Sequence record: OL451225.1
Source of the DNA: Escherichia phage P896
DNA: 64,000 bases
Direction: 5' to 3' (one strand)
Shown here: one piece after another, positions 1 through 64,000 of the stretch
How the letters are laid out: each line of letters begins with the position of its first letter
Numbering within the stretch: the stretch's first letter is position 1
The notes under the pieces: generated by a model
The model's input: only the letters and a program-made list of their open reading frames with translations
Database searches by the model: none
What the model was told of the DNA's origin: nothing
Position numbers and translations under genes: made by a program

Positions 1-191
1 GACGGACCAGCAAAAATAGTCAAACCTGACTGCATACCACCATCTAGTGCACCGCTGATTGCAATGTTCAGCATCGGGATTTTTGTACGAACTACATCTT
101 TACCATTAAAGAACTTGGACTTGGTAAGAGTCGCGGTCATTTTGGATGTAGAAGCTTTAATCAAACGGGATTTCAAATCTGCAATAGACAT
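1..191 (-). CDS. uvsX: UvsX recombinase (RecA-like), N-terminal fragment; gene continues beyond the window start
   Basis: Minus-strand translation from ATG at 191 reads MSIADLKSRLIKASTSK...SKFFNGKDVVRTKIPMLNIAISGALDGGMQSGL, matching the recalled T4 UvsX N-terminus. Absent from the ORF track because there is no stop inside the window. Confidence 0.7.
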   Translation of the reverse strand, partial: MSIADLKSRLIKASTSKMTATLTKSKFFNGKDVVRTKIPMLNIAISGALDGGMQSGLTIFAGP

Positions 192-276
192 TCATTTTTT
201 CCATAGGCACCATCATATTTTTCTCACAGGTTTAAGATATGATAATTATATCACTGTATTTTTAGAGCAATTAATG

Positions 277-780
277 TTAGTTAATACCTTGGCGTGCTTT
301 CTCTTTAGCTACACATTTATTAATATAGCTCAGACGGTTTTGAGCAGAACGCTGATACATATCGCGGTACTCATTAGCTTTTGGAGAACCCGTCTCCGCT
401 GCCTGATAAGCTTCTGCGCGCATGATGTTTATCTGCATATTGATATATGACATGCAGACCTGCGAAATCTGGTTAACAGTATCCAGGTCATTTTGTCGCT
501 TGGTTTCTGCTTCCAGCTTGGCAATGATTTCGTCATGCTTCGCAGCTTGCTCGCGTTTGTACTCAATTTCTTGTTGAGCATATTTCGCGCAGTTGTTTCC
601 ACATTGATTGTTGTCGCGTTTGTAGATAAGTCCAGTACCACCTTTGAAATCAAAGGAACCATTATGCACCTGACGGTCTGCAGCAATTCGCGCTTTACCA
701 ATCTCGTTGGCATTAACAACATCACCCTGGTAAGCACAACCAGATAGCAGCATAACAGCTGCGATAGCTAACTTTTTCAT
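277..780 (-). CDS. predicted lipoprotein, 167 aa (signal peptide with LSGC lipobox)
   Basis: ORF 277..807 trimmed to the internal ATG giving MKKLAIAAVMLLSGC. Sits where T4 carries beta-gt and gene 42. Confidence 0.55.
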   Translation of the reverse strand: MKKLAIAAVMLLSGCAYQGDVVNANEIGKARIAADRQVHNGSFDFKGGTGLIYKRDNNQCGNNCAKYAQQEIEYKREQAAKHDEIIAKLEAETKRQNDLDTVNQISQVCMSYINMQINIMRAEAYQAAETGSPKANEYRDMYQRSAQNRLSYINKCVAKEKARQGIN

Positions 781-930
781 TGTATTTTCCTCAATTAAAA
801 CATTCATAGCGGGCTTGGAGCCCCAAAAATACCCAACCCAAAATTAAAGTTGGAATCATATGTGGAGTCATTATTGCCCAGTAGATTGACATACTAAAAA
901 ATGCAATCAGTACAATAATTGTAATTATCT

Positions 931-1173
931 TCATTTTGCTTCCTTGATGATAATTACTTGTGCATTTGATTTACGTTCAGCAACGAGTGCCCAGATAAAT
1001 GCAATAAACCATCCGACCATTGTCCAACCTAACAGGAGGTTAACAAAGAAGATTCCGCAATTACTTTTGGTTCCACGCAGTAGCGCGATAATCCACGGCA
1101 GAAAATATACCAGTGCAGCCAGGAAGAAAGAACCAGCCCCAAGAACAACAGTACCCGCAATTAATGCTTCCAT
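931..1173 (-). CDS. imm: small two-helix membrane protein, Imm-like (superinfection immunity) by position
   Basis: ORF 931..1245 starts on GTG; trimmed to ATG at 1173 preceded by GAGGA. 80 aa with two hydrophobic helices, immediately downstream of gene 43 as imm is in T4. Confidence 0.5.
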   Translation of the reverse strand: MEALIAGTVVLGAGSFFLAALVYFLPWIIALLRGTKSNCGIFFVNLLLGWTMVGWFIAFIWALVAERKSNAQVIIIKEAK

Positions 1174-1189
1174 TTTAATATCCTCAAGT

Positions 1190-1245
1190 TTGTAATCAGT
1201 AGTTGATGGAACAATCATACGGCAATCCTTTGCCGTTGTAAACAC
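1190..1245 (-). promoter_or_regulatory. sigma70-type early promoter cassette (minus-strand -35 GTTTACA, 17-bp spacer, -10 TATGAT) with CGGCAA/TTGCCG inverted repeat in the spacer
   Basis: Read directly on the minus strand upstream of the imm-like start; same architecture recurs across the window. Confidence 0.5.
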
Positions 1246-3960
1246 TTAAAAATCAAACATATCAAAAAGAGTTGCTTTCTTTTCGTAATCAACCTTTGCA
1301 GCTTCGGAGAAACCTGTTAATGGCTTAACAAAAGTCTTCTGGAACAGTGTGTTGTAGTCCATCCACTGCAGAACCTGGTCACGGATTTCAATCGGGAGTT
1401 CAATCCCAGATGGCCATGCAATCACGGTTTCACCAAACGGGTTGCCGACTTTGAGCGGAAGTACATACACCTTTTCCCCTTCCATGATTTGCGGAACAGT
1501 CTTCAGACCTTTAGTTGCACGCATATATGCAAGCACACCTTTGATATGAGCCGGACACTTAAATCCAGGGAAACCGCCTTCATTATATTTCTGGATGTTG
1601 TTAACCGATGATACACCTGCGATGGTCATGTAGTTAAGCTCATTAAATTCCTTATTGAATTCCTTGAAGTATGTCTGCAGAGATTCTTCACCTTCTTGCA
1701 GCATACGGCGGATACATTCTTTCAGAGCTTTCTGACATGCCTTTGGAGTACTCGACTTTTGAGTTTCCAGACCCATGATTTTCAGTTTCGGAACAGCATA
1801 TCGTGTGCCTTCCATATCGTACACGTTCAACGCATAACGCTTCTTCGCTGTCCAGAATCCACCAACACCCTTCGAACCCAGTGGAGGACATGCAATCGCC
1901 TCACGGTCCATAAACATAAGGTGCTGTTTGTTGTTCATGTATTCAGCCAGCTCACGGAAAGCTTTATCGATTGCCGGTTCCAGACGGTCTTTCGCAAACT
2001 TGTCCATGAAGTCAACCAGGTGGTTTGTATCGCGGAATTTAGATTCACCACCAACCTTTTTAATCAGGTTATCGCACTGGATATAAATGGAGTCAGTGTC
2101 ACCATAGAATACGTAGGTTTCGCCGCTTGTCCCACAGACACTATCGAAGTATTCGTTAACTTTACGCTCAATCCACTGCAATGCAAGTTGTCCGAAAGAT
2201 GTAATCGCGGTTGCATTTCGCAGGTCAAAGTAACGGAACCATATATTGCCCAGAGCGCCATAACAACTGTTGATAAGCAGTTTACGGTTAATCTGTGCGG
2301 TCATGCCTGCAACTTCTTCCATCTGCGCTTTGTACAGCATACCATTTAGGACTGTTTGATTCAGACCATGCAGGGCCGTTTTCATATTGTCATCAAAGTC
2401 ATGACGATAATCAACTTCAGGCTCGGTTGTACCAGTTCCTGGATTACGCAGAGCTTCCTTAATCAGTTCACCATTACGTTGAGCCGCAAGCATATAGCCT
2501 TTGTGTTCTTTACGCTGATTAAACACCTTGGTGACTTCTGTCGGAATAATACCCGCAACATCTTTAAAATACATCATACCATTTGGAGCACAACTAAATG
2601 TATCAGATGGACGGTCAGCAGTTCCTGCAATGTATTCGTACATCGGCGCTGGCGCAAATGACCCGGCAATCGTTTCTGGACTGATGTTAATCTGTCGGAT
2701 AATGCTTGGATACAGAGATGTTAAGTCACAGCTCATTACATATTTGTATGCGTTCGGAATCGGTTCCTTAACAAATGCACCAGGGAACGATTGGCGAACA
2801 TGTGATTTGGTTTCCGGAATGACTTTGTTTTGAGTCTTCAGGCTGTTAAAGATAATCGCATCCCAAGTTTTGATTGGGCTGAATACAGACTGAATCTGCA
2901 TTTTTGCATAATAACCCATTGACTGGCTCAGGTTAATAAACTGCCGCTTACGGTCAATCTGCACAACACGATAAACGTCGATGATGTTATAAGAAATATA
3001 CCGCTGGTGATTTGATTCACGCAGTTTAGAAATCGGGCCATCATACGGGAGTTTACCAACACCCAGTTCAGATTCCGCAACATAATCCAACGAATAAGAC
3101 GGTTGGTTTGTGAAGCTGAACTTTTTATACAGGTCCAGATAATCCAGAACAGAGATACCCAGAATCTGAATGATTTCTTGTTCTTCACCAAAGCCGTTGT
3201 TAATGACTTTAACTTTTGTACGACGATGTGGGCTCAGACGTTTTGCCGTAGCTTCACCAAATACATTTTTAAGGCGGTTGTAGATATATGGAATATCAAA
3301 CTTCTCGATGTTCCAACCAGTTAACATAACCGGAGTTTTCTCGTTCCAGAATACCAAATACTGCTGGAGCATTTCTTCTTCTGAATCGAAAGCCATATAA
3401 ACAATTTTTTCCAGGATTTCTTCCGGGACTTCATCACCACCATCTTCCTGCAGCTTAGCAGCAATATCAATAGACCATTGCTCCACAGTGGCGTATGGTG
3501 AGCCCAAAAGGTCAAAGACATAGAATTTATCGTCTACCGAATCATAGTGCGTCAGGGCGTCAATAGGGTGACGTGCTTCAGACGGCTCAGGGAACCCATC
3601 AGGAGATGTCACCTCGATATCGAAGTTAGCCACACGGATTTTACTTGAATCGTATTTGATTTCGTGCGGGTAACGGTCGGACAAGTATGCGAGTTTAAAG
3701 TCGTCCATGCCCATGGCTTCGAGGCCCATGTCATTCATTCGCTTCATCCACTGGGATGCATCACGCATGGAATCGAATTCTTTTTTCACACAACCTTTAT
3801 TATAGATGTCTGTATACTTTGCAGCTTGGTCTTCACGGGCGTGCATAAACAAGCATGGAGCATAAGGGATTTCACGAACACGTTCATGACCATTCTTGTC
3901 AATATATCGTTCGTGTAGGTTGTCACCGATTTGTTCGATAGTTAAATAAAATTCTTGCAT
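1246..3960 (-). CDS. 43: DNA polymerase (family B), gp43
   Basis: 904-aa ORF with N-terminus MQEFYLTIEQIGDNLHERYID close to recalled T4 gp43; exonuclease and polymerase motifs (YGDTDS) present; ATG start with AAGGAAA RBS. Confidence 0.97.
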   Translation of the reverse strand: MQEFYLTIEQIGDNLHERYIDKNGHERVREIPYAPCLFMHAREDQAAKYTDIYNKGCVKKEFDSMRDASQWMKRMNDMGLEAMGMDDFKLAYLSDRYPHEIKYDSSKIRVANFDIEVTSPDGFPEPSEARHPIDALTHYDSVDDKFYVFDLLGSPYATVEQWSIDIAAKLQEDGGDEVPEEILEKIVYMAFDSEEEMLQQYLVFWNEKTPVMLTGWNIEKFDIPYIYNRLKNVFGEATAKRLSPHRRTKVKVINNGFGEEQEIIQILGISVLDYLDLYKKFSFTNQPSYSLDYVAESELGVGKLPYDGPISKLRESNHQRYISYNIIDVYRVVQIDRKRQFINLSQSMGYYAKMQIQSVFSPIKTWDAIIFNSLKTQNKVIPETKSHVRQSFPGAFVKEPIPNAYKYVMSCDLTSLYPSIIRQINISPETIAGSFAPAPMYEYIAGTADRPSDTFSCAPNGMMYFKDVAGIIPTEVTKVFNQRKEHKGYMLAAQRNGELIKEALRNPGTGTTEPEVDYRHDFDDNMKTALHGLNQTVLNGMLYKAQMEEVAGMTAQINRKLLINSCYGALGNIWFRYFDLRNATAITSFGQLALQWIERKVNEYFDSVCGTSGETYVFYGDTDSIYIQCDNLIKKVGGESKFRDTNHLVDFMDKFAKDRLEPAIDKAFRELAEYMNNKQHLMFMDREAIACPPLGSKGVGGFWTAKKRYALNVYDMEGTRYAVPKLKIMGLETQKSSTPKACQKALKECIRRMLQEGEESLQTYFKEFNKEFNELNYMTIAGVSSVNNIQKYNEGGFPGFKCPAHIKGVLAYMRATKGLKTVPQIMEGEKVYVLPLKVGNPFGETVIAWPSGIELPIEIRDQVLQWMDYNTLFQKTFVKPLTGFSEAAKVDYEKKATLFDMFDF

Positions 3961-4010
3961 TTGGTTTCCTTTATAGTCGAGTGATTGACTTTTGTTTTAT
4001 GACTTGACGC

Positions 4011-4031
4011 TATTATACTACAAAAGGGACC
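4011..4031 (-). terminator. stem-loop GGGAC-UUCG-GUCCC followed by U-rich tract, between regA and gene 43
   Basis: Hairpin with tetraloop and TTTTG run read on the minus strand; about 50 nt upstream of the gene 43 RBS. Confidence 0.5.
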
Positions 4032-4050
4032 GAAGTCCCTTTGCTTTAAA

Positions 4051-4419
4051 TCAATTACCAATTGTATATTTGGCTACGAGCTTCCAGTCGTCTTTTTGTT
4101 TGAAGGAGATAACACGGAAGTTATTTGTTACTGCGAACAATTCATTATGCTCTTCTTCTTTGATAGCGATTAAGCCCCAGTCTTCAAGCAGTTGAGCAAT
4201 GGAATCACGGCGCTGATAGTCTTCGCCATCAATATCCACCTGACGACCATCCATGCGCAGCATTTCTTTGAAGTGAACAATATAATAACGACCTTGCTTT
4301 TGGAGGATGTGGCAGCTCTGGTACAGCACACGGTCTTTATTATTTGCGATGCCCATACGGGTCAGAGTTTCTTTAACTTTCAGGAAGTCTTCAGGTTGCT
4401 TTAATGTAATTTCAATCAT
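4051..4419 (-). CDS. regA: RegA translational repressor of early genes
   Basis: 122 aa, same length and position (between 62 and 43) as T4 RegA. Confidence 0.85.
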   Translation of the reverse strand: MIEITLKQPEDFLKVKETLTRMGIANNKDRVLYQSCHILQKQGRYYIVHFKEMLRMDGRQVDIDGEDYQRRDSIAQLLEDWGLIAIKEEEHNELFAVTNNFRVISFKQKDDWKLVAKYTIGN

Positions 4420-4420
4420 T

Positions 4421-4999
4421 TTACCATTCCAATATTTGTTTTTTAATTTCTTTTTGTTCTTTCACATTACTGGTAACGGTCTTTAAGAATTCATCCGTTA
4501 CCAGACCTTTTGTCTTTTTCAAAACATCTTTAAGACTACCTTTGACTTTCAATGTTTCCATATACATCAAAGCATCATCTGCATTAATTGTATAATATTT
4601 CATTAAAAGCTTGAGCACAAGCTGAACGCTGACTACATCCGGTTCAGACTTGGCCCATTTGCCATAACGCTTGCCTTGCGGAACCGCATGCAGCAAATAA
4701 TTATAATGCTGCTGGTCTGTTAACCCGGAACCGATTAAGTTCATCACGTTCACCTGCATGATGCAATCAACATGTTGACTCAATGCGTTATCCAGCCAGA
4801 ATTTATTGTAGTTTTCCGATTGAATCAGGTTCCGTGGTTTTTTGCTAACGGTTATGTCGTTAAGAATCGCGAACAATTCATTTTCTGCTTTCTCTTTGTA
4901 TGAATCGGACAATTCCTGAATTTTGTTAAAGTCGCGTGATTTCCACGCAACCTCATGTTCGTTTAATTGAACGTCATCATCAAAGAGACTTACAGCCAT
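4421..4999 (-). CDS. 62: clamp loader small subunit gp62
   Basis: 192 aa; N-terminus and synteny with gp44 match T4 gp62. Confidence 0.88.
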   Translation of the reverse strand: MAVSLFDDDVQLNEHEVAWKSRDFNKIQELSDSYKEKAENELFAILNDITVSKKPRNLIQSENYNKFWLDNALSQHVDCIMQVNVMNLIGSGLTDQQHYNYLLHAVPQGKRYGKWAKSEPDVVSVQLVLKLLMKYYTINADDALMYMETLKVKGSLKDVLKKTKGLVTDEFLKTVTSNVKEQKEIKKQILEW

Positions 5000-5949
5000 T
5001 TCATTTCCCCAGCCAGTTGAGCAAACAAATAAGTCAAGTGAACTTCGGTATTGGCCGCAATGCCATGGTACTGATTATTCTCACCTACAATCTCATACAT
5101 GCGGATGATACTTGCACCAGTCAGTTTGCCATACATTTCATCAGCCAGCTTTGCGATGAAGCTTGAATAATCATTTGCATGCTTAGGAGCCAGGCCACGG
5201 AGAACTTTAAAGTTACGGTCCTTAAGGGCATCAATCACATCATCAATTGGTGTGCGATTGTTTGTCACGATACTCAGAATACCAGAATCGATAACACCCT
5301 TTGCCGAGTAACGGTCAAGCTCGTTAATTGTCTTACGCAGGTCCGGGAAGTTATGCTTAACCAGAGCAGCAACAACTTTCAGGTCTTCGATTTCAACGCC
5401 TTCATTTTTACATACCGCAACTGCACGATGAATCATCTCTTTCATCATGGTAGTCTGGTCAGCCGGAGTTGCTTCACCGAACTTAATGACGCGACAACGA
5501 GACTGCAACGGAGTAATGATGCCATCAATATTGTTCGCGGTCATAATGATTGAACAGTTGCTCGAATAAGCTTCCATAAAGCTACGGAGGTGCCGTTGTG
5601 ATTCAGCCAGACCTGCACGGTCGAACTCATCGATAACGATTACCTTGCGGCGACCTTCGATTGATTTGGATGATGCAAAGCGAGTCAATTCATTACGCAC
5701 AAAGTCAATTCGACAATCGGAGCCGTTAACAAACAGCATATCAGAATTCGTATCTGCGCACATAGCTTTTGCAACTGTTGTCTTACCAGTACCAGGGGAA
5801 CTACTGACCAGAATCAAGTTAGGAATCAAACCTTTTTTAACAATCGCCTCTAATGTTTCTTTATCATGAGCCGGGAGAATACACTCTGATAATGTACCTG
5901 GGCGGTATTTTTGTTCCCACATGAATTCTTTGTCATTAACCGTTAACAT
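4990..5949 (-). CDS. 44: clamp loader ATPase subunit gp44 (AAA+)
   Basis: 319 aa; Walker A SSPGTGKTT and DEFD Walker B; position between 45 and 62. Confidence 0.95.
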   Translation of the reverse strand: MLTVNDKEFMWEQKYRPGTLSECILPAHDKETLEAIVKKGLIPNLILVSSSPGTGKTTVAKAMCADTNSDMLFVNGSDCRIDFVRNELTRFASSKSIEGRRKVIVIDEFDRAGLAESQRHLRSFMEAYSSNCSIIMTANNIDGIITPLQSRCRVIKFGEATPADQTTMMKEMIHRAVAVCKNEGVEIEDLKVVAALVKHNFPDLRKTINELDRYSAKGVIDSGILSIVTNNRTPIDDVIDALKDRNFKVLRGLAPKHANDYSSFIAKLADEMYGKLTGASIIRMYEIVGENNQYHGIAANTEVHLTYLFAQLAGEMKWL

Positions 5950-6005
5950 ATATTTTCCTCATATTAGTTTCTACTTTGTACTCCATGGGGTCAAAGCCCC
6001 ATTTA

Positions 6006-6701
6006 TTAATCTTGGAATTCGTGGCTAGAGCCTTGTTCCATTGCAATCACATAGCTTGCTTGTGTGCCTTCAAACTTCGTAGCAAATTTATCATCTTTCG
6101 CCCAAAGCATAACACGGTAATCAGCCGGAATCATTTTCATGTTCAGTTTGTTAATGATAAATTTGAACGCTGCATCGCCTTCATAATCACCACACACCAG
6201 GGAATACAATGGACGCGTTAATTCTTTATCTTCGAGCTGGTTATAACCATGGATAACAATCTTACCGTCTTTGTTGGTGATTGCAAAAGTATCCAGAGAC
6301 AAACCACCAGCCACACGCAGAAGCTGCTGCAGGTCACTACCTTTCAGGTCGAAGATAACCTTAGCTACCGGGAAAGGAATCTTCTTAGCAGGGAACACGA
6401 TAGTGCTCGGGTCAGCTGCAGGCCAGTGAATCGTTGAACGTTGGTCTTTGATAATGATATTCGATGCATCTTCAGCCAGGGATACTTCAGCTTGGTCAGT
6501 TACCAGGCCCAGAATACTTAAGAAGCCGTTCAGGTCATAAATTGCAGCTTCAAAGTCAATTGTATCATTGATTTCAGATTCACCATATGACGCTCCAGTT
6601 ACAGAACGAGTCAGGATGGTATTACCCGGCTTAAGCATAATGCCAGAGTAAATGGAAGTGAAGTTTTTCAGAACTGCGATAGTGTCTTTAGAGAATTTCA
6701 T
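6006..6701 (-). CDS. 45: sliding clamp gp45
   Basis: 231 aa; N-terminus MKFSKDTIAVLKNF close to recalled T4 gp45 MKLSKDTTALLKNF. Confidence 0.95.
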   Translation of the reverse strand: MKFSKDTIAVLKNFTSIYSGIMLKPGNTILTRSVTGASYGESEINDTIDFEAAIYDLNGFLSILGLVTDQAEVSLAEDASNIIIKDQRSTIHWPAADPSTIVFPAKKIPFPVAKVIFDLKGSDLQQLLRVAGGLSLDTFAITNKDGKIVIHGYNQLEDKELTRPLYSLVCGDYEGDAAFKFIINKLNMKMIPADYRVMLWAKDDKFATKFEGTQASYVIAMEQGSSHEFQD

Positions 6702-6731
6702 TTAATTACCTTTTATTCAAATCAAAATTAA

Positions 6732-7139
6732 TTAAGCAACAACTGCCATTTGTTTGCGGATAGCTTCTGGAAGAGATTCAATATACTCTGGAAGTTGCGC
6801 AGCAATAATAGAACCAGCTTGCACCAGATGGTCGTCAGAGTTAACACAATAATCATCTTCAAGACGTTCGGAACCGTCGCGGTCGATAACCAGTTTAGCA
6901 CCAGCAGCCAGTGAATCGTTGTAGTGATTGCGCATCAGTTCAATCCACTTATCAGATACATCAGTATCAATCACACCATACAACATGAATTTAACTTCTT
7001 GAGGAAGTGATTTCAAACGGGTGGCAGATGCTTCATCACATGCCAGGACCCAGGATTTGCGGACGCGGTTTTGGTTATGTGGGTTGGCGTCGGTGCGGAT
7101 GGTTTTAACTTGGATATCTTTAGCAGTTACGTTGTTCAT
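6732..7139 (-). CDS. rpbA: RNA polymerase binding protein RpbA (by position)
   Basis: ORF 6732..7163 begins on TTG; trimmed to ATG at 7139 preceded by AGAGAGAAT; lies between 46 and 45 as in T4. Confidence 0.55.
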   Translation of the reverse strand: MNNVTAKDIQVKTIRTDANPHNQNRVRKSWVLACDEASATRLKSLPQEVKFMLYGVIDTDVSDKWIELMRNHYNDSLAAGAKLVIDRDGSERLEDDYCVNSDDHLVQAGSIIAAQLPEYIESLPEAIRKQMAVVA

Positions 7140-7163
7140 AATATTCTCTCTATTCATTATCAA

Positions 7164-7355
7164 TTAATCAAAGTATTCATATGCAAACCAGGCTTTGTGT
7201 CTGTTCGCGATTATTTTAACATATTCTTCACCGAAAGCGTTTTGTAAGTCACGTTCAGTAACAAGGTGTTCATCTTTCGAAAAGGTATTAACTAACACAT
7301 ACCGTTTAATTTCAGGGACAGCCAGTAAATGCTGCCCGGTTAAGAAGTCAGCCAT
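7164..7355 (-). CDS. hypothetical protein, 63 aa
   Basis: ORF 7164..7415 begins on TTG; trimmed to ATG at 7355 with AGAGG RBS. Confidence 0.4.
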   Translation of the reverse strand: MADFLTGQHLLAVPEIKRYVLVNTFSKDEHLVTERDLQNAFGEEYVKIIANRHKAWFAYEYFD

Positions 7356-7389
7356 AATAGCCTCTATTATAACATCCTTGTTTAAAGCA

Positions 7390-9072
7390 TTATTCCATAA
7401 CAGTGAATCGACCAACTTTTTTCATCTGGAGATGTTGCCCGTATGCTTCCGGGTCATGGTCTCGGTGACTGATAATAAAGATGTTGGTGTCTTCCAATTT
7501 GTTCAGGATGGTAGCAATTGCTTTAACCCCCTCTACATCAGTAGCTGAATCGAAAACTTCGTCCAGAATCAAGGTGTTAATATTAACACCAGATACTTTC
7601 GCAGCAATATCACGCCATGTAAACAGCAATGCAATATCGATACGAGCTTTTTCACCTTGGCTAAATGATGCATAGCTGAAGTCTTCACGTCCACGAGATT
7701 TAATCGTTTCGTTGAACTCTTCATCTAACGTAAAACTATAATCAGCTTCCATAACTTTAAGGTAAGCGTTTATCTGCTTATTAAAGATAGGAATATATTT
7801 CTTAATAATAGCACCTTTGATACCGGAATCTTTCAACATATCCGTTAGGATACCACGTTGATATTTTTCCATCACAAGGTCGGATTTCTGTTTGACTATT
7901 TTATCAAGCTGGTCTTGAAGCATTTTAATGTCTGCCGCATGGTCAATGAATTCTGACTTAGCTTGCTCGATTAATGCTTTAACCTTTTTAGCTTTTTCGA
8001 CAGTCTGGACTAAGGTTTGTTTCTTAGTTTGAATGTCTTGAGCTATTGTACGTTGTTTTTGTCTTGCAGCAGAATACGCATCAAATTGCTCCTGAACAGC
8101 GTTCTGGCGAGCTTTATGGTTATCAGCTGATACATTACATTCTTCAATCTTTGACTCAATCCTGGCGACAATGGGGTCTCCTGGATGCAACTGACTGGCA
8201 CAAGTCTGACAACAACCACCTTTCTCGTACAGACCAACAACCTTTCGGTAATCGTCTATCTTCGACTTAATCAGGAATGATTCCTGCTTTAACTTCGTGA
8301 GTTCATGCTCAGGGTCTTCTCCCAAGATTATCTCGGTCAGTCTTGTCGTTGCTTCTTCGATAGTCGTTTTGATTCCACGTGCTTCCGTAGCAAGTTCATC
8401 ATACATCGTTTGTAGCCGCAACAGATTATCACCTGATAATTTTCTTTGACGGTCTTCGTTGTCCTGATAGATTTTAATCTGTTGAACAATACCATCATGC
8501 TGCACATCCATCACCTGGATTTGACTATTGACTTCGCGGATAAGAGATTTGTTCAGCTTATCCATATCGGCCAGTACAGAAACCTCTAAAAGGTCTTCGA
8601 CAAGTTTTCTTCTTGCAGGAGTGGATAGGCCCATAAAAGGGGTATATCCAGCTGTGCCGAGTACGACAATCTGTTTGAAGCTTGCATAGGACATTCCGAT
8701 AAGCTGTTCAAATTCCGCTTGGAAGTCTTTACTGCTGGCAGATTCATCAAGACGTTTACCGCCACAAGAGATTTCAAAAACATTGGGTTTTTGCCCGCGT
8801 TTGATATAGTATTCTTTTCCATCATATTCCATCCACAATTCAACGAGCATATCTTTTTTGTTGCTCGAGTTAATCAACTGGCCTTTCTTTACATCACGGA
8901 AAGGCTTACCGAACATAGCAAAGGTAACCGCTTCAAGGAACGTAGATTTACCCGCGCCATTCTTACCGGTGACCAGAGTTTTTTGGACTTTATCCAGTTC
9001 AACAGTAATCGGTTGAGCACCAACCGACATAATATTTTTATAGATAACTTTCTTAAGCTTAAAAGTCTTCAT
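7390..9072 (-). CDS. 46: recombination endonuclease subunit gp46 (SbcC/Rad50-like ATPase)
   Basis: Walker A GKNGAGKST near N-terminus, long coiled-coil middle, C-terminal signature/Walker B; start set at MKTFKL (T4 gp46 begins MKNFKL). Confidence 0.93.
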   Translation of the reverse strand: MKTFKLKKVIYKNIMSVGAQPITVELDKVQKTLVTGKNGAGKSTFLEAVTFAMFGKPFRDVKKGQLINSSNKKDMLVELWMEYDGKEYYIKRGQKPNVFEISCGGKRLDESASSKDFQAEFEQLIGMSYASFKQIVVLGTAGYTPFMGLSTPARRKLVEDLLEVSVLADMDKLNKSLIREVNSQIQVMDVQHDGIVQQIKIYQDNEDRQRKLSGDNLLRLQTMYDELATEARGIKTTIEEATTRLTEIILGEDPEHELTKLKQESFLIKSKIDDYRKVVGLYEKGGCCQTCASQLHPGDPIVARIESKIEECNVSADNHKARQNAVQEQFDAYSAARQKQRTIAQDIQTKKQTLVQTVEKAKKVKALIEQAKSEFIDHAADIKMLQDQLDKIVKQKSDLVMEKYQRGILTDMLKDSGIKGAIIKKYIPIFNKQINAYLKVMEADYSFTLDEEFNETIKSRGREDFSYASFSQGEKARIDIALLFTWRDIAAKVSGVNINTLILDEVFDSATDVEGVKAIATILNKLEDTNIFIISHRDHDPEAYGQHLQMKKVGRFTVME

Positions 9073-9322
9073 CGTAATAAGCATCCTTGATACATGATTC
9101 AGCCATATGGATTAATGCCTCTGGAGTATCATCTTCCATTACATTAAAGCTAAATTCCACGGCCCAATCGGTGACTACATAGACTTTGATAAGTTGACCA
9201 GTTTCCCGGTCAGTGATAGCTTCAAACCAATACTTAATAGTATTCGGTTGATTATCGTCGTCAACCACATCACATTCGCGGATATGCTCAAGTCCCGCTT
9301 CATTAAAATCATAAAGTCTCAT
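9059..9322 (-). CDS. hypothetical acidic protein, 87 aa, between genes 47 and 46
   Basis: ATG start; start overlaps gene 47 stop and end overlaps gene 46 start (coupled). Confidence 0.5.
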   Translation of the reverse strand: MRLYDFNEAGLEHIRECDVVDDDNQPNTIKYWFEAITDRETGQLIKVYVVTDWAVEFSFNVMEDDTPEALIHMAESCIKDAYYDEDF

Positions 9323-10338
9323 TGTTGCACCTCAAGATATAATTTGTTGGCCAATGCTTTGAGAGCTTTTGATTCTTTCTCATTGGCGTCAGGTAATGCA
9401 TCGATATATTCTGCCATCATATCTGTTAAGCGTTTTATGTCTAACTCTTCATCAGAGTCTGACGTATCAACACTGTTATCAACCTTATTGACAACACGCA
9501 ATTCATGCACACGCTTTTCTAATTCAGATTCGAACTTGGTCAGGTCTTTATCGACTTTTTCTACAATAACACGGACTGATAAGTCTTTGAAGTCGTCGTA
9601 GTTAATAGTTTCGTTTGGATAGAAAATCTTCCGATGCCAGGTGGTTTCATTCGGAATAAATTTCATCTCTTCGGTTTCGGTATCAAATTCCCAGAACCCG
9701 CGCGGGTCGTTCTCATCACCTGCTGTTAATGTCCATGGTGTCCCGATGTACTTAACGTTTGCGGCTTCTGAAATGGTATGAAAGTGACCAGACCAAACTT
9801 GCTTGTACTTCTTAAGGAAATCAGGCTCAAGTCCGTGGGATTTCAATCCTTTATAGAAATAAAACCCGGTTAATTCCCAGTGACCGATGCAATATTCAGC
9901 CCCAGAAGTTTTGATGTGTTGATGAATGTCAGTTGCGTTCTCGTCACACATCCATGGAATCATATCAATCTGATAACCGTCAAAATCAACAGTCGTTGGC
10001 TTATCGTAGATTTTAACATGGTCATACTTATTCAGGAGTTCAGTGATAGCATTGGGATGAATCTTATTCTTCAGATTCATGTCATGGTTCCCGACTATCG
10101 TGTGCATAGTAATTCCTGCTTCACGAAGGAGTTCCATAATCTCACGGCTGAATTCCATCGTCTTATGCGTTACGGCCTTACGGACGTCAAAAATATCACC
10201 ATATTGAATCCAGACTTTAATCCCATTCGCTTTGGAATATGCAATCGCCTGTAAAATACCATCGCGTTGAATGTTTTGAGCCCATGGGTCGTCAGCTTTG
10301 ACACCCAAGTGCCAATCACCTAAATTTAAAATTTTCAT
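9319..10338 (-). CDS. 47: recombination endonuclease subunit gp47 (SbcD/Mre11-like phosphoesterase)
   Basis: Trimmed from TTG at 10365 to MKILNLGDWHLGVK (T4 gp47 start); calcineurin-like phosphoesterase motifs GDxxD, GNHD. Confidence 0.93.
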   Translation of the reverse strand: MKILNLGDWHLGVKADDPWAQNIQRDGILQAIAYSKANGIKVWIQYGDIFDVRKAVTHKTMEFSREIMELLREAGITMHTIVGNHDMNLKNKIHPNAITELLNKYDHVKIYDKPTTVDFDGYQIDMIPWMCDENATDIHQHIKTSGAEYCIGHWELTGFYFYKGLKSHGLEPDFLKKYKQVWSGHFHTISEAANVKYIGTPWTLTAGDENDPRGFWEFDTETEEMKFIPNETTWHRKIFYPNETINYDDFKDLSVRVIVEKVDKDLTKFESELEKRVHELRVVNKVDNSVDTSDSDEELDIKRLTDMMAEYIDALPDANEKESKALKALANKLYLEVQQ

Positions 10339-10478
10339 AAGCCAAGCACCGTTATCGCAATGCAAAATAAAATTATTGAAATGAACCCGTCAGGAGTGGA
10401 AAAGAATCCTATCCAACAAGCTCGTGTGAATGTATAGAATGCCATGAATAGCACGACATATCCTAAAAATAATTCCAT
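10335..10478 (-). CDS. small hydrophobic membrane peptide, 47 aa
   Basis: Not in ORF track (below 60 aa). ATG with GAGGAG RBS; stop overlaps gene 47 start (ATGA). Confidence 0.4.
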   Translation of the reverse strand: MELFLGYVVLFMAFYTFTRACWIGFFSTPDGFISIILFCIAITVLGL

Positions 10479-10525
10479 ATGTTCTCCTCAGTTGGTTCAT
10501 TTTATCATCCCGAATATAAAGCAAA

Positions 10526-10547
10526 AAGGAAGCACTAGGCTTCCTTT
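10526..10547 (-). terminator. hairpin GGAAGC-n4-GCUUCC followed by UUUUUGCUUU
   Basis: Inverted repeat plus T-run read on the minus strand. Confidence 0.45.
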
Positions 10548-10708
10548 CCAATTAATACACCATACAGAGGTTCATGAGAAGACCTGAACTTGATAGGCTT
10601 ATAGGTAATAGTACCTTCATTTTCTGCTTTAATACGAGCGGCTTCAAATTGAAGTATCATCTCATTTTTGTCAGATTTAATCTTATCAAAATCCGTCGAA
10701 TTCGTCAT
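10535..10708 (-). CDS. possible small ORF, 57 aa
   Basis: ATG 8 nt after GAGG; below the ORF-track cutoff; weak support. Confidence 0.25.
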   Translation of the reverse strand: MTNSTDFDKIKSDKNEMILQFEAARIKAENEGTITYKPIKFRSSHEPLYGVLIGKEA

Positions 10709-10766
10709 TCATATGACCTCTTAAACTTTTTCGTATTCGTCGTTCATTAGCCTGCTGTCCATGTTA

Positions 10767-10973
10767 TCATCGTTGCCACCATTTCTTAAGTTGATGTGAG
10801 TCTACCCAAACTTTGGATGTCGGCTCAATTTTAACAATACCTTTTGGAACACCATAAGGGCCAAGGAGCTTACATTCGGTTTCGGACTGCTTGATACAGA
10901 TATTACCGTATGAGCGAAGTCTGAAAGCGGCTCCAATAAGAAGCCGTTTAAAAGGTTTATTTACTAATGCCAT
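10767..10973 (-). CDS. hypothetical protein, 68 aa
   Basis: ORF track; ATG start; lies where T4 has alpha-gt. Confidence 0.45.
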   Translation of the reverse strand: MALVNKPFKRLLIGAAFRLRSYGNICIKQSETECKLLGPYGVPKGIVKIEPTSKVWVDSHQLKKWWQR

Positions 10974-11268
10974 TTACGATTTCCCAAATTTGTTTGCGAG
11001 TAGAATCCCACATCAACTTAATCAGGTCTTCCGTAACGGGTTGGCGGTAAATCCCACGCAGTTTAACTAAAGCGTATTTGTATGCTTCAAAATTGTTTTC
11101 CAGCACTGCGCCTTGAGCATGCTTATTCAGTCGTGCAATTTCACGAGCATTCTTTTTCAGAATCTTCGCTGCTTGGCTGGTTGCTTCAAGTGCGTTCGCT
11201 TCTTCGAGACGTTCCTGTGCTTCTTCAATCTGCTTATCGGTCAGTTGAGAAATATCTGGAGCTTGCAT
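10957..11268 (-). CDS. hypothetical protein, 103 aa, helical
   Basis: ORF track. Confidence 0.5.
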   Translation of the reverse strand: MQAPDISQLTDKQIEEAQERLEEANALEATSQAAKILKKNAREIARLNKHAQGAVLENNFEAYKYALVKLRGIYRQPVTEDLIKLMWDSTRKQIWEIVNGISK

Positions 11269-11269
11269 A

Positions 11270-11503
11270 TTAATCCTTGGGAGTTAACTCAATTGTAAAA
11301 TATAGATTAGCATTATCCACATGATAACGGTAATCAACGTTATTATCCGGTGAAGTAAATTCCAGATTCCGGACGTTTAAAGGGTCGATATCAATTGGAA
11401 GACCTTTTATGTCTCGCAGATAAAGTTTAATGAAATATGGGAGCGCCGTAAAGTCTTCCTCGATTTTATCTAAAAAATCGGTAATATCAAATTGATGTTC
11501 CAT
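11270..11503 (-). CDS. hypothetical protein, 77 aa
   Basis: ORF 11270..11521 begins on GTG; trimmed to first ATG. Confidence 0.4.
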
Positions 11504-12044
11504 ATAAAAAATCCAAATCACCCTCTTTATCTTTGGCGCTCTTATCAGACCCTGGCGCTTTAACTAAGGAGGATTCGTACTGTGTCATTTTGTCGTAGAT
11601 GTCCTGGATAAATGTTTCATCAGCCAGAGCCACCATATCGTCATCACGTGAATCGTATACGTTATGGACGAAGTAGCTATATTTCTTTGCCATTTCTTTA
11701 CGTTCTTTTTTGATACGCTGAACGAAAGCATTGAAGCAAGCCATTGTTATGTAAGCATGTGGATTATCGTATTTTGTTTCGTCGAAGTTGTGAAGACCTT
11801 TTATTGCGGCCTCAATTCCGTCCGCTATCATTTCTTGCTTCCAGGATTGGGTATATCCGGAGAAGTTGAAACGTTTGCTAAGACCTTCGGCTATAAGCAT
11901 AATCGCCAGACCAATAACATCGTTCTGGCGAATAATTTTGTTCGGGTCAGTGTTCGCATTCAGCTTCTGTTTCCACTCCGAAATAGCTTTCAAAAGCTCT
12001 TTATTATTTACATAGTTATTCTTGGTTAATTTAATTTCGTTCAT
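11487..12044 (-). CDS. 55: late-transcription sigma factor gp55
   Basis: 185 aa; internal segments ([39 protein letters not shown]) match recalled T4 gp55 almost exactly. Confidence 0.93.
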
Positions 12045-12092
12045 ATCGCCTCACTTAGTATATGAATATTATATCATCCTTTATACAAAGCA

Positions 12093-12359
12093 TTAGCGAA
12101 GTAAACAGTAAGCCTGGAAGACCTTCTCCATAATTGCCTTAAATTCATGGATGTCAATATAAGGGATAACCTCGGCATCACTAATGAATTCCATCAGACG
12201 GTCATGCTCGTTGCGGTATTGTCCTTCATTCAACATGCCGATATGGGACTCCCACGAGCCATACCCTTCTACGTGTGGGAAGAATGTTATTTTCATGAAT
12301 TCATCCACCCAAAACGTTCCCAGGTCCTGGATGGATATCATTGTATGATTGATGTGCAT
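12093..12359 (-). CDS. hypothetical protein, 88 aa
   Basis: ORF track; ATG start. Confidence 0.5.
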   Translation of the reverse strand: MHINHTMISIQDLGTFWVDEFMKITFFPHVEGYGSWESHIGMLNEGQYRNEHDRLMEFISDAEVIPYIDIHEFKAIMEKVFQAYCLLR

Positions 12360-12625
12360 CAGTACACCAATTGAGCAGCTTCTAAAACATCATCAAGCTT
12401 ATCAAACTGGTCAATATAATCAATCCCACCAACTTCATCTTTAGCATACAACCAATATTGGTGGAATTCATATTCAATAATAAAGTGGTCACCTTCAATC
12501 TGGAGAACCCCATCACCATTAAATTGAACTGCATAACCCGTAAAGCGGACATCATTCAGGAGTTCTTCTTTCATAGTAATCATTTCCAAGTTTTTATCGT
12601 AATTAGAGAGTTTTATTTTAATCAT
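12359..12625 (-). CDS. hypothetical protein, 88 aa
   Basis: ORF track; stop/start overlap with the downstream gene. Confidence 0.5.
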   Translation of the reverse strand: MIKIKLSNYDKNLEMITMKEELLNDVRFTGYAVQFNGDGVLQIEGDHFIIEYEFHQYWLYAKDEVGGIDYIDQFDKLDDVLEAAQLVY

Positions 12626-12881
12626 TTAAGTAGTCCAGGAATTCGTCTAATGTCATGCCTTCCGCCCAAGCTTCCCAAGCATCGATTTTAGTGTACTTGG
12701 TTTTAGTACACATAGGATAGATTCTGAATTCATATCCCATTGCAATGAAATAATTTAAAGTCCTTTGTAAATAGTATCCTTGGCTAATTTTATGAGCTCG
12801 GCGAATTCCATTAGCATACGTATGTTTGTAAGATACTATCACCGCAACACCTTCAGGTAATTCAATAGCAGGACACATCAT
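12618..12881 (-). CDS. hypothetical protein, 87 aa
   Basis: ORF track. Confidence 0.5.
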   Translation of the reverse strand: MMCPAIELPEGVAVIVSYKHTYANGIRRAHKISQGYYLQRTLNYFIAMGYEFRIYPMCTKTKYTKIDAWEAWAEGMTLDEFLDYLND

Positions 12882-13204
12882 TTCGCACCCTTAATAATTT
12901 TCAGGTCAACAAAACCTTTCTTACGCTGGGAATTCATGCGCTTGATGGCTTTGTCAGAAACTTCTTTGTTTTCACGTGGAAGCGGCAGACCAAACGCTAC
13001 TACATCAAATTCATTCAGGATATACTGGACAAGGCTTTCACGAATACGCGCTTTACCCATTGTCTGACCTTCTGCAATAATTAGCTTCTGTACATCGCCT
13101 TCCCACTGGTCCAGAATTTCAGGGGTAACGAAACCAGATTTCATCAGAGTGTTGACTTTAGCAAACGCGAAATTAGCGATGGTGTTAGTGATAGATGCAG
13201 TCAT
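12878..13204 (-). CDS. hypothetical protein, 108 aa
   Basis: ORF track; ATG start. Confidence 0.5.
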   Translation of the reverse strand: MTASITNTIANFAFAKVNTLMKSGFVTPEILDQWEGDVQKLIIAEGQTMGKARIRESLVQYILNEFDVVAFGLPLPRENKEVSDKAIKRMNSQRKKGFVDLKIIKGAK

Positions 13205-13239
13205 GATATATTCCTCAGTCTCATTAAATTAAAATTTTA

Positions 13240-13276
13240 TTATCCTGGGGTCATTATACCATGACCCCGTTGGTTT
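13240..13276 (-). promoter_or_regulatory. stem-loop GGGGTCAT/ATGACCCC with a TATAAT hexamer in the loop (promoter-cassette-like; no clear -35)
   Basis: Inverted repeat and hexamer read on the minus strand; function uncertain. Confidence 0.3.
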
Positions 13277-13474
13277 TTATTGCGCTTTAGCCGCTTTCCA
13301 GCCTTCATACATCATTGCGGCTGATATTAATATCGCTCCTGAACAACTTGAATACTTGTGATTCCAAAACCAGTTTAGAAAAACTTCGTCATCGATACCT
13401 TGAGCTATCATATTTTCAAAGAACTGACGACGAGCTTCAGCAATTCGCTGTGATAATTTAGATTCAGGGTTCAT
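13277..13474 (-). CDS. hypothetical protein, 65 aa
   Basis: ORF track; ATG start. Confidence 0.45.
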   Translation of the reverse strand: MNPESKLSQRIAEARRQFFENMIAQGIDDEVFLNWFWNHKYSSCSGAILISAAMMYEGWKAAKAQ

Positions 13475-13606
13475 TTAAATTTTCCAGTTACCGTTTTCAT
13501 CAATAAATTCAATCCAGTCATTTACTGACCACTTGGTTGTATCGCCTTTTGGAGCAGAATTTAAAGCGTATAATCCTTGTTTAAAAAGCATTCGTTTGAT
13601 ATTCAT
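13475..13606 (-). CDS. possible small protein, 43 aa
   Basis: ORF 13475..13699 trimmed to ATG at 13606 with GAGGAAAAC RBS to remove overlap with the upstream gene. Confidence 0.3.
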   Translation of the reverse strand: MNIKRMLFKQGLYALNSAPKGDTTKWSVNDWIEFIDENGNWKI

Positions 13607-13613
13607 GTTTTCC

Positions 13614-13907
13614 TCAGCTGTAACGATAGCACTCGTTTGATTTACGTTTTGCAACACGGTGAGAAGTATTATAATCAAAATCATCCTCAACGTATACATC
13701 TTTTTTCAACTGACGAACTTCTTTACGCAGTTGACGATTCATCTCATTCTTGACTTCTGAATCAACGCCACGCATACGCTTCCATTTGTCTGAACGGAAG
13801 ATATTTTCTTCAACTTGTTCCTGACTTACACCATCAGGCGCTCGGCGACGCCCTGAATAATAAAAATCTTTTACAGACAATTCTTTGCGACGAATAGTTT
13901 TACCCAT
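13614..13907 (-). CDS. hypothetical basic protein, 97 aa
   Basis: ORF track; ATG start. Confidence 0.5.
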   Translation of the reverse strand: MGKTIRRKELSVKDFYYSGRRRAPDGVSQEQVEENIFRSDKWKRMRGVDSEVKNEMNRQLRKEVRQLKKDVYVEDDFDYNTSHRVAKRKSNECYRYS

Positions 13908-13909
13908 AG

Positions 13910-14164
13910 TTACCTCAGCAGTTTGTATCCAATAAGCTTTTTAATGTACTGGATATCTTTGACATCCAAATCCAACTTAAGGTCTTTCAGACGGTCGACC
14001 AGGGTCAAAAAGGTTACATGTTTCCAATTCTTCACTGGGCAACAATAAGTCTTAGGACCATTTGCAATTTCAATATTTTTATCTGTGACGGTGATAAAAA
14101 TCAAACGTTCATCATCAAGATTAAGGGTGGCGACATTTTTCATTGAATGTAATTTCAGGCTCAT
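13910..14164 (-). CDS. hypothetical protein, 84 aa
   Basis: ORF track; ATG start. Confidence 0.5.
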   Translation of the reverse strand: MSLKLHSMKNVATLNLDDERLIFITVTDKNIEIANGPKTYCCPVKNWKHVTFLTLVDRLKDLKLDLDVKDIQYIKKLIGYKLLR

Positions 14165-14343
14165 AATTTAGGTCCTTTTGCAACTGTATTGAACAAGCTA
14201 CGGTCACACACCATCAACGGAGCATCAGGCCATTTCAAAGGACGATACCATACATCTTGGTCCGTCACTTTGGTTACTTGCACAGGATAGCCATTTACTG
14301 AATAATACTGGTCGGCTTTAATTTCTTTATCTTCAATAACCAT
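14161..14343 (-). CDS. hypothetical protein, 60 aa
   Basis: ORF 14161..14421 trimmed to ATG at 14343 (GAGGAAAAC RBS); the removed N-terminal residues are translation of the promoter cassette. Confidence 0.4.
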   Translation of the reverse strand: MVIEDKEIKADQYYSVNGYPVQVTKVTDQDVWYRPLKWPDAPLMVCDRSLFNTVAKGPKL

Positions 14344-14350
14344 TTTGTTT

Positions 14351-14410
14351 TCCTCATCAGTAGTTGATGGGATAATGATACACCGTTCAAAGGGGCTTGT
14401 ACACCCCTTT
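14351..14410 (-). promoter_or_regulatory. early promoter cassette (-35 GTGTACA inside a GGGG/CCCC hairpin, -10 TATCAT, conserved leader ATTATCCCATCAACTACTGA)
   Basis: Read on the minus strand; member of the GATGGGATA class of repeats. Confidence 0.5.
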
Positions 14411-14728
14411 TTAATCTTCAATTAAGTCCTGGTCATACCCCAGGGATATCAGTTTTGTTTTAAAGGCAGGAATATTTGTCATTTTTTCATCATTGACAAA
14501 AATCACTGGGTAACGAATGTTAAGGGTAGGATATCCAGCACGCTTAGCCAAAGACACGATTAATGGCCTGTCATAAGCGATTTCAGAGCCTTGTTTGTTA
14601 AGGACTGAATAGAATGTATAAGGAAGGTTTAAGGAGCCCAGAAGGCTCCTGACGTGCATACAACCTGGGCATCGACCGACTTCTTCGGGGATACCATAGA
14701 TTTCAATCTTAGTCGAGTTTTGGTCCAC
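14411..14728 (-). CDS. nrdH: glutaredoxin-like protein NrdH (CPGC active site)
   Basis: 105 aa thioredoxin-fold protein with CPGC upstream of nrdG/nrdD as in T4; start is GTG with AAGGAG RBS. Confidence 0.65.
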   Translation of the reverse strand: MDQNSTKIEIYGIPEEVGRCPGCMHVRSLLGSLNLPYTFYSVLNKQGSEIAYDRPLIVSLAKRAGYPTLNIRYPVIFVNDEKMTNIPAFKTKLISLGYDQDLIED

Positions 14729-15008
14729 AGGAAATCACTCCTTGGTAGTTCCAGGTTTTAATAACTTCTTCATCGCTGGCAGTTGCGTACGGGACATAAA
14801 CCTGAATAAGGAAACCCGTGTCATCGAAAGAGAAATAAACCGTCGGTTTGATTCCATGAATCTCAGACAATGCATAGATGTCTTTAAGGTCTTCTTCCTT
14901 ACCGACAAAGAATTCCGGGTCCAGGTCACAGTCGTGGAAGTACCATTCATCACCGAACTTGTCCCATGCGGTCCAATTAGTAGCTACATATTCTTCAAAA
15001 CGTTTCAT
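14709..15008 (-). CDS. hypothetical protein, 99 aa
   Basis: ORF track; ATG start. Confidence 0.5.
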   Translation of the reverse strand: MKRFEEYVATNWTAWDKFGDEWYFHDCDLDPEFFVGKEEDLKDIYALSEIHGIKPTVYFSFDDTGFLIQVYVPYATASDEEVIKTWNYQGVISCGPKLD

Positions 15009-15220
15009 TCTTTCACCTTCAGCATTTTTGCAATGGTACTATGAATAGTCTGGATTCTTTTGTTGAATTCAGAGCTTTCGAGGCCAGGATTGGTGCTTAA
15101 CCAACCGATAATAACAAACAGCAAACCAAACGGGATAGCCAGAATAAGCAGACAAACGATGAACAAAACAAGCGTTATGTTTGCCAGAATATCTGCTGTA
15201 GCATTACGAAATTTATTCAT
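15005..15220 (-). CDS. small membrane protein, 71 aa
   Basis: ORF 15005..15244 begins on TTG; trimmed to ATG at 15220 with AAGGGT RBS; two hydrophobic segments. Confidence 0.45.
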   Translation of the reverse strand: MNKFRNATADILANITLVLFIVCLLILAIPFGLLFVIIGWLSTNPGLESSEFNKRIQTIHSTIAKMLKVKE

Positions 15221-15334
15221 ATTTACCCTTAATTGATTAACCAAGCATTGATAAACACTAAACTATACTGCGAATAAAATTCTGGACCAAAACGAAAAAT
15301 CATATCATTTATAGTATCCATAATGTAATTCAAT

Positions 15335-15805
15335 TTAATCATGTTTCCACACCCCATCGGTATTTGACCAAAGTCGCTGATTATCCGACCCTCGCCACAG
15401 TTTTTTGGTCGGAAGATTTTTCTCATACTTCCCATCAATAATAACATCAACATATTTAAGCATTTCTAGTTGTTTAATATCTTCAAACTTATATCCTGTC
15501 CACATCCAAATGCTTTTATTGGGATAAAGATTTTTAATAGTTTGAACCACAGAGTGAATAACATCTCGGTTATCAGGATAGAGAGGGTCTCCTCCGGTTA
15601 TAGTTAATCCTTCTATATAATCATTATTCAAACATTCAATTAATTGTTCTAGTGTTTTACCAGTAAATGGAACACCATTTCTAGCATTCCATGTTGATTT
15701 ATTATAACACCCTTCGCATTTATGCAAACAACCTGTAACGAAAAGAACGACCCTGCATCCAGGGCCATTCACAAAATCGCAAGGATAAAATCTATCATAA
15801 TTCAT
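15335..15805 (-). CDS. nrdG: anaerobic ribonucleotide reductase activating protein NrdG (radical SAM)
   Basis: 156 aa with Cys cluster CLHKCEGC; directly downstream of nrdD. Confidence 0.9.
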   Translation of the reverse strand: MNYDRFYPCDFVNGPGCRVVLFVTGCLHKCEGCYNKSTWNARNGVPFTGKTLEQLIECLNNDYIEGLTITGGDPLYPDNRDVIHSVVQTIKNLYPNKSIWMWTGYKFEDIKQLEMLKYVDVIIDGKYEKNLPTKKLWRGSDNQRLWSNTDGVWKHD

Positions 15806-17619
15806 TGGTGTTTAACCCTATGCATGATTTCTTTATTTTTGCCGAGATTAAATCCGCGTTCGTTCGGATTTCCCAAATAACCACAAGTTCTTCTTATTGT
15901 GTTCATCTTTTTAGGGTCAGTTTCTCCACAAATAGAACAAACAAATCCGTTTTCAGTAGGAGTCATTTCATGGGTACTTCCACATGTAAAACATTTATCT
16001 ACTGGCATATTAACACCAAAATAATCTAAATGTTGTGCAGCATAATCCCACACAGCCTCAAGACCTTTTAGGTTATTTTTCATATCAGGAAGTTCAACAT
16101 AAGAAATGTGACCGCCTGTCGCAATGAAATGATACGGTGCTTCGCGAGAAATCTTTTCAAACGGAGTAATATTTTCTTCTACTGAAACATGGAAACTATT
16201 AGTGTACCAGCCTTTATCAGTAACATCTTTTACACTTCCATATTTTTCAGTATCAAGTTTACAGAAGCGATAGCACAGGTTTTCAGCAGGAGTAGAATAC
16301 AAGCTAAAAGCAAAACCGGTTCTTTCGGTCCACTGCTTAAGACGAGCATTCATTTTAGTTAAAATTTCTTGCCCAATATCACGACCGACAAGAATATTCA
16401 ATTCGTGAATACCAATGTATCCCAAAGACACTGAACTTCTACCGTTTTTAAATAACTCAATTATATCATCATCGGGTTTAAGACGAACCCCGAATGCACC
16501 TTCTTGGTAAAGAATAGGAGCAACAGTCGCTTTAACTCCTTTTAAGGAATTAATTCTACACATCAAAGCTTCAAAACACAAATCCATTCGCTCATTGAAC
16601 AATTCAGTAAATTTCTGTTCATTGAACTGTGTTCCAATATAAGAATCTAACGCAATACGAGGAAGATTCAGTGTTACAACGCCAAGATTATTACGCCCAT
16701 CAAGAATTTCATTACCAGCCGAATCTTTCCATACGCTCAAGAAACTACGGCAACCCATCGGAGAAACAGGAACTGAAGAACCGGTAATAGCTTTATTATT
16801 CTTAACCGAAATAATGTCAGGATACATTCTTTTGCTTGCACACTCTAAAGCAAGCTGCTTAATATCATAGTTCGGGTCGTCTTTATAAAGATTAACACCT
16901 TCTTCAACGAACATAACAAGTTTAGGGAAAATAGGAGTTATCCCATCACGACCAAGACCTTTAATACGATTTTTCAGAATTGCTTTCTGAATCATTCGTT
17001 CGGTCCAGTCAGTTCCGGTACCAAATGTAATTGTCACAAAAGGAGTCTGACCATTTGAGCTAAAGAGAGTATTTACTTCATATTCATAAGCTTGGAATGC
17101 GTCGTATACGTCTTTTTCTGTTTTAGATTGTGCATAATTCAACGCATCAGTGATTTGCCATTTTTCCGCGTCCTCAATATGTTTCGCATAGGTACGTTTA
17201 ACATAAGGAGAAAGTACTTTATCTACATTCGCAAAAGTCGTTCCGCCATATTGATGGGAAGCAACCTGTGCAGTAATTTGTGCCATAATTGCAGTAGCAA
17301 CACTGATTGATTTAGGAGTTTCAATCTGTGCATTACCGAGCTTAAACCCGTTCTCAAGCATTCCTTTTAAATCTACTAAACAGCAATTAGTAAATGGAAG
17401 AGCAGGGGAATAATCAATATCATGGAAATGAATAATTCCACTTTCATGTGCTTTCATAATAAAAGACGCGACCATATTTTTGGCAATGTGTTTAGATACA
17501 ATACCAGCCATAAGGTCCCGTTGAGTTGGAAAAACACGAGAATCTTTATTAGCATTCTCGTTTAAAAGGTCTTTATTAGTTTTATGAATCAATCCTTCAA
17601 TTTCGTTTTCAATTGTCAT
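15802..17619 (-). CDS. nrdD: anaerobic ribonucleoside-triphosphate reductase NrdD (uninterrupted, no intron)
   Basis: 605 aa, same length as T4 NrdD; C-terminal glycyl-radical region and Cys-x2-Cys zinc site present. Confidence 0.95.
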   Translation of the reverse strand: MTIENEIEGLIHKTNKDLLNENANKDSRVFPTQRDLMAGIVSKHIAKNMVASFIMKAHESGIIHFHDIDYSPALPFTNCCLVDLKGMLENGFKLGNAQIETPKSISVATAIMAQITAQVASHQYGGTTFANVDKVLSPYVKRTYAKHIEDAEKWQITDALNYAQSKTEKDVYDAFQAYEYEVNTLFSSNGQTPFVTITFGTGTDWTERMIQKAILKNRIKGLGRDGITPIFPKLVMFVEEGVNLYKDDPNYDIKQLALECASKRMYPDIISVKNNKAITGSSVPVSPMGCRSFLSVWKDSAGNEILDGRNNLGVVTLNLPRIALDSYIGTQFNEQKFTELFNERMDLCFEALMCRINSLKGVKATVAPILYQEGAFGVRLKPDDDIIELFKNGRSSVSLGYIGIHELNILVGRDIGQEILTKMNARLKQWTERTGFAFSLYSTPAENLCYRFCKLDTEKYGSVKDVTDKGWYTNSFHVSVEENITPFEKISREAPYHFIATGGHISYVELPDMKNNLKGLEAVWDYAAQHLDYFGVNMPVDKCFTCGSTHEMTPTENGFVCSICGETDPKKMNTIRRTCGYLGNPNERGFNLGKNKEIMHRVKHQ

Positions 17620-18089
17620 TTTAAACTCTTTCTAAGCTGCTTCTTAAATGAAGCCATTAATTGTGTTTTTGTGTCAGATTCATTATAATTCATACCGTTC
17701 AAAAGCATTTCCCGAATCATTTCTTCTTTCCCCAGGCGACCGAACTCTTTGGCTTTGTCTGCCACAAAATTAGGGTGAATATTGTTTTCGGTATAATCAG
17801 ATTTCAGATAGACAAGCAAACTCTCTAACCATTCCAGGTAGTCAACATCGCGACCTTTTAGACCCGAACGGCTGAACTTATGCTTCATTTGTCCTTCTGT
17901 TCCATTGCACAGATTGCATAGTAACCCGCGAACCTTACCGGCTTTTGGTCCGTTCAATTCGTGGTCATGGTCAAGATGGTTGGCCTGAACATCAGAGTCC
18001 AAATCACGGTGGCAAATTGGACACTTACCAGCTTGTGCATCATAAAGTTTTTGTTTTTCTTCTTTGTATAATTTGCCAGTCAACAACAT
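17616..18089 (-). CDS. 49: recombination endonuclease VII (gp49, Holliday junction resolvase)
   Basis: 157 aa, zinc-binding CPICH...HDHE...CNLCN motifs; position after nrdD as in T4. Confidence 0.9.
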   Translation of the reverse strand: MLLTGKLYKEEKQKLYDAQAGKCPICHRDLDSDVQANHLDHDHELNGPKAGKVRGLLCNLCNGTEGQMKHKFSRSGLKGRDVDYLEWLESLLVYLKSDYTENNIHPNFVADKAKEFGRLGKEEMIREMLLNGMNYNESDTKTQLMASFKKQLRKSLK

Positions 18090-18124
18090 AATAAACCCTT
18101 ACCATTATTAGATAAGGGTATTTA

Positions 18125-18310
18125 TTATTTTTCAAATGTGCTATAGAACGAACGATGCAACCGTTTAAATTGACGAATCATCTTTTTGGTAGGACGAGTA
18201 TACAATCCTACACAGGTGGCCATAAACTGGTCAGTAGGACTTCCTTTGATAAGAAGTTTCCAGACCTTGTCACCGTTTAACTTTTCGGTATAGACTAATT
18301 TAGTTTTCAT
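18125..18310 (-). CDS. hypothetical protein, 61 aa
   Basis: ORF track. Confidence 0.4.
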   Translation of the reverse strand: MKTKLVYTEKLNGDKVWKLLIKGSPTDQFMATCVGLYTRPTKKMIRQFKRLHRSFYSTFEK

Positions 18311-18579
18311 TAAACAATCCTAAAACAAGGATAATGGCAGTCAACGTTACCATTATCAATTATCATATACTCAGTGATACAGGTCCATGACCCTTCAATT
18401 TCTATGGTATCAAAAAGGTATTCATCTGTTTCAACAACGTCCCAAACATTACATTCAACGTCAGGGTCAAAACGTTGTCTTAACGCATGGATAACATCAC
18501 CATTTTTAAATCCTGCGTCTTGAAGCTCTTTCATAAAACCTGATTGAGCAGCATGAATATTAACAATTTCTAAAAACAT
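18310..18579 (-). CDS. hypothetical protein, 89 aa
   Basis: ORF track; ATG start. Confidence 0.5.
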   Translation of the reverse strand: MFLEIVNIHAAQSGFMKELQDAGFKNGDVIHALRQRFDPDVECNVWDVVETDEYLFDTIEIEGSWTCITEYMIIDNGNVDCHYPCFRIV

Positions 18580-18752
18580 TAAAAGACCTCATCAGAAAAG
18601 CGGAGTTGAGCTTCAAGCCAATGAATGTAGTCAGCTGCAGCAAAAATTAAAGCAGATTCTTCATCAGGTAACTTACGGGAATCCGACAATTCGTAAAGTG
18701 AATGTTCAATCAGACGGCCTTTATGACGGCCAACTTCAATTTTGGTACTCAT
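18579..18752 (-). CDS. possible small protein, 57 aa
   Basis: Below ORF-track cutoff; ATG start; stop overlaps the downstream start (TAATG). Confidence 0.35.
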   Translation of the reverse strand: MSTKIEVGRHKGRLIEHSLYELSDSRKLPDEESALIFAAADYIHWLEAQLRFSDEVF

Positions 18753-18869
18753 ATCCAAACTCCATATCGATTAAATCATTGTTTGAAGGTTCATTATAAT
18801 CTATTTCGGAATCGTTGTAAACCGGTTCCTCTGGCTCGACGGTTTCCCATCGAGCGGTATACCATGGTT

Positions 18870-19190
18870 TTATAGCGTAATCCATTCTCGGATAGTTTGG
18901 GTTACGACACGTTCTTGGAGCTTAACCAGTTCAACAGTCGGGACCATATGGTCCCAGTCGGTATGATAAGAGCCGGTACGAGTTTCGTTTACAGCCACAT
19001 GCACATTATGTTTTTTGCTGAAATAAATTGCCTGGCGATATTGGTATTTGCCGGTTTGTGTCCATTCGCCTAATTCAACCGGAACCAGGTAGTCCGAAAA
19101 TTCAAACTCGTATGATTCAGTAAACGCATCATGGTCTTCAATGATTTCGCTTAAAACAGCATCAACATCTAATTCATTTTCAATAGTCAT
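18870..19190 (-). CDS. hypothetical protein, 106 aa
   Basis: ORF track; ATG start. Confidence 0.5.
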   Translation of the reverse strand: MTIENELDVDAVLSEIIEDHDAFTESYEFEFSDYLVPVELGEWTQTGKYQYRQAIYFSKKHNVHVAVNETRTGSYHTDWDHMVPTVELVKLQERVVTQTIREWITL

Positions 19191-19495
19191 TGGTCACTCC
19201 AATAGCTTGATACTTCAAAATCAGGCTCGCCGTTTTCCCAGTACCAAGGACCAACCGGATGCCAATCGCCATGCTTATCTTCTTCATATTCTTCAGATTC
19301 AAGCCCAACGTATTGCCATTGGACTTCATAAGCAGTGCCGCCGATTACAACAGTGTTCTCACCATACGGGTGAGCCACAGCAAAGTCAATACCTTCTGCT
19401 TTAGCCAACCAAACCATATATTCGTATAGTTTATATTCCAGGTCATCTTCGGTACCATCACCTAGAAAAATGGTTTGTTCGTTTAATTCAATCAT
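19187..19495 (-). CDS. hypothetical acidic protein, 102 aa
   Basis: ORF track; ATG start. Confidence 0.5.
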   Translation of the reverse strand: MIELNEQTIFLGDGTEDDLEYKLYEYMVWLAKAEGIDFAVAHPYGENTVVIGGTAYEVQWQYVGLESEEYEEDKHGDWHPVGPWYWENGEPDFEVSSYWSDQ

Positions 19496-19680
19496 AATTC
19501 CACCATAAATTCAAATAGCTGGTCACGTACACAAGTATCAGTCCAACCCCATTCGTTGGCTTCTTCTTTTAACCAATCCGGGAGATTTGCCAATACGGTT
19601 TCTTTACTAGGCGCGGGAGTATCAAACTCTCTCGTCAACTCTCTTGCGCAGGTTTTATAGGCCATATCAAATTCAGTCAT
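19492..19680 (-). CDS. hypothetical protein, 62 aa
   Basis: ORF track; ATG start. Confidence 0.45.
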   Translation of the reverse strand: MTEFDMAYKTCARELTREFDTPAPSKETVLANLPDWLKEEANEWGWTDTCVRDQLFEFMVEL

Positions 19681-19838
19681 TTAAAGTTCCAGAATGAAGC
19701 ACCAACCAGAAATAAAGGCCAACAAATCATAGACGTCAGCCACCAACAAAAGTCACCTGAATCATCTAATTTAGCTAGGGTCTTAGCATAACCAATACCG
19801 ATGATAAGATACAAAACAACCAACATTAATTCAATCAT
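19677..19838 (-). CDS. small membrane peptide, 53 aa
   Basis: Below ORF-track cutoff; both ends overlap neighbours by ATGA (coupled between nrdC and the next gene). Confidence 0.4.
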   Translation of the reverse strand: MIELMLVVLYLIIGIGYAKTLAKLDDSGDFCWWLTSMICWPLFLVGASFWNFK

Positions 19839-20098
19839 TTGAAATACGCTCGCAGTTGGTCAAAGCCACCAATATGACTTCCATCAGGGGCAAATACCTG
19901 TGGCAAGGTCAAACCAATTTGAGATTCACGACCAAGTGCCGCCAGGAGTTGAGCAATCTTCTCATCATCAAACACACCTTTTTCTGGCATAACGTTGATG
20001 AACTCGTAAGGTTGTTTTTTAACATCCAAAAAACGTTTTGCATTATCGCAGAATACACAGCGATGAATAGATGAATCATAACCATATACTTTAAACAT
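19835..20098 (-). CDS. nrdC: glutaredoxin/thioredoxin NrdC
   Basis: 87 aa; MFKVYGYDSSIHRCVFCDNAKRFL and C-terminal GLTLPQVFAPDGSHIGGFDQLRAYFK match recalled T4 NrdC closely. Confidence 0.88.
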   Translation of the reverse strand: MFKVYGYDSSIHRCVFCDNAKRFLDVKKQPYEFINVMPEKGVFDDEKIAQLLAALGRESQIGLTLPQVFAPDGSHIGGFDQLRAYFK

Positions 20099-20099
20099 A

Positions 20100-20342
20100 T
20101 TATTCCTTAATTCCTAATACTTGTTTGAAGGTCTCAGTATAATCGGGGTATTGACCGGTTTGTTCTTTATGTTTGACCATAATACCATAAACTTCTGAAC
20201 GCATATTATTATATGAACGAGTTAAAGCAGATTTCAATACTGAATAACTATCCGGAAGTTTACCGTGTTCTTTATAATAGGCCAGAGTTAATTCACGGAC
20301 CGCCTTATCAGCAGTCTCAAGATATTCTTTACGCTTTGCCAT
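20100..20342 (-). CDS. hypothetical protein, 80 aa
   Basis: ORF 20100..20357 begins on TTG; trimmed to ATG at 20342. Confidence 0.45.
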
Positions 20343-20622
20343 TTTCTTCTCGCTCAAATTTGTGTTTGCAATGTCTGCATTTATAACGAAGATTACTAGT
20401 CTGCCAATGGACTAACTGGACCTGTTCAGTTCCACATTCTGGACAGTTTGGAACGCTCTTAGAAGCACGTTCCCGGCGGCGAACCATAGCCATTACCATA
20501 TCCCAATCAGGAACCTGACTATAATCATCAGTCCAGTTTATAAGACCTTTATTAACCCCCGCTGCGGGGGTCCATTCTGGAAATGCAGTTTCTGCAATAT
20601 CTTCAGCTAAACGTTGTTTCAT
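20329..20622 (-). CDS. small zinc-ribbon protein (CPxCG...RYKCxHCxHKF)
   Basis: 97 aa with two Cys pairs resembling the Zn-ribbon of IS1595/InsA-type transposase N-termini; no transposase catalytic domain follows. Confidence 0.5.
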
Positions 20623-21608
20623 TTCAGCAGCTCCAGAGCTTGTTCCAGTTTATCCAGACGATTGGTTGATTCTTCCCAAAGTCGCTTGGCTTTAGTATAG
20701 TCTTCAGTTGCCTTTTTATTAACAGCAAGAGCTTTATTATACGCCATTTCCAGAGCAATAATTTCAGGCGCTTTTTGTTTCACTGGCTCATTGTTCAGAT
20801 TATCAATCAGGTCTTCAAGGGTGGTTTCTTGTGGTGCATTCATAATTTCCTCACTTTTCTTTTTATGGATTTCTGTAACAGTTGGTTGCTTTGCACATTT
20901 AACTTCGCGTAATGTCACCACAATTTTCCAACCTTTCCAACCATGAGTACTGGTGATAGGGTCTACTTTAATTTTTTCAACAGTGCGCATATAGTTAAGG
21001 GCACACACCAGCTGATGAGTAAGCGTACAGGCAACATCAAGATACTTTTTGACATTTTCTGGAGTAGCCACCGGCGTAAAGAACTCATGCTTAACTGTAA
21101 TAATTACCTGGTTTTCACCAGACTCTTTAACCTTTATCATGTGCTCAGCCAAATGGGAGATAGTGCGAAAATCACCGCCCATCAATTTTGTCGCTGATTT
21201 TATGATAGACATTTTATTATCTCTGAATTCACGAGCCCAGCAATGTGCGAATTCAGAAACAGTATAGCCTTGTTTATCAAGGTAGTATTTTTCAACATCG
21301 CCAAACCAATGATACCCAATTGTACCTTTACCGCGGTTGGATTCAACACCAAACTTATGAAGAAGGTCTTTATTAACCAGGTACGCCAGGACTCTGGAAC
21401 CTTTAAAAGTTTTCTTGATATCATCATTACCGGCACGACTCGCAATAGTTGCAATGTCTTTCTTGAAGCGACCAGATGCAACAATCGTCGAATCAATCTG
21501 ATTTAACCAATAATTGATAATTAAAAGGATAGCCGATTCGCCTGTCAATGGTTTTACTTTTGTGTCGATAGTTGCGTTAAAGGCCTGGATATATTCGTTA
21601 CGTGTCAT
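20619..21608 (-). CDS. hypothetical protein, 329 aa
   Basis: ORF track; ATG start; translationally coupled to the zinc-ribbon gene; no recognisable motif. Confidence 0.6.
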   Translation of the reverse strand: MTRNEYIQAFNATIDTKVKPLTGESAILLIINYWLNQIDSTIVASGRFKKDIATIASRAGNDDIKKTFKGSRVLAYLVNKDLLHKFGVESNRGKGTIGYHWFGDVEKYYLDKQGYTVSEFAHCWAREFRDNKMSIIKSATKLMGGDFRTISHLAEHMIKVKESGENQVIITVKHEFFTPVATPENVKKYLDVACTLTHQLVCALNYMRTVEKIKVDPITSTHGWKGWKIVVTLREVKCAKQPTVTEIHKKKSEEIMNAPQETTLEDLIDNLNNEPVKQKAPEIIALEMAYNKALAVNKKATEDYTKAKRLWEESTNRLDKLEQALELLK

Positions 21609-21629
21609 AGTGTTCTCCTCATAAAGTAG

Positions 21630-21670
21630 GAATTCATTATACTCCCTCCATCCTTGGAAGTAAACATTAT
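21630..21670 (-). promoter_or_regulatory. early promoter (-35 GTTTAC, 18-bp spacer, -10 TATAAT)
   Basis: Hexamers read on the minus strand just upstream of the 329-aa gene. Confidence 0.55.
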
Positions 21671-22572
21671 TTTAATGCTAAAATCGCCGCCTGCAATTTA
21701 TTGCGTTGTGTTTCCATGTTCTTGATGCGATTCAGAACATCCTGGATACCCTTTTTCTCATCTTCAATCAGACCATTTAAGCGGTTGACTGATTCCTGGA
21801 TAGCATCAGCATGATGTTTCTCAATAGGCTTCATTGATGGGTTAAAGATTCCAAGAGAGCTAGCCGGTTTGACTTTCCATTGGTACATATTTTTAACGTC
21901 CAGCGGTGAAATAGGCTGTGTTTTATATTGACCTGCAAATGCTGGACCATATGATGCGGATGATGCGATAGGGGTACGTTCTGTCATTTCTGGTTCCTTT
22001 TTCTCCTGATAAGGAGCGTAAGACAAAAGATATTCTTTAGTCAATTTAATATCAATGGTTATAGTTTTAAGGAATTTTTCCGTTTGGTGGATATAATTTG
22101 TATCTTCTTCAAACGTGTATGCTTCAACAGCATGGCGCATATAAAACAGCGCAATACCCATAACCTCTTTAAAGGTATCACAAAGAGCAACATCACCCTT
22201 GGTGGTTGGCTTGAACTTAATCTGCACACCATCATTCTTGATATTGATAATCAAGTTACTGGAGGTAAAATTATAGTTCTTGATGTTAACTGGAGCTTTA
22301 CGAATACGAAGTCCAGCTGCCAGGATTTCCTTGATACTCTTACGAACTGTGACACCAAACAAAAACGCAGGGCGGCGGCAGTAATCATTCAGAGAGTTAA
22401 TTCTTACAATACGTTGACCATACCCCTGGGTGGCAGAACCAGATTTGATTTTGCCAAAGTTAACCAGAGAATTCATCGCAATAAGACGGGTTGCACGTCC
22501 TTCACGCTGTTCAAATCGAGAATATTCTTTACGTGTTTTAATGTTCATATCAGAGTCCAAATAATTTTTCAT
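21667..22572 (-). CDS. hypothetical protein, about 300 aa
   Basis: ORF track; start uncertain (ATG at 22572 or 22548, neither with a strong RBS). Confidence 0.55.
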   Translation of the reverse strand: MKNYLDSDMNIKTRKEYSRFEQREGRATRLIAMNSLVNFGKIKSGSATQGYGQRIVRINSLNDYCRRPAFLFGVTVRKSIKEILAAGLRIRKAPVNIKNYNFTSSNLIINIKNDGVQIKFKPTTKGDVALCDTFKEVMGIALFYMRHAVEAYTFEEDTNYIHQTEKFLKTITIDIKLTKEYLLSYAPYQEKKEPEMTERTPIASSASYGPAFAGQYKTQPISPLDVKNMYQWKVKPASSLGIFNPSMKPIEKHHADAIQESVNRLNGLIEDEKKGIQDVLNRIKNMETQRNKLQAAILALK

Positions 22573-22765
22573 AGAGTTTAGCGATAGGCCACAGAATTAG
22601 CATACATAACCAGGCAAAGCAAAATACTGGCCATACAAATGTAATGAATACCGCATCATAGCTTGATTCAATTTTAACCGGGTTCCATGCGCCTGTTTTA
22701 TGCGCAATCAAAGCAGTAATAAATCCTATCACAAGATAAGCAAGAATAAAACCAATAATTTCCAT
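22550..22765 (-). CDS. small membrane protein, 71 aa
   Basis: ORF track; ATG start; two hydrophobic helices. Confidence 0.45.
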   Translation of the reverse strand: MEIIGFILAYLVIGFITALIAHKTGAWNPVKIESSYDAVFITFVWPVFCFAWLCMLILWPIAKLYEKLFGL

Positions 22766-22767
22766 AA

Positions 22768-23613
22768 TTAATCCTTAAGAAGATTTAGGATATCGATATA
22801 TTTCTGACGTTCAGCCTTGGCTTTAGCATTCAGACCGGAGAGTCGGAAAATCTCATCATCTTGTTGTTGAATTGTAACATTCAAGCAAGTAAGCAAATTG
22901 CTAAAATACTCAATCTGGGCTTGATGCTTCTCATTGCTTCGCACTGGAACAGGTTCCATTTTAGGAGCTTGTTCTGAAGAGTCTTCAGCCAGGTCTTTAA
23001 TTTTATAAAGTTTAATACGCTGACCTGCTCCAGTTTCGGCATCACCAAAACTAAGAACACCATGCTGTTCTAATTCAGACAAGGCCAATCGGAGATGGAA
23101 CTTCCAGTTGTCATATTGACAACCACTGTAATGGGAAATGGTATACTCATTTTCATTTCTGGGGTGGTTAACAATACTAAAGATAATCCAATCACCCGAA
23201 CCATTGGTTTTAAAGGTCATTTGTTTATCTTGACCTTTTGCAAGGCGAGCACCTAGTGCTAGTAAACGTCGTTGGTTGGCATGAAGGTCTTTAACCACTT
23301 CATCAAACGTCATGGTGTTAATCGCACGACCATAAAGGTCGTAGCCTTTGTTATATTTTTTAAGAATAATTTTGGCATTAGCACGAGACAACATACCTGT
23401 TTTACGAAGAGTTTTCATGACTCGGTCTTCTAACGTAAACGAACCTTTAGTCTTGTCAAAGATTTTAGTGAAGTCATTTTTAACAGTACAAACATTGAAC
23501 TTGTCCCACATCATATATAGAACCTTTTCAACCACTTCTTTAGAACTCGGGATACGACCAAATTTAATAACTTTTTTAACTTCAGAACGAATTTCATTAA
23601 TTGCTTGTGACAT
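22768..23613 (-). CDS. hypothetical protein, 281 aa
   Basis: ORF track; ATG with GAGGAAA RBS. Confidence 0.6.
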   Translation of the reverse strand: MSQAINEIRSEVKKVIKFGRIPSSKEVVEKVLYMMWDKFNVCTVKNDFTKIFDKTKGSFTLEDRVMKTLRKTGMLSRANAKIILKKYNKGYDLYGRAINTMTFDEVVKDLHANQRRLLALGARLAKGQDKQMTFKTNGSGDWIIFSIVNHPRNENEYTISHYSGCQYDNWKFHLRLALSELEQHGVLSFGDAETGAGQRIKLYKIKDLAEDSSEQAPKMEPVPVRSNEKHQAQIEYFSNLLTCLNVTIQQQDDEIFRLSGLNAKAKAERQKYIDILNLLKD

Positions 23614-23676
23614 AATAATTTCCTCAATAGATTAATCAAAGGTCAGAACCATTATACCATCCTTGGTATAAAGCGT

Positions 23677-24201
23677 TTATGCGAGAACCGTCTTTAAACG
23701 CTCTTCAAACTTCTGAAGGAGTACCTGGCGCTCTGCTCTTTGTTTGGTATAGGTTTCAATACGCTCTGAAGTGAGATTGTATTGTTCATTAACTGATTCC
23801 CTCATGAATTCAGGAATCTCTTTACACGCCTTGATTTCATTGAACTTATCAAGCACCGCTTGTTGTTCAGCAATCAGACCATCATAATATTGGATATCTG
23901 ATTTGATGTTTTGTACATCAGATTCAGTAGGCATATTTTTCTTCGCTCTTGTCGCTTGATATTCTGCATTAGTCTCTCTTGACCAGAACAAAGAGCGGTT
24001 TTTGTTGGTGTTTTTATACACATCAACAATACCAACTGAATCAACAGTCACAATCCAGTTCCAGGCGTTTTTATAAGTCTGACCACCTGATACTGTAATC
24101 TCACCTGCACAAGCAACATCATTAAAGAACTTGCTTTGCGCTTCTGATTTAAAATTACCATTATTGTAATTAATCAGATTAAAGATTGATTTTGCGTCCA
24201 T
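23677..24201 (-). CDS. hypothetical protein, 174 aa
   Basis: ORF track; ATG with GGAGAATAAA RBS. Confidence 0.55.
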   Translation of the reverse strand: MDAKSIFNLINYNNGNFKSEAQSKFFNDVACAGEITVSGGQTYKNAWNWIVTVDSVGIVDVYKNTNKNRSLFWSRETNAEYQATRAKKNMPTESDVQNIKSDIQYYDGLIAEQQAVLDKFNEIKACKEIPEFMRESVNEQYNLTSERIETYTKQRAERQVLLQKFEERLKTVLA

Positions 24202-24211
24202 TTTATTCTCC

Positions 24212-24268
24212 AGTATTTGGTAACTCAGTATGGGAACATTATACGTCTATCCCCATACTATGTACACA
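24212..24268 (-). promoter_or_regulatory. early promoter cassette, CAGTATGG class (inverted repeat AGTATGGG/CCCATACT around the -10)
   Basis: Repeat read directly; upstream of gene 23677..24201. Confidence 0.5.
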
Positions 24269-24269
24269 T

Positions 24270-24572
24270 TTAATTAAAAGTTCTTTCAGTATTTTCACCA
24301 CTGAACCAGACGCTCTTAACGGCTTGCTGGGCACGATGAAGCTGCTCTGCCATATAAACACCAAGGGCCTCGGCTTTACGTGTCCTGTGAGCTTCTGCGG
24401 CGACCATTTGCAGCTTATCCATCATGATAAGAGCTTTACATTTCTCCTTCAGAGCATATCGCTTCTTCTCTTCTGGAGTTTTGACCATTCCTCTTAACTT
24501 GTGCATTTTCAGCTTAAAATGGTCAGCAGATTTCAGACATGCATCAATCATGTCAAGTTCATACTTCTTCAT
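24270..24572 (-). CDS. hypothetical protein, 100 aa
   Basis: ORF track; ATG with GAGGAA RBS. Confidence 0.5.
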   Translation of the reverse strand: MKKYELDMIDACLKSADHFKLKMHKLRGMVKTPEEKKRYALKEKCKALIMMDKLQMVAAEAHRTRKAEALGVYMAEQLHRAQQAVKSVWFSGENTERTFN

Positions 24573-24578
24573 AATTCC

Positions 24579-24785
24579 TCACTTGCGACGACGTTTTGGT
24601 AATGGTTTAGGGAAGAACATTGCTTTACCTGCAGGGGTCAAAGTCACACGCAAAGCATTACCAATACCAAGGGATGCTTTAACCAGACCTTTGGCTTTTA
24701 ACTCACCAAATGCTTGACGTTGTTCAGGGTCACGAGTGTTAACCATCAGACCTTTTTCACCAGCAGCTTTGATTAATTCTAACAT
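24579..24785 (-). CDS. hypothetical basic protein, 68 aa
   Basis: ORF track; ATG with GGAGAATAAA RBS; C-terminal KRRRK tail. Confidence 0.45.
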   Translation of the reverse strand: MLELIKAAGEKGLMVNTRDPEQRQAFGELKAKGLVKASLGIGNALRVTLTPAGKAMFFPKPLPKRRRK

Positions 24786-24794
24786 TTTATTCTC

Positions 24795-24860
24795 CGTTTG
24801 TTTATTTGGTAACTCAGTATGGAATCATTATGCCTCATGACCATCTGGTTGTACATTACT
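24795..24860 (-). promoter_or_regulatory. early promoter cassette, CAGTATGG class
   Basis: Conserved TTGGTAACTCAGTATGGAATCATTATGC block on the plus strand; follows the terminator of the nucleotidyltransferase gene. Confidence 0.5.
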
Positions 24861-24892
24861 TTTTAAAATAAAAAAGGACCCCGAAGGGTCCT
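24861..24892 (-). terminator. intrinsic terminator GGACCC-UUCG-GGGUCC plus UUUUUUAUUUU
   Basis: Perfect 6-bp stem with UUCG loop and T-run on the minus strand, immediately after the stop of gene 24899..25909. Confidence 0.7.
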
Positions 24893-24898
24893 TAGAAT

Positions 24899-25909
24899 TT
24901 AACGATAATAGGAATTATGGTTGTCAAGATATACCTCTTCAACAAACTTGTCCCAGAACTTCATGTCCACCTTCGCAGGCATACCGTTCTTAGCAGCCTG
25001 AATGGCCAGGACTTCAACTTCATCGACGGTATTTTCCAACAGGCCTTGGACTACTTTAAAAGGCATATCACCAGCTTTTATTGCTTTAATAACAGAAGCA
25101 TTTTTAAGCGGATAAACCAAATCGCCGGTTTGATAGATTTCCTTCAACTGGTATCCAGCACGATAAGCATGGCTCAGAGCTTTCCAGTCAATACCTTCAT
25201 TGGCTTCTGCCTTACGAGCACGTTCACCATATTCGGCATCGAGCTTATTCAGAGATTGCTTGAGCTCGATTAAAGACAGGGTGGTTTGGTACTTACGTCC
25301 AAGAACAGTATAGAACGTTTGAGGACCTGTTTTCTCGTGGTTATGGAATACCCATTCACAGAACTCATTTTCAGGGAGTCTGTGTTTGATATCTTCTACC
25401 TTAGTGCGACGTTGCTTAGTCGAACCGTCTTCTTGATAATCGACCCACTGTTCAGGAATCTGGTTAACGATTGTCAGTACACCACGCAGTGCAGCCAATC
25501 GAGAACCTTTAACACCATATTTGGAAGCTTGCTTACGGACATACCCCAAATAGGCTTTCATGTTAGTTGTATAGAACCGCGAACGGTTATCCTGAATAAA
25601 CTTCCATACATCTGGTAAATCGGATTTGACAACCAGGTCAGCCGGTGTGTGAATCATGTCCAGGGCAACGGTTTCGCCATCGGCTGCCAGTTTAAAGAAA
25701 TATTTCAGACTATAAAGTTCATGGTCAACATCATCTTTTGTATTTTTGGTAGCCGTGTTATTCGTGTTCAGGTTTGTATGGTTCATCGCGGTTCCGAGCA
25801 GGATATCTCGCGGATGAGGAACGAAGATTTCTTTAAAATCAACATCAGATTCCGGAGTACTTGTTCCATAAAGGTGGGAGCCAAAATATCCCTTCATAAC
25901 AGTTCTCAT
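24899..25909 (-). CDS. Pol-beta-superfamily nucleotidyltransferase, 336 aa
   Basis: N-terminal GS-x10-DVD (YFGSHLYGTSTPESDVDF), the minimal nucleotidyltransferase motif; ATG with GAGGA RBS. Confidence 0.6.
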   Translation of the reverse strand: MRTVMKGYFGSHLYGTSTPESDVDFKEIFVPHPRDILLGTAMNHTNLNTNNTATKNTKDDVDHELYSLKYFFKLAADGETVALDMIHTPADLVVKSDLPDVWKFIQDNRSRFYTTNMKAYLGYVRKQASKYGVKGSRLAALRGVLTIVNQIPEQWVDYQEDGSTKQRRTKVEDIKHRLPENEFCEWVFHNHEKTGPQTFYTVLGRKYQTTLSLIELKQSLNKLDAEYGERARKAEANEGIDWKALSHAYRAGYQLKEIYQTGDLVYPLKNASVIKAIKAGDMPFKVVQGLLENTVDEVEVLAIQAAKNGMPAKVDMKFWDKFVEEVYLDNHNSYYR

Positions 25910-26358
25910 TTTTTGTCCTCGAAGTGGATTACCGGACAGACCTTAGATTTACGAGCTTTAATGTACTGGATAACAATGTTTTCTTTAATTTCCTTTCCTT
26001 CACGTTTAGCTTTAATTAGTTGCCATTCCTTTTCTTCTTTACGTAAATCATACCAGGCCCATAAACTCATTATACAATACACAATACCAACGGCTACCGC
26101 TAGAATAAGGGCCAGTGTAACCAGTCCTAAAATAAAACCTAAACTTAAACCAACAGGAGTACTCAATACAAAGAAATGCTCTAATACACCAGCACCTGCA
26201 ACAGTTAAGCCGAAAATAGTACTACCTGCAAGCACAGAACACATAAAGCACGCCCAAACCATTTTCCAGAAGTATGCGCATAATGAGCGCGGACGCGAAT
26301 AACTGGCATAAAAACGGTCGTGTAGTTTAACGTGCCAAGAGTTTGTATTGATAATCAT
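25906..26358 (-). CDS. membrane protein, 150 aa, coupled to the nucleotidyltransferase gene
   Basis: Two to three hydrophobic helices then a charged C-terminal tail; stop overlaps the nucleotidyltransferase start by 4 nt; AAGGAAAA RBS. Confidence 0.55.
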   Translation of the reverse strand: MIINTNSWHVKLHDRFYASYSRPRSLCAYFWKMVWACFMCSVLAGSTIFGLTVAGAGVLEHFFVLSTPVGLSLGFILGLVTLALILAVAVGIVYCIMSLWAWYDLRKEEKEWQLIKAKREGKEIKENIVIQYIKARKSKVCPVIHFEDKK

Positions 26359-26368
26359 AATATTTTCC

Positions 26369-26929
26369 TTAAGAGTTCATAGTTGGGATAACAGAGTTCA
26401 GATAAGAGACTAAAACTTTTAGCTCGTCTTTAGTAAATACAACTTCACTTTCACCGTCATGTCTTTGGACAATGGACAACAAGTCACGGCCGTTATGTTG
26501 ATGCACAGTCAGTTCAGTATTATAATCTAATTCCTCTTCATCGCCTTCAAACGTTTCGCTAGAGCGAATCAGTGCGTCTTGACCAGGGACTTTCCATTCA
26601 ACTTCTGGCTTGCATTCTTCCTGGAACAGTTTGAAAATACAATCAAAGAATTTATCAGAATCGCTGATGCTCAGACATTCAATACCATTTTCTAAATTAA
26701 ACCCGTTTTCGTTTTTATAGATATAGGCATACATATCATCATTGATATCAACAGGAGCACTAGCACGACCATTAAGATAATCGTGTCTATCCAAAACCAT
26801 TAAATCATAAAGCGGTTTAATATCAGCGATAGTCAGTACGATTTTATCGTCTTCTTGACAAAGCTCAATTGCGTTATTAACTACTTCAGCGGTCAGTTCG
26901 CCAAACAATTCAGTTGTTTCAATAATCAT
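26369..26929 (-). CDS. hypothetical acidic protein, 186 aa
   Basis: ORF track; ATG start. Confidence 0.55.
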   Translation of the reverse strand: MIIETTELFGELTAEVVNNAIELCQEDDKIVLTIADIKPLYDLMVLDRHDYLNGRASAPVDINDDMYAYIYKNENGFNLENGIECLSISDSDKFFDCIFKLFQEECKPEVEWKVPGQDALIRSSETFEGDEEELDYNTELTVHQHNGRDLLSIVQRHDGESEVVFTKDELKVLVSYLNSVIPTMNS

Positions 26930-26939
26930 TTTCTGTTCC

Positions 26940-27155
26940 TCAACGGTTATGTTTTAAAATACTATAAAGAGCTTCTACTTGGCTTGCATCCAGGTAAATA
27001 ACATCATCATCTTGCTCAATGGAAATCCCACCAGTATTACCTTTAACAAAATTACATTCGCACACTTCAACTGGACGGTATACGTCACCAACTGGATGCT
27101 CAGGCTCCAGAACAATCACACCATTTTCAGAATTACCACTTGGGTCATATAACAT
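26940..27155 (-). CDS. hypothetical protein, 71 aa
   Basis: ORF 26940..27230 begins on TTG; trimmed to ATG at 27155 with GAGGAAA RBS. Confidence 0.4.
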   Translation of the reverse strand: MLYDPSGNSENGVIVLEPEHPVGDVYRPVEVCECNFVKGNTGGISIEQDDDVIYLDASQVEALYSILKHNR

Positions 27156-27246
27156 TACAGTTTCCTCGCTAACCATGAAAAGAATAAACCAATTAAAACA
27201 GGCCCTACAGCCATTGTTAACCAAGCCCAAGGTTCAAGATAGTAAA

Positions 27247-27504
27247 TCATCTCATGCTCCTATGCCAACAGTTTCTTGGCTCACGTTTAAAAATTTCATC
27301 ATGCATTGATTGACAACCAACACAATATATCACGCCTTTAATCGCTTGTCTCCGCGCTTCAGGAATTTTTTCGTCGCAGTCAAAACAGAATTCAGCAGAC
27401 TCCCTTTCAACTGCAACTTGTGCTCTCGCATGGGTGATAGCGGCCTGTACAACCGCTTCCATCTCTAACTGTTCAGCACCATCTTTTGCAAATCCAACAG
27501 CCAT
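27247..27504 (-). CDS. TraR/DksA-family C4 zinc-finger protein, 85 aa
   Basis: CFDCDEKIPEARRQAIKGVIYCVGCQ matches the TraR/DksA C4 signature (C-x2-C-x3-IPxxR-x9-C-x2-C). Confidence 0.6.
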   Translation of the reverse strand: MAVGFAKDGAEQLEMEAVVQAAITHARAQVAVERESAEFCFDCDEKIPEARRQAIKGVIYCVGCQSMHDEIFKREPRNCWHRSMR

Positions 27505-27686
27505 TATTCTTTCAACCCATTCAGATAAGCAATTAATTCTTCTTTAGAGCTCTTTAAATCGCGCTCACATACTTCTACCCCAGAATATGAATAACCTTCG
27601 CAATGTTCAACAGCTAGTTCATAAGAGTTGATTTCAACATCACGAGCAAGTTTAAGGATTTTTTCAATCTGTTCAATAGTTAACAT
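27504..27686 (-). CDS. hypothetical protein, 60 aa
   Basis: ORF track; ATG start. Confidence 0.4.
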   Translation of the reverse strand: MLTIEQIEKILKLARDVEINSYELAVEHCEGYSYSGVEVCERDLKSSKEELIAYLNGLKE

Positions 27687-27690
27687 AATG

Positions 27691-27927
27691 TCACCAGTAT
27701 TTGTTAATGTTAGAAATCAATTCTTGGACTTGTGTGTTTTTCAGCTTGCACCCGCAACTTTTTAATGTTTCTTTAAAAAGCTCAACATCTTTAAGTTGTT
27801 CCTTTTCTAGGCGGATTCTATATCCTCTGTAATCAGCAAATATGCTTCTGTCATCAAATATCTTAATTTCAAGAATATGATTATTGGTTTCATATTCCAA
27901 TGAAACCATGGTATTTGTAAGTTTCAT
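27691..27927 (-). CDS. hypothetical protein, 78 aa
   Basis: ORF track; ATG start. Confidence 0.45.
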   Translation of the reverse strand: MKLTNTMVSLEYETNNHILEIKIFDDRSIFADYRGYRIRLEKEQLKDVELFKETLKSCGCKLKNTQVQELISNINKYW

Positions 27928-28130
27928 TATTCCACCACATATGATAATGAGAAAATTGCTGATGAAAGATGGGTAGCATCTTCTTCACACAGTTCAAATG
28001 GAGCTTTCTGTAAGAGTTCAACCACTTCTTCATCAGTGACACTGTCCATAAAGATTGCATAATCATTAAGATAGATAACAACCTCATCACCAGTATTAAC
28101 TGCATCAATCTTGATATTTTTAATTCTCAT
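27927..28130 (-). CDS. hypothetical acidic protein, 67 aa
   Basis: ORF track; ATG start. Confidence 0.45.
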   Translation of the reverse strand: MRIKNIKIDAVNTGDEVVIYLNDYAIFMDSVTDEEVVELLQKAPFELCEEDATHLSSAIFSLSYVVE

Positions 28131-28140
28131 TGTGTTCTCC

Positions 28141-28195
28141 TCAGTAGTTGATGGGATAATAGTACACCCTTTTTATGGTGATGTAAACCCCTAAA
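28141..28195 (-). promoter_or_regulatory. early promoter cassette (-35 GTTTACA, 17-bp spacer, -10 TACTAT, leader ATTATCCCATCAACTACTGAGGAGA)
   Basis: Read on the minus strand upstream of gene 27927..28130. Confidence 0.55.
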
Positions 28196-28202
28196 TGAAA
28201 AA

Positions 28203-28228
28203 AGGTCCACCCGAAGGCAGACCTTTTG
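28203..28228 (-). terminator. hairpin with UUCG loop followed by UUUUUUCAUUU
   Basis: Imperfect 8-bp stem (two G-U pairs) plus T-run directly after the stop of gene 28231..28614. Confidence 0.5.
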
Positions 28229-28230
28229 AA

Positions 28231-28614
28231 TTACTCTAGTGTTAACAGATACTTAGTCTGAAAGAAAACTCCAACGATATCGTCCAGAGTCGATTGAATA
28301 GCCTTGGGTACAACTTTATAGACTCTTTCCGAGCTTTTAATCATTTCATCTAAAAACAAAATTGTATCTTTCGGCAAGTCCGAGGCGGACGGTAATGCAG
28401 CTTTGTATTGTTTCCCGCTGTAACCTAACCATTGCTCACTGAACTGGTCGAGTGGACCTTGGATTTCTGTGAAGTAGAAATCATAAGCTTTATGGCGGGC
28501 GTAACTTTTGGTTTCAAGATGGGCGGACTTAAAATAAGCCAAAGAGACTAACAACCACCCAATATATGAATCCACCTCAGACCCACGACCCGTTACGAAA
28601 TCATCAAATTTCAT
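28231..28614 (-). CDS. hypothetical protein, 127 aa
   Basis: ORF track; ATG start. Confidence 0.5.
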   Translation of the reverse strand: MKFDDFVTGRGSEVDSYIGWLLVSLAYFKSAHLETKSYARHKAYDFYFTEIQGPLDQFSEQWLGYSGKQYKAALPSASDLPKDTILFLDEMIKSSERVYKVVPKAIQSTLDDIVGVFFQTKYLLTLE

Positions 28615-28897
28615 CTTCCAATTTTACCTTCATTAATTTAGCGTACTCTCTCGCCGCAGCTTTACCATCGCTTTTGCAGGTAATTTCAGTTTCGCATTGG
28701 CTTTTGTTGTTCCATTCAGTCTTGATAAACGCCCAGAACTGTTCGGATTGGTGCACGCTTGGTTCTTTGAATTGCGAATAAATCTTCATCGCACTATCTG
28801 CATATTGGGTAAACTTCCCCTCTGTTGCAGAGGACAGATTTGGGCCTAAACAACCCAGGAGTATTAGACTTAATGAAAGTCCTCGAATAAGGTCCAT
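28604..28897 (-). CDS. rI: lysis-inhibition regulator RI-like periplasmic protein
   Basis: 97 aa with signal-anchor; SEQFWAFIKTEW, conserved Cys pair and YAKLMKVKLEDE resemble recalled T4 RI; position upstream of tk as in T4. Confidence 0.55.
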   Translation of the reverse strand: MDLIRGLSLSLILLGCLGPNLSSATEGKFTQYADSAMKIYSQFKEPSVHQSEQFWAFIKTEWNNKSQCETEITCKSDGKAAAREYAKLMKVKLEDEI

Positions 28898-28969
28898 AAG
28901 GACTCCTATTGTTGGTCATGATTACGCTTTGCAGCCTTAACATAGCGGAATACTAGTTAGTAACTGTAT

Positions 28970-29245
28970 TTATAGACGTTTAAAATTAAAGCAATACTCT
29001 GAAAATAAACTTGCAAAATTACGTTCAACCCAGACCCGTTGTTTTGGACTGGTAATCGTTGACAAATAGTATGCTTGTTGCAGGCTTATTCCGTTTTTAT
29101 TGGGGCACTCTTTGTTGAACGAGTGATAGGTACTTGCAACGATTTCGACTTCGCGCTCATACCTTTCCTGGTCCTGTTGCATAGGAACAAAAACCAAAAC
29201 CAGGAATATCAAAATAGAGATATACGTCCAAACCTTGTATACCAT
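28970..29245 (-). CDS. small membrane protein, 91 aa
   Basis: ORF track; N-terminal hydrophobic helix. Confidence 0.45.
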   Translation of the reverse strand: MVYKVWTYISILIFLVLVFVPMQQDQERYEREVEIVASTYHSFNKECPNKNGISLQQAYYLSTITSPKQRVWVERNFASLFSEYCFNFKRL

Positions 29246-29252
29246 GCGAACC

Positions 29253-29825
29253 TCAGCTTGTTAATTCGAGCCAATGTTTTCTGCACAAAGATACGTACGA
29301 TTCATTCCCACCGACCAATACTTGCTCGCCGTCCTTTACAGCAGCACCGTCGATTACTCGAGCGGTCATGGTTGCTTTCCGGCCGCAATGACAGACGCCC
29401 TTTAATTCAACCAGTTTATCCGAAATAGCCAGAAGTCTGGCCGAACCGGGAAATAATTGACCCCGAAAATCTGTTCTTAACCCGTAACACATAACGGGGA
29501 TATTGTAATTATCAACCACTTGAGCTAACTGGTCAATTTGCTCTGGTAACAAAAATTGAGCTTCATCGACCAGGACACAATGGATATCCTTTTGAGACTC
29601 GGCCCATTTATAGAATTCAAACAGGTTCATGTCGGCCGTTACCAGGTTTGCTTCCTGGCTAATACCAATGCGTGATTTAATTTCAGATTCCGAGTCCCGA
29701 TTATCAATAACAGGTTTTAGCAAAAGCACACTCATTCCACGCTCTTTATAGGAATAAGCTGCAGTCAGCAATGAAGCTGTTTTGCCTGCATTCATTGCTG
29801 CGTAATGATAAATTAAACTCGCCAT
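29253..29825 (-). CDS. tk: thymidine kinase
   Basis: 190 aa; P-loop MNAGKTASLL, VDEAQF, C-terminal zinc ribbon CxCG; matches recalled T4 Tk. Confidence 0.93.
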   Translation of the reverse strand: MASLIYHYAAMNAGKTASLLTAAYSYKERGMSVLLLKPVIDNRDSESEIKSRIGISQEANLVTADMNLFEFYKWAESQKDIHCVLVDEAQFLLPEQIDQLAQVVDNYNIPVMCYGLRTDFRGQLFPGSARLLAISDKLVELKGVCHCGRKATMTARVIDGAAVKDGEQVLVGGNESYVSLCRKHWLELTS

Positions 29826-29834
29826 GTCACCTTC

Positions 29835-30020
29835 TTATTCTGTAATACTTTCCAGATAATTTTCTAAATCGTCTGAAGCCTTATTAAGGGCTTCTAGCGC
29901 TTTATAATAGTCTTCACGGGAGTAATATTCTGTATGAAGTTCTTCGTCGTATTCGCTTTTAGCATCAACAACAGTTTCAATCATATCCAGAATTTTATTT
30001 TTCTGTTCTTTAGTAATCAT
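29835..30020 (-). CDS. hypothetical acidic protein, 61 aa
   Basis: ORF track. Confidence 0.4.
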   Translation of the reverse strand: MITKEQKNKILDMIETVVDAKSEYDEELHTEYYSREDYYKALEALNKASDDLENYLESITE

Positions 30021-30028
30021 AATATACC

Positions 30029-30214
30029 TTAAAGAGTATTCACATAAGCAATTAATTCGTTTTCTTTCTCATCAAACCGATTAGCAAATTCTTCCAGATG
30101 TTCGGCATCTATCGGGCCGTATTCATCATAAAAGGCGTTTGCTTCTGTATGCTCATCCAAAAGCTCATGGATAAGCTCAAATAATCTACTTTTCTGACTA
30201 ATGCTTAAACTCAT
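30029..30214 (-). CDS. hypothetical acidic protein, 61 aa
   Basis: ORF track. Confidence 0.4.
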   Translation of the reverse strand: MSLSISQKSRLFELIHELLDEHTEANAFYDEYGPIDAEHLEEFANRFDEKENELIAYVNTL

Positions 30215-30438
30215 TTCGGTTCCCCATATCGTACAAATTTAGGATGTTCGCAATCACCAGAATGAAAACCTTCACCCTTATGATTAGAACATCCTTTATT
30301 AGAACAGTACCACCAGTAATCATATTCGCAATTCATTTCATCGTTGCATAAAGCTGCGATTACTGGCCATTCACATTTTTCACATTTGGCCGTTTTAAGA
30401 ATTCGGGCTTGGCTCATAACCATTGCACCTTTAAGCAA
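30211..30438 (-). CDS. Cys-rich small protein, 75 aa
   Basis: ORF track; about ten Cys including CxxC pairs. Confidence 0.45.
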   Translation of the reverse strand: MLKGAMVMSQARILKTAKCEKCEWPVIAALCNDEMNCEYDYWWYCSNKGCSNHKGEGFHSGDCEHPKFVRYGEPK

Positions 30439-30626
30439 TATTCTTCTACGTGCTGTTTACGTTTATTTTTATCTATAAAAGTATATTCAACATATTCACC
30501 GATATACCATTTATCAGTGTTGTGCTGACTTTTTATAGGACATTTGGTTACTCGAGTTTCGGTCCAGCGTCGAATAATTTCCGCTTTGTTTTTAGGGTCA
30601 AACGGATGTGGGTAATGTGCTTTCAT
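30414..30626 (-). CDS. hypothetical protein, 70 aa
   Basis: ORF track. Confidence 0.4.
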   Translation of the reverse strand: MKAHYPHPFDPKNKAEIIRRWTETRVTKCPIKSQHNTDKWYIGEYVEYTFIDKNKRKQHVEEYCLKVQWL

Positions 30627-31077
30627 AATCCACCACTATTAAATCAATGTCAGGAGTAAACATATCAATTAATTGAGATACCTTATCCCAATCACCACCA
30701 GCAATACCACAACCAATACGAGGAATATAAATTACCGGTTTAAACAAAAGGGTTTCTGCTTGTAGATTTAATTCTATCATACAATTTACTAAAGCGCCAT
30801 AATCAAGATTAGGGCCTGGCTCGTATTGCGTATACAAGTTATAGCACATGCCAAAACCTGTCGGCTTATGTTTAAAAACAATAGACATATCGCCTAATTT
30901 ATCGCGAGAACCATATTCAGTAGTGGTTTTATCTATTTCTAAAACTTTTGGATAAGCCTTCGCCAACTGTCCAGCTACGCCAGAACCCATTGTGTGAAAG
31001 CAGTTACAACCATGTGCAATAATATTGCCTTGAAGAAAGAGGGCGACGATATCGCCCTTAATATACTGGGTAATCAT
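30598..31077 (-). CDS. macro-domain protein (ADP-ribose binding or processing), 159 aa
   Basis: GDIVALFLQGNIIAHGCNCFHTMGSGVAGQLAKA and later IPRIGCGIAGGDW match the two glycine-rich ADP-ribose-binding loops of macro domains. Confidence 0.65.
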   Translation of the reverse strand: MITQYIKGDIVALFLQGNIIAHGCNCFHTMGSGVAGQLAKAYPKVLEIDKTTTEYGSRDKLGDMSIVFKHKPTGFGMCYNLYTQYEPGPNLDYGALVNCMIELNLQAETLLFKPVIYIPRIGCGIAGGDWDKVSQLIDMFTPDIDLIVVDYESTLPTSV

Positions 31078-31433
31078 TTAGAGTTCAATCCTCTATTATA
31101 TGAATCCACTAACCTGTCAACCATACTGGTGCAGGCCGCCTTATATTTTGCACTTGACAGAATGCAATCCATTTCAAATAATTTCTTTTCATATTTGTTG
31201 GATAATACATTCTTTTTCAAAAGCGTATGTTCAACATCATTTTGACCATCTTTATAGGCTGCGGTGAGCTTGGCACTGAACCGGATTACACAATCCACAT
31301 TGCTTGATGCGCAATAATCTTTAGCCGTCCTCGTTGCATATTCTACGATGCTGTTGTTGTCGTCGCTCTGTACTGAAGCTATTCCTCCCGTGCTGAATAC
31401 TAACCCTATGGCTAAAGTGATAACTCTTACCAT
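31074..31433 (-). CDS. secreted protein, 119 aa (signal peptide)
   Basis: N-terminal MVRVITLAIGLVFSTGGIASVQS signal peptide; four Cys. Confidence 0.5.
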   Translation of the reverse strand: MVRVITLAIGLVFSTGGIASVQSDDNNSIVEYATRTAKDYCASSNVDCVIRFSAKLTAAYKDGQNDVEHTLLKKNVLSNKYEKKLFEMDCILSSAKYKAACTSMVDRLVDSYNRGLNSK

Positions 31434-31435
31434 TT

Positions 31436-31978
31436 TTAATCCACCGTTTTTAATAGGCCTCGTGATTTTAAGTAGTTAGCTTTTTCTAGGACCTGTGAAG
31501 CATACTTATTACCAGCTTTCACATTCCACCCTGCGTTATATGATGATAGTGTTTTCCTTATATCCCCCTTATGAATATTTAACCAATATGAAAGCTCAAT
31601 ATAAGCCCAGCGTGCACTGTTCTCTCTCTTGCTTATCATCTTGATTATTTCTTTATCTGTCATTGTCCACCCAACCTGTTTCACGCGTTCGCGCACGGTT
31701 GGAAGATAATTTTGGAATATACCATATGCATGATGCTTATCTTTATTTAATCCAGTATTAACCCCAGCAGAACTTTCCTGCCAGGTTAAACCAGCCATGA
31801 TATATCCCAAACCATTATGTTGGTGCGGATTTTCTTTGTACTTGCCATTTTTCTGGAACTGTTCTCCAAACGCATAAGCATATTGGAGGTTCTCCATTTG
31901 TTCATTACTGAAAGTAGGCTCTACGCTATGGGCAGACATACTAACTGTCAATAGTAAGGTGGCGATTACTTTTTTCAT
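31436..31978 (-). CDS. exported SLT-like lytic transglycosylase, 180 aa
   Basis: Signal peptide then WQESSAG...AYGIFQ (catalytic Glu-Ser plus GLMQ-like motif); at the position of T4 vs.1, next to regB. Confidence 0.5.
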   Translation of the reverse strand: MKKVIATLLLTVSMSAHSVEPTFSNEQMENLQYAYAFGEQFQKNGKYKENPHQHNGLGYIMAGLTWQESSAGVNTGLNKDKHHAYGIFQNYLPTVRERVKQVGWTMTDKEIIKMISKRENSARWAYIELSYWLNIHKGDIRKTLSSYNAGWNVKAGNKYASQVLEKANYLKSRGLLKTVD

Positions 31979-31988
31979 GAATTCCCCA

Positions 31989-32447
31989 TTAGATATAAAT
32001 CACTTTTGTGCTAATTTTTCCTTCCAGACGATTAGAGTTAACAAACGCCATACGACAACACATGGTCGGAGACTTCCCAGGAAGAGCTGGGTTAACTGTC
32101 ATTCCTAACCATAGGTTCTTGTCTGTGATTTCCAGACGAAGTGGACGATAGTTCACATTCGGGTCAATTTGTGCTTCAACTTCCGGGAGTGGTTTCATCT
32201 CCAGGAATTCAACGATTTCTTTTACATGTGGTGTGATTTTTCCAAACAAATCAAAAACATATTGTTCATCAATTTCACGTTGGATTGCACGGTCCAACAG
32301 GTGTGGACTGTACTTAATGAAGAATGCCTCAAGGCCTGCTTCTTTACAAGCCTTGTTGATAGCATTATTAATTTTGAGGAACTCCGTTTCAAAAATGCGA
32401 CGAAGTTTATTGCGGCGAATGTAAACACTTGAATCGATAGTAGTCAT
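31989..32447 (-). CDS. regB: RegB site-specific endoribonuclease (by synteny, length and recalled sequence)
   Basis: ORF 31989..32504 trimmed to ATG at 32447 (AAAGGAGATAATC RBS) gives 152 aa, about the recalled T4 RegB length; lies between the SLT-like gene and the vs-like genes. Confidence 0.5.
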   Translation of the reverse strand: MTTIDSSVYIRRNKLRRIFETEFLKINNAINKACKEAGLEAFFIKYSPHLLDRAIQREIDEQYVFDLFGKITPHVKEIVEFLEMKPLPEVEAQIDPNVNYRPLRLEITDKNLWLGMTVNPALPGKSPTMCCRMAFVNSNRLEGKISTKVIYI

Positions 32448-32503
32448 GATTATCTCCTTTTGTTTGATGGGATAATCATAACTCATTTCAATCTGCTTGT
32501 ACA
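32448..32503 (-). promoter_or_regulatory. early promoter cassette, GATGGGATA class
   Basis: Conserved GTTTGATGGGATAATCATA block plus GTACA -35-like element upstream of regB. Confidence 0.45.
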
Positions 32504-33083
<580 letters not shown>

Positions 33084-33087
<4 letters not shown>

Positions 33088-33317
33088 TTCACTTCCTCGC
33101 CAGTTGCGATATCATATTCTACTAAACGAAGGCCTTCAGTCCAACCTTGCACGGAGATATAGGTAGACGGGTAAATCATTTCTTTACCATTCCACCGACC
33201 GCCATCCCAGACTTCCAGAAAGTCTTGTTCACCTGGTCCATTAAACCATTCAACAAATCTTTTCAGAGCTTCATCAGAGCCTTCAATTGTCAATTTAGAC
33301 ATATTTTTTCCAATCAC
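33084..33317 (-). CDS. hypothetical protein, 77 aa
   Basis: ORF track. Confidence 0.45.
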
Positions 33318-33594
33318 TAATTAATCGCACATCCTGGTCATAGGTCAGGAGGCTACGAGTGATAATACCCTTACACGGTCCAGAAATAAATTCCAGAGTA
33401 AAGTAAGGAACCAACTTCATCAAGCGAATACTCGGAGCAGTGCAACGAAATCTGGACCCAATAAAAGGCCCAGACAAAAACACATACTCAAAGAAATTTG
33501 CTTTATTAAAGATTTCAAAATTCTTTACGAAATCTTCTGACCTAACCTTTGGAATAAAATAGATTTGGTCAAAAAGCTCTTCATGGGTCATCAT
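33295..33594 (-). CDS. hypothetical protein, 99 aa
   Basis: ORF track. Confidence 0.45.
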   Translation of the reverse strand: MMTHEELFDQIYFIPKVRSEDFVKNFEIFNKANFFEYVFLSGPFIGSRFRCTAPSIRLMKLVPYFTLEFISGPCKGIITRSLLTYDQDVRLISDWKKYV

Positions 33595-34118
33595 TGCATT
33601 CCTATCACAAAGAACAGTGGCAAAGGCTTATCACCTTGACACATAAATTTATTCATCATTACCTGATAAGCTTCATAGAACTTATCCATTGCAGGGAGGC
33701 GAATAGGTTCTTCAATAATGATTAAAAGACGCGTAAAACGCAATCCACGGTACTTATGGAAATTATCTTCATCAAGGAAACTGCGTACAGTATCATAGAC
33801 AACGAATCCAGGTCGTTCAACATTAAGATGTGGTTGGGCCTTAGAAACCTGTTTTATTACATTACAAATTTCTCGTGAGCGATGTGAAGAACTCGACATA
33901 ACAATCACATCATTACCTTTAGAAACCCAATCAGCTGCGAACTGTGCAATGGCACTTGTTTTACCTGTTTGTCTTCCACCGTCAAGTCTCAGAGTGCCAA
34001 ACTCTTGCATTCTTGAAGCGGGTTCATACCAGGTGTATTGGTCTGAATCTAATCGTTCAATGGCGCGTTCAGCGAAGGCGTGCATTAAGGTTAGATAAAT
34101 GGGAGTTAAAAATTTCAT
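33591..34118 (-). CDS. small P-loop protein, 175 aa (Walker A GGRQTGKTS)
   Basis: ORF track; Walker-A-like GxxxxGKT motif near residue 47. Confidence 0.5.
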   Translation of the reverse strand: MKFLTPIYLTLMHAFAERAIERLDSDQYTWYEPASRMQEFGTLRLDGGRQTGKTSAIAQFAADWVSKGNDVIVMSSSSHRSREICNVIKQVSKAQPHLNVERPGFVVYDTVRSFLDEDNFHKYRGLRFTRLLIIIEEPIRLPAMDKFYEAYQVMMNKFMCQGDKPLPLFFVIGMQ

Positions 34119-34278
34119 AATTGTCTCTTAGTTGTGGGGCCATTCCTTGGCACATAATTCGTCCATGTATCCGTATGTAAACCCTTTACCGCACTTGGGC
34201 TCGACCTTATTACAGGTAGGGAAAGGCCCATCACTCAGAGGACACGAAGTTCATGAGGAGAGGGTCGGCTTGCCTTTA

Positions 34279-34578
34279 TTAGAAAGAACCAGAACCTTTA
34301 ATTGTGTTCTGGCGACCTTTATTTTCCAATTCAGAATGGTCAATTTCATATGCTTGTGCCACGCCAAAAGCCTTTTTAACTTTAGCTAAAGAACCTTTAG
34401 ATGTAACAATATTAAAAGTATTACCTTTGGTAAAATCAACCAAATCCACTTGTACACCTTGTTTACCGAGGCTTGCGACAATAGCATCAACATATTGTTG
34501 GTCTAAATTGCCCTGGACTCCAATTTGGAATGCTTTAGGAGCTTTGGCTTCAGTAATAAATTCTTGATAAGTTTTCAT
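34279..34578 (-). CDS. internal-protein-like head protein with N-terminal capsid-targeting-like sequence MKTYQEFITE
   Basis: 99 aa starting MKTYQEFITEA; matches the recalled T4 internal protein targeting sequence (MKTYQEFIAE). Confidence 0.6.
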   Translation of the reverse strand: MKTYQEFITEAKAPKAFQIGVQGNLDQQYVDAIVASLGKQGVQVDLVDFTKGNTFNIVTSKGSLAKVKKAFGVAQAYEIDHSELENKGRQNTIKGSGSF

Positions 34579-34632
34579 TTTATTCTCTCTAAGTTGATGG
34601 GATAATTATGCACTATCCCATCAAAAAGTAAA
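34579..34632 (-). promoter_or_regulatory. early promoter cassette (-35 GTTTAC, 17-bp spacer, -10 CATAAT bracketed by GATGGGATA/TATCCCATC)
   Basis: Read on the minus strand upstream of the internal-protein-like gene. Confidence 0.55.
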
Positions 34633-34635
34633 CAG

Positions 34636-34899
34636 TTATGCTTTACCGCCAGAAACAATACCAAAGGTCTCAAAGTCCCATTCAATATCGTCAACATCAA
34701 CTTTCTTACCAGCAACCACGAATGCGATTTCGCGACGTTTTGCATAGGTGACAATTTCTTTACCATCGCCGCCAAAGAAAGAATAACCATTGCGCTTCAT
34801 GGTGCCAAAGTCTTCAGCATCACCAGCGAATGCGCGGACTTTAAAGGAACCAGCAGGAGCTTTGGCAGATTCAGTAATAAATTCTTGATAAGTTTTCAT
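34636..34899 (-). CDS. internal-protein-like head protein (MKTYQEFITE start)
   Basis: ORF 34636..34938 trimmed to the internal ATG that yields MKTYQEFITESAKAP; 87 aa. Confidence 0.55.
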   Translation of the reverse strand: MKTYQEFITESAKAPAGSFKVRAFAGDAEDFGTMKRNGYSFFGGDGKEIVTYAKRREIAFVVAGKKVDVDDIEWDFETFGIVSGGKA

Positions 34900-34947
34900 T
34901 TTATATTCCATTGTTTGGTTGATAAAATCATTATACAACCTTTTTAG

Positions 34948-35364
34948 TTAAGCGTACACAGCTTTCCCATAGTATTTGTACCAGGTAGGCTTTTGAGAAA
35001 TTTTCTCATTCAGTCTGGCTTGACTGATTTCAATTGACCAGATTGATGGTTGATAATCATTCTTCCATTCATCAGGAATATCATTTAAATCTTGGGTAGA
35101 AATATCTTTTATGTTAAACCCTCGCTTTAAACATTCCGCAATAAGTTCTTGATGACGGTTTTTAAGGAACAAAAGCTTATCATAAAAGAAGGTGACATGA
35201 CCAGTCCCTAAAAGAAAAGATGATGGGATTTTAAAGTCAGAAACCTTTTTACCATTTTGCACATGCTTACGAACAGCACCAAACACGCGAGGAAGTTCAC
35301 GATATTCGGCCATAAGATGTTGGTCAGCAAGTTCAGATACCAGGGTCAAATTAATGCGAGTCAT
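34948..35364 (-). CDS. denV: endonuclease V (pyrimidine dimer DNA glycosylase) DenV
   Basis: Trimmed to [31 protein letters not shown]..., near-identical to recalled T4 DenV; 138 aa as in T4. Confidence 0.92.
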
Positions 35365-35423
35365 GTTTGTTCTCCTATGTTTGTAGGAGAACATTATATC
35401 ACACGTATCGTGGAAGTAAACTG
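35365..35423 (-). promoter_or_regulatory. promoter-like element with -10 TATAAT followed by hairpin GTTCTCCTA/TAGGAGAAC that contains the denV RBS
   Basis: Read on the minus strand. Confidence 0.4.
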
Positions 35424-35726
35424 TTATTTACCTTTAATTGCTTTAGCTGCTTCGATAGCCGCTTGCTGAAGGTCATCCATAGACATGCCGAACTTAGAAG
35501 CAAAGTTATCAATTTTCTTTTCGACAGAATTCAAAGGCTTGGCCTGTTTACCTTCGTTAGCGCCAGGGAGAGCTAGAATACGCTCTTTGTCAATATAAAG
35601 GCTTACAAGTTTCTTACGGTCTTTATCTGGTAAATCATGAAATGAATGGGCCTTTTTATTTACAGCGGCTTCTAATTTACCTGCACTTACGCGCGCTTCG
35701 GTGATAAATTCTTTATACGTTTTCAT
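35424..35726 (-). CDS. internal-protein-like head protein ([10 protein letters not shown] start)
   Basis: 100 aa; N-terminal capsid-targeting-like sequence; between denV and e, where T4 has ipII/ipIII. Confidence 0.6.
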
Positions 35727-35734
35727 ATTTTACC

Positions 35735-36226
35735 TTATTTGTATGCGCTAAAAGTTCCGGTACGGAACGTTTCTATAACTCGTTTGGCTCGGTTCGGAGT
35801 CTGGACTTTATACCATCTCGAGTCGGCCAGTTCTTTGGCGGCGGCTTCCCACGATTTGGCCTTCAACAATCGCATACCCTTAGGAAAACCAGCAACACCA
35901 GCAACACCCATCTGGAATACCATATTAATGAGTGCACAACGACGAACTTCATCTAGCACATCATAAACAGGTTTTAAGACAGGGTGTCTCAAGATTCCGG
36001 CTTTAGCTTTTTCGACCGAACGGTTAAACAATGTTTCAGCTTCGTGCTGGGTTATGCGACCATTACAGACGCGACCCATGAGCTTGTCGAGCTCGGCACG
36101 AGCAACATCTTTTGATGGGTTCTTAGTTATCAGTTGCCCGATACCAATGGTCCAAAAGCCTTCGGTATCTTTATACAAATCCAACTTACAACCTTCATCT
36201 ATGCGTAACATTTCGAATATATTCAT
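35735..36226 (-). CDS. e: lysozyme (endolysin), gene e
   Basis: 163 aa; [12 protein letters not shown]...KDTEG.WTIGIG...[12 protein letters not shown]...RWY...TPNRAKRVI matches recalled T4 lysozyme. Confidence 0.95.
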
Positions 36227-36252
36227 AATACCCCCTTATATAGGGGTATTTA

Positions 36253-36705
36253 TTATCCGAAAATTTGAGTCATTACCTTGTACATCGATTTACCCATCAC
36301 GTATTGCCATTGGCTCGGTTTAATCAGAGCAAATGCATCAAACTCTGGGACTGTACTGCCATCCGGAAAGGTATGATAGGCAGAGCATTTACTGTGTCTG
36401 AATTGTTCATGCTCGACAGGAACCGTATACAAAAACAGGTGAAGGTTTTTGTTATCTGAATAACGGAACTCACCGAGGTCTTTTAAGAATGCCGGGTCGT
36501 ATTGGGTAAACCCAGTTTCTTCTTCGGTTTCACGAATAGCCGCTTCAATTGGGGATTCATCAGCTTCAACATGACCCTTAGGGATGTCCCATTTGTGTGC
36601 AGGCATACCTGGTTTACGAGAACCGGTCACACGACCCATGAATAACTCTTTATCTTCGGTCATGAAAATAATGCCAGCAGATAATTCCTTCACTTTCTTA
36701 CTCAT
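36253..36705 (-). CDS. nudE: Nudix hydrolase NudE
   Basis: ORF 36253..36780 begins on GTG; trimmed to ATG at 36705 gives 150 aa, close to the recalled T4 NudE length; Nudix box GHVEADESPIEAAIRETEEETG. Confidence 0.75.
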   Translation of the reverse strand: MSKKVKELSAGIIFMTEDKELFMGRVTGSRKPGMPAHKWDIPKGHVEADESPIEAAIRETEEETGFTQYDPAFLKDLGEFRYSDNKNLHLFLYTVPVEHEQFRHSKCSAYHTFPDGSTVPEFDAFALIKPSQWQYVMGKSMYKVMTQIFG

Positions 36706-36934
36706 CGTCACGTTCCCAAGATTTTTTAAAGATTTCGGCCATAATAATTTCAACGCGTGTTTCTGTTGATGGGCTTTCACTATCAGTTATTTGCACCATA
36801 TAGTCAGAAATCGGGCAGAACATATCCAAGTCAGTTTCTAAATCATCTTTGATTTTCTCTTCTGATGTACCTGTATCATAGGAATACAGATAAGAATCAC
36901 ATGACTCGGATTTAATATAAATTGCAATACTCAT
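36698..36934 (-). CDS. hypothetical acidic protein, 78 aa
   Basis: ORF track; ATG with GAGGAA RBS. Confidence 0.45.
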   Translation of the reverse strand: MSIAIYIKSESCDSYLYSYDTGTSEEKIKDDLETDLDMFCPISDYMVQITDSESPSTETRVEIIMAEIFKKSWERDDE

Positions 36935-37515
36935 TTACGGCATTCCTCAATAAAAGAGTTTAATGTATTTTTCTTGGCGATATCATCATATACCTTTTTA
37001 ACTTTAGAAATACGAAAAGGTACTTCAATAGCCATAGTCCATAAAAATGATGCAATAAGTCCAACAGCAGCAGAAGAAATGCACGCGCCCATTACAGCCA
37101 CAGGTGCTTCATTTTTACCCGTCAAGAAAAACCACAGGATTGGTAAAAATAAGATTCCAGCCCAGGCATAAAACCTGGAACAAATTAACTTATCAAATTC
37201 ATCTTTCCAGGTACGAAATCCATATTTCTTGCTATAAGAAATTAATGGGTCGGGTGTCTGTTCTTTGAGTGGTTCCGGTTGATACCCATTAACAATATAT
37301 CCCATTTTATATTCCTTAATTAAAAGCTCTTTCACATGACGATTGCATCGCGACCAATCAACATTTTCCACCTTGATTCCTTCATCACCATCGTCAAGGT
37401 TCGCCCAATATTTTTTGGTAATCATAAATTCATCTCTTGATACAATTATACCTGCATTTTCTGCCCGACGGATGAAGTTTACATCAACACCCATACAACC
37501 AGGTTCATACAGCAT
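36931..37515 (-). CDS. membrane protein, 194 aa, C-terminal FIEECRK tail
   Basis: ORF track; two hydrophobic helices near the C-terminus; tail motif shared with three genes at 41765..43011. Confidence 0.55.
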   Translation of the reverse strand: MLYEPGCMGVDVNFIRRAENAGIIVSRDEFMITKKYWANLDDGDEGIKVENVDWSRCNRHVKELLIKEYKMGYIVNGYQPEPLKEQTPDPLISYSKKYGFRTWKDEFDKLICSRFYAWAGILFLPILWFFLTGKNEAPVAVMGACISSAAVGLIASFLWTMAIEVPFRISKVKKVYDDIAKKNTLNSFIEECRK

Positions 37516-38201
37516 TACCAGCCCTCCATAGGAAATTCCAGATATACTTGAGCATTAACGCGGATTTCATTGGTGATTTTATTAACGCGGTCAGTTTTAC
37601 GAGATACGCGACCAAACCAGCGCCAACCATTACCAACCGTTTTTGTTCCAGTATGCCAGGTCTGCCAGTTGAATTCACACAACGTGCGGTCAGGAGCTTC
37701 TTGAACTAAAAGTTCACCCGCCTTGATTTTTTCCAGAACTTCCTGATGCCACTGGCGATAGATAAGTTCGCCATCAGGAATCTGACTGAATTCTGAAGTT
37801 CCCAGAGCAAAATGAGTAGGGCAAACAGAAGCGTTAACCAGACCCAGGATGTGTTCAGAATGGTAACGAGGGTTATCATAATCAGGTTGTCCTGCTGTAA
37901 TAAAATGTTGTCCTGCTGGAATATCTGGACGTGGTACATCATCATGGTGATACCCAGGGATAGCAGGATACCAACCAGGCATCAACATATGGACGCGAGA
38001 GTCAAATACAACCTGGTCAGTGTTCCAATCATCCGGCAGGTTCATGATGAAGCTGCGAGTAATAGGACCGCCATTATCAAAAGCGAAGGCTAACGAGCTG
38101 TTGAAGAACATAGTTTCGTTTTTGATTTTATCGTTAGAAATTTTACCAGCAAATTGACCAACTTCACGCATTTGACTATTAAAAGTTTTTGAGCTATTCA
38201 T
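37515..38201 (-). CDS. hypothetical protein, 228 aa
   Basis: ORF 37515..38339 trimmed to ATG at 38201 (GAGGAAAAT RBS); His/Asp-rich segment HHDDVPRPD. Confidence 0.55.
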   Translation of the reverse strand: MNSSKTFNSQMREVGQFAGKISNDKIKNETMFFNSSLAFAFDNGGPITRSFIMNLPDDWNTDQVVFDSRVHMLMPGWYPAIPGYHHDDVPRPDIPAGQHFITAGQPDYDNPRYHSEHILGLVNASVCPTHFALGTSEFSQIPDGELIYRQWHQEVLEKIKAGELLVQEAPDRTLCEFNWQTWHTGTKTVGNGWRWFGRVSRKTDRVNKITNEIRVNAQVYLEFPMEGW

Positions 38202-38211
38202 GATATTTTCC

Positions 38212-38448
38212 TCAGTATTCTTCATCATATTCAAAGTCTTCATCAAACTCGGGTTCCAGAGAAATTTCTTCTTCCGGGTGGAATTCACAAGGGAAGTATT
38301 CCACTTCACCACAATCGGCGTCATAGGACTGGAAATCAATTTGGATTACGGTTTCGGATACAACAATAACTTCAGCAACCAAGTCACCTGCAATTTCCAT
38401 TCCAACTTTAACATCTTTAGCTTTGATAGTATTCATTTTATTCTCCAA
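38212..38448 (-). CDS. hypothetical strongly acidic protein, 78 aa
   Basis: ORF track; C-terminal EEEISLEPEFDEDFEYDEEY. Confidence 0.5.
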   Translation of the reverse strand: MENKMNTIKAKDVKVGMEIAGDLVAEVIVVSETVIQIDFQSYDADCGEVEYFPCEFHPEEEISLEPEFDEDFEYDEEY

Positions 38449-38449
38449 T

Positions 38450-38502
38450 TTGGTAACTCAGTATGGAATCATTATGCACTGACTCCATACTGATGTACAC
38501 AC
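38450..38502 (-). promoter_or_regulatory. early promoter cassette (-35 GTGTACA, 17-bp spacer, -10 CATAAT, inverted repeat CAGTATGGA/TCCATACTG bracketing the -10)
   Basis: Read on the minus strand; clearest copy of the CAGTATGG class. Confidence 0.6.
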
Positions 38503-39462
38503 TTATTTTGTGAAAGGACGAATTAAATGTTGGTTAGCCTTAAAGCGTTTAACATAGTCTTCGCGACCCAGGGTGTTGTACATATTAACCACTTCCTGGT
38601 AATGTTCCCAGGCATACTCGCGGAACCATCCAGAAGTAATGGAGGTACAGACTTTTTCCAGCGCAATATGGAAGCTCACAGATGGAGAGATATTGAACTC
38701 ATTAGGAACCTGCGAACGCTCCAGAGCGAGCACACATGCTTCTTCATAAACCCCTGCCAGTTTAATAATCTCAGGGAGTGCTTCAAATTTTTCACGCGAG
38801 GTCATGACTTCTGAATCATCCTTCATATAAAACTTATATGCAGGCTTATCAGCAAGCGCCACAGCCTCGTGGATGGAGTCATGGTCAAGGGTGTAGATTG
38901 TATCATTAAAGAAAGTTTTCTTGCCCACGTCTAGTTTAGGGTGACTGTATGACAGTGTTTCTGCCTGACGCTGCAGCATGATTTTCTGCAGTTCATCATT
39001 AAGAACAATACCCTTATTGCGAAGGTAATTAATATGACTCATGGTCTTCAGGAAGAATGGATTGTTCTTCAGGTAACGATGAGACAATTTAATCGCCAGA
39101 CAAATATCAGGCGTCGCCCAATAGAAACCTGTAAGACGGTCTTTCTTAATATGATTTTCAGCGTATTTCAAGAGACGATAACTTGAGGTGAAATCTTCGT
39201 CTTGAAGCTCACCAGTAATTTCTCGTACGTTGGTCAGGGCACGGACAATATAAGCTTCAAAATAGGTTTCTTTGCCATTGTACATACATTTAAAAGCTTG
39301 GACATCAGGGTTATCCACAGGAACATGAGCACCGAACATACGTGCTTTAAAGTGGTTCCAAGAACCCTGGTCAGCGATAAAGTCCCAATCAGAGTTTTCA
39401 ATTTTCTGACTTTCAATCAGACCAGCGTTATGTAATGCACGAGAACCAATAACTAACATCAT
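38503..39462 (-). CDS. hypothetical protein, 319 aa
   Basis: ORF track; ATG with GAGGAAAAT RBS; no firm motif. Confidence 0.6.
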   Translation of the reverse strand: MMLVIGSRALHNAGLIESQKIENSDWDFIADQGSWNHFKARMFGAHVPVDNPDVQAFKCMYNGKETYFEAYIVRALTNVREITGELQDEDFTSSYRLLKYAENHIKKDRLTGFYWATPDICLAIKLSHRYLKNNPFFLKTMSHINYLRNKGIVLNDELQKIMLQRQAETLSYSHPKLDVGKKTFFNDTIYTLDHDSIHEAVALADKPAYKFYMKDDSEVMTSREKFEALPEIIKLAGVYEEACVLALERSQVPNEFNISPSVSFHIALEKVCTSITSGWFREYAWEHYQEVVNMYNTLGREDYVKRFKANQHLIRPFTK

Positions 39463-39475
39463 AATATTTTCCTCA

Positions 39476-39643
39476 TTAGTAAAGACGAGTTACTTCATAT
39501 TTTCCAAGTGCCGATTTTTTCGCTTCAATTCGTGAGGCAGCAAGATTGGCGGCCTCTAGTGAAGAAAATTGAACCACTTGAGAAGTATTCTGTCTTACTC
39601 CACCTTGCGGGTGAGTGACAAAAACAATAAGAACATTATACAT
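39476..39643 (-). CDS. possible small protein, 55 aa
   Basis: Below ORF-track cutoff; ATG with GAGGAAAAT RBS filling the gap between two genes. Confidence 0.35.
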   Translation of the reverse strand: MYNVLIVFVTHPQGGVRQNTSQVVQFSSLEAANLAASRIEAKKSALGKYEVTRLY

Positions 39644-39653
39644 AATATTTTCC

Positions 39654-39854
39654 TCAAATAATACCGTATGCGTAAATATCTCTTTTAATGCAGGAAACTA
39701 CTTCTTCCAGAGAATCACAAACACGTTCTGTGACGCCTGCGTAATCACCACTGATGGTTACTTTAATGCCATCAGAAACTTCCTGGAGATTAACCTCCAG
39801 TTGGTTGACTTTGGCTTCGTTCAGAACTTTGATTAATTCGTTTGCGATAGACAT
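39654..39854 (-). CDS. hypothetical protein, 66 aa
   Basis: ORF track. Confidence 0.45.
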   Translation of the reverse strand: MSIANELIKVLNEAKVNQLEVNLQEVSDGIKVTISGDYAGVTERVCDSLEEVVSCIKRDIYAYGII

Positions 39855-39918
39855 TTTTATTCTCCTGTTCTGATAACGTGATTGTCATCAGTTGATAGGA
39901 GTATAGTAACACAGTTTT

Positions 39919-40263
39919 TTAGACTTGTATACTGCTTCTACAATATTCTAAAAATAATTTATCGTTGTCTACCGTATCCCAACGACGCCAAGATGGATTC
40001 CAGACCAGAGCGTTGTCACCGCAATCATTGAGCTTAAAATGGTCGTAGTACATAGCTATATGTCTGGTTTCGTCACCAGAGAACCCCAGTATAGGCTCAC
40101 CGTGAGTATGATACATATGATGATGCATTGAGAGGTCGCATTTGTAAAACATCTCACGTTTACCACGAACGAACAAGAAGGCTTGCCCATTCATATAGAA
40201 TTCTTTATCTGTTTTCAAAAGATATTTGAATACCGAATCTTTATGCATAATTCCTCCTACCAC
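39919..40263 (-). CDS. hypothetical His-rich protein, 114 aa
   Basis: ORF track; MHHHMYHTHGE segment. Confidence 0.5.
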   Translation of the reverse strand: MVGGIMHKDSVFKYLLKTDKEFYMNGQAFLFVRGKREMFYKCDLSMHHHMYHTHGEPILGFSGDETRHIAMYYDHFKLNDCGDNALVWNPSWRRWDTVDNDKLFLEYCRSSIQV

Positions 40264-40278
40264 ATCCTTGTGATTAAA

Positions 40279-40506
40279 TTATTTTCCTAACGAAATGCGA
40301 GTAGGTTTTTTACCGAAATATTCTTCATAGGAACCATCTAAACGACCCGCTTTAGACCGACAATACGAATCATACTTTTTGTAATAAGCCAACTCGGTAT
40401 TGTAACGTGGATGTCTATCAGCCATAATAATACTTAACGGCCAACCTTTGGCGTAATCACGAAGACCATTTATTTTACGAATATATCTTTTCTTTAATTT
40501 TAACAT
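40279..40506 (-). CDS. hypothetical basic protein, 75 aa
   Basis: ORF track. Confidence 0.45.
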   Translation of the reverse strand: MLKLKKRYIRKINGLRDYAKGWPLSIIMADRHPRYNTELAYYKKYDSYCRSKAGRLDGSYEEYFGKKPTRISLGK

Positions 40507-40733
40507 GAACTTGGGTACCAGATTTTACCATCGGCACTAGCAACGAAGGTGCGACCAGCTTCTTCCCCATAACAAGAGCTGTTCAACCAGTCTTCAAGAC
40601 GGACTTCGCCGTCATAATCATCAAGCTCAACACCAAAATCTTGAGCAGAAGCCATATCTTTTACTTTCTTATACAGTGCAGCCAGTTCAAGGGCGGCTTT
40701 TTCTAATTCAGCACGTTCAACAGCAGTAGTCAT
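40500..40733 (-). CDS. small acidic protein, member 1 of a W-x-SS-x-x-C C-terminal paralog array (ends KIWYPSSC)
   Basis: ORF track; N-terminal helix and C-terminal Cys as last residue. Confidence 0.5.
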   Translation of the reverse strand: MTTAVERAELEKAALELAALYKKVKDMASAQDFGVELDDYDGEVRLEDWLNSSCYGEEAGRTFVASADGKIWYPSSC

Positions 40734-40742
40734 TTTATCACC

Positions 40743-40970
40743 TTAGCAAGACATAGAGGAGTTAAACCAGAAACCTTTACCATCTGGGATACCGTAATCA
40801 CCACGAATCCAGTCATACTCTTCGTATTCTGGACAACCCGCAGGAATATATCGTTGAAGACTGTCAGCATACACATGAAAGTATTCACCAGTTTTATCGG
40901 CCAGTTGTTCACCTTCACAGATTAGTGCACGGATTTGGTCTTCAATTTCTTTAACAGTTTTAGCAGTCAT
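40743..40970 (-). CDS. small acidic protein, member 2 of the paralog array (ends GFWFNSSMSC)
   Basis: ORF track. Confidence 0.5.
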   Translation of the reverse strand: MTAKTVKEIEDQIRALICEGEQLADKTGEYFHVYADSLQRYIPAGCPEYEEYDWIRGDYGIPDGKGFWFNSSMSC

Positions 40971-40979
40971 TTTATTTCC

Positions 40980-41177
40980 TTAGCATTCATAAGAGGAGGA
41001 CACCCAGGAGCCACCCGTAATTGTAATACAGCCATTGTAAATCGTGATATGACGGTCCAGATGGTTTTCACCTTCGATATAGATATCAGCTTCTTCACGC
41101 TCTTCTTTACAAATCTGGATAACGTTTTCAATAGCTGCCGCGGCAGTACGGATTGCACAATCTAGTTCACGAGACAT
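40980..41177 (-). CDS. small acidic protein, member 3 of the paralog array (ends GGSWVSSSYEC)
   Basis: ORF track. Confidence 0.5.
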   Translation of the reverse strand: MSRELDCAIRTAAAAIENVIQICKEEREEADIYIEGENHLDRHITIYNGCITITGGSWVSSSYEC

Positions 41178-41186
41178 AATAATTCC

Positions 41187-41468
41187 TTAACATTCAGCAG
41201 AAGAGGACACCCAACCACCATTTTCCAGGTCAGTTGTATAGTCATGAGTATTAACAATAGCCCATTCAGGATGACCATGTTCTTCCCAATGAGCAAGGTC
41301 AGCTTTCAGGGCACCAGGAGAATAATAGTCACCGCCCATACCGCGAGCAGGGTATATATTAAAATGAGTCTCATATTTGTCTGCAATTTCCTCGGCACGA
41401 CGAATAGCTTTATGGATGTCATTTACTGCGTTAGCCAGTTCTTTATTTTTACGGTAATCATTCATCAT
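41187..41468 (-). CDS. small acidic protein, member 4 of the paralog array (ends GGWVSSSAEC)
   Basis: ORF track. Confidence 0.5.
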   Translation of the reverse strand: MMNDYRKNKELANAVNDIHKAIRRAEEIADKYETHFNIYPARGMGGDYYSPGALKADLAHWEEHGHPEWAIVNTHDYTTDLENGGWVSSSAEC

Positions 41469-41477
41469 AACGTTTCC

Positions 41478-41768
41478 TTAGCACATTGCCGAAGAGGAGA
41501 CCCAAGCACCAACTGTAACGACACCGTTTTCAACTTCACCGCCGTTGTTTTCAATTTCATTTTTAAACCACTGGGAGCATTCATAACCGACAGGATAATA
41601 TGTACGGCCCGAACCATAATCACCGGTACCAAATTGGATACCATATTCATCTGCGATTTCTTCACAGTGTTTTTCAATTTCAGAGGTCTTATTTAGAAGA
41701 GAATAGATAGCTTTTTCTGCAGATTTCTCATCATAATACTTGGGGATAGCAATTTCAATTTTATTCAT
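41478..41768 (-). CDS. small acidic protein, member 5 of the paralog array (ends GAWVSSSAMC)
   Basis: ORF track. Confidence 0.5.
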   Translation of the reverse strand: MNKIEIAIPKYYDEKSAEKAIYSLLNKTSEIEKHCEEIADEYGIQFGTGDYGSGRTYYPVGYECSQWFKNEIENNGGEVENGVVTVGAWVSSSAMC

Positions 41769-42118
41769 GATTTACATTCCTTAATAAAGGTTTCAAGTTC
41801 ATTGCGTTTTGTTTTGTCTAGGAACTTATTATACTCAGCCATTGCTGAAGCATATCTCTTCCGACTAGGAGCATTCACGGCATTTGTGTGACAGATATCA
41901 TACACAACAGGGATAAAATAAGACACAACAGCCGGAGCGATTATCATAAAGAAGCCCATCTCAATAGGCATCACTCCCTCGATTGCAGCCATAACCGTGG
42001 TCATTACCAGGCCAACCAGGCCGCCAAGCATGGCGGTGACAATCCCTAATAATAAATTGGCACCAATATCATATTCAGCCAATTGATAAACATGTGATGC
42101 AAGACTAGGCCGTTCCAT
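41765..42118 (-). CDS. membrane protein, 117 aa, C-terminal FIKECKS tail
   Basis: ORF 41765..42211 trimmed to ATG at 42118 (AAGGAGG RBS); three hydrophobic helices. Confidence 0.5.
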   Translation of the reverse strand: MERPSLASHVYQLAEYDIGANLLLGIVTAMLGGLVGLVMTTVMAAIEGVMPIEMGFFMIIAPAVVSYFIPVVYDICHTNAVNAPSRKRYASAMAEYNKFLDKTKRNELETFIKECKS

Positions 42119-42464
42119 TACGAACCTCCTTAATAAATTCTTCGGCGCATTTAATTTTGTGCTCTTCTTGTAGGGAAACACATTTTTGTTCCCACTCTTT
42201 AACTCGTCCACGATATCCTTTATTCATATGATTTTGATGCCACACATTTATCAATACCATACACAGGACTGTAATAAAAGGAGCTGCAATTACTAGCGTC
42301 CAGGCGACTCCAACACTAATGATATTCATATCCCCACAAAGCACCATCATTATAACCCCAACGATGCACATGGACAAAGCTCCAAATGGAGGCATAAGGT
42401 CTTTATCAATCTTGTCTGCGTATACAAATTTTTCTGGTTTACTTGGCAGATATAACGTTCGCAT
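42105..42464 (-). CDS. membrane protein, 119 aa, C-terminal FIKEVRN tail
   Basis: ORF 42105..42500 trimmed to ATG at 42464 (AAAGGGG RBS); two hydrophobic helices. Confidence 0.5.
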   Translation of the reverse strand: MRTLYLPSKPEKFVYADKIDKDLMPPFGALSMCIVGVIMMVLCGDMNIISVGVAWTLVIAAPFITVLCMVLINVWHQNHMNKGYRGRVKEWEQKCVSLQEEHKIKCAEEFIKEVRNGTA

Positions 42465-43011
42465 TTTTAACCCCTTTAGCATATTCACGACATTCAGCAA
42501 TAAAACGATTAAGCTTACGTTTCCGTTTACGACTCTCTAATGTGTACTCAGCCGCCAAATCAAGAAGCTCATCTTTATCATAATTTTTAATATCAGTATA
42601 AGTTGGGCGGCGGTCAACCATTCCAAAGTGGTCACCATTTTCCAACATCAAATAACACACCAAATGGTCATCATCGTTCGCATTAATAAGTTGCCTATAA
42701 TCATCTGGGTCATTTAACGCATACACGGAATAACTCAGCCCACCGAATTCCACTCGTTGAATACCTAGATTTACATCAATAATTTCCAAGGCATCTGCAA
42801 AAGAAAGGTCTTCAGCTAAAGCAAAAATAAAAGGCAATTTTGTAGTATCACCGCGGCTAGTTGTTCTTCTTAAGAAATCATTGGAATAACCCAAGTCACC
42901 GCGGATTCTATAAAGAACTGTGTTAGTTTCAGTGGCAAGACCACTACCGCCAAACCAGTCTACATTTGATAGAAGGTCAGTATATAAGCTCATAATTTTC
43001 TCCTCTCCCAA
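42439..43011 (-). CDS. hypothetical protein, 190 aa, C-terminal RFIAECRE motif
   Basis: ORF track; soluble; shares the tail motif with the adjacent membrane proteins. Confidence 0.55.
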   Translation of the reverse strand: MGEEKIMSLYTDLLSNVDWFGGSGLATETNTVLYRIRGDLGYSNDFLRRTTSRGDTTKLPFIFALAEDLSFADALEIIDVNLGIQRVEFGGLSYSVYALNDPDDYRQLINANDDDHLVCYLMLENGDHFGMVDRRPTYTDIKNYDKDELLDLAAEYTLESRKRKRKLNRFIAECREYAKGVKNANVISAK

Positions 43012-43036
43012 TTAGGGGGCAAAGCCCCCTTTTATC

Positions 43037-43630
43037 TTACTTAAGTGAATTGATGTATTCTTCAATGTCAGCGGACGTGGTATCCACACCAACCTGTGGA
43101 CCTTTGAAGGTTTCAACACGCATCAGAGTGTCTTCAATATCAATCTTGGTCAATGCAGCGATTTCAACAACATCATCTGCGGTTGCAATACCTAGGGCAG
43201 ACACCTTACGGGTTTCGCGGATGTATTCCAGTTTAACAGCTAGTTCCTGACGAGAGTCATCCAGCTCTTTAACTTTCAATTTAATTTCATTACGCATTTC
43301 AACATAATCATCTGCCTTCTTACGAAGTTGTTTAGCAGTGCGACGATACAGGAGACCCAGTTTAGCATGGACCTGGACATCAGCACCATCAGCAATCAGT
43401 TTTCGGATTTCACGCTCTTTTGAAGCGGCAAGCTGGTCTTTTTCATTCGCTAACTCGCGGATGCGTTTTTCTTCATTAACAGACTTAACATGGGCAGTCT
43501 GGAGCTCAGTAATCTTATCAATCAGGGTAGAAGCTGCTTTAGTATACTGGTCTTCAATAGACAGGTTTTGCGCCATTGCAGTACCCAGTTTGGAGCGGAT
43601 GAATTCAACAATTTTCTTTAAAGTATTCAT
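43037..43630 (-). CDS. coiled-coil protein, 197 aa (PspA-like architecture, low confidence)
   Basis: ORF track; long heptad-rich helices; similarity to PspA is architectural only. Confidence 0.5.
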
Positions 43631-43660
43631 GGTATTTCCTTCAGATGGTTAAAGTTTTAT

Positions 43661-43705
43661 TATCCAGGGAACATACTATCATGTTCCCAGAGGTATGTAA
43701 ACATT
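43661..43705 (-). promoter_or_regulatory. early promoter (-35 GTTTACA) with GGGAACAT/ATGTTCCC inverted repeat around a TAGTAT -10
   Basis: Read on the minus strand upstream of the coiled-coil gene. Confidence 0.45.
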
Positions 43706-44104
43706 TTATTTCATTTTTGCGAGGCAGATTTCATTGGCTTCCCATTGAGCTTGCTTAATAATAGCTTTGGATACAGGAACCTTTTGACCATAAGTTTTTG
43801 ACGTTGAGAGAACAATATATTTGTTTGCCTCATTATGCCAACCCCATGATTTTTCACCATGAGTACCTTTAACTACAGCTGACACCTCAACAGAACAACC
43901 ATCAGCGCCAATCTTGGTATCAACAATCCATTCATTTCGCTTAATTGCTTCTTCCAATGCTGCCGCTTCCGCCATCCAGTGCGTTTCAGGGTCTATTTGT
44001 TCAATCTCACGAGTTAACGCAGCTCCCAGGTCTTTTGCATATTTTTGTTGCTCTGGGGTTAATGAGTCATATAACTTTTTCATTTCTTTATCTTCAATAT
44101 TCAT
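43706..44104 (-). CDS. hypothetical protein, 132 aa
   Basis: ORF 43706..44134 trimmed to ATG at 44104 (GAGGAAAAT RBS); a GGGGC-GAAA-GCCCC hairpin lies just upstream of the RBS. Confidence 0.5.
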   Translation of the reverse strand: MNIEDKEMKKLYDSLTPEQQKYAKDLGAALTREIEQIDPETHWMAEAAALEEAIKRNEWIVDTKIGADGCSVEVSAVVKGTHGEKSWGWHNEANKYIVLSTSKTYGQKVPVSKAIIKQAQWEANEICLAKMK

Positions 44105-44138
44105 AATATTTTCCTCAGGGGGCTTTCGCCCCAATCAT

Positions 44139-44444
44139 TTAGATTTTGTTTTCCTGCACACCATAATAAAGTTCATCAGACACAATATCCAGGATGCGGC
44201 GAACATATTCATCATGGTATTGGCAGTCAAAATCAAATGCAACAGTAGTTTCCGCTTCACGAGTGAATTTAACTTGCACATTCAGGTGATTAACAACGTT
44301 AGTTAATTTATCAGTAAAGAACTCTTTTGCTACCGCCTGTTGGACTTGCACTTTGAACTTGGTGTTACGAATCATATTTTCAGCAGATGCGAAATTACCA
44401 GTTTTATCAAAGTCAACAAGCGCCAGGTTGATGATGAATTTCAT
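44139..44444 (-). CDS. hypothetical protein, 101 aa
   Basis: ORF track; ATG with GGAGAATAAA RBS. Confidence 0.5.
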   Translation of the reverse strand: MKFIINLALVDFDKTGNFASAENMIRNTKFKVQVQQAVAKEFFTDKLTNVVNHLNVQVKFTREAETTVAFDFDCQYHDEYVRRILDIVSDELYYGVQENKI

Positions 44445-44525
44445 TTTATTCTCCAGTGTTTTATTTGGTAACTCAGTATGGAATCATTATGCCTTAAAGC
44501 AGGGGGCTTGTATACCCCTTTTTAA
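44445..44525 (-). promoter_or_regulatory. early promoter cassette, CAGTATGG class, with GGGG/CCCC hairpin over the -35
   Basis: Conserved TTATTTGGTAACTCAGTATGGAATCATTATGC block. Confidence 0.5.
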
Positions 44526-44969
44526 TTAAATTTCAAATTCTTTGCGGAAGTTGGAAGCATAAGACTGAACTGATGCTTTGTTGAATCCAAACTCACGCAC
44601 AATCATATCAATAACAGCTCTGCGAGCAGCACCATTAGACATATTAACAGTTTTGAACATATCATAGCATAAATCTTTGTTGCTCATACCGGAGCGTTTA
44701 GGTGCCTTACGTTCAGCTTTTGGTTCAGCTTTAGGAGTAGGTTTAACTTCTGGTTTAACCTGTCCATCATTCAGACCTTTAAAAATTTTACCTGCCAGAG
44801 TTGCCAGTTTAGCAGCTTCGCCACGAGTGATACCAAATACTGCCGGGTTAAATGAAATACCTTCAGCTGTCAGACGTTTGAAGAACATACGTGCTGCGGA
44901 TTGTGCTTCAGCTTCAGAAGAGTTGTTTAATGCCAGTTTAACATACTTAACCAGTTTTGAAGTTTTCAT
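44526..44969 (-). CDS. hypothetical two-domain protein, 147 aa (Pro/Lys-rich linker)
   Basis: ORF track; C-terminal 35 aa (NGAARRAVIDMIVREFGFNKASVQSYASNFRKEF) shared with gene 45422..45847. Confidence 0.5.
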   Translation of the reverse strand: MKTSKLVKYVKLALNNSSEAEAQSAARMFFKRLTAEGISFNPAVFGITRGEAAKLATLAGKIFKGLNDGQVKPEVKPTPKAEPKAERKAPKRSGMSNKDLCYDMFKTVNMSNGAARRAVIDMIVREFGFNKASVQSYASNFRKEFEI

Positions 44970-45042
44970 TTTATTATCCCGTTTGTTTATTTGTTAACTC
45001 AGTATGGAATCATTATGCCTTAGTTAAATTCCAAAGTACATA
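44970..45042 (-). promoter_or_regulatory. early promoter cassette, CAGTATGG class
   Basis: Conserved GTTAACTCAGTATGGAATCATTATGC block upstream of gene 44526..44969. Confidence 0.45.
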
Positions 45043-45339
45043 TTAATTTTCAGAAGTTGGGAAATAAACTTCAAAGTCATACATGTTTACTACTGCAGAC
45101 GCGATTGCTTGGTACTGCATACCCAAGAAAGTTTTCTTGTTCTTACGCCACAAGTTAACCATTTCTGTTTTGATGCATGCCAGGGAGTAGTTGGATGCAG
45201 GATACTGTTTGATGATTGCAACAACTTCTTCAGAAGCAGTTTCGCACAATTCATTCAGTTGAGCTTCAATTTTAGCAGAAATGATTGCTTTGTTTTCTTC
45301 TTGAGCTTGGGTAGCGTGCCATGCAGGTGCGTTGAACAT
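45043..45339 (-). CDS. hypothetical protein, 98 aa
   Basis: ORF track; ATG with GGAGAATAAA RBS. Confidence 0.5.
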   Translation of the reverse strand: MFNAPAWHATQAQEENKAIISAKIEAQLNELCETASEEVVAIIKQYPASNYSLACIKTEMVNLWRKNKKTFLGMQYQAIASAVVNMYDFEVYFPTSEN

Positions 45340-45421
45340 TTTATTCTCCAGTGTTTTATTTGTTAACTCAGTATGGGATAATTATACACTATCCCACCTG
45401 GAAGTAAAACACTTTTCTCAA
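45340..45421 (-). promoter_or_regulatory. early promoter cassette (-10 TATAAT bracketed by ATGGGATA/TATCCCAC)
   Basis: Read on the minus strand. Confidence 0.5.
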
Positions 45422-45847
45422 TTATTTTTGAGCTTTGCGGAAGTTGGATGCATATGACTGAACAACAGTCTTTTTGATATCATGGGTGGTAACCAGAACA
45501 TCAATCAGAGCGCGACGAGCTGCATTATCATTCATATCAATTTCTGCAAATGCCTGGAAGCAAATGTCACGAGCGTTACCAGATTTGGACTGGATTTTTT
45601 CTTCTTTAACTTCTTCAATTGGGAATTCAATCATTTCAGCTTGGATTAATTCAATGATAGATTCTTTTGACTGTTTGGTGTTTACCTTCAGTTCAGAATT
45701 AAGGGACTTGGCGATGGCAACAATCTGGGTTGAAGTCAGATGAATAAGTGCATCTTCACGAATGCAGATTTCACATACTTCGTCAGCAACCATTTTGTTA
45801 GTGATGCGGGTAACAGAGAATGCAGAGGTCAGGGTCAGGAAGTTCAT
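45422..45847 (-). CDS. hypothetical protein, 141 aa, paralogous C-terminal domain
   Basis: ORF track; C-terminal NDNAARRALIDVLV...VVQSYASNFRK shared with gene 44526..44969. Confidence 0.5.
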   Translation of the reverse strand: MNFLTLTSAFSVTRITNKMVADEVCEICIREDALIHLTSTQIVAIAKSLNSELKVNTKQSKESIIELIQAEMIEFPIEEVKEEKIQSKSGNARDICFQAFAEIDMNDNAARRALIDVLVTTHDIKKTVVQSYASNFRKAQK

Positions 45848-45945
45848 TTTATTTCTCCAAAGTTTTGTTTTGATTCAGTGTGTAACTCAGTATGGAATCA
45901 TTATGCACCCGGTCAATCCGGATGTACACTACTTTTTGAAGAAAA
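45848..45945 (-). promoter_or_regulatory. early promoter cassette (-35 GTGTACA, 17-bp spacer with CCGG inverted repeat, -10 CATAAT, CAGTATGG leader)
   Basis: Read on the minus strand. Confidence 0.5.
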
Positions 45946-45970
45946 TTTCAAATTTATTCGGGGTATAAAA

Positions 45971-45994
45971 AAACCCCAACCTTTCGGAAGGGGC
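45971..45994 (-). terminator. hairpin CCCCUUCC-GAAA-GGUUGGGG (GNRA loop, two U-U mismatches) followed by UUUUUUUAUA
   Basis: Read on the minus strand after the stop of gene 46033..46416. Confidence 0.45.
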
Positions 45995-46032
45995 CATACC
46001 TTGTCGGGGTTCCACCTGCAAGGCAAGTGTTC

Positions 46033-46416
46033 TTATCCGCGAGCAAAGGCCATTGCAGCGCGTTCGTTGGCACGGTCAGTGATGTTCAAGAATTTATCAC
46101 GAGCGATTTCGATTGGAGCACCAACCCAGTCAGCGGCACCATTACCTGGAGACTGTTTAGGACGAACCATATAAGTTGAAACTTTGGAACCAGCTAGTTT
46201 AGCACCAGGTGCTGCTGCGTTTTTAACATCTTTAGCTTTGATGCCAAACCCAGTTACGATACCCCAAGAAACGCCATTAACTGGTTTCTTGAACATAACA
46301 CGGTCACCAATTGAAACACCGGCTTTTTCTGGAGCCACTAAAGAAAATTTGCCAGCTTCAGTCAGTACGGATTCGGTGATGGTATTGCGATTTAAAAATT
46401 CTGCATATGTAAGCAT
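46033..46416 (-). CDS. hypothetical protein, 127 aa
   Basis: ORF track; ATG with GGAAAAA RBS. Confidence 0.5.
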   Translation of the reverse strand: MLTYAEFLNRNTITESVLTEAGKFSLVAPEKAGVSIGDRVMFKKPVNGVSWGIVTGFGIKAKDVKNAAAPGAKLAGSKVSTYMVRPKQSPGNGAADWVGAPIEIARDKFLNITDRANERAAMAFARG

Positions 46417-46458
46417 TTTGTTTTTCCATTATTAGGGTTGTTGTTAATATTTATATTC

Positions 46459-46521
46459 CATAGTACCGGATGCACCATCCGCTCGGATTTCTCATACTAC
46501 CGGACGCACCGTCCGCTCTGG
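46459..46521 (-). ncRNA. candidate structured RNA or regulatory element: two tandem 28-bp repeats each forming a 6-bp hairpin with a compensatory base-pair change
   Basis: CGGATGcacCATCCG and CGGACGcacCGTCCG differ by a T-A to C-G covarying pair; lies in a 237-bp ORF-free gap downstream of the tRNAs. Confidence 0.3.
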
Positions 46522-46653
46522 AAAAACTCCGTAAAAGGGTGCGCCGTTTCTGCTGTGATATAAGGGGACATCAACAAATCGTAAAGATTTATTAATGCCA
46601 GTCCTTAAACAGGGAACATCAGTCCGACGACTTACCGGTAGCGACCCGGTTTC

Positions 46654-46893
46654 TCATTCAATTGTAATAGCTAATTTGACTTTAACAACCTTATAATTGG
46701 AATCAAGGTCATTGAATTCCATAAAATTTGTTGCTAATCTGCGAGTCGGGAAACTTAGATATTTATTATGCTCAGGTGGAGCAGTTAATGCAAACCATGG
46801 GACTTGTTTATCATTTTCATCAAACTCATCAAAGCTATAAACCAGCTCGTTGCTGGTTATATCCATAACTGCATATGATTCACTAATAACCAT
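46654..46893 (-). CDS. hypothetical protein, 79 aa
   Basis: ORF 46654..46938 begins on TTG and would overlap tRNA-Arg; trimmed to ATG at 46893 with GAGGATATT RBS. Confidence 0.45.
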   Translation of the reverse strand: MVISESYAVMDITSNELVYSFDEFDENDKQVPWFALTAPPEHNKYLSFPTRRLATNFMEFNDLDSNYKVVKVKLAITIE

Positions 46894-46908
46894 AATATCC
46901 TCAGTAAT

Positions 46909-46985
46909 TGGTCGGGGTGGTGGGATTCTAACCCACAACCTACGGTTTAGAAGACCGTTGCTCTATACAATTAAGCTACACCCCG
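46909..46985 (-). tRNA. tRNA-Arg (anticodon UCU), CCA encoded
   Basis: Minus strand folds as a cloverleaf: acceptor CGGGGUG/CACCCCG, anticodon loop CUUCUAA, T-loop GGUUAGAAUCC, 3' ACCA. Confidence 0.75.
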
Positions 46986-47061
46986 GGTGGCCCCATCCGG
47001 ACTTGAACCGGAAACCTGCCAGTTATGAGCCGGATGCTCTAACCAATTGAGCTACAGGGCC
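46986..47061 (-). tRNA. tRNA with CAU anticodon (Ile2-type or Met), directly abutting tRNA-Arg
   Basis: GGCCCUGUAGCUCAAUUGGUUAGAGC D-arm, anticodon loop CUCAUAA, T-arm UCCGGUUCAAGUCCGGA; acceptor has two G-U pairs and the anticodon stem one mismatch. Confidence 0.6.
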
Positions 47062-47066
47062 TAAAA

Positions 47067-47342
47067 TTAAATTACAAATCCAGCGGGAGCATTATCATCT
47101 TTAGCCATATGCTGAATTGTATGATAAGTCATTTCTTCTGGTGCAACCAGATAAGCCGCCGTATTAACCAACGGGATTAATTTGACTTTATTGAATGTTG
47201 AACAACCAATTGACATAAAGGTTTCGCCTGTTGGATGCTGAATTTCGCCAAATTGACACTCATACGAAATAGAGCAACGTTTGGTAGTGGTTGTCTTTGT
47301 TTTAGGGTCATAAAAAGCTAATTTTAATACTAACATAAACAC
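47067..47342 (-). CDS. hypothetical protein, 91 aa
   Basis: ORF track; start codon not verified. Confidence 0.4.
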   Translation of the reverse strand: MFMLVLKLAFYDPKTKTTTTKRCSISYECQFGEIQHPTGETFMSIGCSTFNKVKLIPLVNTAAYLVAPEEMTYHTIQHMAKDDNAPAGFVI

Positions 47343-47457
47343 CTCAAGTAAAATTAAGTAAAGTAAGTTTGATTAATAGCACATGCTATTATGAAAGGTT
47401 CTTTGAGGGAAGAACCTTTGGTAATAGAGGGTACTTATTAATAATAACGCGTTTTTG

Positions 47458-47934
47458 TTAAAGCATATCAAGCGCTTTAACAGATGGGATTCGGATTTCT
47501 TCTTCGATTATATATAGCTTAACATAAGAAATTACACGCATGAAATCGCCATCATATTCGCAAGCCATACCAAGGAGCTCAGTAAGGGATTCATTCAGGT
47601 AGTATGCTTCTTCATCATCATTCAGCAATGCATCTAAATCTTCTACACCCAGAACCTTACTTAAAAATTCATGGGTTAACTGGCCAGATTTTACGCCAGA
47701 TGCAATGTGGGCAATAACCAAGTGTTTAACCACATCCCATTCTGAATTACCACATTTATTGCGGTTGTTACAATGTGAACCATGGAAAAGTTCCAGGATA
47801 TATTTGTACTGTTGGATTTCTTGTTCTTCTACGCCAAATACCGTTTGGGTTTTATAGTTGTCACCATCATTTTCCCAGGTTTCAATTTCAATCACATAAC
47901 CTTTAGGGATGGTCTGACCAAATTTAATATTCAT
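47458..47934 (-). CDS. hypothetical protein, 158 aa
   Basis: ORF track. Confidence 0.5.
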   Translation of the reverse strand: MNIKFGQTIPKGYVIEIETWENDGDNYKTQTVFGVEEQEIQQYKYILELFHGSHCNNRNKCGNSEWDVVKHLVIAHIASGVKSGQLTHEFLSKVLGVEDLDALLNDDEEAYYLNESLTELLGMACEYDGDFMRVISYVKLYIIEEEIRIPSVKALDML

Positions 47935-47936
47935 AA

Positions 47937-48317
47937 TCAGCCCTCATCAACAATAGTATGTGTATTGGCATTAACAATCTGCCACCAGTCAAAACGGTTG
48001 GAACCATAACAAGACTTCTTCTCGTTTTCTTTAATGATATCACGCAGTTCATCTTCAGTCGCAGCTTTTGCAATTAAGTCAGCATAACCGCCACGAGGAT
48101 AATAGTTATCACCAGCAAAGAGCAAAAAGTTTGTTTTGATATTCTTGAATTCTTCAAGAGTAATAACTGTTCCACCAGGTTGAACAATATCTACATAACT
48201 ATACCCTAATTTTTGAGCTTCATCTACCGCTTCAAGCAGGGTGTCATGTGCCCACCCAATTTGACAATCTGGTTTTTCAGATGGATTTGCCTGATAATCC
48301 GCATACACTTTATACAT
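47937..48317 (-). CDS. hypothetical protein, 126 aa
   Basis: ORF 47937..48365 trimmed to ATG at 48317 with AAGGTGAG RBS. Confidence 0.5.
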   Translation of the reverse strand: MYKVYADYQANPSEKPDCQIGWAHDTLLEAVDEAQKLGYSYVDIVQPGGTVITLEEFKNIKTNFLLFAGDNYYPRGGYADLIAKAATEDELRDIIKENEKKSCYGSNRFDWWQIVNANTHTIVDEG

Positions 48318-48318
48318 T

Positions 48319-48504
48319 TTACTCACCTTTAGAGATTTTATCCATAACGAAAGAGATTGAACCAATTAAAAATGCAACTACTAAAGAGATTATATTCTCA
48401 GAAGTTGAAAGCATATTCAACATAAAGCCAGCAAACATGCTAAAACCAAAAGCGGTAACAGCAACAAAGGCAGTAACATTTCTAATTAATTCGCAACGTT
48501 TCAT
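48319..48504 (-). CDS. small membrane protein, 61 aa
   Basis: ORF 48319..48537 trimmed to ATG at 48504 (GAGGAGAATAAA RBS); the removed residues MIIPSTTEENK are translation of the promoter cassette. Confidence 0.45.
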   Translation of the reverse strand: MKRCELIRNVTAFVAVTAFGFSMFAGFMLNMLSTSENIISLVVAFLIGSISFVMDKISKGE

Positions 48505-48561
48505 TTTATTCTCCTCAGTAGTTGATGGGATAATCATACTACAGTTATCCCATCACGTACA
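48505..48561 (-). promoter_or_regulatory. early promoter cassette, GATGGGATA class (inverted repeat GATGGGATAA/TTATCCCATC)
   Basis: Read directly. Confidence 0.5.
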
Positions 48562-48840
48562 CTAAATTTTTGTATATTGTCCAGCTTTAACTTTTTTCAG
48601 TTCACGAGGGCTTACCGCGTAAGTGAATGGAGCATTCCAGGAAGAACTGACTTTGTAACCTTTAGTCAACATCATTGCTGAAACTTTCTTGTTATCAGGA
48701 CCGTTTTCGCCTTTAACAAGAAACAACTCAAATGCGCCCCCATCAACCGGTTTGGCCTTAACCATCAGATGTCCTTTCAGGTCTTCCAGCATATCCGGGT
48801 GACTAATTGATTCGTTAATAAATTCTTGATAAGTTTTCAT
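48562..48840 (-). CDS. internal-protein-like head protein (MKTYQEFINE start)
   Basis: 92 aa with N-terminal capsid-targeting-like sequence. Confidence 0.55.
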   Translation of the reverse strand: MKTYQEFINESISHPDMLEDLKGHLMVKAKPVDGGAFELFLVKGENGPDNKKVSAMMLTKGYKVSSSWNAPFTYAVSPRELKKVKAGQYTKI

Positions 48841-48895
48841 TAGTAGCTCCAGTAGTTGATGGGATAATTATACTGCAACTATCCCATCGTGTACA
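48841..48895 (-). promoter_or_regulatory. early promoter cassette (-35 GTACAC, 16-bp spacer, -10 TATAAT bracketed by GATGGGATA/TATCCCATC)
   Basis: Read on the minus strand. Confidence 0.55.
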
Positions 48896-49195
48896 TTACA
48901 TTTTTGAACCACGAATTACACCATAAGCGGCGAAGTCGTCAGAAATATCTTTAGGTGAGTTCTTACCAGTTTCAATGAAGGCAATGCTTGACTTCTGACT
49001 AAAAGAGGTAATTTTGTTATAGTTGGAGTCAAGGAAGGTATAACCATTTTTGCGTAGCTGGTCAAAGTCTTCAGCGTCGCCTTTGCCTTTGAAGTCAACC
49101 CATTTGTAGGTGTTTTTCTTCTGAAGACCCAGAGGCCAGGTTTTTGCTTCTGCCAGGTAATTGTTTTCTACCAAAAATTCATGAAAAGTTTGCAT
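48896..49195 (-). CDS. internal-protein-like protein (MQTFHEFLVE start)
   Basis: 99 aa; divergent targeting-like N-terminus. Confidence 0.5.
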   Translation of the reverse strand: MQTFHEFLVENNYLAEAKTWPLGLQKKNTYKWVDFKGKGDAEDFDQLRKNGYTFLDSNYNKITSFSQKSSIAFIETGKNSPKDISDDFAAYGVIRGSKM

Positions 49196-49203
49196 TTGAA
49201 ATC

Positions 49204-49476
49204 CTATTTTAGATAAATTGCATATTTTTTATAACCAGCTGTCTCATGACGGAGACCCTTGTCATTGGCAAAACGCTCAATGTTATTAATTTGGTTCTGG
49301 TCAAGTTCTGAAATGTCAAACGCGAAAAAGTTGCGTTTGTTACCAATTGTTATATGGTCAGTCAAGTCAATGCTATACAGGTGATTGATATTGTCAATCA
49401 TAGCTTTGACTGCTTTACTAATTTTTACTTCTTCATTCAGTTGGGACTCGTTGAAAAGTTCATTGAAAGTTTTCAT
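49204..49476 (-). CDS. internal-protein-like protein (MKTFNELFNE start)
   Basis: 90 aa; divergent targeting-like N-terminus. Confidence 0.5.
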   Translation of the reverse strand: MKTFNELFNESQLNEEVKISKAVKAMIDNINHLYSIDLTDHITIGNKRNFFAFDISELDQNQINNIERFANDKGLRHETAGYKKYAIYLK

Positions 49477-49484
49477 AAGAAACC

Positions 49485-49817
49485 TTATTTATATAGTTTT
49501 GCCAGTTCTTTACGTCCGCGAGCAGACATAATAAATTGTTCATCGCCAATTTTAAAATAAGCCATACCACCGTCAACAGCGATACCAATTTCTTTAGTAC
49601 CTTCTTTGCCTTTCCACTTGCCACCAGATTTCAGAACAGCTTCAACTGCAGCTTTGGAATATTTGGACGTTTGAAAACGTTCATTACCAATCTGAAAGAA
49701 AACACCATCTGCATTTTTGGTTAAACCAAATTTCAGAGAGCCTTCACTATCATCAATTGATTTGGTCTCATTGATGGCGGATTCGGCTAAAAACTCGTTG
49801 TAAGTTTTGATGTTCAT
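49485..49817 (-). CDS. internal-protein-like protein (MNIKTYNEFLAE start)
   Basis: ORF 49485..49850 trimmed to ATG at 49817 with GGAG RBS; 110 aa. Confidence 0.5.
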   Translation of the reverse strand: MNIKTYNEFLAESAINETKSIDDSEGSLKFGLTKNADGVFFQIGNERFQTSKYSKAAVEAVLKSGGKWKGKEGTKEIGIAVDGGMAYFKIGDEQFIMSARGRKELAKLYK

Positions 49818-49877
49818 ATTAACTCCGTTTGTTCGTTGGTGTAGGAACATAATACTGCGCCTACACTCATTTGTACA
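49818..49877 (-). promoter_or_regulatory. early promoter (-35 GTGTACA, 17-bp spacer, -10 TATTAT inside GTGTAGG/CCTACAC inverted repeat)
   Basis: Read on the minus strand. Confidence 0.5.
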
Positions 49878-50562
<685 letters not shown>

Positions 50563-50563
<1 letters not shown>

Positions 50564-51240
50564 TATATTACCTTATTAATTTTATCAAAAAGTTCATCGA
50601 GTGTGCCATCGTTTTTAATAACAATGTCACTAGCTAGTGGTGGAAGTCCAGCTTCCGTAATGTGTGTATCAGTAGAATGATTTGCTTCATCGCGTTCTAC
50701 AAAGATTATTGTAGCACCCATCGCCCGAAGCGAATCAAGTTCGTTCTTTTGGCGAACATCTGGGACAACGTAATATTTATATCCAGAATAGAGGTTGTCA
50801 AGATAGTCGCATGCAAAAGTTTTAATCCAAAACATGCTGTCGAACTCTGTACAAACGATGTCAGTTCCAAGGGTCTGCATGAAACGTCTAACTGTCCAGG
50901 GCTCAACATTATTTAGTGTGTGAAATTCAATAATTTTACGAACCATATCTGGATTCGGAAGGTCAAGATTATATTGTTGTTTCAACCATTCAAGAGCATC
51001 AACCAGAAGAATATAAGCTTCGGTGTTGTTCATTATCAAGGTTTTTTCACGGTCATAACCTTGCCCGTCAAAATTTTCCAGGGTCAAATTGTGTGGCAGG
51101 TCTTGACGAATCCACGCTTTATAAAGCGCTTCTTTAATCGGACCAGCAAGCTGCCACTTTGTTCCATTTTGACTAATAACATAATCAGCAGTCGTATCTT
51201 TACCGCTGCGTTTTTTACCCACAATCGCAATTAATTTCAT
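50563..51240 (-). CDS. 1: deoxynucleoside monophosphate kinase gp1
   Basis: 225 aa; P-loop IVGKKRSGKDT; position before genes 3-2-4. Confidence 0.88.
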
Positions 51241-51836
51241 ACGTTTCTCATAGATGGATGCATTGACTTAGACCTGATTTCCTGTTGCATTGCTGCATTA
51301 CTATCAATCTGTGGTCTACCTTCTATTATTATACCATCAATTTCTACAGCAAAAGACTTAAAGTTAAAAGTTGCTGTTGCATTGATAGCCGGGTCAGAAT
51401 CTTCTTTATACGAATACTGAATCTCTGACAGGTCGGACGGCCATGCTCCATAGTAATGGATTGACATGACAATTTTGTCCTTGTTGTTATCTAAGATATG
51501 AAGCGTGACCGCTTCGGGACGACCCTTCGGATGCCATGCTTTTGATTCGTGTGTGATGTAGTTGTTGAGCGAGAGCATCCATTTATAGATGTCAAGCCAT
51601 GCTCTTAGGTCTTTGTCACACAGAAAGTTAACAATCAGGGGGTCGAATTCTATTGTACTACCAGGAAGACTGGAGCGATTTATACCTTGTGTTCCCCCAG
51701 GGACATCCGTTACAGGAATGTGAACTCCAGGGAGGGTAACGTCTTGAACGTTTAGTTTAAAGGTCTGTGTGAGGTTTGAATCGCTTACCTCTAATATAAA
51801 GTTAGTCGTGTTAGTTTGATTATATAAACCTGACAT
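51237..51836 (-). CDS. 3: tail sheath stabiliser / tail completion protein gp3
   Basis: ORF 51237..51998 trimmed to ATG at 51836 (AAGGTG RBS) to remove the 77-nt overlap with gene 2. Confidence 0.7.
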   Translation of the reverse strand: MSGLYNQTNTTNFILEVSDSNLTQTFKLNVQDVTLPGVHIPVTDVPGGTQGINRSSLPGSTIEFDPLIVNFLCDKDLRAWLDIYKWMLSLNNYITHESKAWHPKGRPEAVTLHILDNNKDKIVMSIHYYGAWPSDLSEIQYSYKEDSDPAINATATFNFKSFAVEIDGIIIEGRPQIDSNAAMQQEIRSKSMHPSMRNV

Positions 51837-51921
51837 AATGCACCTTGTTTGCTTTAAAACAATCAGTGTTATAATGGTTCTAGACCTTTTGTCCTTACAA
51901 ATAACACTGACCGATAATAGA

Positions 51922-52755
51922 TTATGAATTTCTCCATACTTTCTGGGAAGAGAATCTTTTGCCTTTCGACATAAATTGTTGCAATGGAAGCATAACAACG
52001 TTTGCCCAGTCGCTGGGCTTGATTTCAGTAATAGTACCTTTTATATTGCCAGGTATATATGCTTTAATCATCTGGTCAGCCCCTTTAAATCCCTTCACCT
52101 TTGACCAATCAATTTTCAGATGAGTCTTGTTCGTAATCGTAGGAGTATTAGCATATTGCTTAAGAAGTTCCTCAAGGAATTCTTGACGTGCCTTTGGTGG
52201 AATATAGTGCAAGTTCAAACCATACATCAAATTGTGCTTACCTAGTCCAAGATAAATGATTAACGGGTATTTGTCCCAGTACGGAAGAGTATCCTTATGC
52301 TTTGCATCATAGATATAAGCATAAATCTTACCTGGTTGAGGTTTAGCCGTTACGTGGCCACGAACTGATTTCTTAATTGTCTCGGCGAACCATCTGGCAG
52401 ATTTGGTGTTGCTTGCAGCACCTTCGTTAGCAATCTTATCTCTTATGCTCTTCCTAAAACTATTCACCATTATCAGCTGGCGTTCAGCCTTCGTAAGTTT
52501 ACCAGCAGGTTTCTTTTTGAGCTTGGATACTTTATAAGCAGTCTGAATTCTCGAATGGTATCTTGACATGCTTTTGGTAAAGGTCGAATAGTTGATTCCT
52601 TTCTCTTCAGCAAACTTCTTCGAGGTCATTCCCTTTTCTTTTGCTGTATAAAATTCAACCCCTATCTCAACCCATTGTTGTTCGGATTTACTGGGTTTCG
52701 GACCCGGTTTATCTGCAGATTCATTGATAAATGTAAAAATACTCATCCTTTCCAT
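51922..52755 (-). CDS. 2: DNA end protector protein gp2
   Basis: 277 aa, basic; position between genes 4 and 3; start could be 52755 or 52746. Confidence 0.8.
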
Positions 52756-53192
52756 CCTAATTTTTTCAGTGAGTTTTCAGTGATTATCCTGAACGTTATA
52801 CCCATCTTATCAGCTGTAGCTTGCGCAGCTTTCCATTTGTCAGAGTTAACGCTCCAGGTGTACATCTCATTAATAAATCTCTTTTTACTCGCAGTGGTAT
52901 TATTGGCCGGTTTGGTTGGGGGTCTTGTTTCTTTTAATGGCTTAACTTCGAAAAAGAACTGTTGCCCCGTATCGAACTTAACCCAGAAATCCATATAATA
53001 TCTGCGTTTTTTCCCTTCAGCGTTGCAGAAGTATGGAATAATCACAGTCTCAGAACCCCATTGAACAACGTTCGGATGGTTGTCGAGCCATCTCATCAGC
53101 CACGCCTCCCAGCTTGACCGGTATTGTATTTTCTTCCAGTCGCCCTTATATTTTTCTATATTAGTGGGCTTGAATTTCCCGGAGTATGCCAT
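52743..53192 (-). CDS. 4: head completion protein gp4
   Basis: 149 aa; ATG with AGGAGG RBS; late promoter TATAAATA 30 nt upstream. Confidence 0.85.
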
Positions 53193-53218
53193 ATAGCCTC
53201 CTAATAAATATTGATATA

Positions 53219-53228
53219 CTTATTTATA
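53219..53228 (-). promoter_or_regulatory. T4-type late promoter TATAAATA for gene 4 (minus strand), inside the palindrome ATTTATAAAT
   Basis: Exact TATAAATA on the minus strand; the plus strand reads TATAAATG toward gene 53. Confidence 0.6.
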
Positions 53229-53240
53229 AATGGAGGCTTT

Positions 53241-53843
53241 ATGCTTTTTTCATTTTTTAACCCAATTGATTATGATGCGAAAACAATCAGAAAAAACTCG
53301 GCATCATTGACGAAAGAAGACGTCTTAAGCATTCCAATGACTGACATCTTCAGAAACTACCGCGCTTATTTCGATAAGGTCGCTGCTAATTATACACCCA
53401 AAACCTATTACATCGCAGGAGCTCCGAGACCTGAAGAACTTGCATATCAGCTCTATGGGAACACGCAACTCTATTGGGTTCTCCTGATGATTAATGACAT
53501 CTATGACCCTTATTATGGTTGGCTCGGCTCTCAGGAATCATCCTATCAGGCATCTATTCAGAAATATTCGAATGTCGGTGGTAACCAGGTCCTTTATCAT
53601 GTGAATGAAGATGGTGAGAAGTTCTGGAACCTTGTATCTTATCCTGATAATCCATACACCTGGTACGATAAAGGTGACCGCAACAGATTATATCCGCAAT
53701 ACGAAGGCCCATTGGCTGCAGTGGATATCTATGAAGATGCTATCCGTAAAAATGAATACAAACGCGAAATAAAAATAATTGACCCAGAAGATATTGAGTC
53801 ATTTATTTCCGCATTAATCCGTGAAATGGAAAAGGCACTCTAA
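53241..53843 (+). CDS. 53: baseplate wedge protein gp53
   Basis: ORF 53211..53843 trimmed to ATG at 53241 with GGAGG RBS; 200 aa; divergent from gene 4. Confidence 0.85.
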   Translation: MLFSFFNPIDYDAKTIRKNSASLTKEDVLSIPMTDIFRNYRAYFDKVAANYTPKTYYIAGAPRPEELAYQLYGNTQLYWVLLMINDIYDPYYGWLGSQESSYQASIQKYSNVGGNQVLYHVNEDGEKFWNLVSYPDNPYTWYDKGDRNRLYPQYEGPLAAVDIYEDAIRKNEYKREIKIIDPEDIESFISALIREMEKAL

Positions 53844-54478
53844 TGTTTTATTATGTATATAAAATAACCAATAATATTAACGGCAAATTTTATATCGGGG
53901 CGCATAGTACATCAAATATGGATGATGGATATATGGGCTCAGGTAAATTAATTAAACGTGCCATACTAAAATATGGCATTGAAAATTTCAAAAAAGAAAT
54001 ATTAAAATTTGTTGATTCCAAACAAGAAATGTATGAACTTGAAAAGGAACTTGTTGTTCTTAATGAAAACTCATACAATTTAAAACCAGGCGGCTCCGGT
54101 GGATTTTTAAAACATGATAACTTTAAAGGTCGAAAACATAGCCAGAAAACTAAAGATATTATGAGTGCAAATAACTCAGGTAAAAATAATCCCATGTATG
54201 GAAAAAAGCGAGACCAGCATGGAGTAAATGCACCAAATTATGGCAAAAAATGTTCAGAAGAGAAAAAGAAGATTCTTTCTGATAAGCTTAAAAAGCATTT
54301 TGAAAATGAGCAGACAATAACTAAGAACATGGGGTTTATACCAACGTCGGTTGAAACCCGTTATGTATCTCGACATATTAAAAAGTTAGGATTTGATTTT
54401 TACCAATTCAATCGAAATATATGTGAGCATAATATTTCCATAGTTAAAAATATTTTAAAACAGAGGAAGGCTTTATGA
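53843..54478 (+). CDS. GIY-YIG homing endonuclease (Seg-like)
   Basis: N-terminal YVYKITNNINGKFYIGAHS...GYMGSG (GIY-YIG motif) and C-terminal NUMOD3-like repeats (GRKHSQKTKDIMS, GKKCSEEKKKILS); AT-rich; start overlaps gp53 stop (TAATG), stop overlaps gp5 start (ATGA). Confidence 0.8.
   Translation: MFYYVYKITNNINGKFYIGAHSTSNMDDGYMGSGKLIKRAILKYGIENFKKEILKFVDSKQEMYELEKELVVLNENSYNLKPGGSGGFLKHDNFKGRKHSQKTKDIMSANNSGKNNPMYGKKRDQHGVNAPNYGKKCSEEKKKILSDKLKKHFENEQTITKNMGFIPTSVETRYVSRHIKKLGFDFYQFNRNICEHNISIVKNILKQRKAL
53843..54478 (+). mobile_element. free-standing homing endonuclease gene inserted between baseplate genes 53 and 5
   Basis: T4 has no gene between 53 and 5; GIY-YIG ORF fills the junction exactly. 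Confidence 0.6.
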
Positions 54479-56217
54479 TTAATATGTCAGATAATGTAAG
54501 TTGGTTCGTCGGGGTTGTCGAAGACCGAATGGACCCACTTCAGCAAGGTCGTGTGCGTGTTCGTGTATGGGGTATGCATCCATATGAGAAAGCACAAGGG
54601 CCTGTTAAAGGTATCAGAACCGAAGACCTTCCTTGGATGTCTGTATTGATGCCGACATCATCTGCATCAGTTTCTGGGATTCAAACGGCCATGACTGGTA
54701 TGGTCCCGGGTACTCAAGTATATGGTCACTTTTTAGACAAGTGGAAGCTCAACGGTCTTGTTATTGGTACGTATGGTTCAGCCTCAAGACAAAAAGCAAA
54801 TCCTAACGAAGGTTTCTCTGACCCCACAGGGCAATACCCACTTTATGTTGGTAATGATGCTGCAGCGCTTAACCGTGGCGGTGAAGTCGGTTATGATGCA
54901 ACTTCGAACGTAATTCAGGATGCGAACCTTGACCTTGGTATTAACCCCGATGGTCTTGATTTGAGTCAGGTTAAACCGGATGATAATCCTAATTTCACAA
55001 TTGAAAATATGCTCCACCGTGATGAAGGTCTTCGTTTGAAAGTATATTGGGACACCGAAGGATATCCAACTATAGGTATAGGGCACTTAATTGCACCACA
55101 ACCTATTAGAGATATGAATCAGATAAACAAAATATTATCTAATCAAATAGGTCGTGAAGTTAAAGGTAACCCTGGTGCAATATCAATGGACGAGGCTTCT
55201 AAGTTATTCCAAGAAGACCTTAAAAAAGTTCAAAATGATATAGGTAGGCATAGTGTTGTGGGTCCGGTTTACAATAAAGAAAACCGTTCGAGACAAATGG
55301 CTCTTGAAAACATGGCTTTCCAAATGGGATTAGGTGGATTGGCTAAATTCCGTGGAATGCTTAGCGCAATGTTAGTAGGTGATTATAAAAAGGCATTTGA
55401 GGAAGCACGTAATTCAGTATGGTTTAACCAAACTAAAGGACGTGCATCAAGGGTATCAATGATTATCCTTACCGGTAATATGGAATCATATGGTATTATG
55501 GCCCCCAAAGAAAGAGCGTTTAAAGGGCGTTCATATAGGATGATTCAAACCTTTACAGCCCCTGTAAATTCAGACCCTGCTGACCCGTGGACTCCAGAAG
55601 ATACAAGGATTCTGTTTAAAGAGCCAGAATCAAGTTACAAGGGCGAATATCCTTACGTGCAGACAATGCAAACCGAAGGCGGGCATGTACAGGAATTCGA
55701 TAATACCCCTGGGCAAGAACGTTATCGACTGATTCATCCGACCGGTTCCTATGAGGAAGTTGCACCAGATGGTCGTAAGACTTCGAAGACAGTGGCTGAT
55801 GGTTATTATATGACCCAGGGCGATTCGAGTACTTACGTTGGTGGTAATAATAAAGTCAACGTTGGTGGTGATGAAACCTATTATAATATGGCTAACGTTC
55901 GACGTCAGACTGATGGAAACGAAAGTATTCATATCAGAGGGAATGAAACCAAAACTATCGAAGGCGATGGTACAATTATCGTCAAAGGTAATGTAAGTAT
56001 TCTTGTCGAAGGTAATGCTGAAATAACTGTTAAAGGTGATGCAAAAACTCTTGTCGAAGGTAACCATGATTATACGGTAAATGGTAATGTCAAATGGTCC
56101 GTTAATGGAAATGTTGATATGACTGTGGCTGGCAACTGGTCCGAAACAATGTCAACAATGAGTTCAATTGCATCTGGTCAATATACTATCGATGGTTCGA
56201 GGATTGACATTGGCTAA
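54475..56217 (+). CDS. 5: baseplate hub and tail lysozyme gp5
   Basis: 580 aa; N-terminal OB domain, central T4-lysozyme-like domain (LHRDEGLRLKVYWDTEGYPTIGIGHLIA), C-terminal beta-helix repeats. Confidence 0.95.
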   Translation: MINMSDNVSWFVGVVEDRMDPLQQGRVRVRVWGMHPYEKAQGPVKGIRTEDLPWMSVLMPTSSASVSGIQTAMTGMVPGTQVYGHFLDKWKLNGLVIGTYGSASRQKANPNEGFSDPTGQYPLYVGNDAAALNRGGEVGYDATSNVIQDANLDLGINPDGLDLSQVKPDDNPNFTIENMLHRDEGLRLKVYWDTEGYPTIGIGHLIAPQPIRDMNQINKILSNQIGREVKGNPGAISMDEASKLFQEDLKKVQNDIGRHSVVGPVYNKENRSRQMALENMAFQMGLGGLAKFRGMLSAMLVGDYKKAFEEARNSVWFNQTKGRASRVSMIILTGNMESYGIMAPKERAFKGRSYRMIQTFTAPVNSDPADPWTPEDTRILFKEPESSYKGEYPYVQTMQTEGGHVQEFDNTPGQERYRLIHPTGSYEEVAPDGRKTSKTVADGYYMTQGDSSTYVGGNNKVNVGGDETYYNMANVRRQTDGNESIHIRGNETKTIEGDGTIIVKGNVSILVEGNAEITVKGDAKTLVEGNHDYTVNGNVKWSVNGNVDMTVAGNWSETMSTMSSIASGQYTIDGSRIDIG

Positions 56218-56251
56218 TATACTTCCAATGAGCACTGACTTAGGAGACTCC

Positions 56252-56749
56252 ATGGAAGGAGCTTCAATCGATGTTACGTTTACAGCTCAATTAGAAACAA
56301 ACGAAACATTAGTCGAAATAAATATAACTGAATATGAGGCCACCCCTGGCGTTAATGTTGAGGGTAATCATCTTTATGGTGTTTATGAATCCGTGTTCGG
56401 ATTTGCAGATGATGCGCTTAAATACCGACTTAACGATGAATTCAAAACTGCCGGTTCATGGGAAGACCTTCCTACCGATAAGAGTACTCAATTGTATCTC
56501 TGGAGGGCCCCAGCGAGCCTCCAGAAGGTCTTTTCATACACGGTAACCCTAACCTATGACTTTCAAGAAGAGAGCTCTGGTGGAGACACAGGGAGCTCTG
56601 GTGGCAGTAATAGCCATGCAGGTAATGAGACCGACCCACCTCCTGCTCCAGTAAGAAAGACAATGACAAAAGTTTACACAAAAACTATCGTCGGTAACTG
56701 GTCAAGGTGGGCAGATAAATTACGTTCATACGTATACGCGAGGGATTAA
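56252..56749 (+). CDS. hypothetical protein at the gene 5.1 position, 165 aa
   Basis: ORF 56168..56749 trimmed to ATG at 56252 with AGGAG RBS. Confidence 0.55.
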
Positions 56750-57042
56750 TGGCTGGATTAAGTTTCAATCAATGTGTTACAGCAGGTCACGAAGCATGGC
56801 CACCGACTGTAATCAATGCAACTCAAGGTAAAGTATTCACCGGGGGAATTCCTGTATTAGTTGCCGGAGACCCTATTACCGAGCATACCGAAATTAAAAA
56901 ACCATATGAAACCCACGGCGGAGTAACACAACCGAGAACTCCAAAGGTATTCGTTACCGGTAAGAAAGCTGTTCAAATGGCAGACCCGATTTCATGTGGT
57001 GATACTGTGGCTCAAGCCTCATCAAAAGTCTTTATAAAATAG
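56749..57042 (+). CDS. 5.4: PAAR-repeat spike-tip protein gp5.4
   Basis: 97 aa PAAR-like protein between gp5 and gp6. Confidence 0.8.
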
Positions 57043-57050
57043 GAAATAAA

Positions 57051-59009
57051 ATGGCTACTCCTACGAATTACCAATTAACAAGAACCGTTAACGCTATCCC
57101 AAAAGTATTTGTGGGAGCTACGTTTGAAGAAATTAAAAAGAACATCATTGACTGGCTATCAAGCCAGGATGAATTTAAGGATTATGATTTCGTAGGTTCG
57201 CGAATGAATATCCTGATTGATATGCTTGCATATAATACATTGTATATGCAACAGTTTGCTAACACGGCAGTTTATGAATCATTTATCGGAACTGCAAACC
57301 TAAGGTCTTCGGTTGTTCAGGCTGCACAGGATAATGGTTATCTTCCATCTTCACGTTCGGCCGCAAAGACTTCGGTTATGTTAACATGTTCTCACGCTCT
57401 CCAACCATCGAATATTGAAATCCCGCGCGGGACTAAGTTCCTGGCTTATGCTCGTGATACATCAGCTGACCCCTATATGTTTGTCACAACGGATAATGTA
57501 ATCGCGGTAAAAGACATTAACAACCAATATCTGCCGATTGTATCCCTTGCGCAAGGTCGCATTATTCGTACTGAACTTTTGTATGACCCGAAACAACCTA
57601 TTCTTATTCGTGACCCGGATATTGACCGAAAAGAAGTTAAGCTTTTTGTGAACGGTATCGAGTGGACTGACTGGACAAACAAATCAATGGTTCATGCTGG
57701 CTCAACGTCCACCATTTTCTATATGCGTGAAACTGTTGATGGTAATACCGAATTCTTCTTCGGTGAAGGCGAATCGACCAAATCTGTTGCTGGTGGCGTA
57801 TTGGAAGCCAACTATATTGGTGGATTGAAACCCGTACAGGATTCAACAATTGTTATCGAATATCTTCGCACATCAGGGGCTGATGCAAATGGTGCAGTTG
57901 ATTTCAGCTATGCAGACTCCTTGACTTATATCACTGTTGACAAGATTACCGAAAACTACAATAACGATAAAGATTACGTTGGAGCTGATGGCGGTGGTGA
58001 CCCGGAAGATATTGAACGAATCCGTGAACTGGCTGTAGTTAAACGTGAAGCGCAGATGCGTGCTGTCACCGGGACCGATTATGATACCTTCGTATCAGAA
58101 AGATTCGGCTCAATCGTACAAGCCGTACAGACGTTTACGGACGCAAATAAACCTGGATATGCGTTTATATCAGTTAAACCTAAATCGGGCTTGTATCTCA
58201 CCGCAGTGCAGCGTGAGGACATCAAAAACTACCTTAGTGAGTTCAACGTATCGACAATTACACCATCAGTTATTTCTCCTGATTATTTGTTCCTTAAACA
58301 CAATATCAAAGTGTCTTATGCGCTGAATAAATTACAGGAATCTGAACAGTGGTTGCAAGCACAAATCATTAACCAGATTGACCGCTATTATATTGATGAA
58401 GTTGAATTGTTTAACCACAGTTTTGCTAAATCGAAAATGCTCACTTATGTGGATAATACTGACCATAGTATTTTGGGTTCGTCTGCAACGGTGACAATGG
58501 TTCGCGAAGTCTTGAACTTCTTTAAGACTCCAGAATCCGGCATTAAATATTATAATCAATATACTAATAGGTCGGTGGAATCAAGCGAATTCGAATTCGT
58601 TCCAACAAACCAAAGCGATACCGTTACCTCCTATAACGTCCGTATTGTAGCGACTGACCGCAACTCATCTGGTGATGGTAAAATGGTCATTGGCCCGTTC
58701 CGTCCAGGTGATGTTCAGCTTAATGCGAATATTCAACCTTATACAGGTAATGACTTTAATAAGATGGCTGCGCCTGCTGACCAGACTCAATACTTTGTAA
58801 TCGGTGAAATCGATTATTGGTCTGATTATATCTTCTGGGATATCGCCGCGATTGGTTTGACTTCGGACCGTTTTGAAGTGCAAACAATCGAACTATATGC
58901 GGGTCCAGACCAGGACAACATCTATACAAAAGACGGTTCGCTTATCGTATTCGAAAATGACCTTCGTCCACATTATACGACTATTAATTTAGAACCAATT
59001 ACATTATAA
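57051..59009 (+). CDS. 6: baseplate wedge protein gp6
   Basis: 652 aa (T4 gp6 about 660), position before gene 7. Confidence 0.9.
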   Translation: MATPTNYQLTRTVNAIPKVFVGATFEEIKKNIIDWLSSQDEFKDYDFVGSRMNILIDMLAYNTLYMQQFANTAVYESFIGTANLRSSVVQAAQDNGYLPSSRSAAKTSVMLTCSHALQPSNIEIPRGTKFLAYARDTSADPYMFVTTDNVIAVKDINNQYLPIVSLAQGRIIRTELLYDPKQPILIRDPDIDRKEVKLFVNGIEWTDWTNKSMVHAGSTSTIFYMRETVDGNTEFFFGEGESTKSVAGGVLEANYIGGLKPVQDSTIVIEYLRTSGADANGAVDFSYADSLTYITVDKITENYNNDKDYVGADGGGDPEDIERIRELAVVKREAQMRAVTGTDYDTFVSERFGSIVQAVQTFTDANKPGYAFISVKPKSGLYLTAVQREDIKNYLSEFNVSTITPSVISPDYLFLKHNIKVSYALNKLQESEQWLQAQIINQIDRYYIDEVELFNHSFAKSKMLTYVDNTDHSILGSSATVTMVREVLNFFKTPESGIKYYNQYTNRSVESSEFEFVPTNQSDTVTSYNVRIVATDRNSSGDGKMVIGPFRPGDVQLNANIQPYTGNDFNKMAAPADQTQYFVIGEIDYWSDYIFWDIAAIGLTSDRFEVQTIELYAGPDQDNIYTKDGSLIVFENDLRPHYTTINLEPITL

Positions 59010-59025
59010 GCCTCTTCGGAGGCTT
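59008..59025 (+). other. RNA hairpin AAGCCUC-UUCG-GAGGCUU between genes 6 and 7 (no U-tract)
   Basis: 7-bp perfect stem with UUCG tetraloop overlapping the gene 6 stop and preceding the gene 7 RBS. Confidence 0.5.
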
Positions 59026-59037
59026 TAAGGAATCTTA

Positions 59038-62000
59038 ATGACTGTTAAAGCCCCTTCTGTTACTAGCTTGCGGATTGATAAACTATCTGCCAACCAGGTT
59101 AGTATTAAATGGGATGATGTAGGCTCCAACTTTTACTATTTTGTGGAGATTGCACAAATCACAGAAAATGGAGTACGCATCCCAACTAGAGATTTAATTT
59201 GGCGCGACCTTGGTTATACCGCAGACAATGAATGGTTCGAGCAGGAATATATTCGTCCGTTGACAAGTTATCAGATGCGTGTGTCTGTTGCGGCAATGGG
59301 CTTCGAACGGTCTGATTGGGAATATACCGAGGAATTTGAAACCTTTGCAACGAACGCATATACTTTTGAACATATGCGTGAATTTAGTTTGGCCAATAAA
59401 TTCATTGAAGAAAAATTCACCAATAACAATCAGAGCTATATCAACTTTAACAATGATGCTATTATGGCTTCATTGATGTCCGAAGACTTTACATGGACTT
59501 CTGCTTATTCTCATTTGTCTTCAATTTCGAACTATGTTTTGCAAGAAGACCAATATCATGAAATCCAGGGACCGATTCAAGCAGTTTGTGTTGACCAAAA
59601 CCGCACGATGCTTGCTGAACTCGGTGGCGTGCTTTATCTGTTCGAACGCTTTCAGCCGATGGTTAAAGTCTCCAATGACAAAGGTCAGAACTGGTATTAC
59701 ATAAGACTCTTTAATGAGCGTATCGGTAACCCTGTGTCAAGAACTGTATATTACCAGACCGATACCACAACTTATGTTCTGGGGTATGACCGCATATTCT
59801 ATGGCCGTCAATCAAGCGACATAAGATGGTCTGCAGATGATGTTCGATTCAGTTCTGAAGATATTACATTTGCTAAAGTCGGTTCAGATATTAACCTTGG
59901 ATTTGATATTGAAATCTTCGGGAACTATGCAAGACTTCCTGCCTATATTTCACAAATAGCTGAAGCTATCACGGTTTCAGATGATTTCATTTATGTTGCG
60001 GCTCGTGGTCGTGTGTATAAAGCAAAAACCTCTGATGCACCGATTGATACAACTCCAGGGTCTCCGACCTTCGGTGAAAAACTATTTGAAACTGGCTACA
60101 GTACAATTACGACGAACCCTAAAGCAGTTTGTTATAAAATGGATTCAGTCCAAGGTCATACGTTTGCATTAATTACGGGTGAAGTTAAAGAAGAAAGACA
60201 AGACCCAACTAAACCTGAAAATGTTGTTGACTCTCTGGATAAAGGTGTTTATAAATTAGACCCTGATACTGATACATGGACGAGAGTTTTTGGTAATACA
60301 GAAGAAGAACGTCGTCGAATCGAACATGGCTATGCGAGCATGTCAACTGATGGCATCGAAGTGTTCTTTAGCTCCAGTAACTTCAAATATTCGGTTGAGC
60401 CTGATACTGAACTACCTCTTAAATATCCTGATGAAGTTAATGAAGCAGTCAAATACGTTTACGATGAGCAATGGATACATGATAAGCATTACCTGATGAT
60501 GAGCTTCAGAGCTGGCGAAGATTCTGGCTTCGAAGAGTTCAAACCAGGCCGTATGACTTACTATGCAGAGCCGTTCTTTAACTGGTCAAGACGTGACGAT
60601 ACTCGTTGTTGGATTACGACTTCAGACCGAGCAATGGTCGTCTATAATGATGTTCTTTATCAATATATCATCGATACATTTGGTGGAACTTCCCCGGAAC
60701 GTATCGTGCATGAATATTGGAACAAAGGTCGAGTAACGATTACTGCACCTAACATTGAATTCAATGGCTTTAAAAAATATGCATCCGGGATTATGCTTCA
60801 TAAAAATACCGGGGAATTAATTGGCTATTTTGAATTTGACTATCGCGTGCGTGATGAAGTGCGTATCATCTGGAAGCCAAAAGAAATTATGCTTATGGCT
60901 GAACTACAAAACCAGGAACATGATATTCCGTGGACTCCGGAAAATGAGAATAAGGAAAAAGACCCGGACTTGCAACCACTGTTAACGAAGATGGTTCCGG
61001 ATAGTTATCTTTTACAGGATAGTAAATTTGAAAAATTCTGTGAATACTATTTGCAGTTCATCAGTGATGGCTCCGGTACATACTATAACAACCTTTTGAA
61101 TCTTATTCGCAACCAATATCCGCGCGAGGAAGATGCATGGGAATATCTCTGGAGCGAAATGTACAAACGCAACATTTACCTCTCCAAGGAAAAACGTGAC
61201 GAAGCTGTTCGATTCTTCCAGGCCCGACAGTCTGATTTTTGGGCAACAAAAGGCACAGAAGCGTCTTATAAATTCCTGTTCAAATTGCTGTATAATGAAG
61301 ATGTTGAAATTGACATCGAATCCAAGAACGGAACCGAGTATGATATTGTAGTTGAATCTGATAATATCAGTGAAGACATTGTAGGCCAAACCATTTATAC
61401 CGCAACTGGTCGCAGTAATGTGACTTATATGGAGCGCGATTATAAAGATGGTAAATTAAGATGGCGTATTACTATTCATAACCTCCTGGGACGTTTTATT
61501 GTTGGACAAGAAATTAAATCAGAAAGAACCTCATTCGAGGGGATGATTGTACAAGGTGTTCGTGGTAAAGAGTTGTTGAGTAACAACATCGATTATATTA
61601 ATCGTAATCGCTCTTATTACGTAATGACAATTAAGTCAAACCTTCCGACCTCCCGTTATCGTAATGACGTTTTGAGATTCGTTCACCCGGTTGGATTTGG
61701 ATTCATCGGTATCACGTTGCTGACAATGTTTGTTAACGTTGGTTTGACTCTTAAACACACCGAGACAATCATTAATAAATTAAGTAACTATAGATGGTCT
61801 TCTGGTATTCCATCAGAATGGAATGACCGAGTTGCAGTGATTGGTGTTGATGGTACTATTGAGAAAAACCCTACCACAGGTGAAGCAATATATAACATCG
61901 CTCCTAATGCTGGCCAACCATTCCCATTACCAGCCGATTATGATGCCGAGAACGATTTCTCTATGTTCTATGGATTGTTACCGTCACAACGTCGTGGAAA

Positions 62001-62133
62001 ATATAGTCCACTGTTTGACCAGTCAGCTGTTACATTCTCGAACTGGAGAGCATTAGTTGACCAACGTCTTAAAGATGATATTGGTAATCCAAGAGACCCG
62101 GTTAATCCTACACAGGTAAATGTAAATGAATAA
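59038..62133 (+). CDS. 7: baseplate wedge protein gp7
   Basis: 1031 aa (T4 gp7 1032 aa); position between 6 and 8. Confidence 0.92.
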   Translation: MTVKAPSVTSLRIDKLSANQVSIKWDDVGSNFYYFVEIAQITENGVRIPTRDLIWRDLGYTADNEWFEQEYIRPLTSYQMRVSVAAMGFERSDWEYTEEFETFATNAYTFEHMREFSLANKFIEEKFTNNNQSYINFNNDAIMASLMSEDFTWTSAYSHLSSISNYVLQEDQYHEIQGPIQAVCVDQNRTMLAELGGVLYLFERFQPMVKVSNDKGQNWYYIRLFNERIGNPVSRTVYYQTDTTTYVLGYDRIFYGRQSSDIRWSADDVRFSSEDITFAKVGSDINLGFDIEIFGNYARLPAYISQIAEAITVSDDFIYVAARGRVYKAKTSDAPIDTTPGSPTFGEKLFETGYSTITTNPKAVCYKMDSVQGHTFALITGEVKEERQDPTKPENVVDSLDKGVYKLDPDTDTWTRVFGNTEEERRRIEHGYASMSTDGIEVFFSSSNFKYSVEPDTELPLKYPDEVNEAVKYVYDEQWIHDKHYLMMSFRAGEDSGFEEFKPGRMTYYAEPFFNWSRRDDTRCWITTSDRAMVVYNDVLYQYIIDTFGGTSPERIVHEYWNKGRVTITAPNIEFNGFKKYASGIMLHKNTGELIGYFEFDYRVRDEVRIIWKPKEIMLMAELQNQEHDIPWTPENENKEKDPDLQPLLTKMVPDSYLLQDSKFEKFCEYYLQFISDGSGTYYNNLLNLIRNQYPREEDAWEYLWSEMYKRNIYLSKEKRDEAVRFFQARQSDFWATKGTEASYKFLFKLLYNEDVEIDIESKNGTEYDIVVESDNISEDIVGQTIYTATGRSNVTYMERDYKDGKLRWRITIHNLLGRFIVGQEIKSERTSFEGMIVQGVRGKELLSNNIDYINRNRSYYVMTIKSNLPTSRYRNDVLRFVHPVGFGFIGITLLTMFVNVGLTLKHTETIINKLSNYRWSSGIPSEWNDRVAVIGVDGTIEKNPTTGEAIYNIAPNAGQPFPLPADYDAENDFSMFYGLLPSQRRGKYSPLFDQSAVTFSNWRALVDQRLKDDIGNPRDPVNPTQVNVNE

Positions 62134-63130
62134 CTCTACCGTAGTTTACCGTTCGATTGTTACATCAAAATTCAGAACGGAAAAAATGTATAACTTCTAC
62201 AGCGTCATCGGAGATGGCGCCACTGAAAATACAATGTATGTCACGTTCGGTCGTGCAGAACCATGGGCTGCAAACGAGAACGACCCGGGCTTTGCTCCAC
62301 CTTATCCGGTTGATGATGCTCAAGGTGTTGAAGATGTTTGGACTAATATGATGGGCGCAGTCAAGGTGTATAAATCCATGCTTGACTGCGTGGTTCCTCG
62401 TAAGGATTGGGGTGATGTTCGTTATCCTAACCCGCTGAACTTTCAGATTGGCGAAATCGTCGTAAGTAATACCGCACCATATAACCGAACTGATGTTGGT
62501 AAAGGTTGGATGGTTTATCGTTGTGTGGATGTTCCTGAATCTGGGACCTGTTCGATTTATTCCATCACTAATAAGCAAGAATGTCTTAAGCTTGGTGGTA
62601 AATGGACTTCAGACTATGCTTCCAGCCGTGCACCATCAGGGACTGGTGATACTGAAGGACGTGTTGATATGGGTGATGGTTATCTCTGGGAATATCTCTA
62701 TGAGATTCCACCTGACGTATCCATTAACCGTTGTACAAACGAATATATCGTTGTCCCATGGCCAGAAGAAATTGCAGAAGACCCAGAACGCTGGGGATAC
62801 AAAGATAACCTGACATGGCAGCAAGATGATTATGGTTTAATCTATCGTATCAAAGGAAATACAATTCGATTCAAGGCTTTCATGGATTCGATTTATTTCC
62901 CTCAGTTCAGTCTTCCAGGTAACAAAGGTTTTAGACAGATTTCAATTGTCGCTAACCCTCTGGAAATCAAAGCTGCACCTAATGACCCGAATATCAAAGC
63001 AACAAAAGAATATTACGATGCTATTGATTTGAGTCGACATTCTGGTGAAATGATTTACATGGAAAACAGACCACCTGTTTATCGTGCGATGGACCAAACC
63101 GAAGAAGTAAATATTATTTTTGAATTCTAA
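62126..63130 (+). CDS. 8: baseplate wedge protein gp8
   Basis: 334 aa (same as T4 gp8); start overlaps gene 7 stop. Confidence 0.92.
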   Translation: MNNSTVVYRSIVTSKFRTEKMYNFYSVIGDGATENTMYVTFGRAEPWAANENDPGFAPPYPVDDAQGVEDVWTNMMGAVKVYKSMLDCVVPRKDWGDVRYPNPLNFQIGEIVVSNTAPYNRTDVGKGWMVYRCVDVPESGTCSIYSITNKQECLKLGGKWTSDYASSRAPSGTGDTEGRVDMGDGYLWEYLYEIPPDVSINRCTNEYIVVPWPEEIAEDPERWGYKDNLTWQQDDYGLIYRIKGNTIRFKAFMDSIYFPQFSLPGNKGFRQISIVANPLEIKAAPNDPNIKATKEYYDAIDLSRHSGEMIYMENRPPVYRAMDQTEEVNIIFEF

Positions 63131-63133
63131 CTA

Positions 63134-63161
63134 GGGACCTTCGGGTCCCTTTTTTATTTTA
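63134..63161 (+). terminator. intrinsic terminator GGGACC-UUCG-GGUCCC plus UUUUUUAUUUU after gene 8
   Basis: Perfect 6-bp stem, UUCG loop, T-run on the plus strand. Confidence 0.7.
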
Positions 63162-63167
63162 TAAATA
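63160..63167 (+). promoter_or_regulatory. T4-type late promoter TATAAATA for gene 9
   Basis: Exact TATAAATA 28 nt upstream of the gene 9 ATG, immediately after the gene 8 terminator. Confidence 0.65.
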
Positions 63168-63194
63168 TAGCTATATCAATAATGAGGCTTACCT

Positions 63195-64000
63195 ATGATT
63201 AATCAAACCCCAAAACTTTTAATAGATGTCGGCGAAATTGGTAACGCCAGCACCGGCGATATCTTATATGATGGTGGTCGTAAAATTAACGAAGATTTTA
63301 ATAACGTCTATAATACCTTTGGTGACCAACGTCTTTATTCAATCGATAATGGCCAGAACTCTCAGGTCTTGCACGCTACAGGTTATTATCAAAAAGCAAC
63401 AAACATAATCGAATGGAACACTCCTGTTGCGCTTGGTTCTCTTCGTGATGTCGATACCTCCAAGGGTGTTGTTACTGCCAGGATTGCCCGCGGTAAAATG
63501 GGTGAAGGTATTATCTTCATTAACTCTAACGGGACTTTATCACCAACTCAATCTCTGGAAATCGAACTTCAAGGCACAGATACTTTCGTTTCGGCTCCGA
63601 CCAACAAAATTCGCTTCACAAGCCCTTATACAAAGATTACTCTTTGGTGTATCGATGACGCAAACGGCGTTGGCACCTGGGATTATTCAATCGAAAATAT
63701 GTTTGGTGTAAAACATATTCCTTTAGACCGAACTTATAATATTGGTCTGAACGCAAGAGATATTCCGATTGCATTGCGCGGTGATTTCAAAACAATGAAA
63801 CTTTTGTTAACCGCTATATCGACCGATGAAACTAAATACAAAGCATCAGAGGTCATGCTCTTTGTAGACACTCAAGCTAACCAAGTGTATAGCACAGAAT
63901 ACGGTGTATTGCGTCGTGGTCACGTGAATGACGATGATGAGTTATATACCATTAACTTTAAAATAGGCGCTGACAACTTCGTTACGGCGACCGTAAGCGC
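63195..64000 (+). CDS. 9: baseplate wedge / tail-fibre socket protein gp9, N-terminal 268 codons (runs off the window end)
   Basis: Translation MINQTPKLLIDVGEIGNASTGDILYDGGRKINEDFNNVYNTFGDQR... matches recalled T4 gp9 (MFIQEPKKLIDTGEIGNASTGDILFDGGNKINSDFNAIYNAFGDQR); absent from the ORF track because no stop lies in the window. Confidence 0.88.
   Translation, partial: MINQTPKLLIDVGEIGNASTGDILYDGGRKINEDFNNVYNTFGDQRLYSIDNGQNSQVLHATGYYQKATNIIEWNTPVALGSLRDVDTSKGVVTARIARGKMGEGIIFINSNGTLSPTQSLEIELQGTDTFVSAPTNKIRFTSPYTKITLWCIDDANGVGTWDYSIENMFGVKHIPLDRTYNIGLNARDIPIALRGDFKTMKLLLTAISTDETKYKASEVMLFVDTQANQVYSTEYGVLRRGHVNDDDELYTINFKIGADNFVTATVS

Follow-up and report, generated by a model that had tools for sequence, protein, structure and literature searches.

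P896 Tk.4, a stand-alone macrodomain protein orthologous to T4 AdfM, most likely strips a defence toxin's ADP-ribose marks off phage DNA

DarTG systems halt phages by ADP-ribosylating phage DNA. Does the macrodomain protein encoded between tk.3 and vs in Escherichia phage P896 reverse such a defence, as was originally predicted, and by what chemistry would it do so? We analysed a window of 64,000 nt of P896 (OL451225.1), the whole stretch of DNA to which all positions refer. The gene, tk.4 (adfM), is a minus-strand ORF of 159 codons that runs from ATG to TGA (Table 1), and the plus strand of the same interval (30598..31077) has stop codons throughout. The source is an SP18-like (Gaprivervirus) T4-type phage: its Tk.4 and that of SP18 are 100% identical, and the 4 kb around the gene is 98% identical to SP18 and relatives. 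The neighbours are the thymidine kinase gene, small tk.x genes, tk.3 (a DUF7202 gene according to Pfam, downstream at 30414..30626), vs (valyl-tRNA-synthetase modifier), vs.1 and RegB. The gene order in the tk.3/tk.4/vs slot is that of T4 and is common to T4, RB5, SP18, RB69 and JS10. In the T4 record the slot gene is tk.4, labelled 'phosphatase; contains A1pp phosphatase motif', and the two proteins are 57% identical over their full length without gaps (E=1e-69). By orthology and synteny, the P896 gene is the orthologue of T4 tk.4 (adfM).

Table 1. Positions of tk.4, its parts and nudE in the P896 window
Feature	Position	Strand	Basis
tk.4 / adfM CDS, 159-aa stand-alone macrodomain protein	30598..31077	-	
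tk.4 translation start region: GAGG Shine-Dalgarno (31093..31090) and ATG (31077..31075)	31074..31093	-	Sequence reading
Overlap of tk.4 3' end with tk.3 start, 29 nt	30598..30626	-	ORF table
Loop 1 of the ADP-ribose pocket, H22-G36, HGCNCFHTMGSGVAG	30970..31014	-	68-homologue conservation; hmmalign to SCO6735, DarG and TARG1
Q84 codon	30826..30828	-	Invariance in family; profile alignment; hmmalign table
Loop 2 (phosphate-binding), P119-W130, PRIGCGIAGGDW	30688..30723	-	Invariant P119, G122, G124 and W130
Candidate terminator-like hairpin, GC-rich (stem of 8 pairs, loop of 3 nt, U-rich tail), codons 7-13 of tk.4	31040..31058	-	Scan
nudE, Nudix hydrolase (context only)	36253..36705	-	Pfam NUDIX; T4 NudE orthologue

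The gene is tightly packed. Its ATG and the stop codon of vs share the sequence ATGA (31077..31074), with the GAGG 12 nt upstream, a layout also kept in T4, RB5 and SP18, and the overlap with tk.3 is annotated likewise in SP18 and RB5. A sigma-70 consensus scan gave 28 sites against 29 expected, with nothing specific to tk.4, and the MotA-box middle-promoter pattern occurred at 10 sites against 5.4 expected, none of them close to tk.4; the 'early' status of the gene thus comes from synteny alone. Inside the 5' end of the ORF lies a candidate terminator-like hairpin, which is kept in seven of eight homologues from five genera, is labelled 'terminator' in Ec_Makalu_003, and uses minority codons in its stem (joint p ~0.004). 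This conserved hairpin is beyond the literature searched. Compensatory covariation was sought in the hairpin and not found, so its terminator-like role stays putative.

Several observations concern the surrounding genes. At 29835..30020 (minus strand) there is an extra 61-aa tk.1/tk.2-like ORF that is missing in SP18, beside a second 61-aa ORF (30029..30214), and the sole gap in a blastn comparison with SP18 covers P896 29838..30027. Between the tk.2-like genes and tk.3 lies a 75-aa 'Phage zinc binding domain' (PF23895) gene (30211..30438, minus strand); T4 has no gene at this position and SP18 has an ORF there. The vs.1 homologue (31436..31978, minus strand, 180 aa) has no Pfam match, falls in PHROG 600 ('unknown function'), is labelled as an SLT-domain protein in one phage record and has an N-terminal hydrophobic segment resembling a signal peptide. 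As for the other neighbour, vs, no T4 gene is depleted more strongly in minimal medium (bioRxiv 10.1101/2025.11.20.689424).

The assignment of the protein to the macro domain withstood both refuting conditions named in the original prediction, an incompatible fold and a loss of the binding-loop residues. Tk.4 matched Pfam PF01661 with 33.2 bits against a gathering score of 22 (E=5.4e-8), over profile positions 2-117 of 118. In the structural analysis, whose input omitted the T4 row, P896 Tk.4 had three layers (alpha/beta/alpha) built around a central mixed beta-sheet, which is a macrodomain fold, and its closest structural neighbours were of the ALC1-like (TARG1-DarG-Poa1p) class rather than the MacroD, PARG or viral macro types. 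Both peptide motifs quoted in the original prediction are present exactly in the translation, and they belong to the two glycine-rich ADP-ribose-binding loops. On alignment the binding-loop residues are kept across 68 homologues (down to 38% identity), in which G31, G33, G122 and G124 show no or almost no variation, and in which H22, G23, N25, C26, G33, A35, Q84, P119, G122, G124 and W130 are invariant. The loop glycines fall on the loops of DarG, TARG1 and SCO6735 that contact the ligand. For these comparisons, distant homologues were aligned by HMMER profile (hmmalign), as MAFFT put the catalytic strand one or two columns off, and PDB alignments supplied the sequences of SCO6735 and DarG, which were then aligned to the Tk.4 family profile.

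Homologues of Tk.4 occur in 2,751 of 50,697 phage records, under labels that vary from macro domain protein and phosphatase to Poa1p-like and hypothetical. Shortened Tk.4 proteins of 120-130 aa (58-82% query coverage) are recorded for Shigella SHFML-11/26, Citrobacter CkP1 and Klebsiella vB_Kpn_AM_K2; these entries could be truncations or start-codon miscalls.

What such a protein does in a T4-type phage has been addressed genetically with the T4 orthologue. A HIDEN-SEQ preprint of November 2025 screened T4 transposon mutants on a host that expressed DarTG2, with tk.4 as the single significant match, and a clean tk.4 knockout, in work confined to genetics, makes T4 DarTG2-sensitive, for which reason the gene was renamed adfM (anti-DarT factor Macrodomain) (bioRxiv 10.1101/2025.11.20.689424). 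Its authors noted a structural similarity of Tk.4 to Mtb DarG and proposed enzymatic removal of ADP-ribose from DNA for T4 AdfM (bioRxiv 10.1101/2025.11.20.689424). The result closes a gap left by the earlier finding that T4 minus adfA and adfN stays DarTG2-resistant (PMC11825919). The literature that could be searched yielded no biochemical work on a Tk.4 of the T4 family. The reversal of ADP-ribosylation-based host defence that had been suggested for the P896 protein agrees with these genetics; since T4 tk.4 is the published adfM, the main idea is supported, yet already known. The P896 finding is thus real, and concerns a catalogued T4-family gene with the function of its orthologue already in a preprint.

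The P896 protein most likely strips a defence toxin's ADP-ribose marks off phage DNA. In our favoured reading, with a probability of roughly 0.7, P896 Tk.4 is a stand-alone ADP-ribosylglycohydrolase, an 'orphan antitoxin' that carries out dT-ADPr repair against DarTG2. We infer from the T4 work that the P896 allele has the same target as the T4 allele and acts catalytically on DNA. Tk.4 would be made from a gene block in early/middle orientation. In a DarTG2-carrying host, infection would free the DarT2 toxin, which would block replication by placing ADP-ribose on thymidine of single-stranded phage DNA. The phage macrodomain would hold the ADP-ribose in the pocket formed by both loops and hydrolyse the thymine-ribose bond, giving back normal DNA and releasing free ADP-ribose.

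To understand which chemistry such a reaction might follow, we compared the pocket with those of known macrodomains. Q84 aligns with the catalytic lysine of TARG1 (K84) and DarG (K80 in TaqDarG) and with the essential Gln85 of SCO6735. This position is Gln in P896 Tk.4, T4 Tk.4, BT1257 and SCO6735, and Lys in TARG1, both DarGs and, via alignment to DarG, PhiKZ AdfM. In loop 1, H22 and N25 are the equivalents of SCO6735 H24 and N27; H22 is common to SCO6735, BT1257 and TARG1 and replaced by Asn in DarG, and N25 is common to all compared macrodomains except TARG1. Loop 2 is near-identical to that of SCO6735 (LPRIGCGLAGGTW), with G122 and G124 equivalent to its G126 and G128. The Gln, Asn and His of the SCO6735 type and its two loop glycines all have counterparts in Tk.4. 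The human enzyme TARG1/OARD1, on the other hand, uses a K84/D125 catalytic dyad, to which Q84 and A126 correspond in the profile alignment (hmmalign). SCO6735 (Streptomyces coelicolor, PDB 5e3b) and BT1257 (Bacteroides, 2afc/2fg1) are cellular, non-phage proteins with an overall identity to Tk.4 of ~28-30%.

SCO6735 itself cleaves thymidine-linked ADP-ribose off DNA; its Q85A mutant is dead on both DNA and protein substrates, its N27S mutant is nearly inactive, and its authors proposed a water-mediated mechanism in which the Gln positions the distal ribose (PMC9411070). The T-ADPr activity has been confirmed with synthetic substrates. Judged by alignment, the T4-family AdfM active site is thus of the SCO6735 Gln type (H22, N25 and invariant Q84) and differs from the Lys type found in TARG1, DarG and PhiKZ AdfM, an assignment beyond the literature searched. 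As Q84, N25 and H22 are shared with a T-ADPr hydrolase, SCO6735-type, lysine-independent T-ADPr hydrolysis is the best-supported mechanism: Q84, held by N25, is predicted to position the distal ribose for water attack, with no covalent lysyl intermediate, unlike TARG1 or DarG. This mechanism carries a caveat: the DNA-positioning lysines of SCO6735, K34 and K89, correspond in hmmalign to Ser32 and Gly88 of P896 Tk.4, and the DNA-positioning lysine K29 of TaqDarG is likewise absent. The first of these lysines is, however, also replaced, by Ala, in PhiKZ AdfM, an enzyme with T-ADPr activity.

DarG was the best match in the PADLOC and NCBIfam libraries, over its macrodomain half only. Against NF048014, the DarG equivalog, the 159-aa protein scored 28.2 bits, far below the 250-bit cut-off, and covered profile positions 3-141 of 338. 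An identity as DarG was rejected, as, besides the low score, the protein lacks the C-terminal domain and the catalytic Lys and its gene has no darT beside it; DarG structures (PDB 5m3i, 5m31 and 7omu) have Lys80 together with Asn at position 22, where P896 Tk.4 has Gln84 and His22. No darT or ART-like gene was found near tk.4, the neighbours being vs and tk.3. P896 Tk.4 would therefore work like the DarG macrodomain but is not DarG. A plasmid search for bona fide DarG returned stand-alone or SLOG-fused macrodomains only. Among the plasmids, CP057073.1 (E. coli, 137 kb, non-mobilizable, possibly a phage-plasmid) carries a stand-alone Tk.4 homologue with 41% identity, and Bacillus thuringiensis plasmids of ~235 kb carry a homologous macrodomain under genes labelled 'SLOG family protein'.

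The absence of DarG's C-terminal DarT-binding domain also bears on whether the protein mainly binds and inhibits DarT2 instead of hydrolysing its product. The small phage proteins AdfA and AdfB do work by binding DarT (PMC11825919), and dead SCO6735 Q85A inhibits DarT strongly in vitro (PMC9411070). The catalytic-core residues of Tk.4 are, however, strictly conserved across the family, which argues for selection on enzymatic activity, and we regard non-catalytic neutralisation as highly improbable.

A phage protein that resembles Tk.4 in being a stand-alone macrodomain directed against DarTG2, and that bears the same name, is PhiKZ gp104 (AdfM), which has been shown biochemically to remove DarT2 marks from oligonucleotides (Cell Rep 2026, PMC13309987). 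The PhiKZ protein is a late product that enters the phage nucleus by import (PMC13309987). It represents a separate lineage, being of the Lys type (N23/K78) and DarG-like, with a DarG match of 1e-24 compared with 8e-5 for P896 Tk.4. Kinship between the two was rejected, since their pairwise similarity amounts to 23 bits. The proteins are barely alignable and the PhiKZ protein is DarG-like, so macrodomains have been taken up by phages as DarTG2 countermeasures on at least two occasions and from separate branches. The name AdfM has been given independently to two only remotely related macrodomains, the Gln-type Tk.4 of T4 and the Lys-type gp104 of PhiKZ.

The structural comparison leaves some room for other substrates. 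Poa1p of yeast, a phosphatase whose structures include mutants of H23 and S30, is an equally close structural neighbour with the HxCNC motif in common, and a comparative study favoured soluble substrates for phage macrodomains in general. Tk.4 could accordingly be a hydrolase of soluble ADP-ribose derivatives, acting as an ADP-ribose-1''-phosphate phosphatase, deacetylating O-acetyl-ADP-ribose or degrading immune signals derived from ADPr. Against this, database names, including the legacy 'A1pp phosphatase', were transferred by homology, and the phenotype of the T4 knockout concerns DarTG2 specifically, which is a system that modifies DNA. The substrate of Poa1p has no known source in T4 infection, and to our knowledge the T4 RNA-repair pathway does not produce Appr>p. 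We consider a soluble substrate very unlikely, and the degradation of ADP-ribose-derived signals, the second possibility raised in the original prediction, gained no support here.

A role as a protein de-ADP-ribosylase has similarly little to recommend it. T4-type phages encode ADP-ribosyltransferases, and Tk.4 might reverse or tune the marks set by phage Alt, ModA or ModB or by a host transferase. The residue that Alt and Mod modify is arginine, though, and we know of no TARG1-class macrodomain that cleaves ADP-ribosylated arginine. TARG1 and SCO6735 do remove ADPr from proteins too (SCO6735: PMC9411070), but no growth phenotype of T4 tk.4 has been reported without DarTG2. The chance that proteins are the target therefore seems very slim.

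The idea that a Nudix hydrolase nearby provides a second ADP-ribose-processing candidate stood in part. The nudE product is 64% identical to T4 NudE, which according to the T4 record is active on FAD, ApnA, ADP-ribose and NADH, and so the annotation as ADP-ribose-active fits. The two genes are separated by ~5 kb of conserved T4 backbone with more than 10 genes between them. Both proteins deal with ADP-ribose chemistry, and Macro and Nudix domains in general occur together in DNA viruses, as described in a comparative study; apart from this, we found no functional link between NudE and Tk.4. NudE could in principle consume the ADP-ribose product of the macrodomain.

Next, we asked how far the T4 result extends to the P896 allele. 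P896 carries the SP18/RB5-type allele, and the DarTG2-tested allele is of the T4 type only. Between T4 and RB5, both members of Tequatrovirus, tk, tk.3, vs, vs.1 and regB are 93-100% identical, but tk.4 is only 58% identical. RB5 tk.4 in turn shares 93% identity with P896 tk.4, although the RB5 flanking genes are only 49-76% identical to those of P896. Sliding-window DNA identity (P896 versus T4, RB5 and SP18) placed both breakpoints at ORF boundaries, at ~31077 and ~30615. Alike flanks, a divergent tk.4 and breakpoints at the ORF edges point to precise cassette exchange between genera. The gene thus exists as two ~57%-identical alleles (T4/T2-type and SP18/RB5-type) that behave as an exact-ORF cassette swapped between phage genera, a pattern that is beyond the literature searched.

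The two alleles share the slot, the length class, an identical loop 1 and the same H22/N25/Q84 core. They differ in the gene body, in a 4-residue C-terminal extension and in loop 2, which reads GCGIAGGDW in P896 and GAGIGKGNW in T4, the P896 version being closer to the family consensus and to SCO6735. That the alleles are functionally distinct counter-defence cassettes, differing in specificity (for example towards DarT2 clades or other nucleic-acid ADP-ribosyltransferases), is a rather unlikely reading. In a related reading, the SP18/RB5-type allele would use the same fold to counter a different ADP-ribosylating system, be it a divergent DarT2 clade or another nucleic-acid ADP-ribosyltransferase. 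Different targets would account for the alleles being maintained and exchanged, and the swap at the ORF edges between flanks that stay nearly identical, the unlike loop 2 and the restriction of the DarTG2 genetics to the T4-type allele are consistent with them. However, the two alleles have loop 1 and every invariant catalytic-core residue in common, and the closeness of the P896 allele to the consensus and to SCO6735 would make it, if anything, the more canonical dT-ADPr hydrolase. We therefore hold a different target to be unlikely, and dT-ADPr repair against DarTG2 remains our preferred reading for P896 Tk.4.

If the alleles did differ in specificity, T4-like phages would trade tk.4 alleles across genera by precise gene replacement in an arms race, and the P896 allele would be a specificity variant with a lysine-independent, Gln-based mechanism. 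A site of the Gln type is predicted to differ from one of the Lys type in its chemistry and in how sensitive it is to inhibitors or mutations. T4-like phages have layered countermeasures, with AdfA and AdfN against DarTG1 and Tk.4/AdfM against DarTG2. As the P896 ORF is adfM, SP18-like phages should plate on DarTG2 hosts, an expectation relevant to the choice of therapeutic phages.

Follow-up and report, generated by a model that had tools for sequence, protein, structure and literature searches.

Gene Content of the e-denV-vs.8 Locus

Three small open reading frames on the minus strand, here called A (34279..34578), B (34636..34899) and C (35424..35726), lie between the lysozyme gene e and vs.8 in DNA of Escherichia phage P896 (OL451225.1; the window, meaning the whole stretch analyzed here, is 64,000 nucleotides long). 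A sequence-only reading of this DNA had proposed three genes at these positions, each starting with MKTY[Q/K]EFITE and together flanking denV, and the ORFs were found exactly there. The gene denV, encoding endonuclease V (34948..35364, minus strand), separates B from C; it has the T4-type start MTRINL and 80% nucleotide identity to T4 denV, and as a conserved gene flanked by internal protein (ip) cassettes it is context and not part of the system. Gene e (35735..36226) is located just upstream of C, with nudE also upstream, and a vs.8 homolog (33591..34118) follows downstream of A, giving the order nudE-e-C-denV-B-A-vs.8. The window contains both classical T-even ip loci, e-denV-vs.8 and 57B-tRNA, and A, B, and C occupy the first of these variable loci of T4-type genomes.

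Over its full length, the locus has 98.2% identity to that of Escherichia phage PSD2001, where the gene order is the same and A, B, and C are all labeled "hypothetical protein." Identity to phage CJ20 is 97%, and parts of the locus are common to 651 phage records. PSD2001 and CJ20 both belong to Gaprivervirus (Tevenvirinae), and by this similarity the window is that of a Gaprivervirus-type T4-like coliphage. Related records already list the genes under ip or internal head protein annotations. Among the core genes of T4-like phages are those for gp21, the prohead protease, and for the scaffolding core (PMC9026906). The 64-kb window does not carry them, and the related genome VR7 encodes gp21 along with the core proteins gp22, gp67, and gp68.

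The intergenic segment between A and vs.8 (34119-34278, about 160 nt) appears by eye to be richer in G+C than its surroundings. Within it, positions 34137-34220 align at 83% with the 5′ end of T4 vs.8. Rfam has no match for the segment, which may be what is left of a longer vs.8 or else an element not yet characterized. Over the whole window, Rfam identified only two tRNAs and none in the ip locus. These two tRNA genes (46912-47061, minus strand) are the only ones between the two ip loci, compared with eight or more at that place in T4 and T2.

A Shared N-Terminal Tag Ending in a Predicted Protease Site

The products of A and B both begin with MKTYQEFITE, and that of C has the same form with K at position 5. 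In all three, I-T-E occupies residues 8-10 and would close a pro-peptide at the predicted gp21 motif L/I-x-E. The corresponding T4 sequence, read from NC_000866, is MKTYQEFIAE in ipII and ipIII, so that 8-9 of the 10 residues in the A, B, and C tags are identical to it, Y4 and F7 included; in T4 IPI, I-T-E is found at positions 17-19, at the end of a 19-residue pro-peptide. The sequence-only reading had recognized in these starts the T4 capsid-targeting sequence with a putative L/I-x-E site for the prohead protease, and the comparison with T4 bears out both points at the level of predicted protein. A six-frame scan of the 64 kb with the strict motif M[KR]T[YF].[ED]F[ILV].E returned only four matches, all at ORF starts and all on the same strand, which excludes chance as the source of the tag. 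The tag codons of A and B are the same, while in C four of the codons are changed, three synonymously; this mostly synonymous change points to constraint on the peptide and not just on the DNA.

The function of such tags is known from work on T4. There, the ten N-terminal residues of IPIII are enough to bring it to the head and into the prohead core, T4 internal protein (IP) pro-peptides are 10-19 residues long, and gp21 cuts after L/I-X-E; targeting depends on residues 4 and 7 of the tag, and processing on residues 8 and 10 (PMC9026906).

Gene C, an Ortholog of T4 ipII

Gene C encodes 100 amino acids, with a predicted mature protein of 90 aa (9.8 kDa, pI 9.7). It is 94% identical to T4 IPII over all 100 residues (T4 sequence from NC_000866), it matches phrog_7857, "internal virion protein," with an E value of 1e-54, and its homolog in phage CJ20 is annotated "ipII protein." C also shares with T4 Ip2 its length, cleavage position, and neighborhood between e and denV, and differs from it by six substitutions, the tag changes Q5K and A9T among them. 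On homology and position, C is the ortholog of T4 ipII. The surrounding locus is not identical to that of T4, which has ipIII between e and ipII; ipIII is missing from the P896 locus. T4 Ip2 inhibits the GmrSD/BrxU Type IV restriction enzyme of E. coli ECOR21 (Silas et al., 2025, PMC12373910). Given the 94% orthology, C would be expected to act like Ip2, most likely by blocking a GmrSD/BrxU-type Type IV nuclease.

Genes A and B and Their Unrelated Bodies

Gene A encodes 99 aa starting with MKTYQEFITEAKAP, of which the pro-peptide MKTYQEFITE would be removed to leave a predicted mature protein of 89 aa (9.5 kDa, pI 9.3). The body of A is 47% identical to T2 ip7 and is present in 283 phage records, with identity down to about 41%; VR7 ip7 is its positional homolog. 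A matches phrog_2667 (E value of 8e-43), and a structural search of BFVD returned the "Ip7 protein" of phage MX01 as the best match. The AlphaFold model (mean pLDDT of 75) predicts a beta-alpha-beta-beta-alpha-beta fold. Together, these similarities class A as an Ip7-family internal protein, the Ip7 proteins of T2 and MX01 having both the tag and about 47-49% body identity to A. The genes differ in location, as T2 ip7 sits in the other ip locus, in the order 57B-ip5-ip7-trna.4, while A sits downstream of denV. For Ip7 of phage T2 and its relatives, the ip genes are those of Repoila et al. (1994, EMBO J 13:4181; cited in PMC12373910). A literature search on Ip5, Ip7, Ip9, and Ip10 returned only unrelated papers.

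Gene B encodes 87 aa starting with MKTYQEFITESAKAP, with the pro-peptide MKTYQEFITE and a predicted mature protein of 77 aa (8.3 kDa, pI 6.2). It is the counterpart of VR7ORF127c and of RB69 ORF125c, which are annotated "internal head protein." The body of B occurs in 205 phage records, several with that same label, and most homologs are 60-80% identical; its only named matches carry the internal head protein annotation, and none has been studied by experiment. Members of the RB69 ORF125c/Mosigvirus "internal head protein" family, found in Mosigvirus and in Salmonella T4-like phages, have 71-78% body identity to B and the same position downstream of denV; in Mosigvirus p000v, the one inspected, the homolog is directly downstream of denV. 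We know of no characterized member of this RB69 ORF125c-type family. The predicted sizes of mature A, B, and C (8-10 kDa) resemble those of T4 IPs, and mature A and C would also be basic. Mature B would be near neutral, unlike the basic T4 IPs.

Apart from the tag, sequence methods detect no relationship among the three proteins, in line with the unrelated bodies proposed from the sequence alone. When the first 12 residues were removed, BLASTP gave E values above 1 for A/B, A/C, and B/C. PHROG 2667 matches both A and B, and a distant homology between the two was considered on this basis. It was ruled out by HHalign of the A-family and B-family alignments, where the probability fell from 96% with the tag to 0.3% without the first 11 residues; the link through PHROG 2667 is therefore an artifact of the shared tag. 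Right after the predicted cleavage site, at residues 11-16, an AKAP motif is found in both A (E|AKAPKAF) and B (E|SAKAPAGSF), the remaining bodies being unrelated, and the exchanged unit may reach a few codons past the tag.

Other searches gave no functional lead. Pfam returned no match above the curated cut-offs for any of the seven tagged proteins of the window (four of which are described below), a PDB sequence search with A and B returned no meaningful match, and large protein databases yielded only shallow, phage-restricted families, with 21 matches for A and 5 for B. AlphaFold predicts compact, folded structures for both. Conservation of the kind described above has already refuted the notion that these ORFs are chance or decayed frames: A and B have full-length homologs in their 283 and 205 phage records, C is 94% identical to an experimentally characterized protein, and the modeled structures are likewise those expected of folded proteins. 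The small size of the genes and their "hypothetical protein" labels in PSD2001 are all that could be cited in favor of this notion, and its probability is negligible.

A Second Tagged Cluster Next to 57B

Beyond the three genes first noticed, four further tagged genes on the minus strand (D, E, F, and G) adjoin 57B, 57A, and gene 1 in the same window, at the position occupied by ipI in T4 and by ip5 and ip7 in T2. Gene D (48562..48840; phrog_15565) has the tag MKTYQEFINE. In gene E (48896..49195), a paralog of B (33% identity, E value of 8e-16), the tag has diverged to MQTFHEFLVENNYLAE. The tag of gene F (49204..49476; phrog_7673, internal head protein), MKTFNELFNESQLNE, is likewise diverged, and this gene has its canonical late promoter at 49486-49493; gene G (49485..49817; phrog_3966) starts with the tag MNIKTYNEFLAE. 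At the protein level, the diverged tags of E, F, and G keep the pattern Y/F4, F/L7, and L/I-x-E. L/I-x-E falls within residues 1-17 of all seven tagged proteins, which have predicted mature masses of 8-11 kDa and, in six of the seven, a predicted pI above 8, B being the exception.

A further ORF of 127 aa (46033-46416, minus strand) starts with MLTYAEFLNRNTITESVLTEAGK, which is tag-like (TYxEFL) and is followed by I-T-E and L-T-E, similar to the long pro-peptide of T4 IPI. The canonical T4 late promoter TATAAATA is found about 30 nt upstream of it (46448-46455, minus strand). No PHROG matches this ORF, and the phage records that contain it number only 15; in all of them it is at least 99% identical and either labeled "hypothetical protein" or unannotated. 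It may represent an unannotated internal protein.

Promoter-Like Sites and Hairpins

T4 ip genes are expressed both early and late. In the window, where promoter and hairpin sites were assigned solely by consensus matching, the canonical late promoter TATAAATA is not found directly upstream of A, B, or C. A near-consensus late promoter with one mismatch, TACAAATA, is located 9 nt upstream of the C start codon (35736..35743, minus strand); this layout, with TACAAATAAGG nine bases before the start, mirrors that of the canonical TATAAATAAGG upstream of gene F (49493). A and B have only early-type promoter-like sites. Upstream of A, such a site (TTTACT-16-CATAAT; 34596..34633, minus strand) overlaps the hairpin GATGGGATA...TATCCCATC. 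A GTTTAC-type -35 and a hairpin with the -10 in its loop are found before each of A, D, and denV, and likewise before T4 ipI and denV; upstream of B, a comparable hairpin encloses an extended -10, and the -35 there is less distinct.

GGGATA-N-TATCCC hairpins are found at 34599, 45375, 48527, and 48861, four in the window compared with 0.01 expected by chance. The full element, GATGGGATA followed by a loop with a TATAAT-like -10 and then TATCCCATCAAC, spans 34596-34622, 45375-45395, 48527-48551, and 48861-48885; it precedes A and is present on both sides of D. The four copies are comparable to the PeSL cassettes of T4-type hyperplastic regions, which similarly combine a hairpin, a sigma-70-like early promoter, and a Shine-Dalgarno sequence (PMC2839356, PMC4122927), and like them they lie at the borders of variable genes, flanking A and D. 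Two features differ. The -10 is in the hairpin loop here and not downstream of the hairpin, and the only indel that could be mapped, described below, has its crossover in the tag-coding repeat and not in a hairpin.

Exchange of Cassettes Through Tag-Coding DNA

Comparison of the locus across related phages, which the sequence-only reading had suggested as a check on its view of the genes as a rapidly exchanging cargo, reveals the turnover expected of such a cargo. In CJ20 and VR7, denV and the B homolog are separated by an additional gene, ip10, which the window and PSD2001 do not have; VR7 has no ipII at the e-denV locus, and the T2 homolog of A is found at the other ip locus. Base by base, the window matches the upstream region and tag of CJ20 ip10 without a difference for 84 nt and then continues into the body of the CJ20 B homolog. 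The crossover of the indel by which the window differs from CJ20 and VR7 at ip10 is thereby shown directly to lie inside the 33-nt tag-coding repeat of B (34867..34899, minus strand), a sequence that the two genes share.

That the tag-coding DNA does serve as a recombination crossover raises another explanation, in which the 5′ sequence common to the genes acts chiefly as a nucleic-acid element, such as a translation initiation region or a recombination site, and A and B are unpackaged cytoplasmic early proteins. The early-type promoter-like sites, as opposed to canonical late promoters, before A and B would fit this explanation as well. It is harder to reconcile with the retention of the C peptide despite three synonymous codon changes, or with the tags of E, F, and G, which have diverged yet keep the key positions in protein, and in T4 the ten residues are by themselves enough to target a protein to the head (PMC9026906). 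We consider it very improbable that the tag is primarily a nucleic-acid element, and a targeting peptide whose coding sequence also supports recombination remains the preferred reading.

An exact scan of IMG/VR for the tag-coding pattern identified 55 loci. Pooled with the window and reference loci, these gave 71 distinct proteins in 20 body clusters, between which there was no BLASTP link at an E value below 1e-4. In environmental IMG/VR contigs of 31-43% GC, unrelated larger proteins (about 170-296 aa, often lysine-rich) start with the verbatim tag, as in ORFs 5476-5988 of contig L029 and 3497-4171 and 4168-4854 of contig L041, and also in L007, L011, L024, L030, L033, L036, L039, L040, L043, L055, and L057. 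L029 carries gp13-, gp14-, and gp15-like genes and L041 a large terminase, which makes at least these two contigs those of tailed phages, L029 being T4-like in look. Judging from these starts, the tag seems to be conserved well beyond the enterobacterial T-even phages.

Putative Packaging, Injection, and Anti-Defense Function

Very probably, A, B, and C belong to the ip genes of a T4-type myovirus, and their products would be tagged, packaged, cleaved, and injected, C acting against a GmrSD enzyme and A and B against host defenses. By analogy with T4, from which targeting, cleavage, injection, and Ip2 function are known, the ten-residue tag MKTY[Q/K]EFITE would bind each protein to the gp22 scaffolding core during prohead assembly. 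Cleavage by gp21 after Glu10 of I-T-E would leave a small mature protein of 8-10 kDa inside the head, which would be ejected into the cell with the DNA and could act before any phage gene is expressed. C, as the Ip2 ortholog, would most likely block a GmrSD/BrxU-type Type IV nuclease that attacks modified phage DNA, and the Ip7-like A, along with B, would most likely neutralize other first-line DNA-targeting host defenses. Identical tag-coding DNA and the hairpin/promoter motifs between cassettes could provide short homologies by which recombination adds, deletes, and swaps bodies. A literature search for virion proteomics or mature N-termini of P896, of A and B homologs, or of VR7- and JS98-type phages returned nothing usable.

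The T4 precedent for this function is extensive. IPs have been described as diverse defense proteins that share only the CTS (PMC3012670). The sequence-only reading had noted that T4 internal proteins are injected with the DNA and that at least one is an anti-restriction factor; the precedent of injection stands, and the count is outdated, as Ip1, Ip2, and Ip3 of T4 have each been shown to inhibit a different Type IV restriction enzyme of the GmrSD family (PMC12373910). T4 requires IPIII to grow on ECOR17, and the protein is still active without its CTS when the host supplies it (PMC9391042). IPI*, an inhibitor of GmrSD-CT596 with a solved structure, is like A, B, and C in its N-terminal pro-peptide ending in I-T-E and its small mature size. 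The anti-defense role suggested for A and B follows from the behavior of this family, and an anti-GmrSD role for either is unproven. When ten further ip genes were assayed against five other active GmrSD systems, no new interaction was found (PMC12373910). Gapriverviruses are reportedly without the known hmC synthase (PMC8056088), and their DNA modification, and hence the restriction enzymes relevant to them, are uncertain.

Those ten ip genes that gave no inhibition of additional GmrSDs (PMC12373910) would also be compatible with a purely structural function, in which A and B are packaged but serve to neutralize DNA charge, organize the DNA, or assemble the prohead core, instead of inhibiting defenses. 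Basic IPs are present at about 300 copies of each per head with lysine contacts to DNA, and T4 IPIII mutants have slower head assembly and a smaller burst (PMC9026906; PMC3012670). Mature A, predicted to be basic, would suit such a function. B is not basic, however, and unrelated bodies, a patchy distribution, and cassette turnover are not what a structural role would lead one to expect. Moreover, all three T4 IPs of known function are specific anti-restriction proteins, and T4 without IPs grows on laboratory hosts (PMC12373910; PMC9026906). A structural role for A and B is therefore improbable, and we favor injected anti-defense proteins.

Implications for T4-Like Phages

The finding is not new: earlier publications already cover the tag and its cleavage rule, the existence of two variable ip loci, the lack of relatedness among the bodies, and the function in anti-restriction. 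Conceptually the locus adds nothing, and its value is that of a clean annotated example, in which an Ip2 ortholog stands beside two uncharacterized cassettes and a mapped tag-mediated recombination event. A and B, together with a few neighbors, are candidates for anti-defense screens. That A, B, or the 46033-46416 ORF could be an injected inhibitor of defenses beyond the known GmrSD variants is a tentative suggestion, which we regard as possible rather than probable. If it were true, the verbatim tag would mark a pool of injected anti-defense cargo that is discoverable from sequence and far larger than the roughly ten ip genes described. As injected proteins precede phage gene expression, they decide whether modified DNA survives first-line restriction and thereby help to set the host range, a property of practical importance where T4-like phages are combined into therapy cocktails.

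What the first reader, a model, noticed from the sequence alone, without database searches (positions are those of the whole stretch)
36931..43011. Four genes share a C-terminal F-I-x-E-[CV]-[RK] tail, three of them membrane proteins
Genes 36931..37515, 41765..42118, 42105..42464 and 42439..43011 end in NSFIEECRK, ETFIKECKS, EEFIKEVRN and NRFIAECRE. In three of them the tail follows transmembrane helices and a basic stretch. Part of the nucleotide conservation overlaps the RBS of the next gene, but the fourth copy is conserved 20 codons before its stop, which argues for a protein-level motif. Possible roles are a shared interaction or targeting tag on otherwise unrelated proteins.
Basis: seen in the sequence. 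Interest (0 to 1): 0.45.

Follow-up and report, generated by a model that had tools for sequence, protein, structure and literature searches.

The report
Shared C-terminal tag on T4-like phage proteins
Five neighbouring accessory genes of this T4-like phage (three small membrane proteins and two soluble ones) end in the same short peptide, F-[I/V]-x-x-C-R, which selection keeps at the protein level across many T4-like phage genera and which probably docks these fast-evolving proteins onto one common partner of still unknown function.

Summary
FI.E[CV][RK] occurs exactly four times in the six-frame translation of the 64 kb window, only in the four named genes; shuffled proteomes give 0.03 hits. 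The genes are the phage T4 ORFs e.2, e.3, e.4 and e.5 in a Gaprivervirus (96% identical to Shigella phage SP18). A fifth carrier was missed: 39919-40248, ending FLEYCR.

The motif is not an RBS by-product. In 18 genomes from 10 named genera the peptide is kept while the next gene's start lies 17 to about 100 nt from the Phe codon. The Shine-Dalgarno sits in the x-E codons, in the C-R-K codons, or outside the motif. Five of the six Arg codons are used.

The three membrane proteins are not unrelated. They are remote paralogs: a 2-TM hairpin followed by a 37-52 aa basic cytoplasmic helix that ends in the motif. e.5 and the 109-aa protein are soluble and share only the tail.

The general core is a hydrophobic residue at -3, then F-[IV]-x-x-[C or aliphatic]-[RK]. 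The Glu is lineage-specific.

Best reading, by inference: a shared docking or assembly tag. The candidate partner is e.6, always the upstream neighbour of the e.5-position gene and weakly PspA/Vipp1-like. Function is untested and I found no literature on it.

The parts
36931..37515 (-). e.2 ortholog, 194 aa: soluble N-terminal domain (DDGDEGI..DW..C), a 2-TM hairpin, and a cytoplasmic helix ending NSFIEECRK*
   Evidence: SP18 annotation. phrog_2203 E=1e-67. TM segments at residues 115-133 and 139-157. The AF2 model has helix 137-193 continuous from TM2 to the C-terminus, with pLDDT about 85-91 in the hairpin and about 70 in the tail. F188, I189, E191, C192 and R193 are invariant in 17 homologs.
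36937..36954 (-). Tail motif FIEECR of e.2. Its GAGGAA (E-E codons) also serves as the Shine-Dalgarno of the next gene, whose ATG is 20 nt from the Phe codon.
39919..40248 (-).
   Evidence: phrog_9796. No TM segment. Position-equivalent soluble proteins end SFIQMCRG (Q7622), SFIKYCRG (Marfa), LFIMQCRM (KM16) and NFIRMCRK (COW86c).
39937..39954 (-). Tail motif FLEYCR. No RBS overlap: the next gene's SD-ATG is about 65 nt past the stop codon.
41765..42118 (-). e.3-like gene, 117 aa: 2-TM hairpin plus a 45-aa basic tail ending ETFIKECKS*
   Evidence: phrog_2330 E=8e-46, with a cross-hit to phrog_2203. TM segments at 22-40 and 54-72.
41771..41788 (-). Tail motif FIKECK. AAGGAA (K-E codons) is the Shine-Dalgarno of the next gene (ATGA stop/start overlap).
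42105..42464 (-). e.4 ortholog, 119 aa: 2-TM hairpin plus basic tail ending EEFIKEVRNGTA*, a variant with Val in place of Cys
   Evidence: SP18 annotation. phrog_2604, with a cross-hit to phrog_2330. TM segments at 26-44 and 56-74.
42120..42137 (-). Tail motif FIKEVR. AAGGAGG is the Shine-Dalgarno of e.3 (ATG 19 nt from the Phe codon).
42439..42993 (-). e.5-position gene, 184 aa, soluble: ...ESRKRKRKLNRFIAECREYAKGVKNANVISAK*
   Evidence: phrog_8788. No TM segment. R163, F164, I165, E167, C168, R169, E170, Y171, A172 and K173 are invariant in 19 homologs. There is weak mid-protein homology to T4 e.5 (hhalign P=1e-5), and its C-terminal 25 aa resemble the post-TM segment of e.2.
42487..42504 (-). 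Tail motif FIAECR. It is not an SD here (GCTGAA). The e.4 SD (AAAGGGG) and ATG lie 24-40 nt further downstream.
43037..43630 (-). e.6, 197 aa: conserved coiled-coil protein, candidate common partner (inferred only). It is always the gene directly upstream of the e.5-position tail gene.
   Evidence: Synteny in 18 of 18 genomes. Found in 1110 phage records. Weak co-linear similarity to Vipp1 and PspA_IM30.

Best explanation
The four genes, plus a fifth at 39919-40248, carry a C-terminal peptide that selection keeps at the protein level. The consensus is a hydrophobic residue at -3, then F-[I/V]-x-x-[C, rarely V/I/S/M]-[R/K], lying 1-15 residues from the C-terminus.

In e.2, e.3 and e.4 the peptide closes a 37-52 residue Lys/Arg-rich helix that continues from the second helix of a 2-TM hairpin. 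With an N-in/C-in topology it sits in the cytoplasm about 30-45 residues from the membrane. These three proteins are diverged paralogs and inherited the tail by descent. e.5 and the 109-aa protein are soluble, with other N-terminal domains, and carry only the tail module.

Shown: the motif is real, it is protein-level, it is independent of the RBS, the membrane proteins are paralogs, and the motif occurs in every one of 18 genomes sampled from 10 named genera of T4-like phages.

Inferred: the tail is a docking or assembly tag. Through it, a set of fast-evolving membrane anchors and soluble proteins bind one common partner, or bind each other.

More speculative: the partner is e.6. It is the strongly conserved gene directly upstream, and it looks like a remote PspA/IM30/Vipp1-type protein. 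The hairpin proteins would then recruit it to the inner membrane, as PspB/PspC recruit PspA and LiaI recruits LiaH.
For: Occurrence and chance.

Orthology to T4 e.2-e.5.

Independence from the RBS: the offset from the Phe codon to the next ATG is 17, 19, 20, 22, 26, 28, 40, 46 or 66-100 nt. The SD lies in the x-E codons, in the C-R-K codons (tgcAGGAAa), or outside the motif. Five Arg codons and both Cys and Phe codons are used.

Conservation: the tail residues are among the few invariant columns in e.2 (5 of 22 invariant columns) and in e.5. I collected 42 tails, 37 distinct, from 7 gene families, plus further genera. A hairpin-plus-tail profile searched against 1.84 billion representatives found only 6 true members, and all of them keep the tail.

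Paralogy.

Topology and helix.

Substitution pattern: Cys is replaced only by V, I, M or S, which fits a buried helix-packing position.

Lineage-wide behaviour of position 4: the Glu is kept in the E. coli-phage genera (Asp in Tequatrovirus e.3) but absent from all five Kanagawavirus tails, which read G, G, Q, M and N. This fits a constraint imposed by a shared partner.

e.6 synteny.

e.6 versus PspA/Vipp1.

Precedent: small membrane proteins recruit PspA-family proteins (PMC7619361).
Against: There is no direct evidence of any interaction. No function is known for any e.2-e.6 protein, and I found no literature.

Amphipathicity of the tails is only moderate; 2-58% of shuffles reach the observed hydrophobic moment.

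The AF2 model of e.5 is unusable (pLDDT 40).

The e.6-PspA link is below every curated threshold: Pfam 20.4 bits against a 33.9-bit gathering score, PDB E=0.27, hhalign probability 32%.

Part of the similarity among the three membrane proteins is simply common descent, which needs no shared partner.
Confidence: 0.55

Rival explanations
1. By-product of translation-initiation signals. The conserved nucleotides are the A/T-rich leader, Shine-Dalgarno and spacer of the next, translationally coupled gene. The peptide is just what that DNA happens to encode.
For: In three of the four window genes the x-E codons are AAGGAA, GAGGAA or AAGGAGG, 7-9 nt before the next ATG. The x position is K or E exactly when it is used as the SD. 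In Kanagawavirus, E became G, giving AAAGGA.
Against: The peptide is kept with the SD in different codons, 24 nt downstream, or absent altogether: window e.5, the 109-aa gene, and Miller, where the motif lies 33 residues before the stop. Arg and Cys codons vary synonymously. F, I/V, C and R are not explained by any SD.
Confidence: 0.04
2. A relic of paralogy with a purely intramolecular or homo-oligomeric structural role. The tail is the conserved end of a helix that stabilises each protein or its own oligomer. There is no shared partner. The soluble carriers obtained the segment by recombination with a hairpin paralog.
For: e.2, e.3 and e.4 are paralogs. The last 25 residues of e.5 resemble the post-TM segment of e.2 (EYTLESRKQQRKLNRFI against EMPWRLRRQQR..LNDFI). 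The replacement of Cys by V, I or M fits simple packing.
Against: The tail is the best-conserved part of proteins whose remaining sequence diverges beyond BLAST recognition between genera. It persists on soluble proteins with different N-terminal domains of 92-315 aa. All paralogs of one lineage relax the same position together.
Confidence: 0.25
3. A capsid-targeting or prohead-protease signal. The tail copies the core of the internal-protein capsid targeting sequence (MKTYxEFIxE, then A or S) and is bound by the scaffold or cut after Glu by the gp21 protease.
For: The window's four internal-protein genes start MKTY[QK]EFI[TN]E[AS]. FITEAR and FIAEAR in a CTS closely resemble FITECR and FIAECR in tails. 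These CTS and tail sites account for about half of the TTTATTNNNGA matches, which are in excess (15 against 6.2 expected). The CTS is a precedent for diverse proteins that share only a terminal peptide (PMC3012670).
Against: The tail is C-terminal and three carriers are integral membrane proteins. The Glu required for gp21 cleavage (from my own knowledge of the L/I-x-E rule) is missing from the tails of Kanagawavirus, Marfavirus, Moonvirus, Biquartavirus and Pseudotevenvirus. The Kanagawavirus phage nevertheless keeps Glu in its own CTS. The invariant C-R of the tails is variable in the CTS.
Confidence: 0.04
4. A recombination linker. The repeated gene ends act as short homologies that let gene cassettes be gained, lost or swapped in this hyperplastic region, and they are kept for that reason.
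For: Dhakaviruses lack e.4. Their e.5 ends ...YAKEVQNGTA, which is the e.5 tail joined to the last residues of e.4 at the repeated AARGRGGTTnnnAATG (SD-ATG) sequence. Gene content between e.6 and nudE differs in every genus.
Against: The junction uses the SD-ATG repeat, not the F-I-x-x-C-R codons. Paralogous tails share only 13-15 of 18 nt with unrelated flanks, which is too little for homologous recombination. Synonymous variation shows the constraint acts on the amino acids.
Confidence: 0.05
5. A reactive Cys/Arg site. The conserved Cys-Arg is a chemical site, for example metal or disulfide bridging between tails, or a target of a modifying enzyme such as the phage Arg-specific ADP-ribosyltransferases.
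For: C and R are the most conserved pair (30 of 37 and 31 of 37 distinct tails). The e.4 proteins of T4 and Mosigvirus have a Cys two residues later (ESRC, EIRC).
Against: Cys is replaced by V, I, M or S in one or more members of most genomes. That is the pattern of a hydrophobic contact, not of an essential thiol. No partner enzyme is implied by the context.
Confidence: 0.07

Closest known systems
Phage T4 ORFs e.2, e.3, e.4 and e.5 (NP_049738-NP_049741), annotated as hypothetical or predicted membrane proteins; PHROGs 2203, 2330, 2604 and 8788; Pfam PF26896 on e.2
   Same: They are orthologs by position (between e.6 and nudE) and by sequence. The T4 proteins end EFVIDCRKIK, KFVKESRCKSQS and KFVKECREYVKAITIPSK, and intact Tequatrovirus e.2 ends NFITECRKLK.
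   Different: In the window, about 4.2 kb of other genes separate e.3 from e.2. The N-terminal domain of window e.5 is barely recognisable against T4 e.5 (hhalign P=1e-5 over 30 columns). The T4 reference e.2 carries two frameshifts. None of these ORFs has a described function, and I found no description of the shared tail.
Capsid targeting sequence (CTS) of T4 internal proteins
   Same: It is a short terminal peptide that is the only thing shared by otherwise diverse, fast-evolving accessory proteins (PMC3012670). Its core, F-I-x-E followed by a small residue, is nearly identical to the E. coli-phage tails.
   Different: The CTS is N-terminal, sits on soluble virion proteins and requires Glu. 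The tail is C-terminal, sits partly on membrane proteins, requires C-R, and loses Glu in other genera.
Membrane anchors of PspA-family proteins: PspB/PspC with PspA, LiaI with LiaH
   Same: Small inner-membrane proteins with cytoplasmic helices are encoded next to a PspA/IM30-like coiled-coil protein that they recruit to the membrane (PMC7619361). Here, hairpin proteins with cytoplasmic tails lie next to e.6, which aligns co-linearly from residue 1 with Vipp1 and PspA_IM30.
   Different: There is no sequence similarity to PspB, PspC or LiaI (no Pfam hit). The e.6 similarity is below curated thresholds. Several anchors plus soluble proteins share one tag, which has no counterpart in Psp or Lia. 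Nothing has been tested experimentally.
Translational coupling with the SD embedded in the upstream gene's last codons (common in T4)
   Same: Three of the four window tails contain the next gene's SD and an ATGA or overlapping start.
   Different: The amino-acid motif persists whatever the position of the SD, so coupling is an overlay on the motif and not its cause.

Membership tests
T4 e.2/e.3/e.4/e.5 orthologous groups | Significant sequence match to the family models | tested here: met
   phrog_2203 E=1e-67, phrog_2330 E=8e-46, phrog_2604 E=2e-45, phrog_8788 E=2e-109. tblastn reaches Tequatrovirus and Mosigvirus homologs.
T4 e.2/e.3/e.4/e.5 orthologous groups | Position between e.6 and nudE/e on the same strand | tested here: met
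   Window order is e.6, e.5, e.4, e.3, an insert, e.2, a 78-aa ORF, nudE, e. T4 order is e.6, e.5, e.4, e.3, e.2, nudE, e.
2-TM hairpin plus tail paralog family (e.2 C-terminal half, e.3, e.4) | Two hydrophobic helices, a short non-basic loop, and a Lys/Arg-rich C-terminal segment of 37-52 aa ending in the motif | tested here: met
   Hydropathy and charge counts. AF2 hairpin with pLDDT 85-91 and a continuous TM2-tail helix. Pairwise and profile similarity. The topology itself is predicted, not measured.
RBS/TIR-only nucleotide conservation | The motif stays at a fixed distance from the downstream start, and the amino acids are lost when the SD moves | tested here: not met
   Nine offset classes from 17 to about 100 nt, all with the peptide retained. 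Codons vary synonymously.
Capsid targeting sequence / gp21 cleavage site | N-terminal MKTYxEF[IL]xE on a soluble virion protein, with Glu at the cleavage position | tested here: not met
   The tails are C-terminal and three carriers are membrane proteins. Glu is absent from the tails of five other genera, and Kanagawavirus Q7622 keeps Glu in its own CTS.
PspA-anchor type system (PspB/PspC, LiaI) | Neighbour gene belongs to the PspA/IM30/Vipp1 family | tested here: inconclusive
   PF04012 E=4.2e-4 and 9.5e-3 for two Pseudotevenvirus e.6 homologs, below the gathering score. Vipp1 PDB chains at E=0.27-1.1, co-linear over 1-145. hhalign P=4.9e-4, probability 32%. The window e.6 alone gives no hit.
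PspA-anchor type system (PspB/PspC, LiaI) | Sequence membership of the anchors in the PspB, PspC or LiaI families | tested here: not met
   No such Pfam or NCBIfam hit at E<=1 or E<=0.1.
PspA-anchor type system (PspB/PspC, LiaI) | Physical binding of the anchor's cytoplasmic helix to the PspA-like protein | not testable with these tools
   This needs multimer structure prediction or an experiment.
Repeat DNA / gene conversion among paralogs | Nucleotide identity extending beyond the motif and higher within a genome than between orthologs | tested here: not met
   Window tails share 13-15 of 18 nt, and the 12 nt upstream are unrelated.

The most novel reading that the evidence does not exclude
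T4-like phages carry their own Psp-like membrane system. e.6 would be a phage PspA/Vipp1 (ESCRT-III superfamily) protein. The F-[IV]-x-x-C-R tail would be the docking peptide through which a changing set of hairpin membrane anchors (e.2, e.3, e.4 and further paralogs) and soluble adaptors or effectors (e.5, the 109-aa protein) recruit it to, or regulate it at, the inner membrane during infection.
Probability: 0.2. Interest if true: 0.8.

Novelty: new variant of a known kind. Interest (0 to 1): 0.5.

Why it matters
The e.2-e.6 block is present in hundreds of sequenced T4-like phages, yet it has no assigned function. Recognising that up to six proteins per genome are tied together by one conserved C-terminal peptide turns a row of orphan ORFs into a candidate system. 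It comes with a direct experimental handle: tail peptide pull-downs and point mutants at F, C and R. [quoted passage not shown] That would bear on how T4 manages the host inner membrane during infection, lysis inhibition or superinfection. It is also a clean teaching case of a peptide motif and a ribosome-binding site sharing the same codons.

Tried and rejected
- The search for related loci in viral contigs returned only 3 near-identical loci.
- The search for homologous proteins returned only close relatives for e.3, e.5 and e.2. I therefore built the comparative panel from GenBank phage records.
- Pfam and NCBIfam gave nothing above noise for the five tail proteins. PHROGs gave only families of unknown function.
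- The AF2 model of e.5 failed (pLDDT 40), so I ran no fold search on it.
- A Foldseek search of the e.2 model against viral structures found only its own orthologs.
- The hydrophobic moment of the tails was not clearly above shuffles, so I do not claim that 'amphipathic helix' is shown.
- Promoter and terminator scans were at background level.
- Four literature searches for the e.x genes or a phage-encoded PspA found nothing relevant.
- A nucleotide match to the motif pattern at 29759-29775 lies out of frame inside the thymidine kinase gene and is irrelevant.
- ORFs at 44135-44281 and 2928-3083 match F-I-x-x-C-R. I judged them spurious: both are about 50 aa with hydrophobic, low-complexity sequence, and 44135-44281 overlaps the longer ORF 44139-44444 in another frame.
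- Rejected readings: RBS-only, CTS/gp21 site, gene conversion, and recombination linker as the cause of the amino-acid conservation.

Full report
WHAT THE WINDOW IS. The region is 96.3% identical over 7.1 kb to Shigella phage SP18, a Gaprivervirus in the Tevenvirinae. All genes between about 35 and 44 kb run on the minus strand. By annotation and position, the four genes of the finding are the counterparts of phage T4 ORFs:
- e.2 at 36931-37515
- e.3 at 41765-42118
- e.4 at 42105-42464
- e.5 at 42439-42993 (the ATG at 42993 with a strong SD is the likely start, not the TTG at 43011)

They lie between e.6 and nudE/e.

CHECK OF THE OBSERVATION. The peptides are there: NSFIEECRK*, ETFIKECKS*, EEFIKEVRNGTA* and NRFIAECRE followed by 14 more residues. 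FI.E[CV][RK] occurs four times in the six-frame translation of all 64 kb, only at these places. Shuffling a crude 126-ORF proteome 3000 times gave 0.034 hits on average and never more than 2. Because the pattern was written after seeing the data, the stronger argument is its recurrence elsewhere, described below. Three of the proteins have two hydrophobic segments, a short loop with 0-1 basic residues, and 8-9 Lys/Arg in a C-terminal stretch of 37-45 residues. The description 'TM helices, basic stretch, tail' is therefore right.

A FIFTH CARRIER. A relaxed pattern, F-[IVL]-x-x-C-[RK] near the C-terminus, finds gene 39919-40248. It encodes a 109-aa protein with no TM segment, ending ...DNDKLFLEYCRSSIQV*. 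Its stop codon lies about 65 nt before the next gene's SD.

IS IT ONLY THE NEXT GENE'S RBS? No. I assembled the e.6-to-nudE region from 17 further genomes:
- SP18
- T4 and RB10 (Tequatrovirus)
- JN02 and 348Ecol098PP (Mosigvirus)
- JS98, VR5, QL01 and ABTNLsp5 (Dhakavirus)
- Q7622 (Kanagawavirus)
- Marfa (Marfavirus)
- LC53 (Winklervirus)
- 44RR2.8t (Biquartavirus)
- KM16 (Moonvirus)
- COW86c (Erwinia phage, unclassified)
- Miller and EC-W1 (Pseudotevenvirus)

Every genome has the tail on 1 to 6 genes within the stretch fetched.

The distance from the Phe codon to the next gene's ATG takes the values 17, 19, 20, 22, 26, 28, 40, 46 and 66-100 nt.
- At 17-22 nt the SD is the x-E codons (AAGGAA, GAGGAA).
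- At 26-28 nt the SD is in the C-R-K codons (tgcAGGAAa, cgaGGAAAa), and Arg is then written AGG or CGA.
- At 40 nt and beyond the SD lies outside the motif.

In the window's own e.5 the T4-type SD is lost (AAGGAA has become GCTGAA). e.4 starts at a downstream ATG with its own SD, yet FIAECR is intact.

Across 28 distinct 18-nt tails the codon counts are: Phe TTT/TTC; Ile ATT/ATC; Val GTT/GTG/GTA; Cys TGT 12 and TGC 11; Arg CGT 7, CGC 3, CGA 3, AGA 10 and AGG 4. This is what amino-acid-level selection looks like.

The RBS still leaves a mark. The free x residue is K or E when its codon is part of the SD, and A, T, M, I or S otherwise. In Kanagawavirus the fourth residue is Gly where AAAGGA serves as the SD.

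HOW CONSERVED, AND WHAT IS THE REAL MOTIF. In 17 e.2 homologs only 22 columns are invariant, and five of them are F188, I189, E191, C192 and R193. In 19 e.5-type homologs R163-K173 is invariant except for x. The window's e.5 and T4's e.5 share by BLAST only the 13-15 residue tail. A profile comparison finds in addition a weak 30-column match in the middle (P=1e-5), so they are probably very diverged orthologs.

A hairpin-plus-tail profile searched against 1.84 billion cluster representatives found only six true members. This is a small and fast-diverging family. All six end in FIKECKS, FIKEVRN, FIEECRK, FIREVRN or FIDDCKN.

Over 37 distinct tails from the first five genera, position -3 is hydrophobic in 32 (Leu in 21), position +1 is I/V in 36, +3 is E/D in 31 and +4 is Cys in 30. 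F at 0 and R/K at +5 were required by the search pattern.

In the more distant genera Glu disappears from most tails:
- Kanagawavirus: FVKGCR, FVDQCR, FIQMCR, FIKNVR
- Marfavirus: FIKHCR, FIKYCR, WIKGCR
- Moonvirus: FINLCR, FIMQCR, FINSCR
- Biquartavirus: FVDYCR
- Pseudotevenvirus: FIHSCK

. The core is therefore a hydrophobic residue, x-x, F-[IV]-x-x-C-[RK].

Cys is replaced only by V, I, M or S (e.4 types, LC53 FIRGIR, KM16 FVMEMR, COW86c FIQGIR). That is the pattern of a buried contact rather than an essential thiol.

ARE THE CARRIERS UNRELATED? Not the membrane ones.
- e.3 and e.4 align over 84 residues (E=7e-6), and even their N-termini are alike (M-x-K-P-S...).
- The e.3-like protein hits the e.2 PHROG over its hairpin and tail (E=5e-4), and e.4 hits the e.3 PHROG (E=1e-3).
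- Cross-genus BLAST links e.2 C-terminal halves, e.3, e.4 and extra paralogs such as the Mosigvirus 101-aa and Kanagawavirus 106-aa proteins.

They form a paralog family: a 2-TM hairpin followed by a basic cytoplasmic helix ending in the motif. AF2 models the e.2 hairpin with pLDDT 85-91 and runs TM2 on as one helix (137-193) to the C-terminus. The positive-inside rule places both termini in the cytoplasm. That is a prediction, not a measurement.

e.5 and the 109-aa protein are soluble and share only the tail. The last 25 residues of e.5 resemble the post-membrane segment of e.2, so the tail behaves as a module of about 25-45 residues.

WHAT IT MOST LIKELY DOES. The following points are shown:
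- A short C-terminal peptide is the best-kept feature of several proteins per genome that otherwise evolve very fast.
- It sits on membrane-anchored and soluble proteins that would all expose it in the cytoplasm.
- One lineage relaxes the same position in all its copies.

The simplest reading is a common docking or assembly tag. The proteins bind one shared partner, or each other, through the end of this helix. This step is inference.

One candidate partner stands out from the context. In all 18 genomes the gene directly upstream of the e.5-position tail gene is e.6. This holds even in Aeromonas phage 44RR2.8t and in Pseudotevenvirus, where the rest of the block is absent. e.6 is strongly conserved: 75% identity between the window and T4, 53% to Aeromonas phages, and 1110 phage records hold it. 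Its neighbours, in contrast, are hypervariable.

e.6 gives three weak but co-linear signals of being a PspA/IM30/Vipp1-type protein:
- A profile of 10 e.6 homologs aligns residues 1-145 with residues 1-147 of Vipp1 chains (E=0.27-1.1).
- Pfam PspA_IM30 matches the two Pseudotevenvirus homologs from residue 2 to 144 (E=4.2e-4 and 9.5e-3, below the gathering score).
- hhalign against the Vipp1 segment gives P=4.9e-4 and probability 32%.

PspA-family proteins are known to be recruited to the membrane by small inner-membrane proteins, PspB/PspC and LiaI (PMC7619361). I rate the docking-tag reading at about 0.55. I rate the specific version 'tail binds e.6, a phage PspA-like protein' at about 0.2.

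RIVALS.
- RBS by-product: refuted as the cause, but real as an overlay.
- Pure paralogy with only an intramolecular role: possible (about 0.25). It does not explain the soluble carriers or the lineage-wide change well.
- Capsid-targeting or gp21 signal: the internal proteins of this window start MKTY[QK]EFI[TN]E[AS], and FITEAR against FITECR is a striking resemblance. However, the tail is C-terminal, sits on membrane proteins, and loses Glu in genera such as Kanagawavirus, whose own CTS keeps it. I rate this about 0.04.
- Recombination linker: Dhakaviruses have lost e.4 precisely between two copies of the SD-ATG repeat, and their e.5 ends YAKEVQNGTA. The junction is not in the motif codons. 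Paralogous tails share too little DNA for this to drive amino-acid conservation.
- Reactive Cys/Arg site: weakened by the C-to-V/I/M replacements.

COMPARISON WITH WHAT IS KNOWN, AND NOVELTY. The genes are members of known but uncharacterised ORF families (T4 e.2-e.5; PHROGs 2203, 2330, 2604, 8788 and 9796). I found no paper on them or on a phage-encoded PspA. The search library is incomplete, so absence is not proof.

The tag is of a known general kind: a terminal peptide shared by diverse accessory proteins, as with the T4 CTS (PMC3012670). It is a distinct variant, being C-terminal, cytoplasmic, and present on membrane and soluble proteins with a different set of essential residues. It fails the membership tests for a CTS and for PspB/PspC. 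It may nevertheless work like a PspA-anchor system.

VERDICT. This is a real, protein-level, widely conserved C-terminal motif. The claim that the proteins are 'unrelated' was wrong for the membrane proteins. The function is unknown but now testable. Interest is moderate (0.5), and it would rise substantially if the e.6/PspA link holds.

Noticed in passing
window 43037-43630 (-): e.6 is conserved in 1110 phage records and looks like a remote PspA/IM30/Vipp1 (ESCRT-III superfamily) protein. It aligns co-linearly from residue 1 with Vipp1 PDB chains (E=0.27-1.1). Pfam PspA_IM30 hits two Pseudotevenvirus homologs (E=4.2e-4 and 9.5e-3). hhalign gives P=4.9e-4. All signals are below curated thresholds. 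I found no literature on a phage-encoded PspA.
   Followed up: partly
window 40500-41768 (-): Five consecutive small ORFs (65-96 aa; at least two match phrog_899) all end in W-x-[SN]-S-S-x-x-C at the very C-terminus: GAWVSSSAMC*, GGWVSSSAEC*, GSWVSSSYEC*, FWFNSSMSC*, IWYPSSC*. The same family recurs in Kanagawavirus, Marfavirus, Winklervirus, Moonvirus, the Erwinia phage COW86c, and Aeromonas phage 44RR2.8t (L016 3957-4509).
   Followed up: partly
window 38503-39462 (-) and L016 4554-5456: A 319-aa DUF7277+DUF7275 protein (phrog_2141) lies within 0.1-1 kb downstream of the SSS..C family in every genome examined that has the family. In 44RR2.8t this pair sits apart from e.6/e.5. This suggests a separate two-part module.
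   Followed up: no
L005 (T4 NC_000866) 8492-8961: The T4 reference e.2 carries a 1-nt deletion and a compensating 1-nt insertion, relative to RB10, on either side of the hairpin-coding stretch, which introduces stops. The tail NNFITECRKLK* is back in the original frame. This is either a lab-strain lesion or an old sequencing error.
   Followed up: partly
L006 (JS98) 5972-6854; L007, L008, L012: Dhakaviruses lack e.4. e.5 is joined to e.3 at the repeated AARGRGGTTnnnAATG (SD-ATG) sequence, so e.5 ends ...YAKEVQNGTA with the last residues of e.4. This is cassette loss by recombination between translation-initiation repeats.
   Followed up: partly
L013 (348Ecol098PP) 3339-3436: e.3 has an internal deletion of roughly 270 nt that removes both TM helices. 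The 3' remnant still encodes ...NFIKECRK* and serves as the SD and start region of the next gene.
   Followed up: yes
window 34279-34578, 34636-34899, 35424-35726, 48562-48840 (-): Four internal-protein genes have the capsid targeting sequence MKTY[QK]EFI[TN]E. Its F-I-x-E core is identical to the E. coli-phage form of the tail.
   Followed up: partly
window 43014-43030: A G+C-rich stem-loop (AGGGGGCAAAGCCCCCT on the plus strand) sits in the 43-nt gap between e.6 and the e.5 start. On the coding (minus) strand it is not followed by a T run.
   Followed up: no
e.2 homologs P0037-P0066: Precomputed annotation gives Pfam PF26896 for all e.2 homologs, but the local Pfam copy returned no hit for the window e.2. 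I could not read the family's description.
   Followed up: no

Follow-up and report, generated by a model that had tools for sequence, protein, structure and literature searches.

Small phage proteins with a shared carboxy-terminal Ser-Ser-Cys tail are encoded beside a predicted nucleotidyltransferase

The five-gene array and its carboxy-terminal tail

Why would a phage encode five consecutive small proteins that end in almost the same residues, and what reads that ending? The question is raised by the Escherichia phage P896 record OL451225.1. The window, meaning the whole 64,000-nucleotide stretch that was analyzed, shares 99.3% identity with Shigella phage SP18, which is T4-like (Gaprivervirus, Tevenvirinae). 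The array lies on the minus strand with the e/nudE/e.2 genes on one side and the e.4/e.6/tRNA genes on the other. The SP18 counterparts of the five genes are SP18_gp141, gp140, gp139, an unnumbered CDS, and gp137, all annotated as hypothetical. An earlier note, made from the sequence alone, had described five consecutive genes of 65 to 96 residues, and the open reading frame (ORF) list gives the same coordinates, sizes and C termini and places them all on the minus strand.

41478..41768, minus strand: paralog 1, 'GDYGSGRTYYP' subtype, 96 aa, from the ORF list, ending in ...GAWVSSSAMC
41481-41504, minus strand: paralog 1 tail, W89-V-S-S-S-A-M-C96
41187..41468, minus strand: paralog 2, 'GMGGDYYSPG' subtype, 93 aa, from the ORF list, ending in ...GGWVSSSAEC
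41190-41213, minus strand: paralog 2 tail, WVSSSAEC
40980..41177, minus strand: paralog 3, short 'MSRELDCA' subtype (phrog_4882), 65 aa, ending in ...GSWVSSSYEC
40983-41006, minus strand: paralog 3 tail, WVSSSYEC
40743..40970, minus strand: paralog 4, 75 aa, from the ORF list, ending in ...GFWFNSSMSC
40746-40769, minus strand: paralog 4 tail, WFNSSMSC
40500..40733, minus strand: paralog 5, double-motif subtype, 77 aa, from the ORF list, ending in ...KIWYPSSC
40503-40520, minus strand: paralog 5 terminal motif, W72-Y-P-S-S-C77
40572-40589, minus strand: paralog 5 internal motif, W49-L-N-S-S-C54
41469-41477, 41178-41186, 40971-40979 and 40734-40742 (span 40734..41477), minus strand: the four intergenic junctions

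The genes are tightly packed. Every internal junction is exactly 9 nt and runs from TAA through a Shine-Dalgarno-like GGA/GGT to ATG. The first gene of the array has an ATGA overlap with the upstream gene, and the Cys and stop codons of paralog 5 overlap the ATG of the next gene (TCATGTTAA). The shared C terminus had been written as G-[GA]-W-[VF]-[SN]-S-S-x-x-C. Its W-x-x-S-S...C core is present in all five proteins, and G-[GA]-W-[VF] does not hold as an invariant core. Paralog 5 ends in Cys as described but lacks the two-residue spacer (W-x-x-S-S-C), and it carries a second, internal copy of the motif. The AF2 model of the 96-aa paralog (pLDDT 88.6) is a compact domain of helix and β-sheet, and the N-terminal helix proposed from the sequence is confidently predicted at residues 14–42 of this protein.

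Four of the paralogs belong to phrog_899 and the 65-aa one to phrog_4882, both protein families of unknown function. The phrog_899 scores are E = 5e-23, 2e-20, 3.5e-15, and 7e-10 for paralogs 1, 2, 4, and 5, respectively; paralog 3 matches phrog_4882 with E = 3e-36 and phrog_899 with E = 0.055. A family HMM built from 178 members matches all five ORFs of the window with E values from 1e-24 to 3e-4 (1e-23 for paralog 1 and 2e-4 for paralog 3). A profile search of 1.84 billion representative proteins returned 177 clusters (50% identity) at E ≤ 1e-3, nearly all 70–120 aa in size, with the profile match extending to the final residue. Cys is the last residue in 172 of the 183 proteins retrieved by this exhaustive search and about nine have one residue more. 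The family alignment shows the Trp in 99%, the two Ser in 99% and 96%, and the Cys in 99% of members. Outside the tail, family members diverge to about 20–35% identity around a consensus with an EAE-IAD helix motif and a YGMGG-YYP loop. The proteins are acidic, with a median pI of 4.46. The tail Cys is the sole Cys in 87 of 178 members, as it is in paralog 2, and an intramolecular disulfide or zinc site is ruled out as a general explanation because half of the members have a single Cys.

The same tail also occurs on other protein bodies, namely proteins of about 145 aa that end in DWDSSSMYC or AWCSSSMxC and lack the YGMGG loop. Its presence on differing bodies shows that the tail behaves like a portable tag, in keeping with the recognition tag suggested earlier. 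The small proteins have no matches in Pfam, NCBIfam or PADLOC, a profile search of PDB sequences returned none, and no fold similarity to PDB chains was found. These data identify the five genes as members of a large phage protein family defined by a W-x-x-S-S-(x-x)-C tail. They are best explained as coding for a phage-specific family of small cytoplasmic proteins that are acidic and folded.

Repeated 3′ ends in a packed array might also arise at the nucleic-acid level, from translational coupling, RNA structure, or the boundary of a recombination cassette. A 46-nt direct repeat with 76% identity does run across the junctions, and the pyrimidine-rich Ser codons lie just before the Shine-Dalgarno sequence. 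The codons themselves argue otherwise. Among 164 distinct tail DNA sequences, the two invariant Ser positions have TCN/AGY ratios of 126/38 and 119/37 and all six Ser codons occur there; the tail Cys is coded by either TGC or TGT, and each of the three stop codons is represented. This codon usage places the tail under amino-acid-level selection. No stable RNA structure was detected at the gene junctions, where the RNAs are less stable than shuffled controls, and the tail is kept in phages with quite different downstream sequence and gene order. The diversity of codons and the weak folding of the junctions indicate that the 46-nt repeat is a consequence of protein conservation and not its cause. 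The earlier view of the tail as a feature conserved in the protein, and not a by-product of stop and ribosome-binding signals, is therefore upheld, and a DNA or RNA signal is rejected as vanishingly improbable.

The five subtypes (GDYGSGRTYYP, GMGG-YY, the 65-aa type, FWFNSSMSC, and the double-motif type) recur in Mosigvirus, Klebsiella phage Marfa, Phapecoctavirus ukendt, and Pseudomonas phage phiPsa374. The double-motif subtype of paralog 5 is found in Marfa, L005, ukendt, and X1. The dN/dS values of paralogs 1–5, calculated from Dhaka/Gapriver orthologs, are 0.19, 0.31, 0.15, 0.13, and 0.05. Values of 0.05–0.31 among close relatives identify the five ORFs as genuine coding genes and denote purifying selection. 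The paralogs are thus old, separately conserved subfamilies, each present in distant phages, and the proposal of a diversifying family is not sustained. The anti-defense or host-interaction role that had been suggested from the sequence is possible for the small proteins; PADLOC returned no defense-system matches in the window, AbiE included.

Linkage of the tail family to a DUF7277-DUF7275 gene

The gene that accompanies the tail family lies outside the interval covered by the earlier note, on the same strand and about 1 kb downstream of the array.

38503..39462, minus strand: partner gene, 319 aa, with DUF7277 (residues 2–101) and DUF7275 (residues 120–305) assigned by Pfam

The genome context of two distant tail proteins showed a DUF7277-DUF7275 gene just downstream in both. 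Loci were retrieved in two ways. A back-translated DNA pattern of the tag gave a first set, in which the partner gene is downstream of the tail-family genes wherever downstream sequence existed and directly adjoins them in the divergent phages. The second set was retrieved with the partner protein alone and consists of 82 loci (80 from IMG/VR plus phiPsa374 and ukendt), reaching down to 40% identity in this protein and including jumbo phages of about 350 kb. One to five tail genes adjoin the partner gene in 74 of these 82 loci, mostly within 3 kb upstream and on the same strand. In the loci chosen independently of the tail motif, the tail is found in 192 of 862 same-strand ORFs lying ≤3 kb upstream of the partner gene versus 5 of 1750 ORFs elsewhere, an enrichment that shows its occurrence is not due to chance. 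Clustering of all neighbors placed the tail family beside the partner gene in about 20 of 24 lineage groups. No other co-conserved neighbor family was detected, the next best being present in at most 5 of the 24.

The linkage spans T4-like phages, Otagovirus phiPsa374, Phapecoctavirus ukendt, Ralstonia RSP15, Xanthomonas X1, and the jumbo phages of about 350 kb. The partner gene occurs in at least 731 phage records, which include the therapeutic-type coliphages Dhakavirus, Mosigvirus, and Phapecoctavirus, phages of Klebsiella, Acinetobacter, Aeromonas, and Pseudomonas, and jumbo phages. It was found on only five MAG contigs in a set of 185,579 species genomes of bacteria and archaea. T4 lacks both gene families in its first 100 kb, a stretch that contains the syntenic e.2-e.3 interval, and this absence may explain why the module escaped study; both families are annotated as hypothetical or DUF despite their presence in at least 731 phage genomes. 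These results establish the small-protein family and the DUF7277-DUF7275 family as a phage-specific module of two gene families. Their near-constant pairing points to an undescribed two-part phage system.

The predicted nucleotidyltransferase and its sister clade

Residues G6, S7, D25, and D27 of the 319-aa protein are invariant in 28 of 28 diverse homologs and position 69 is Glu or Asp in 25 of the 28. The GS...DxD motif with E69 is the signature of Pol-β nucleotidyltransferases (motifs I and II plus the third carboxylate). Further conserved residues are K125, H128, D193-H194-D195, H198, E240 E241, and E248 R249, and many of the positions invariant in the 28 homologs fall in the helical C-terminal part. 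The AlphaFold2 model has a pLDDT of 91.8, and its nearest solved folds are MenT1/TglT/MenT4, ANT(2''), and LnuA; the last ~120 residues returned no structural match. Comparison with solved sequences by phmmer and profile search gave spurious photosystem matches only. The protein is predicted from its model and motifs to be a Pol-β-fold nucleotidyltransferase with intact catalytic motifs. When the window protein and 27 homologs were scanned against Pfam at E values up to 10, DUF7275 and DUF7277 alone were returned. Assignment to RlaP, an RNA-ligase-associated nucleotidyltransferase family that occurs in jumbo phages (PMC7824862), was rejected on these scans.

A sister clade (clade B) of 250–263-aa enzymes that keep the GS...DxD motif is found in phages of Streptomyces, Gordonia, and Vibrio; searches with these enzymes as queries returned near-identical loci only. 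No Cys-tail neighbors were found in clade-B loci. Their flanks hold one to three paralogs of another small-protein family that ends in ...GYYxSW...EVxPxxKxITxY and lacks the Cys. The members of this family are homologous among Vibrio phages (E = 3e-17), and the homology is weaker between those of Vibrio and Streptomyces phages (E = 6e-5). That clade B has small-protein partners of its own speaks for cooperation with small proteins throughout the enzyme family. The two clades are also distinguished by the segment K270-V-C272-T-S-I-T-S-G-W-F-R281. C272, S277, and R281 are invariant in 110 of 110 clade-A sequences examined; C272 is replaced by Ile in four of four clade-B enzymes, in which S277 and R281 are replaced too. 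This clade pattern points to the KVC272TSITSGWFR segment as a candidate tail-binding site, and the correlation of C272 with the Cys tail may reflect a single evolutionary split.

It is quite plausible, if short of probable, that the small proteins are partners or substrates that the DUF7277-DUF7275 enzyme engages by their tails. C-terminal tags often address host machinery, and the tail might instead be recognized by another agent, such as a host protease, a chaperone, a redox protein, a metal or cofactor, or as a packaging signal. The linkage to the enzyme gene would then be indirect, for example through common regulation or a common pathway. A lone terminal Cys near a Trp could bind metal or form a mixed disulfide, and SP18 has internal head protein genes in this general part of its genome. 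Recognition by such an agent is judged improbable, as the linkage persists across phage families that have almost no other neighbors in common, C272 of the enzyme tracks the presence of the Cys tail, and the sister clade has its own small-protein partners. Assignment of the small proteins as internal head proteins was set aside: phages of families without relation to T4 carry the module, and none of the PHROG matches was to an internal protein.

A proposed function and its relation to known systems

If the enzyme does engage the tails, the extreme conservation of Ser, Ser, and Cys across so wide a phylogenetic range suggests that they take part in a reaction and do not serve docking alone. Ser O-nucleotidylation is favored by the tail conservation together with the ability of structural relatives to nucleotidylate hydroxyls, and is advanced by analogy as a tentative, rather doubtful assignment. 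The Pol-β-type N-terminal domain (GS...DxD plus E69) would bind NTP-Mg and the helical C-terminal part, including KVC272TSITSGWFR, would dock the partner tail, bringing the two proteins into physical contact. The nucleotidyl group would pass to one of the two invariant tail Ser hydroxyls as a covalent modification. A contribution of the tail Cys to docking or to the chemistry, perhaps opposite C272, is envisaged. With bodies that vary among the paralogs, each tagged protein would have its own target or role, and one enzyme would therefore serve one to five tagged proteins. Modification of the tag would switch the small acidic effector proteins on or off during infection. The sister clade in actinophages and vibriophages would do likewise with a different tag family. 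It is possible, though unlikely, that the whole of this scheme, with tag Ser nucleotidylation, the tag Cys set against C272, effector switching, and the parallel in the sister clade, operates in large virulent phages of Proteobacteria.

Precedents for such chemistry exist. GlnD acts on PII, GlnE on glutamine synthetase, and MntA on HepT in a type VII toxin-antitoxin system; all three nucleotidylate Tyr, and in MntA-HepT the partner is encoded alongside. Modification of a hydroxyl side chain on a small partner is the reaction proposed here for the Ser-Ser tag. The phage case would differ in the modified residue, Ser instead of Tyr, and in its partners, as PII and HEPN proteins have unrelated folds; a Pfam scan of the phage proteins found no PII or HEPN (RX4-6H) signature. 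ANT(2'') and LnuA are hydroxyl-nucleotidylating fold neighbors of the phage enzyme, but they act on small molecules as single-gene resistance determinants and have no sequence similarity to it.

The main alternative is a toxin-antitoxin-like pair. The enzyme would then be a MenT-like nucleotidyltransferase that acts on RNA/tRNA 3′ ends and serves host shut-off or RNA repair, with small proteins of the MenA1 type that either inhibit it non-covalently or adapt its specificity, their long N-terminal helix and tail bound to its active-site face. The comparison system is MenA1-MenT1, in which a small upstream protein inhibits or directs an RNA-acting enzyme (PMC10435456), and the gene order of the phage module fits it. 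The predicted fold is similar to that of MenT and Pol-β motifs I and II are present. The DUF1814/AbiEii sequence signature is absent, however, and some 120 residues at the C terminus of the phage enzyme are an addition without a structural match. By sequence alignment, K125 and D193/D195 are invariant in the phage enzyme and may correspond to motifs III/IV (K137, D152) in MenT1, although their spacing differs. The phage enzyme has one to five partner genes where MenT has one, and its partners carry a Ser-Ser...Cys tail that is not known in MenA1. The module belongs to virulent phages and is essentially absent from bacterial genomes. A toxin-antitoxin-like pair is regarded as unlikely, as the multiplicity of partners and the concentration of conservation in the tail fit it less well.

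The window proteins are members of phrog_899/phrog_4882 and DUF7277/DUF7275 by HMM score, and these entries record no function, tail tag, or family pairing. Searches found no literature on phrog_899, DUF7275/DUF7277, or such a tag within a coverage that leaves many subscription-journal papers outside it, and nothing relevant on MenT-like phage enzymes, C-terminal cysteine tags, or phage AMPylation. Catalogue entries of unknown function existed for the families; what appears to be undescribed is the tag, their pairing, and the change of partner between clades. If the enzyme modifies the tag, phages would encode post-translational control of a new kind, and such a tag might be usable as a portable tool. 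Regulation of the enzyme by the small proteins would give virulent phages their first MenT-like pair in the style of a toxin-antitoxin system. In both cases hundreds of genes from the phage 'dark matter' would acquire a function, and a conserved tag with a dedicated enzyme is a directly testable hypothesis.

Known C-terminal Cys-bearing or processing tags are the CaaX box, the sortase LPXTG motif, and the S-x-x-C of lanthipeptides that forms AviCys. Like the phage tail, these are short conserved C-terminal motifs on otherwise different proteins, but they differ from it in motif composition and from the cytoplasmic context of the phage proteins, and matching processing enzymes are absent here. 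The S-x-x-C spacing matches known lanthionine and AviCys-type ring spacings. A RiPP-like cyclization can accordingly be drawn in which a tail Ser is converted to dehydroalanine and the Cys thiol adds to it to give a lanthionine- or AviCys-like ring, with nucleotidylation as a conceivable activating step. Its attraction is the resemblance of pattern alone, S-x-x-C being at the C terminus of four of the five tails, and it is considered highly improbable. The neighborhood contains no co-conserved dehydratase, cyclase, or flavin decarboxylase. Nor do the proteins have the architecture of leader-core peptides, the 96-aa paralog being predicted as a folded domain. The W-x-x-S-S-C ending of paralog 5 places the Cys directly after Ser-Ser, which does not fit the ring spacing.

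Small genes in the array-enzyme interval

The interval between the five-gene array and the downstream gene for the enzyme, a predicted nucleotidyltransferase, is occupied in the window by a 75-residue ORF and by ORFs of 114, 66 and 55 residues.

Window 40279-40506, minus strand: 75-aa basic protein, phrog_7065
Window 39476-40263, minus strand: three further small ORFs of 114 (phrog_9796), 66 and 55 aa

The phrog_7065 start codon overlaps the end of paralog 5, the last member of the array, at its Cys and stop codons (TCATGTTAA). With a dN/dS of 0.036, the phrog_7065 gene is under strong constraint. The 114-, 66- and 55-residue ORFs look like later insertions into the array-enzyme module, since the lineage groups show no family resembling them that repeatedly adjoins the enzyme gene.

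Variation in tail and gene order

Neither a free C-terminal Cys nor the upstream position of the tag genes, which encode the Cys-tailed proteins, is absolute. Three extra residues follow the tail Cys in Ralstonia phage RSP15 (...RWRSSTAICNGY, ...KWNASAGMCGYL), and the enzyme gene of Xanthomonas phage X1 precedes its tag genes. The two genes can also be separated, since one environmental phage lineage has an enzyme gene without an adjoining tag gene; there, a ~145-residue protein ending GTYAWCSSSMEC is encoded on the other strand at a distance of ~6 kb.

Coordinates within each compared locus
L130:2584-2787 and 3096-3368: RSP15 tag genes with residues past the tail Cys
L129:4429-4865: X1 tag genes, downstream of the enzyme gene
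L080:12771-12917 and L116:11984-12424: environmental lineage with separated tag and enzyme genes

Sister enzymes and their partners

Streptomyces, Gordonia and Vibrio phages carry shorter relatives of the window enzyme (clade B) that have Ile where the window enzyme has C272. Their genes are flanked by one to three paralogs of another small-protein family, which lacks the Cys tail and ends in ...GYYxSW...EVxPxxKxITxY.

L119:4630-5322, L120:4454-5657, L128:4114-4479 and L131:2806-3102: clade B enzyme and flanking small-protein loci

Other neighboring features

In RSP15 the gene immediately 3' of the enzyme gene encodes an RNA ligase. In Streptomyces phage Annadreamy an RNA ligase is encoded two genes upstream of the enzyme. 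This proximity may hint at an RNA-repair context; most of the enzyme lineage groups compared showed no such neighbor.

L130:4395-5417: RNA ligase gene, RSP15
L119:2064-2723: RNA ligase gene, Annadreamy

Outside the module, a perfect palindromic GC-rich hairpin (AGGGGGCAAAGCCCCCT, window 43014-43030) occupies the short gap between an e.6-like gene and the next ORF, and resembles a terminator whichever strand is read.
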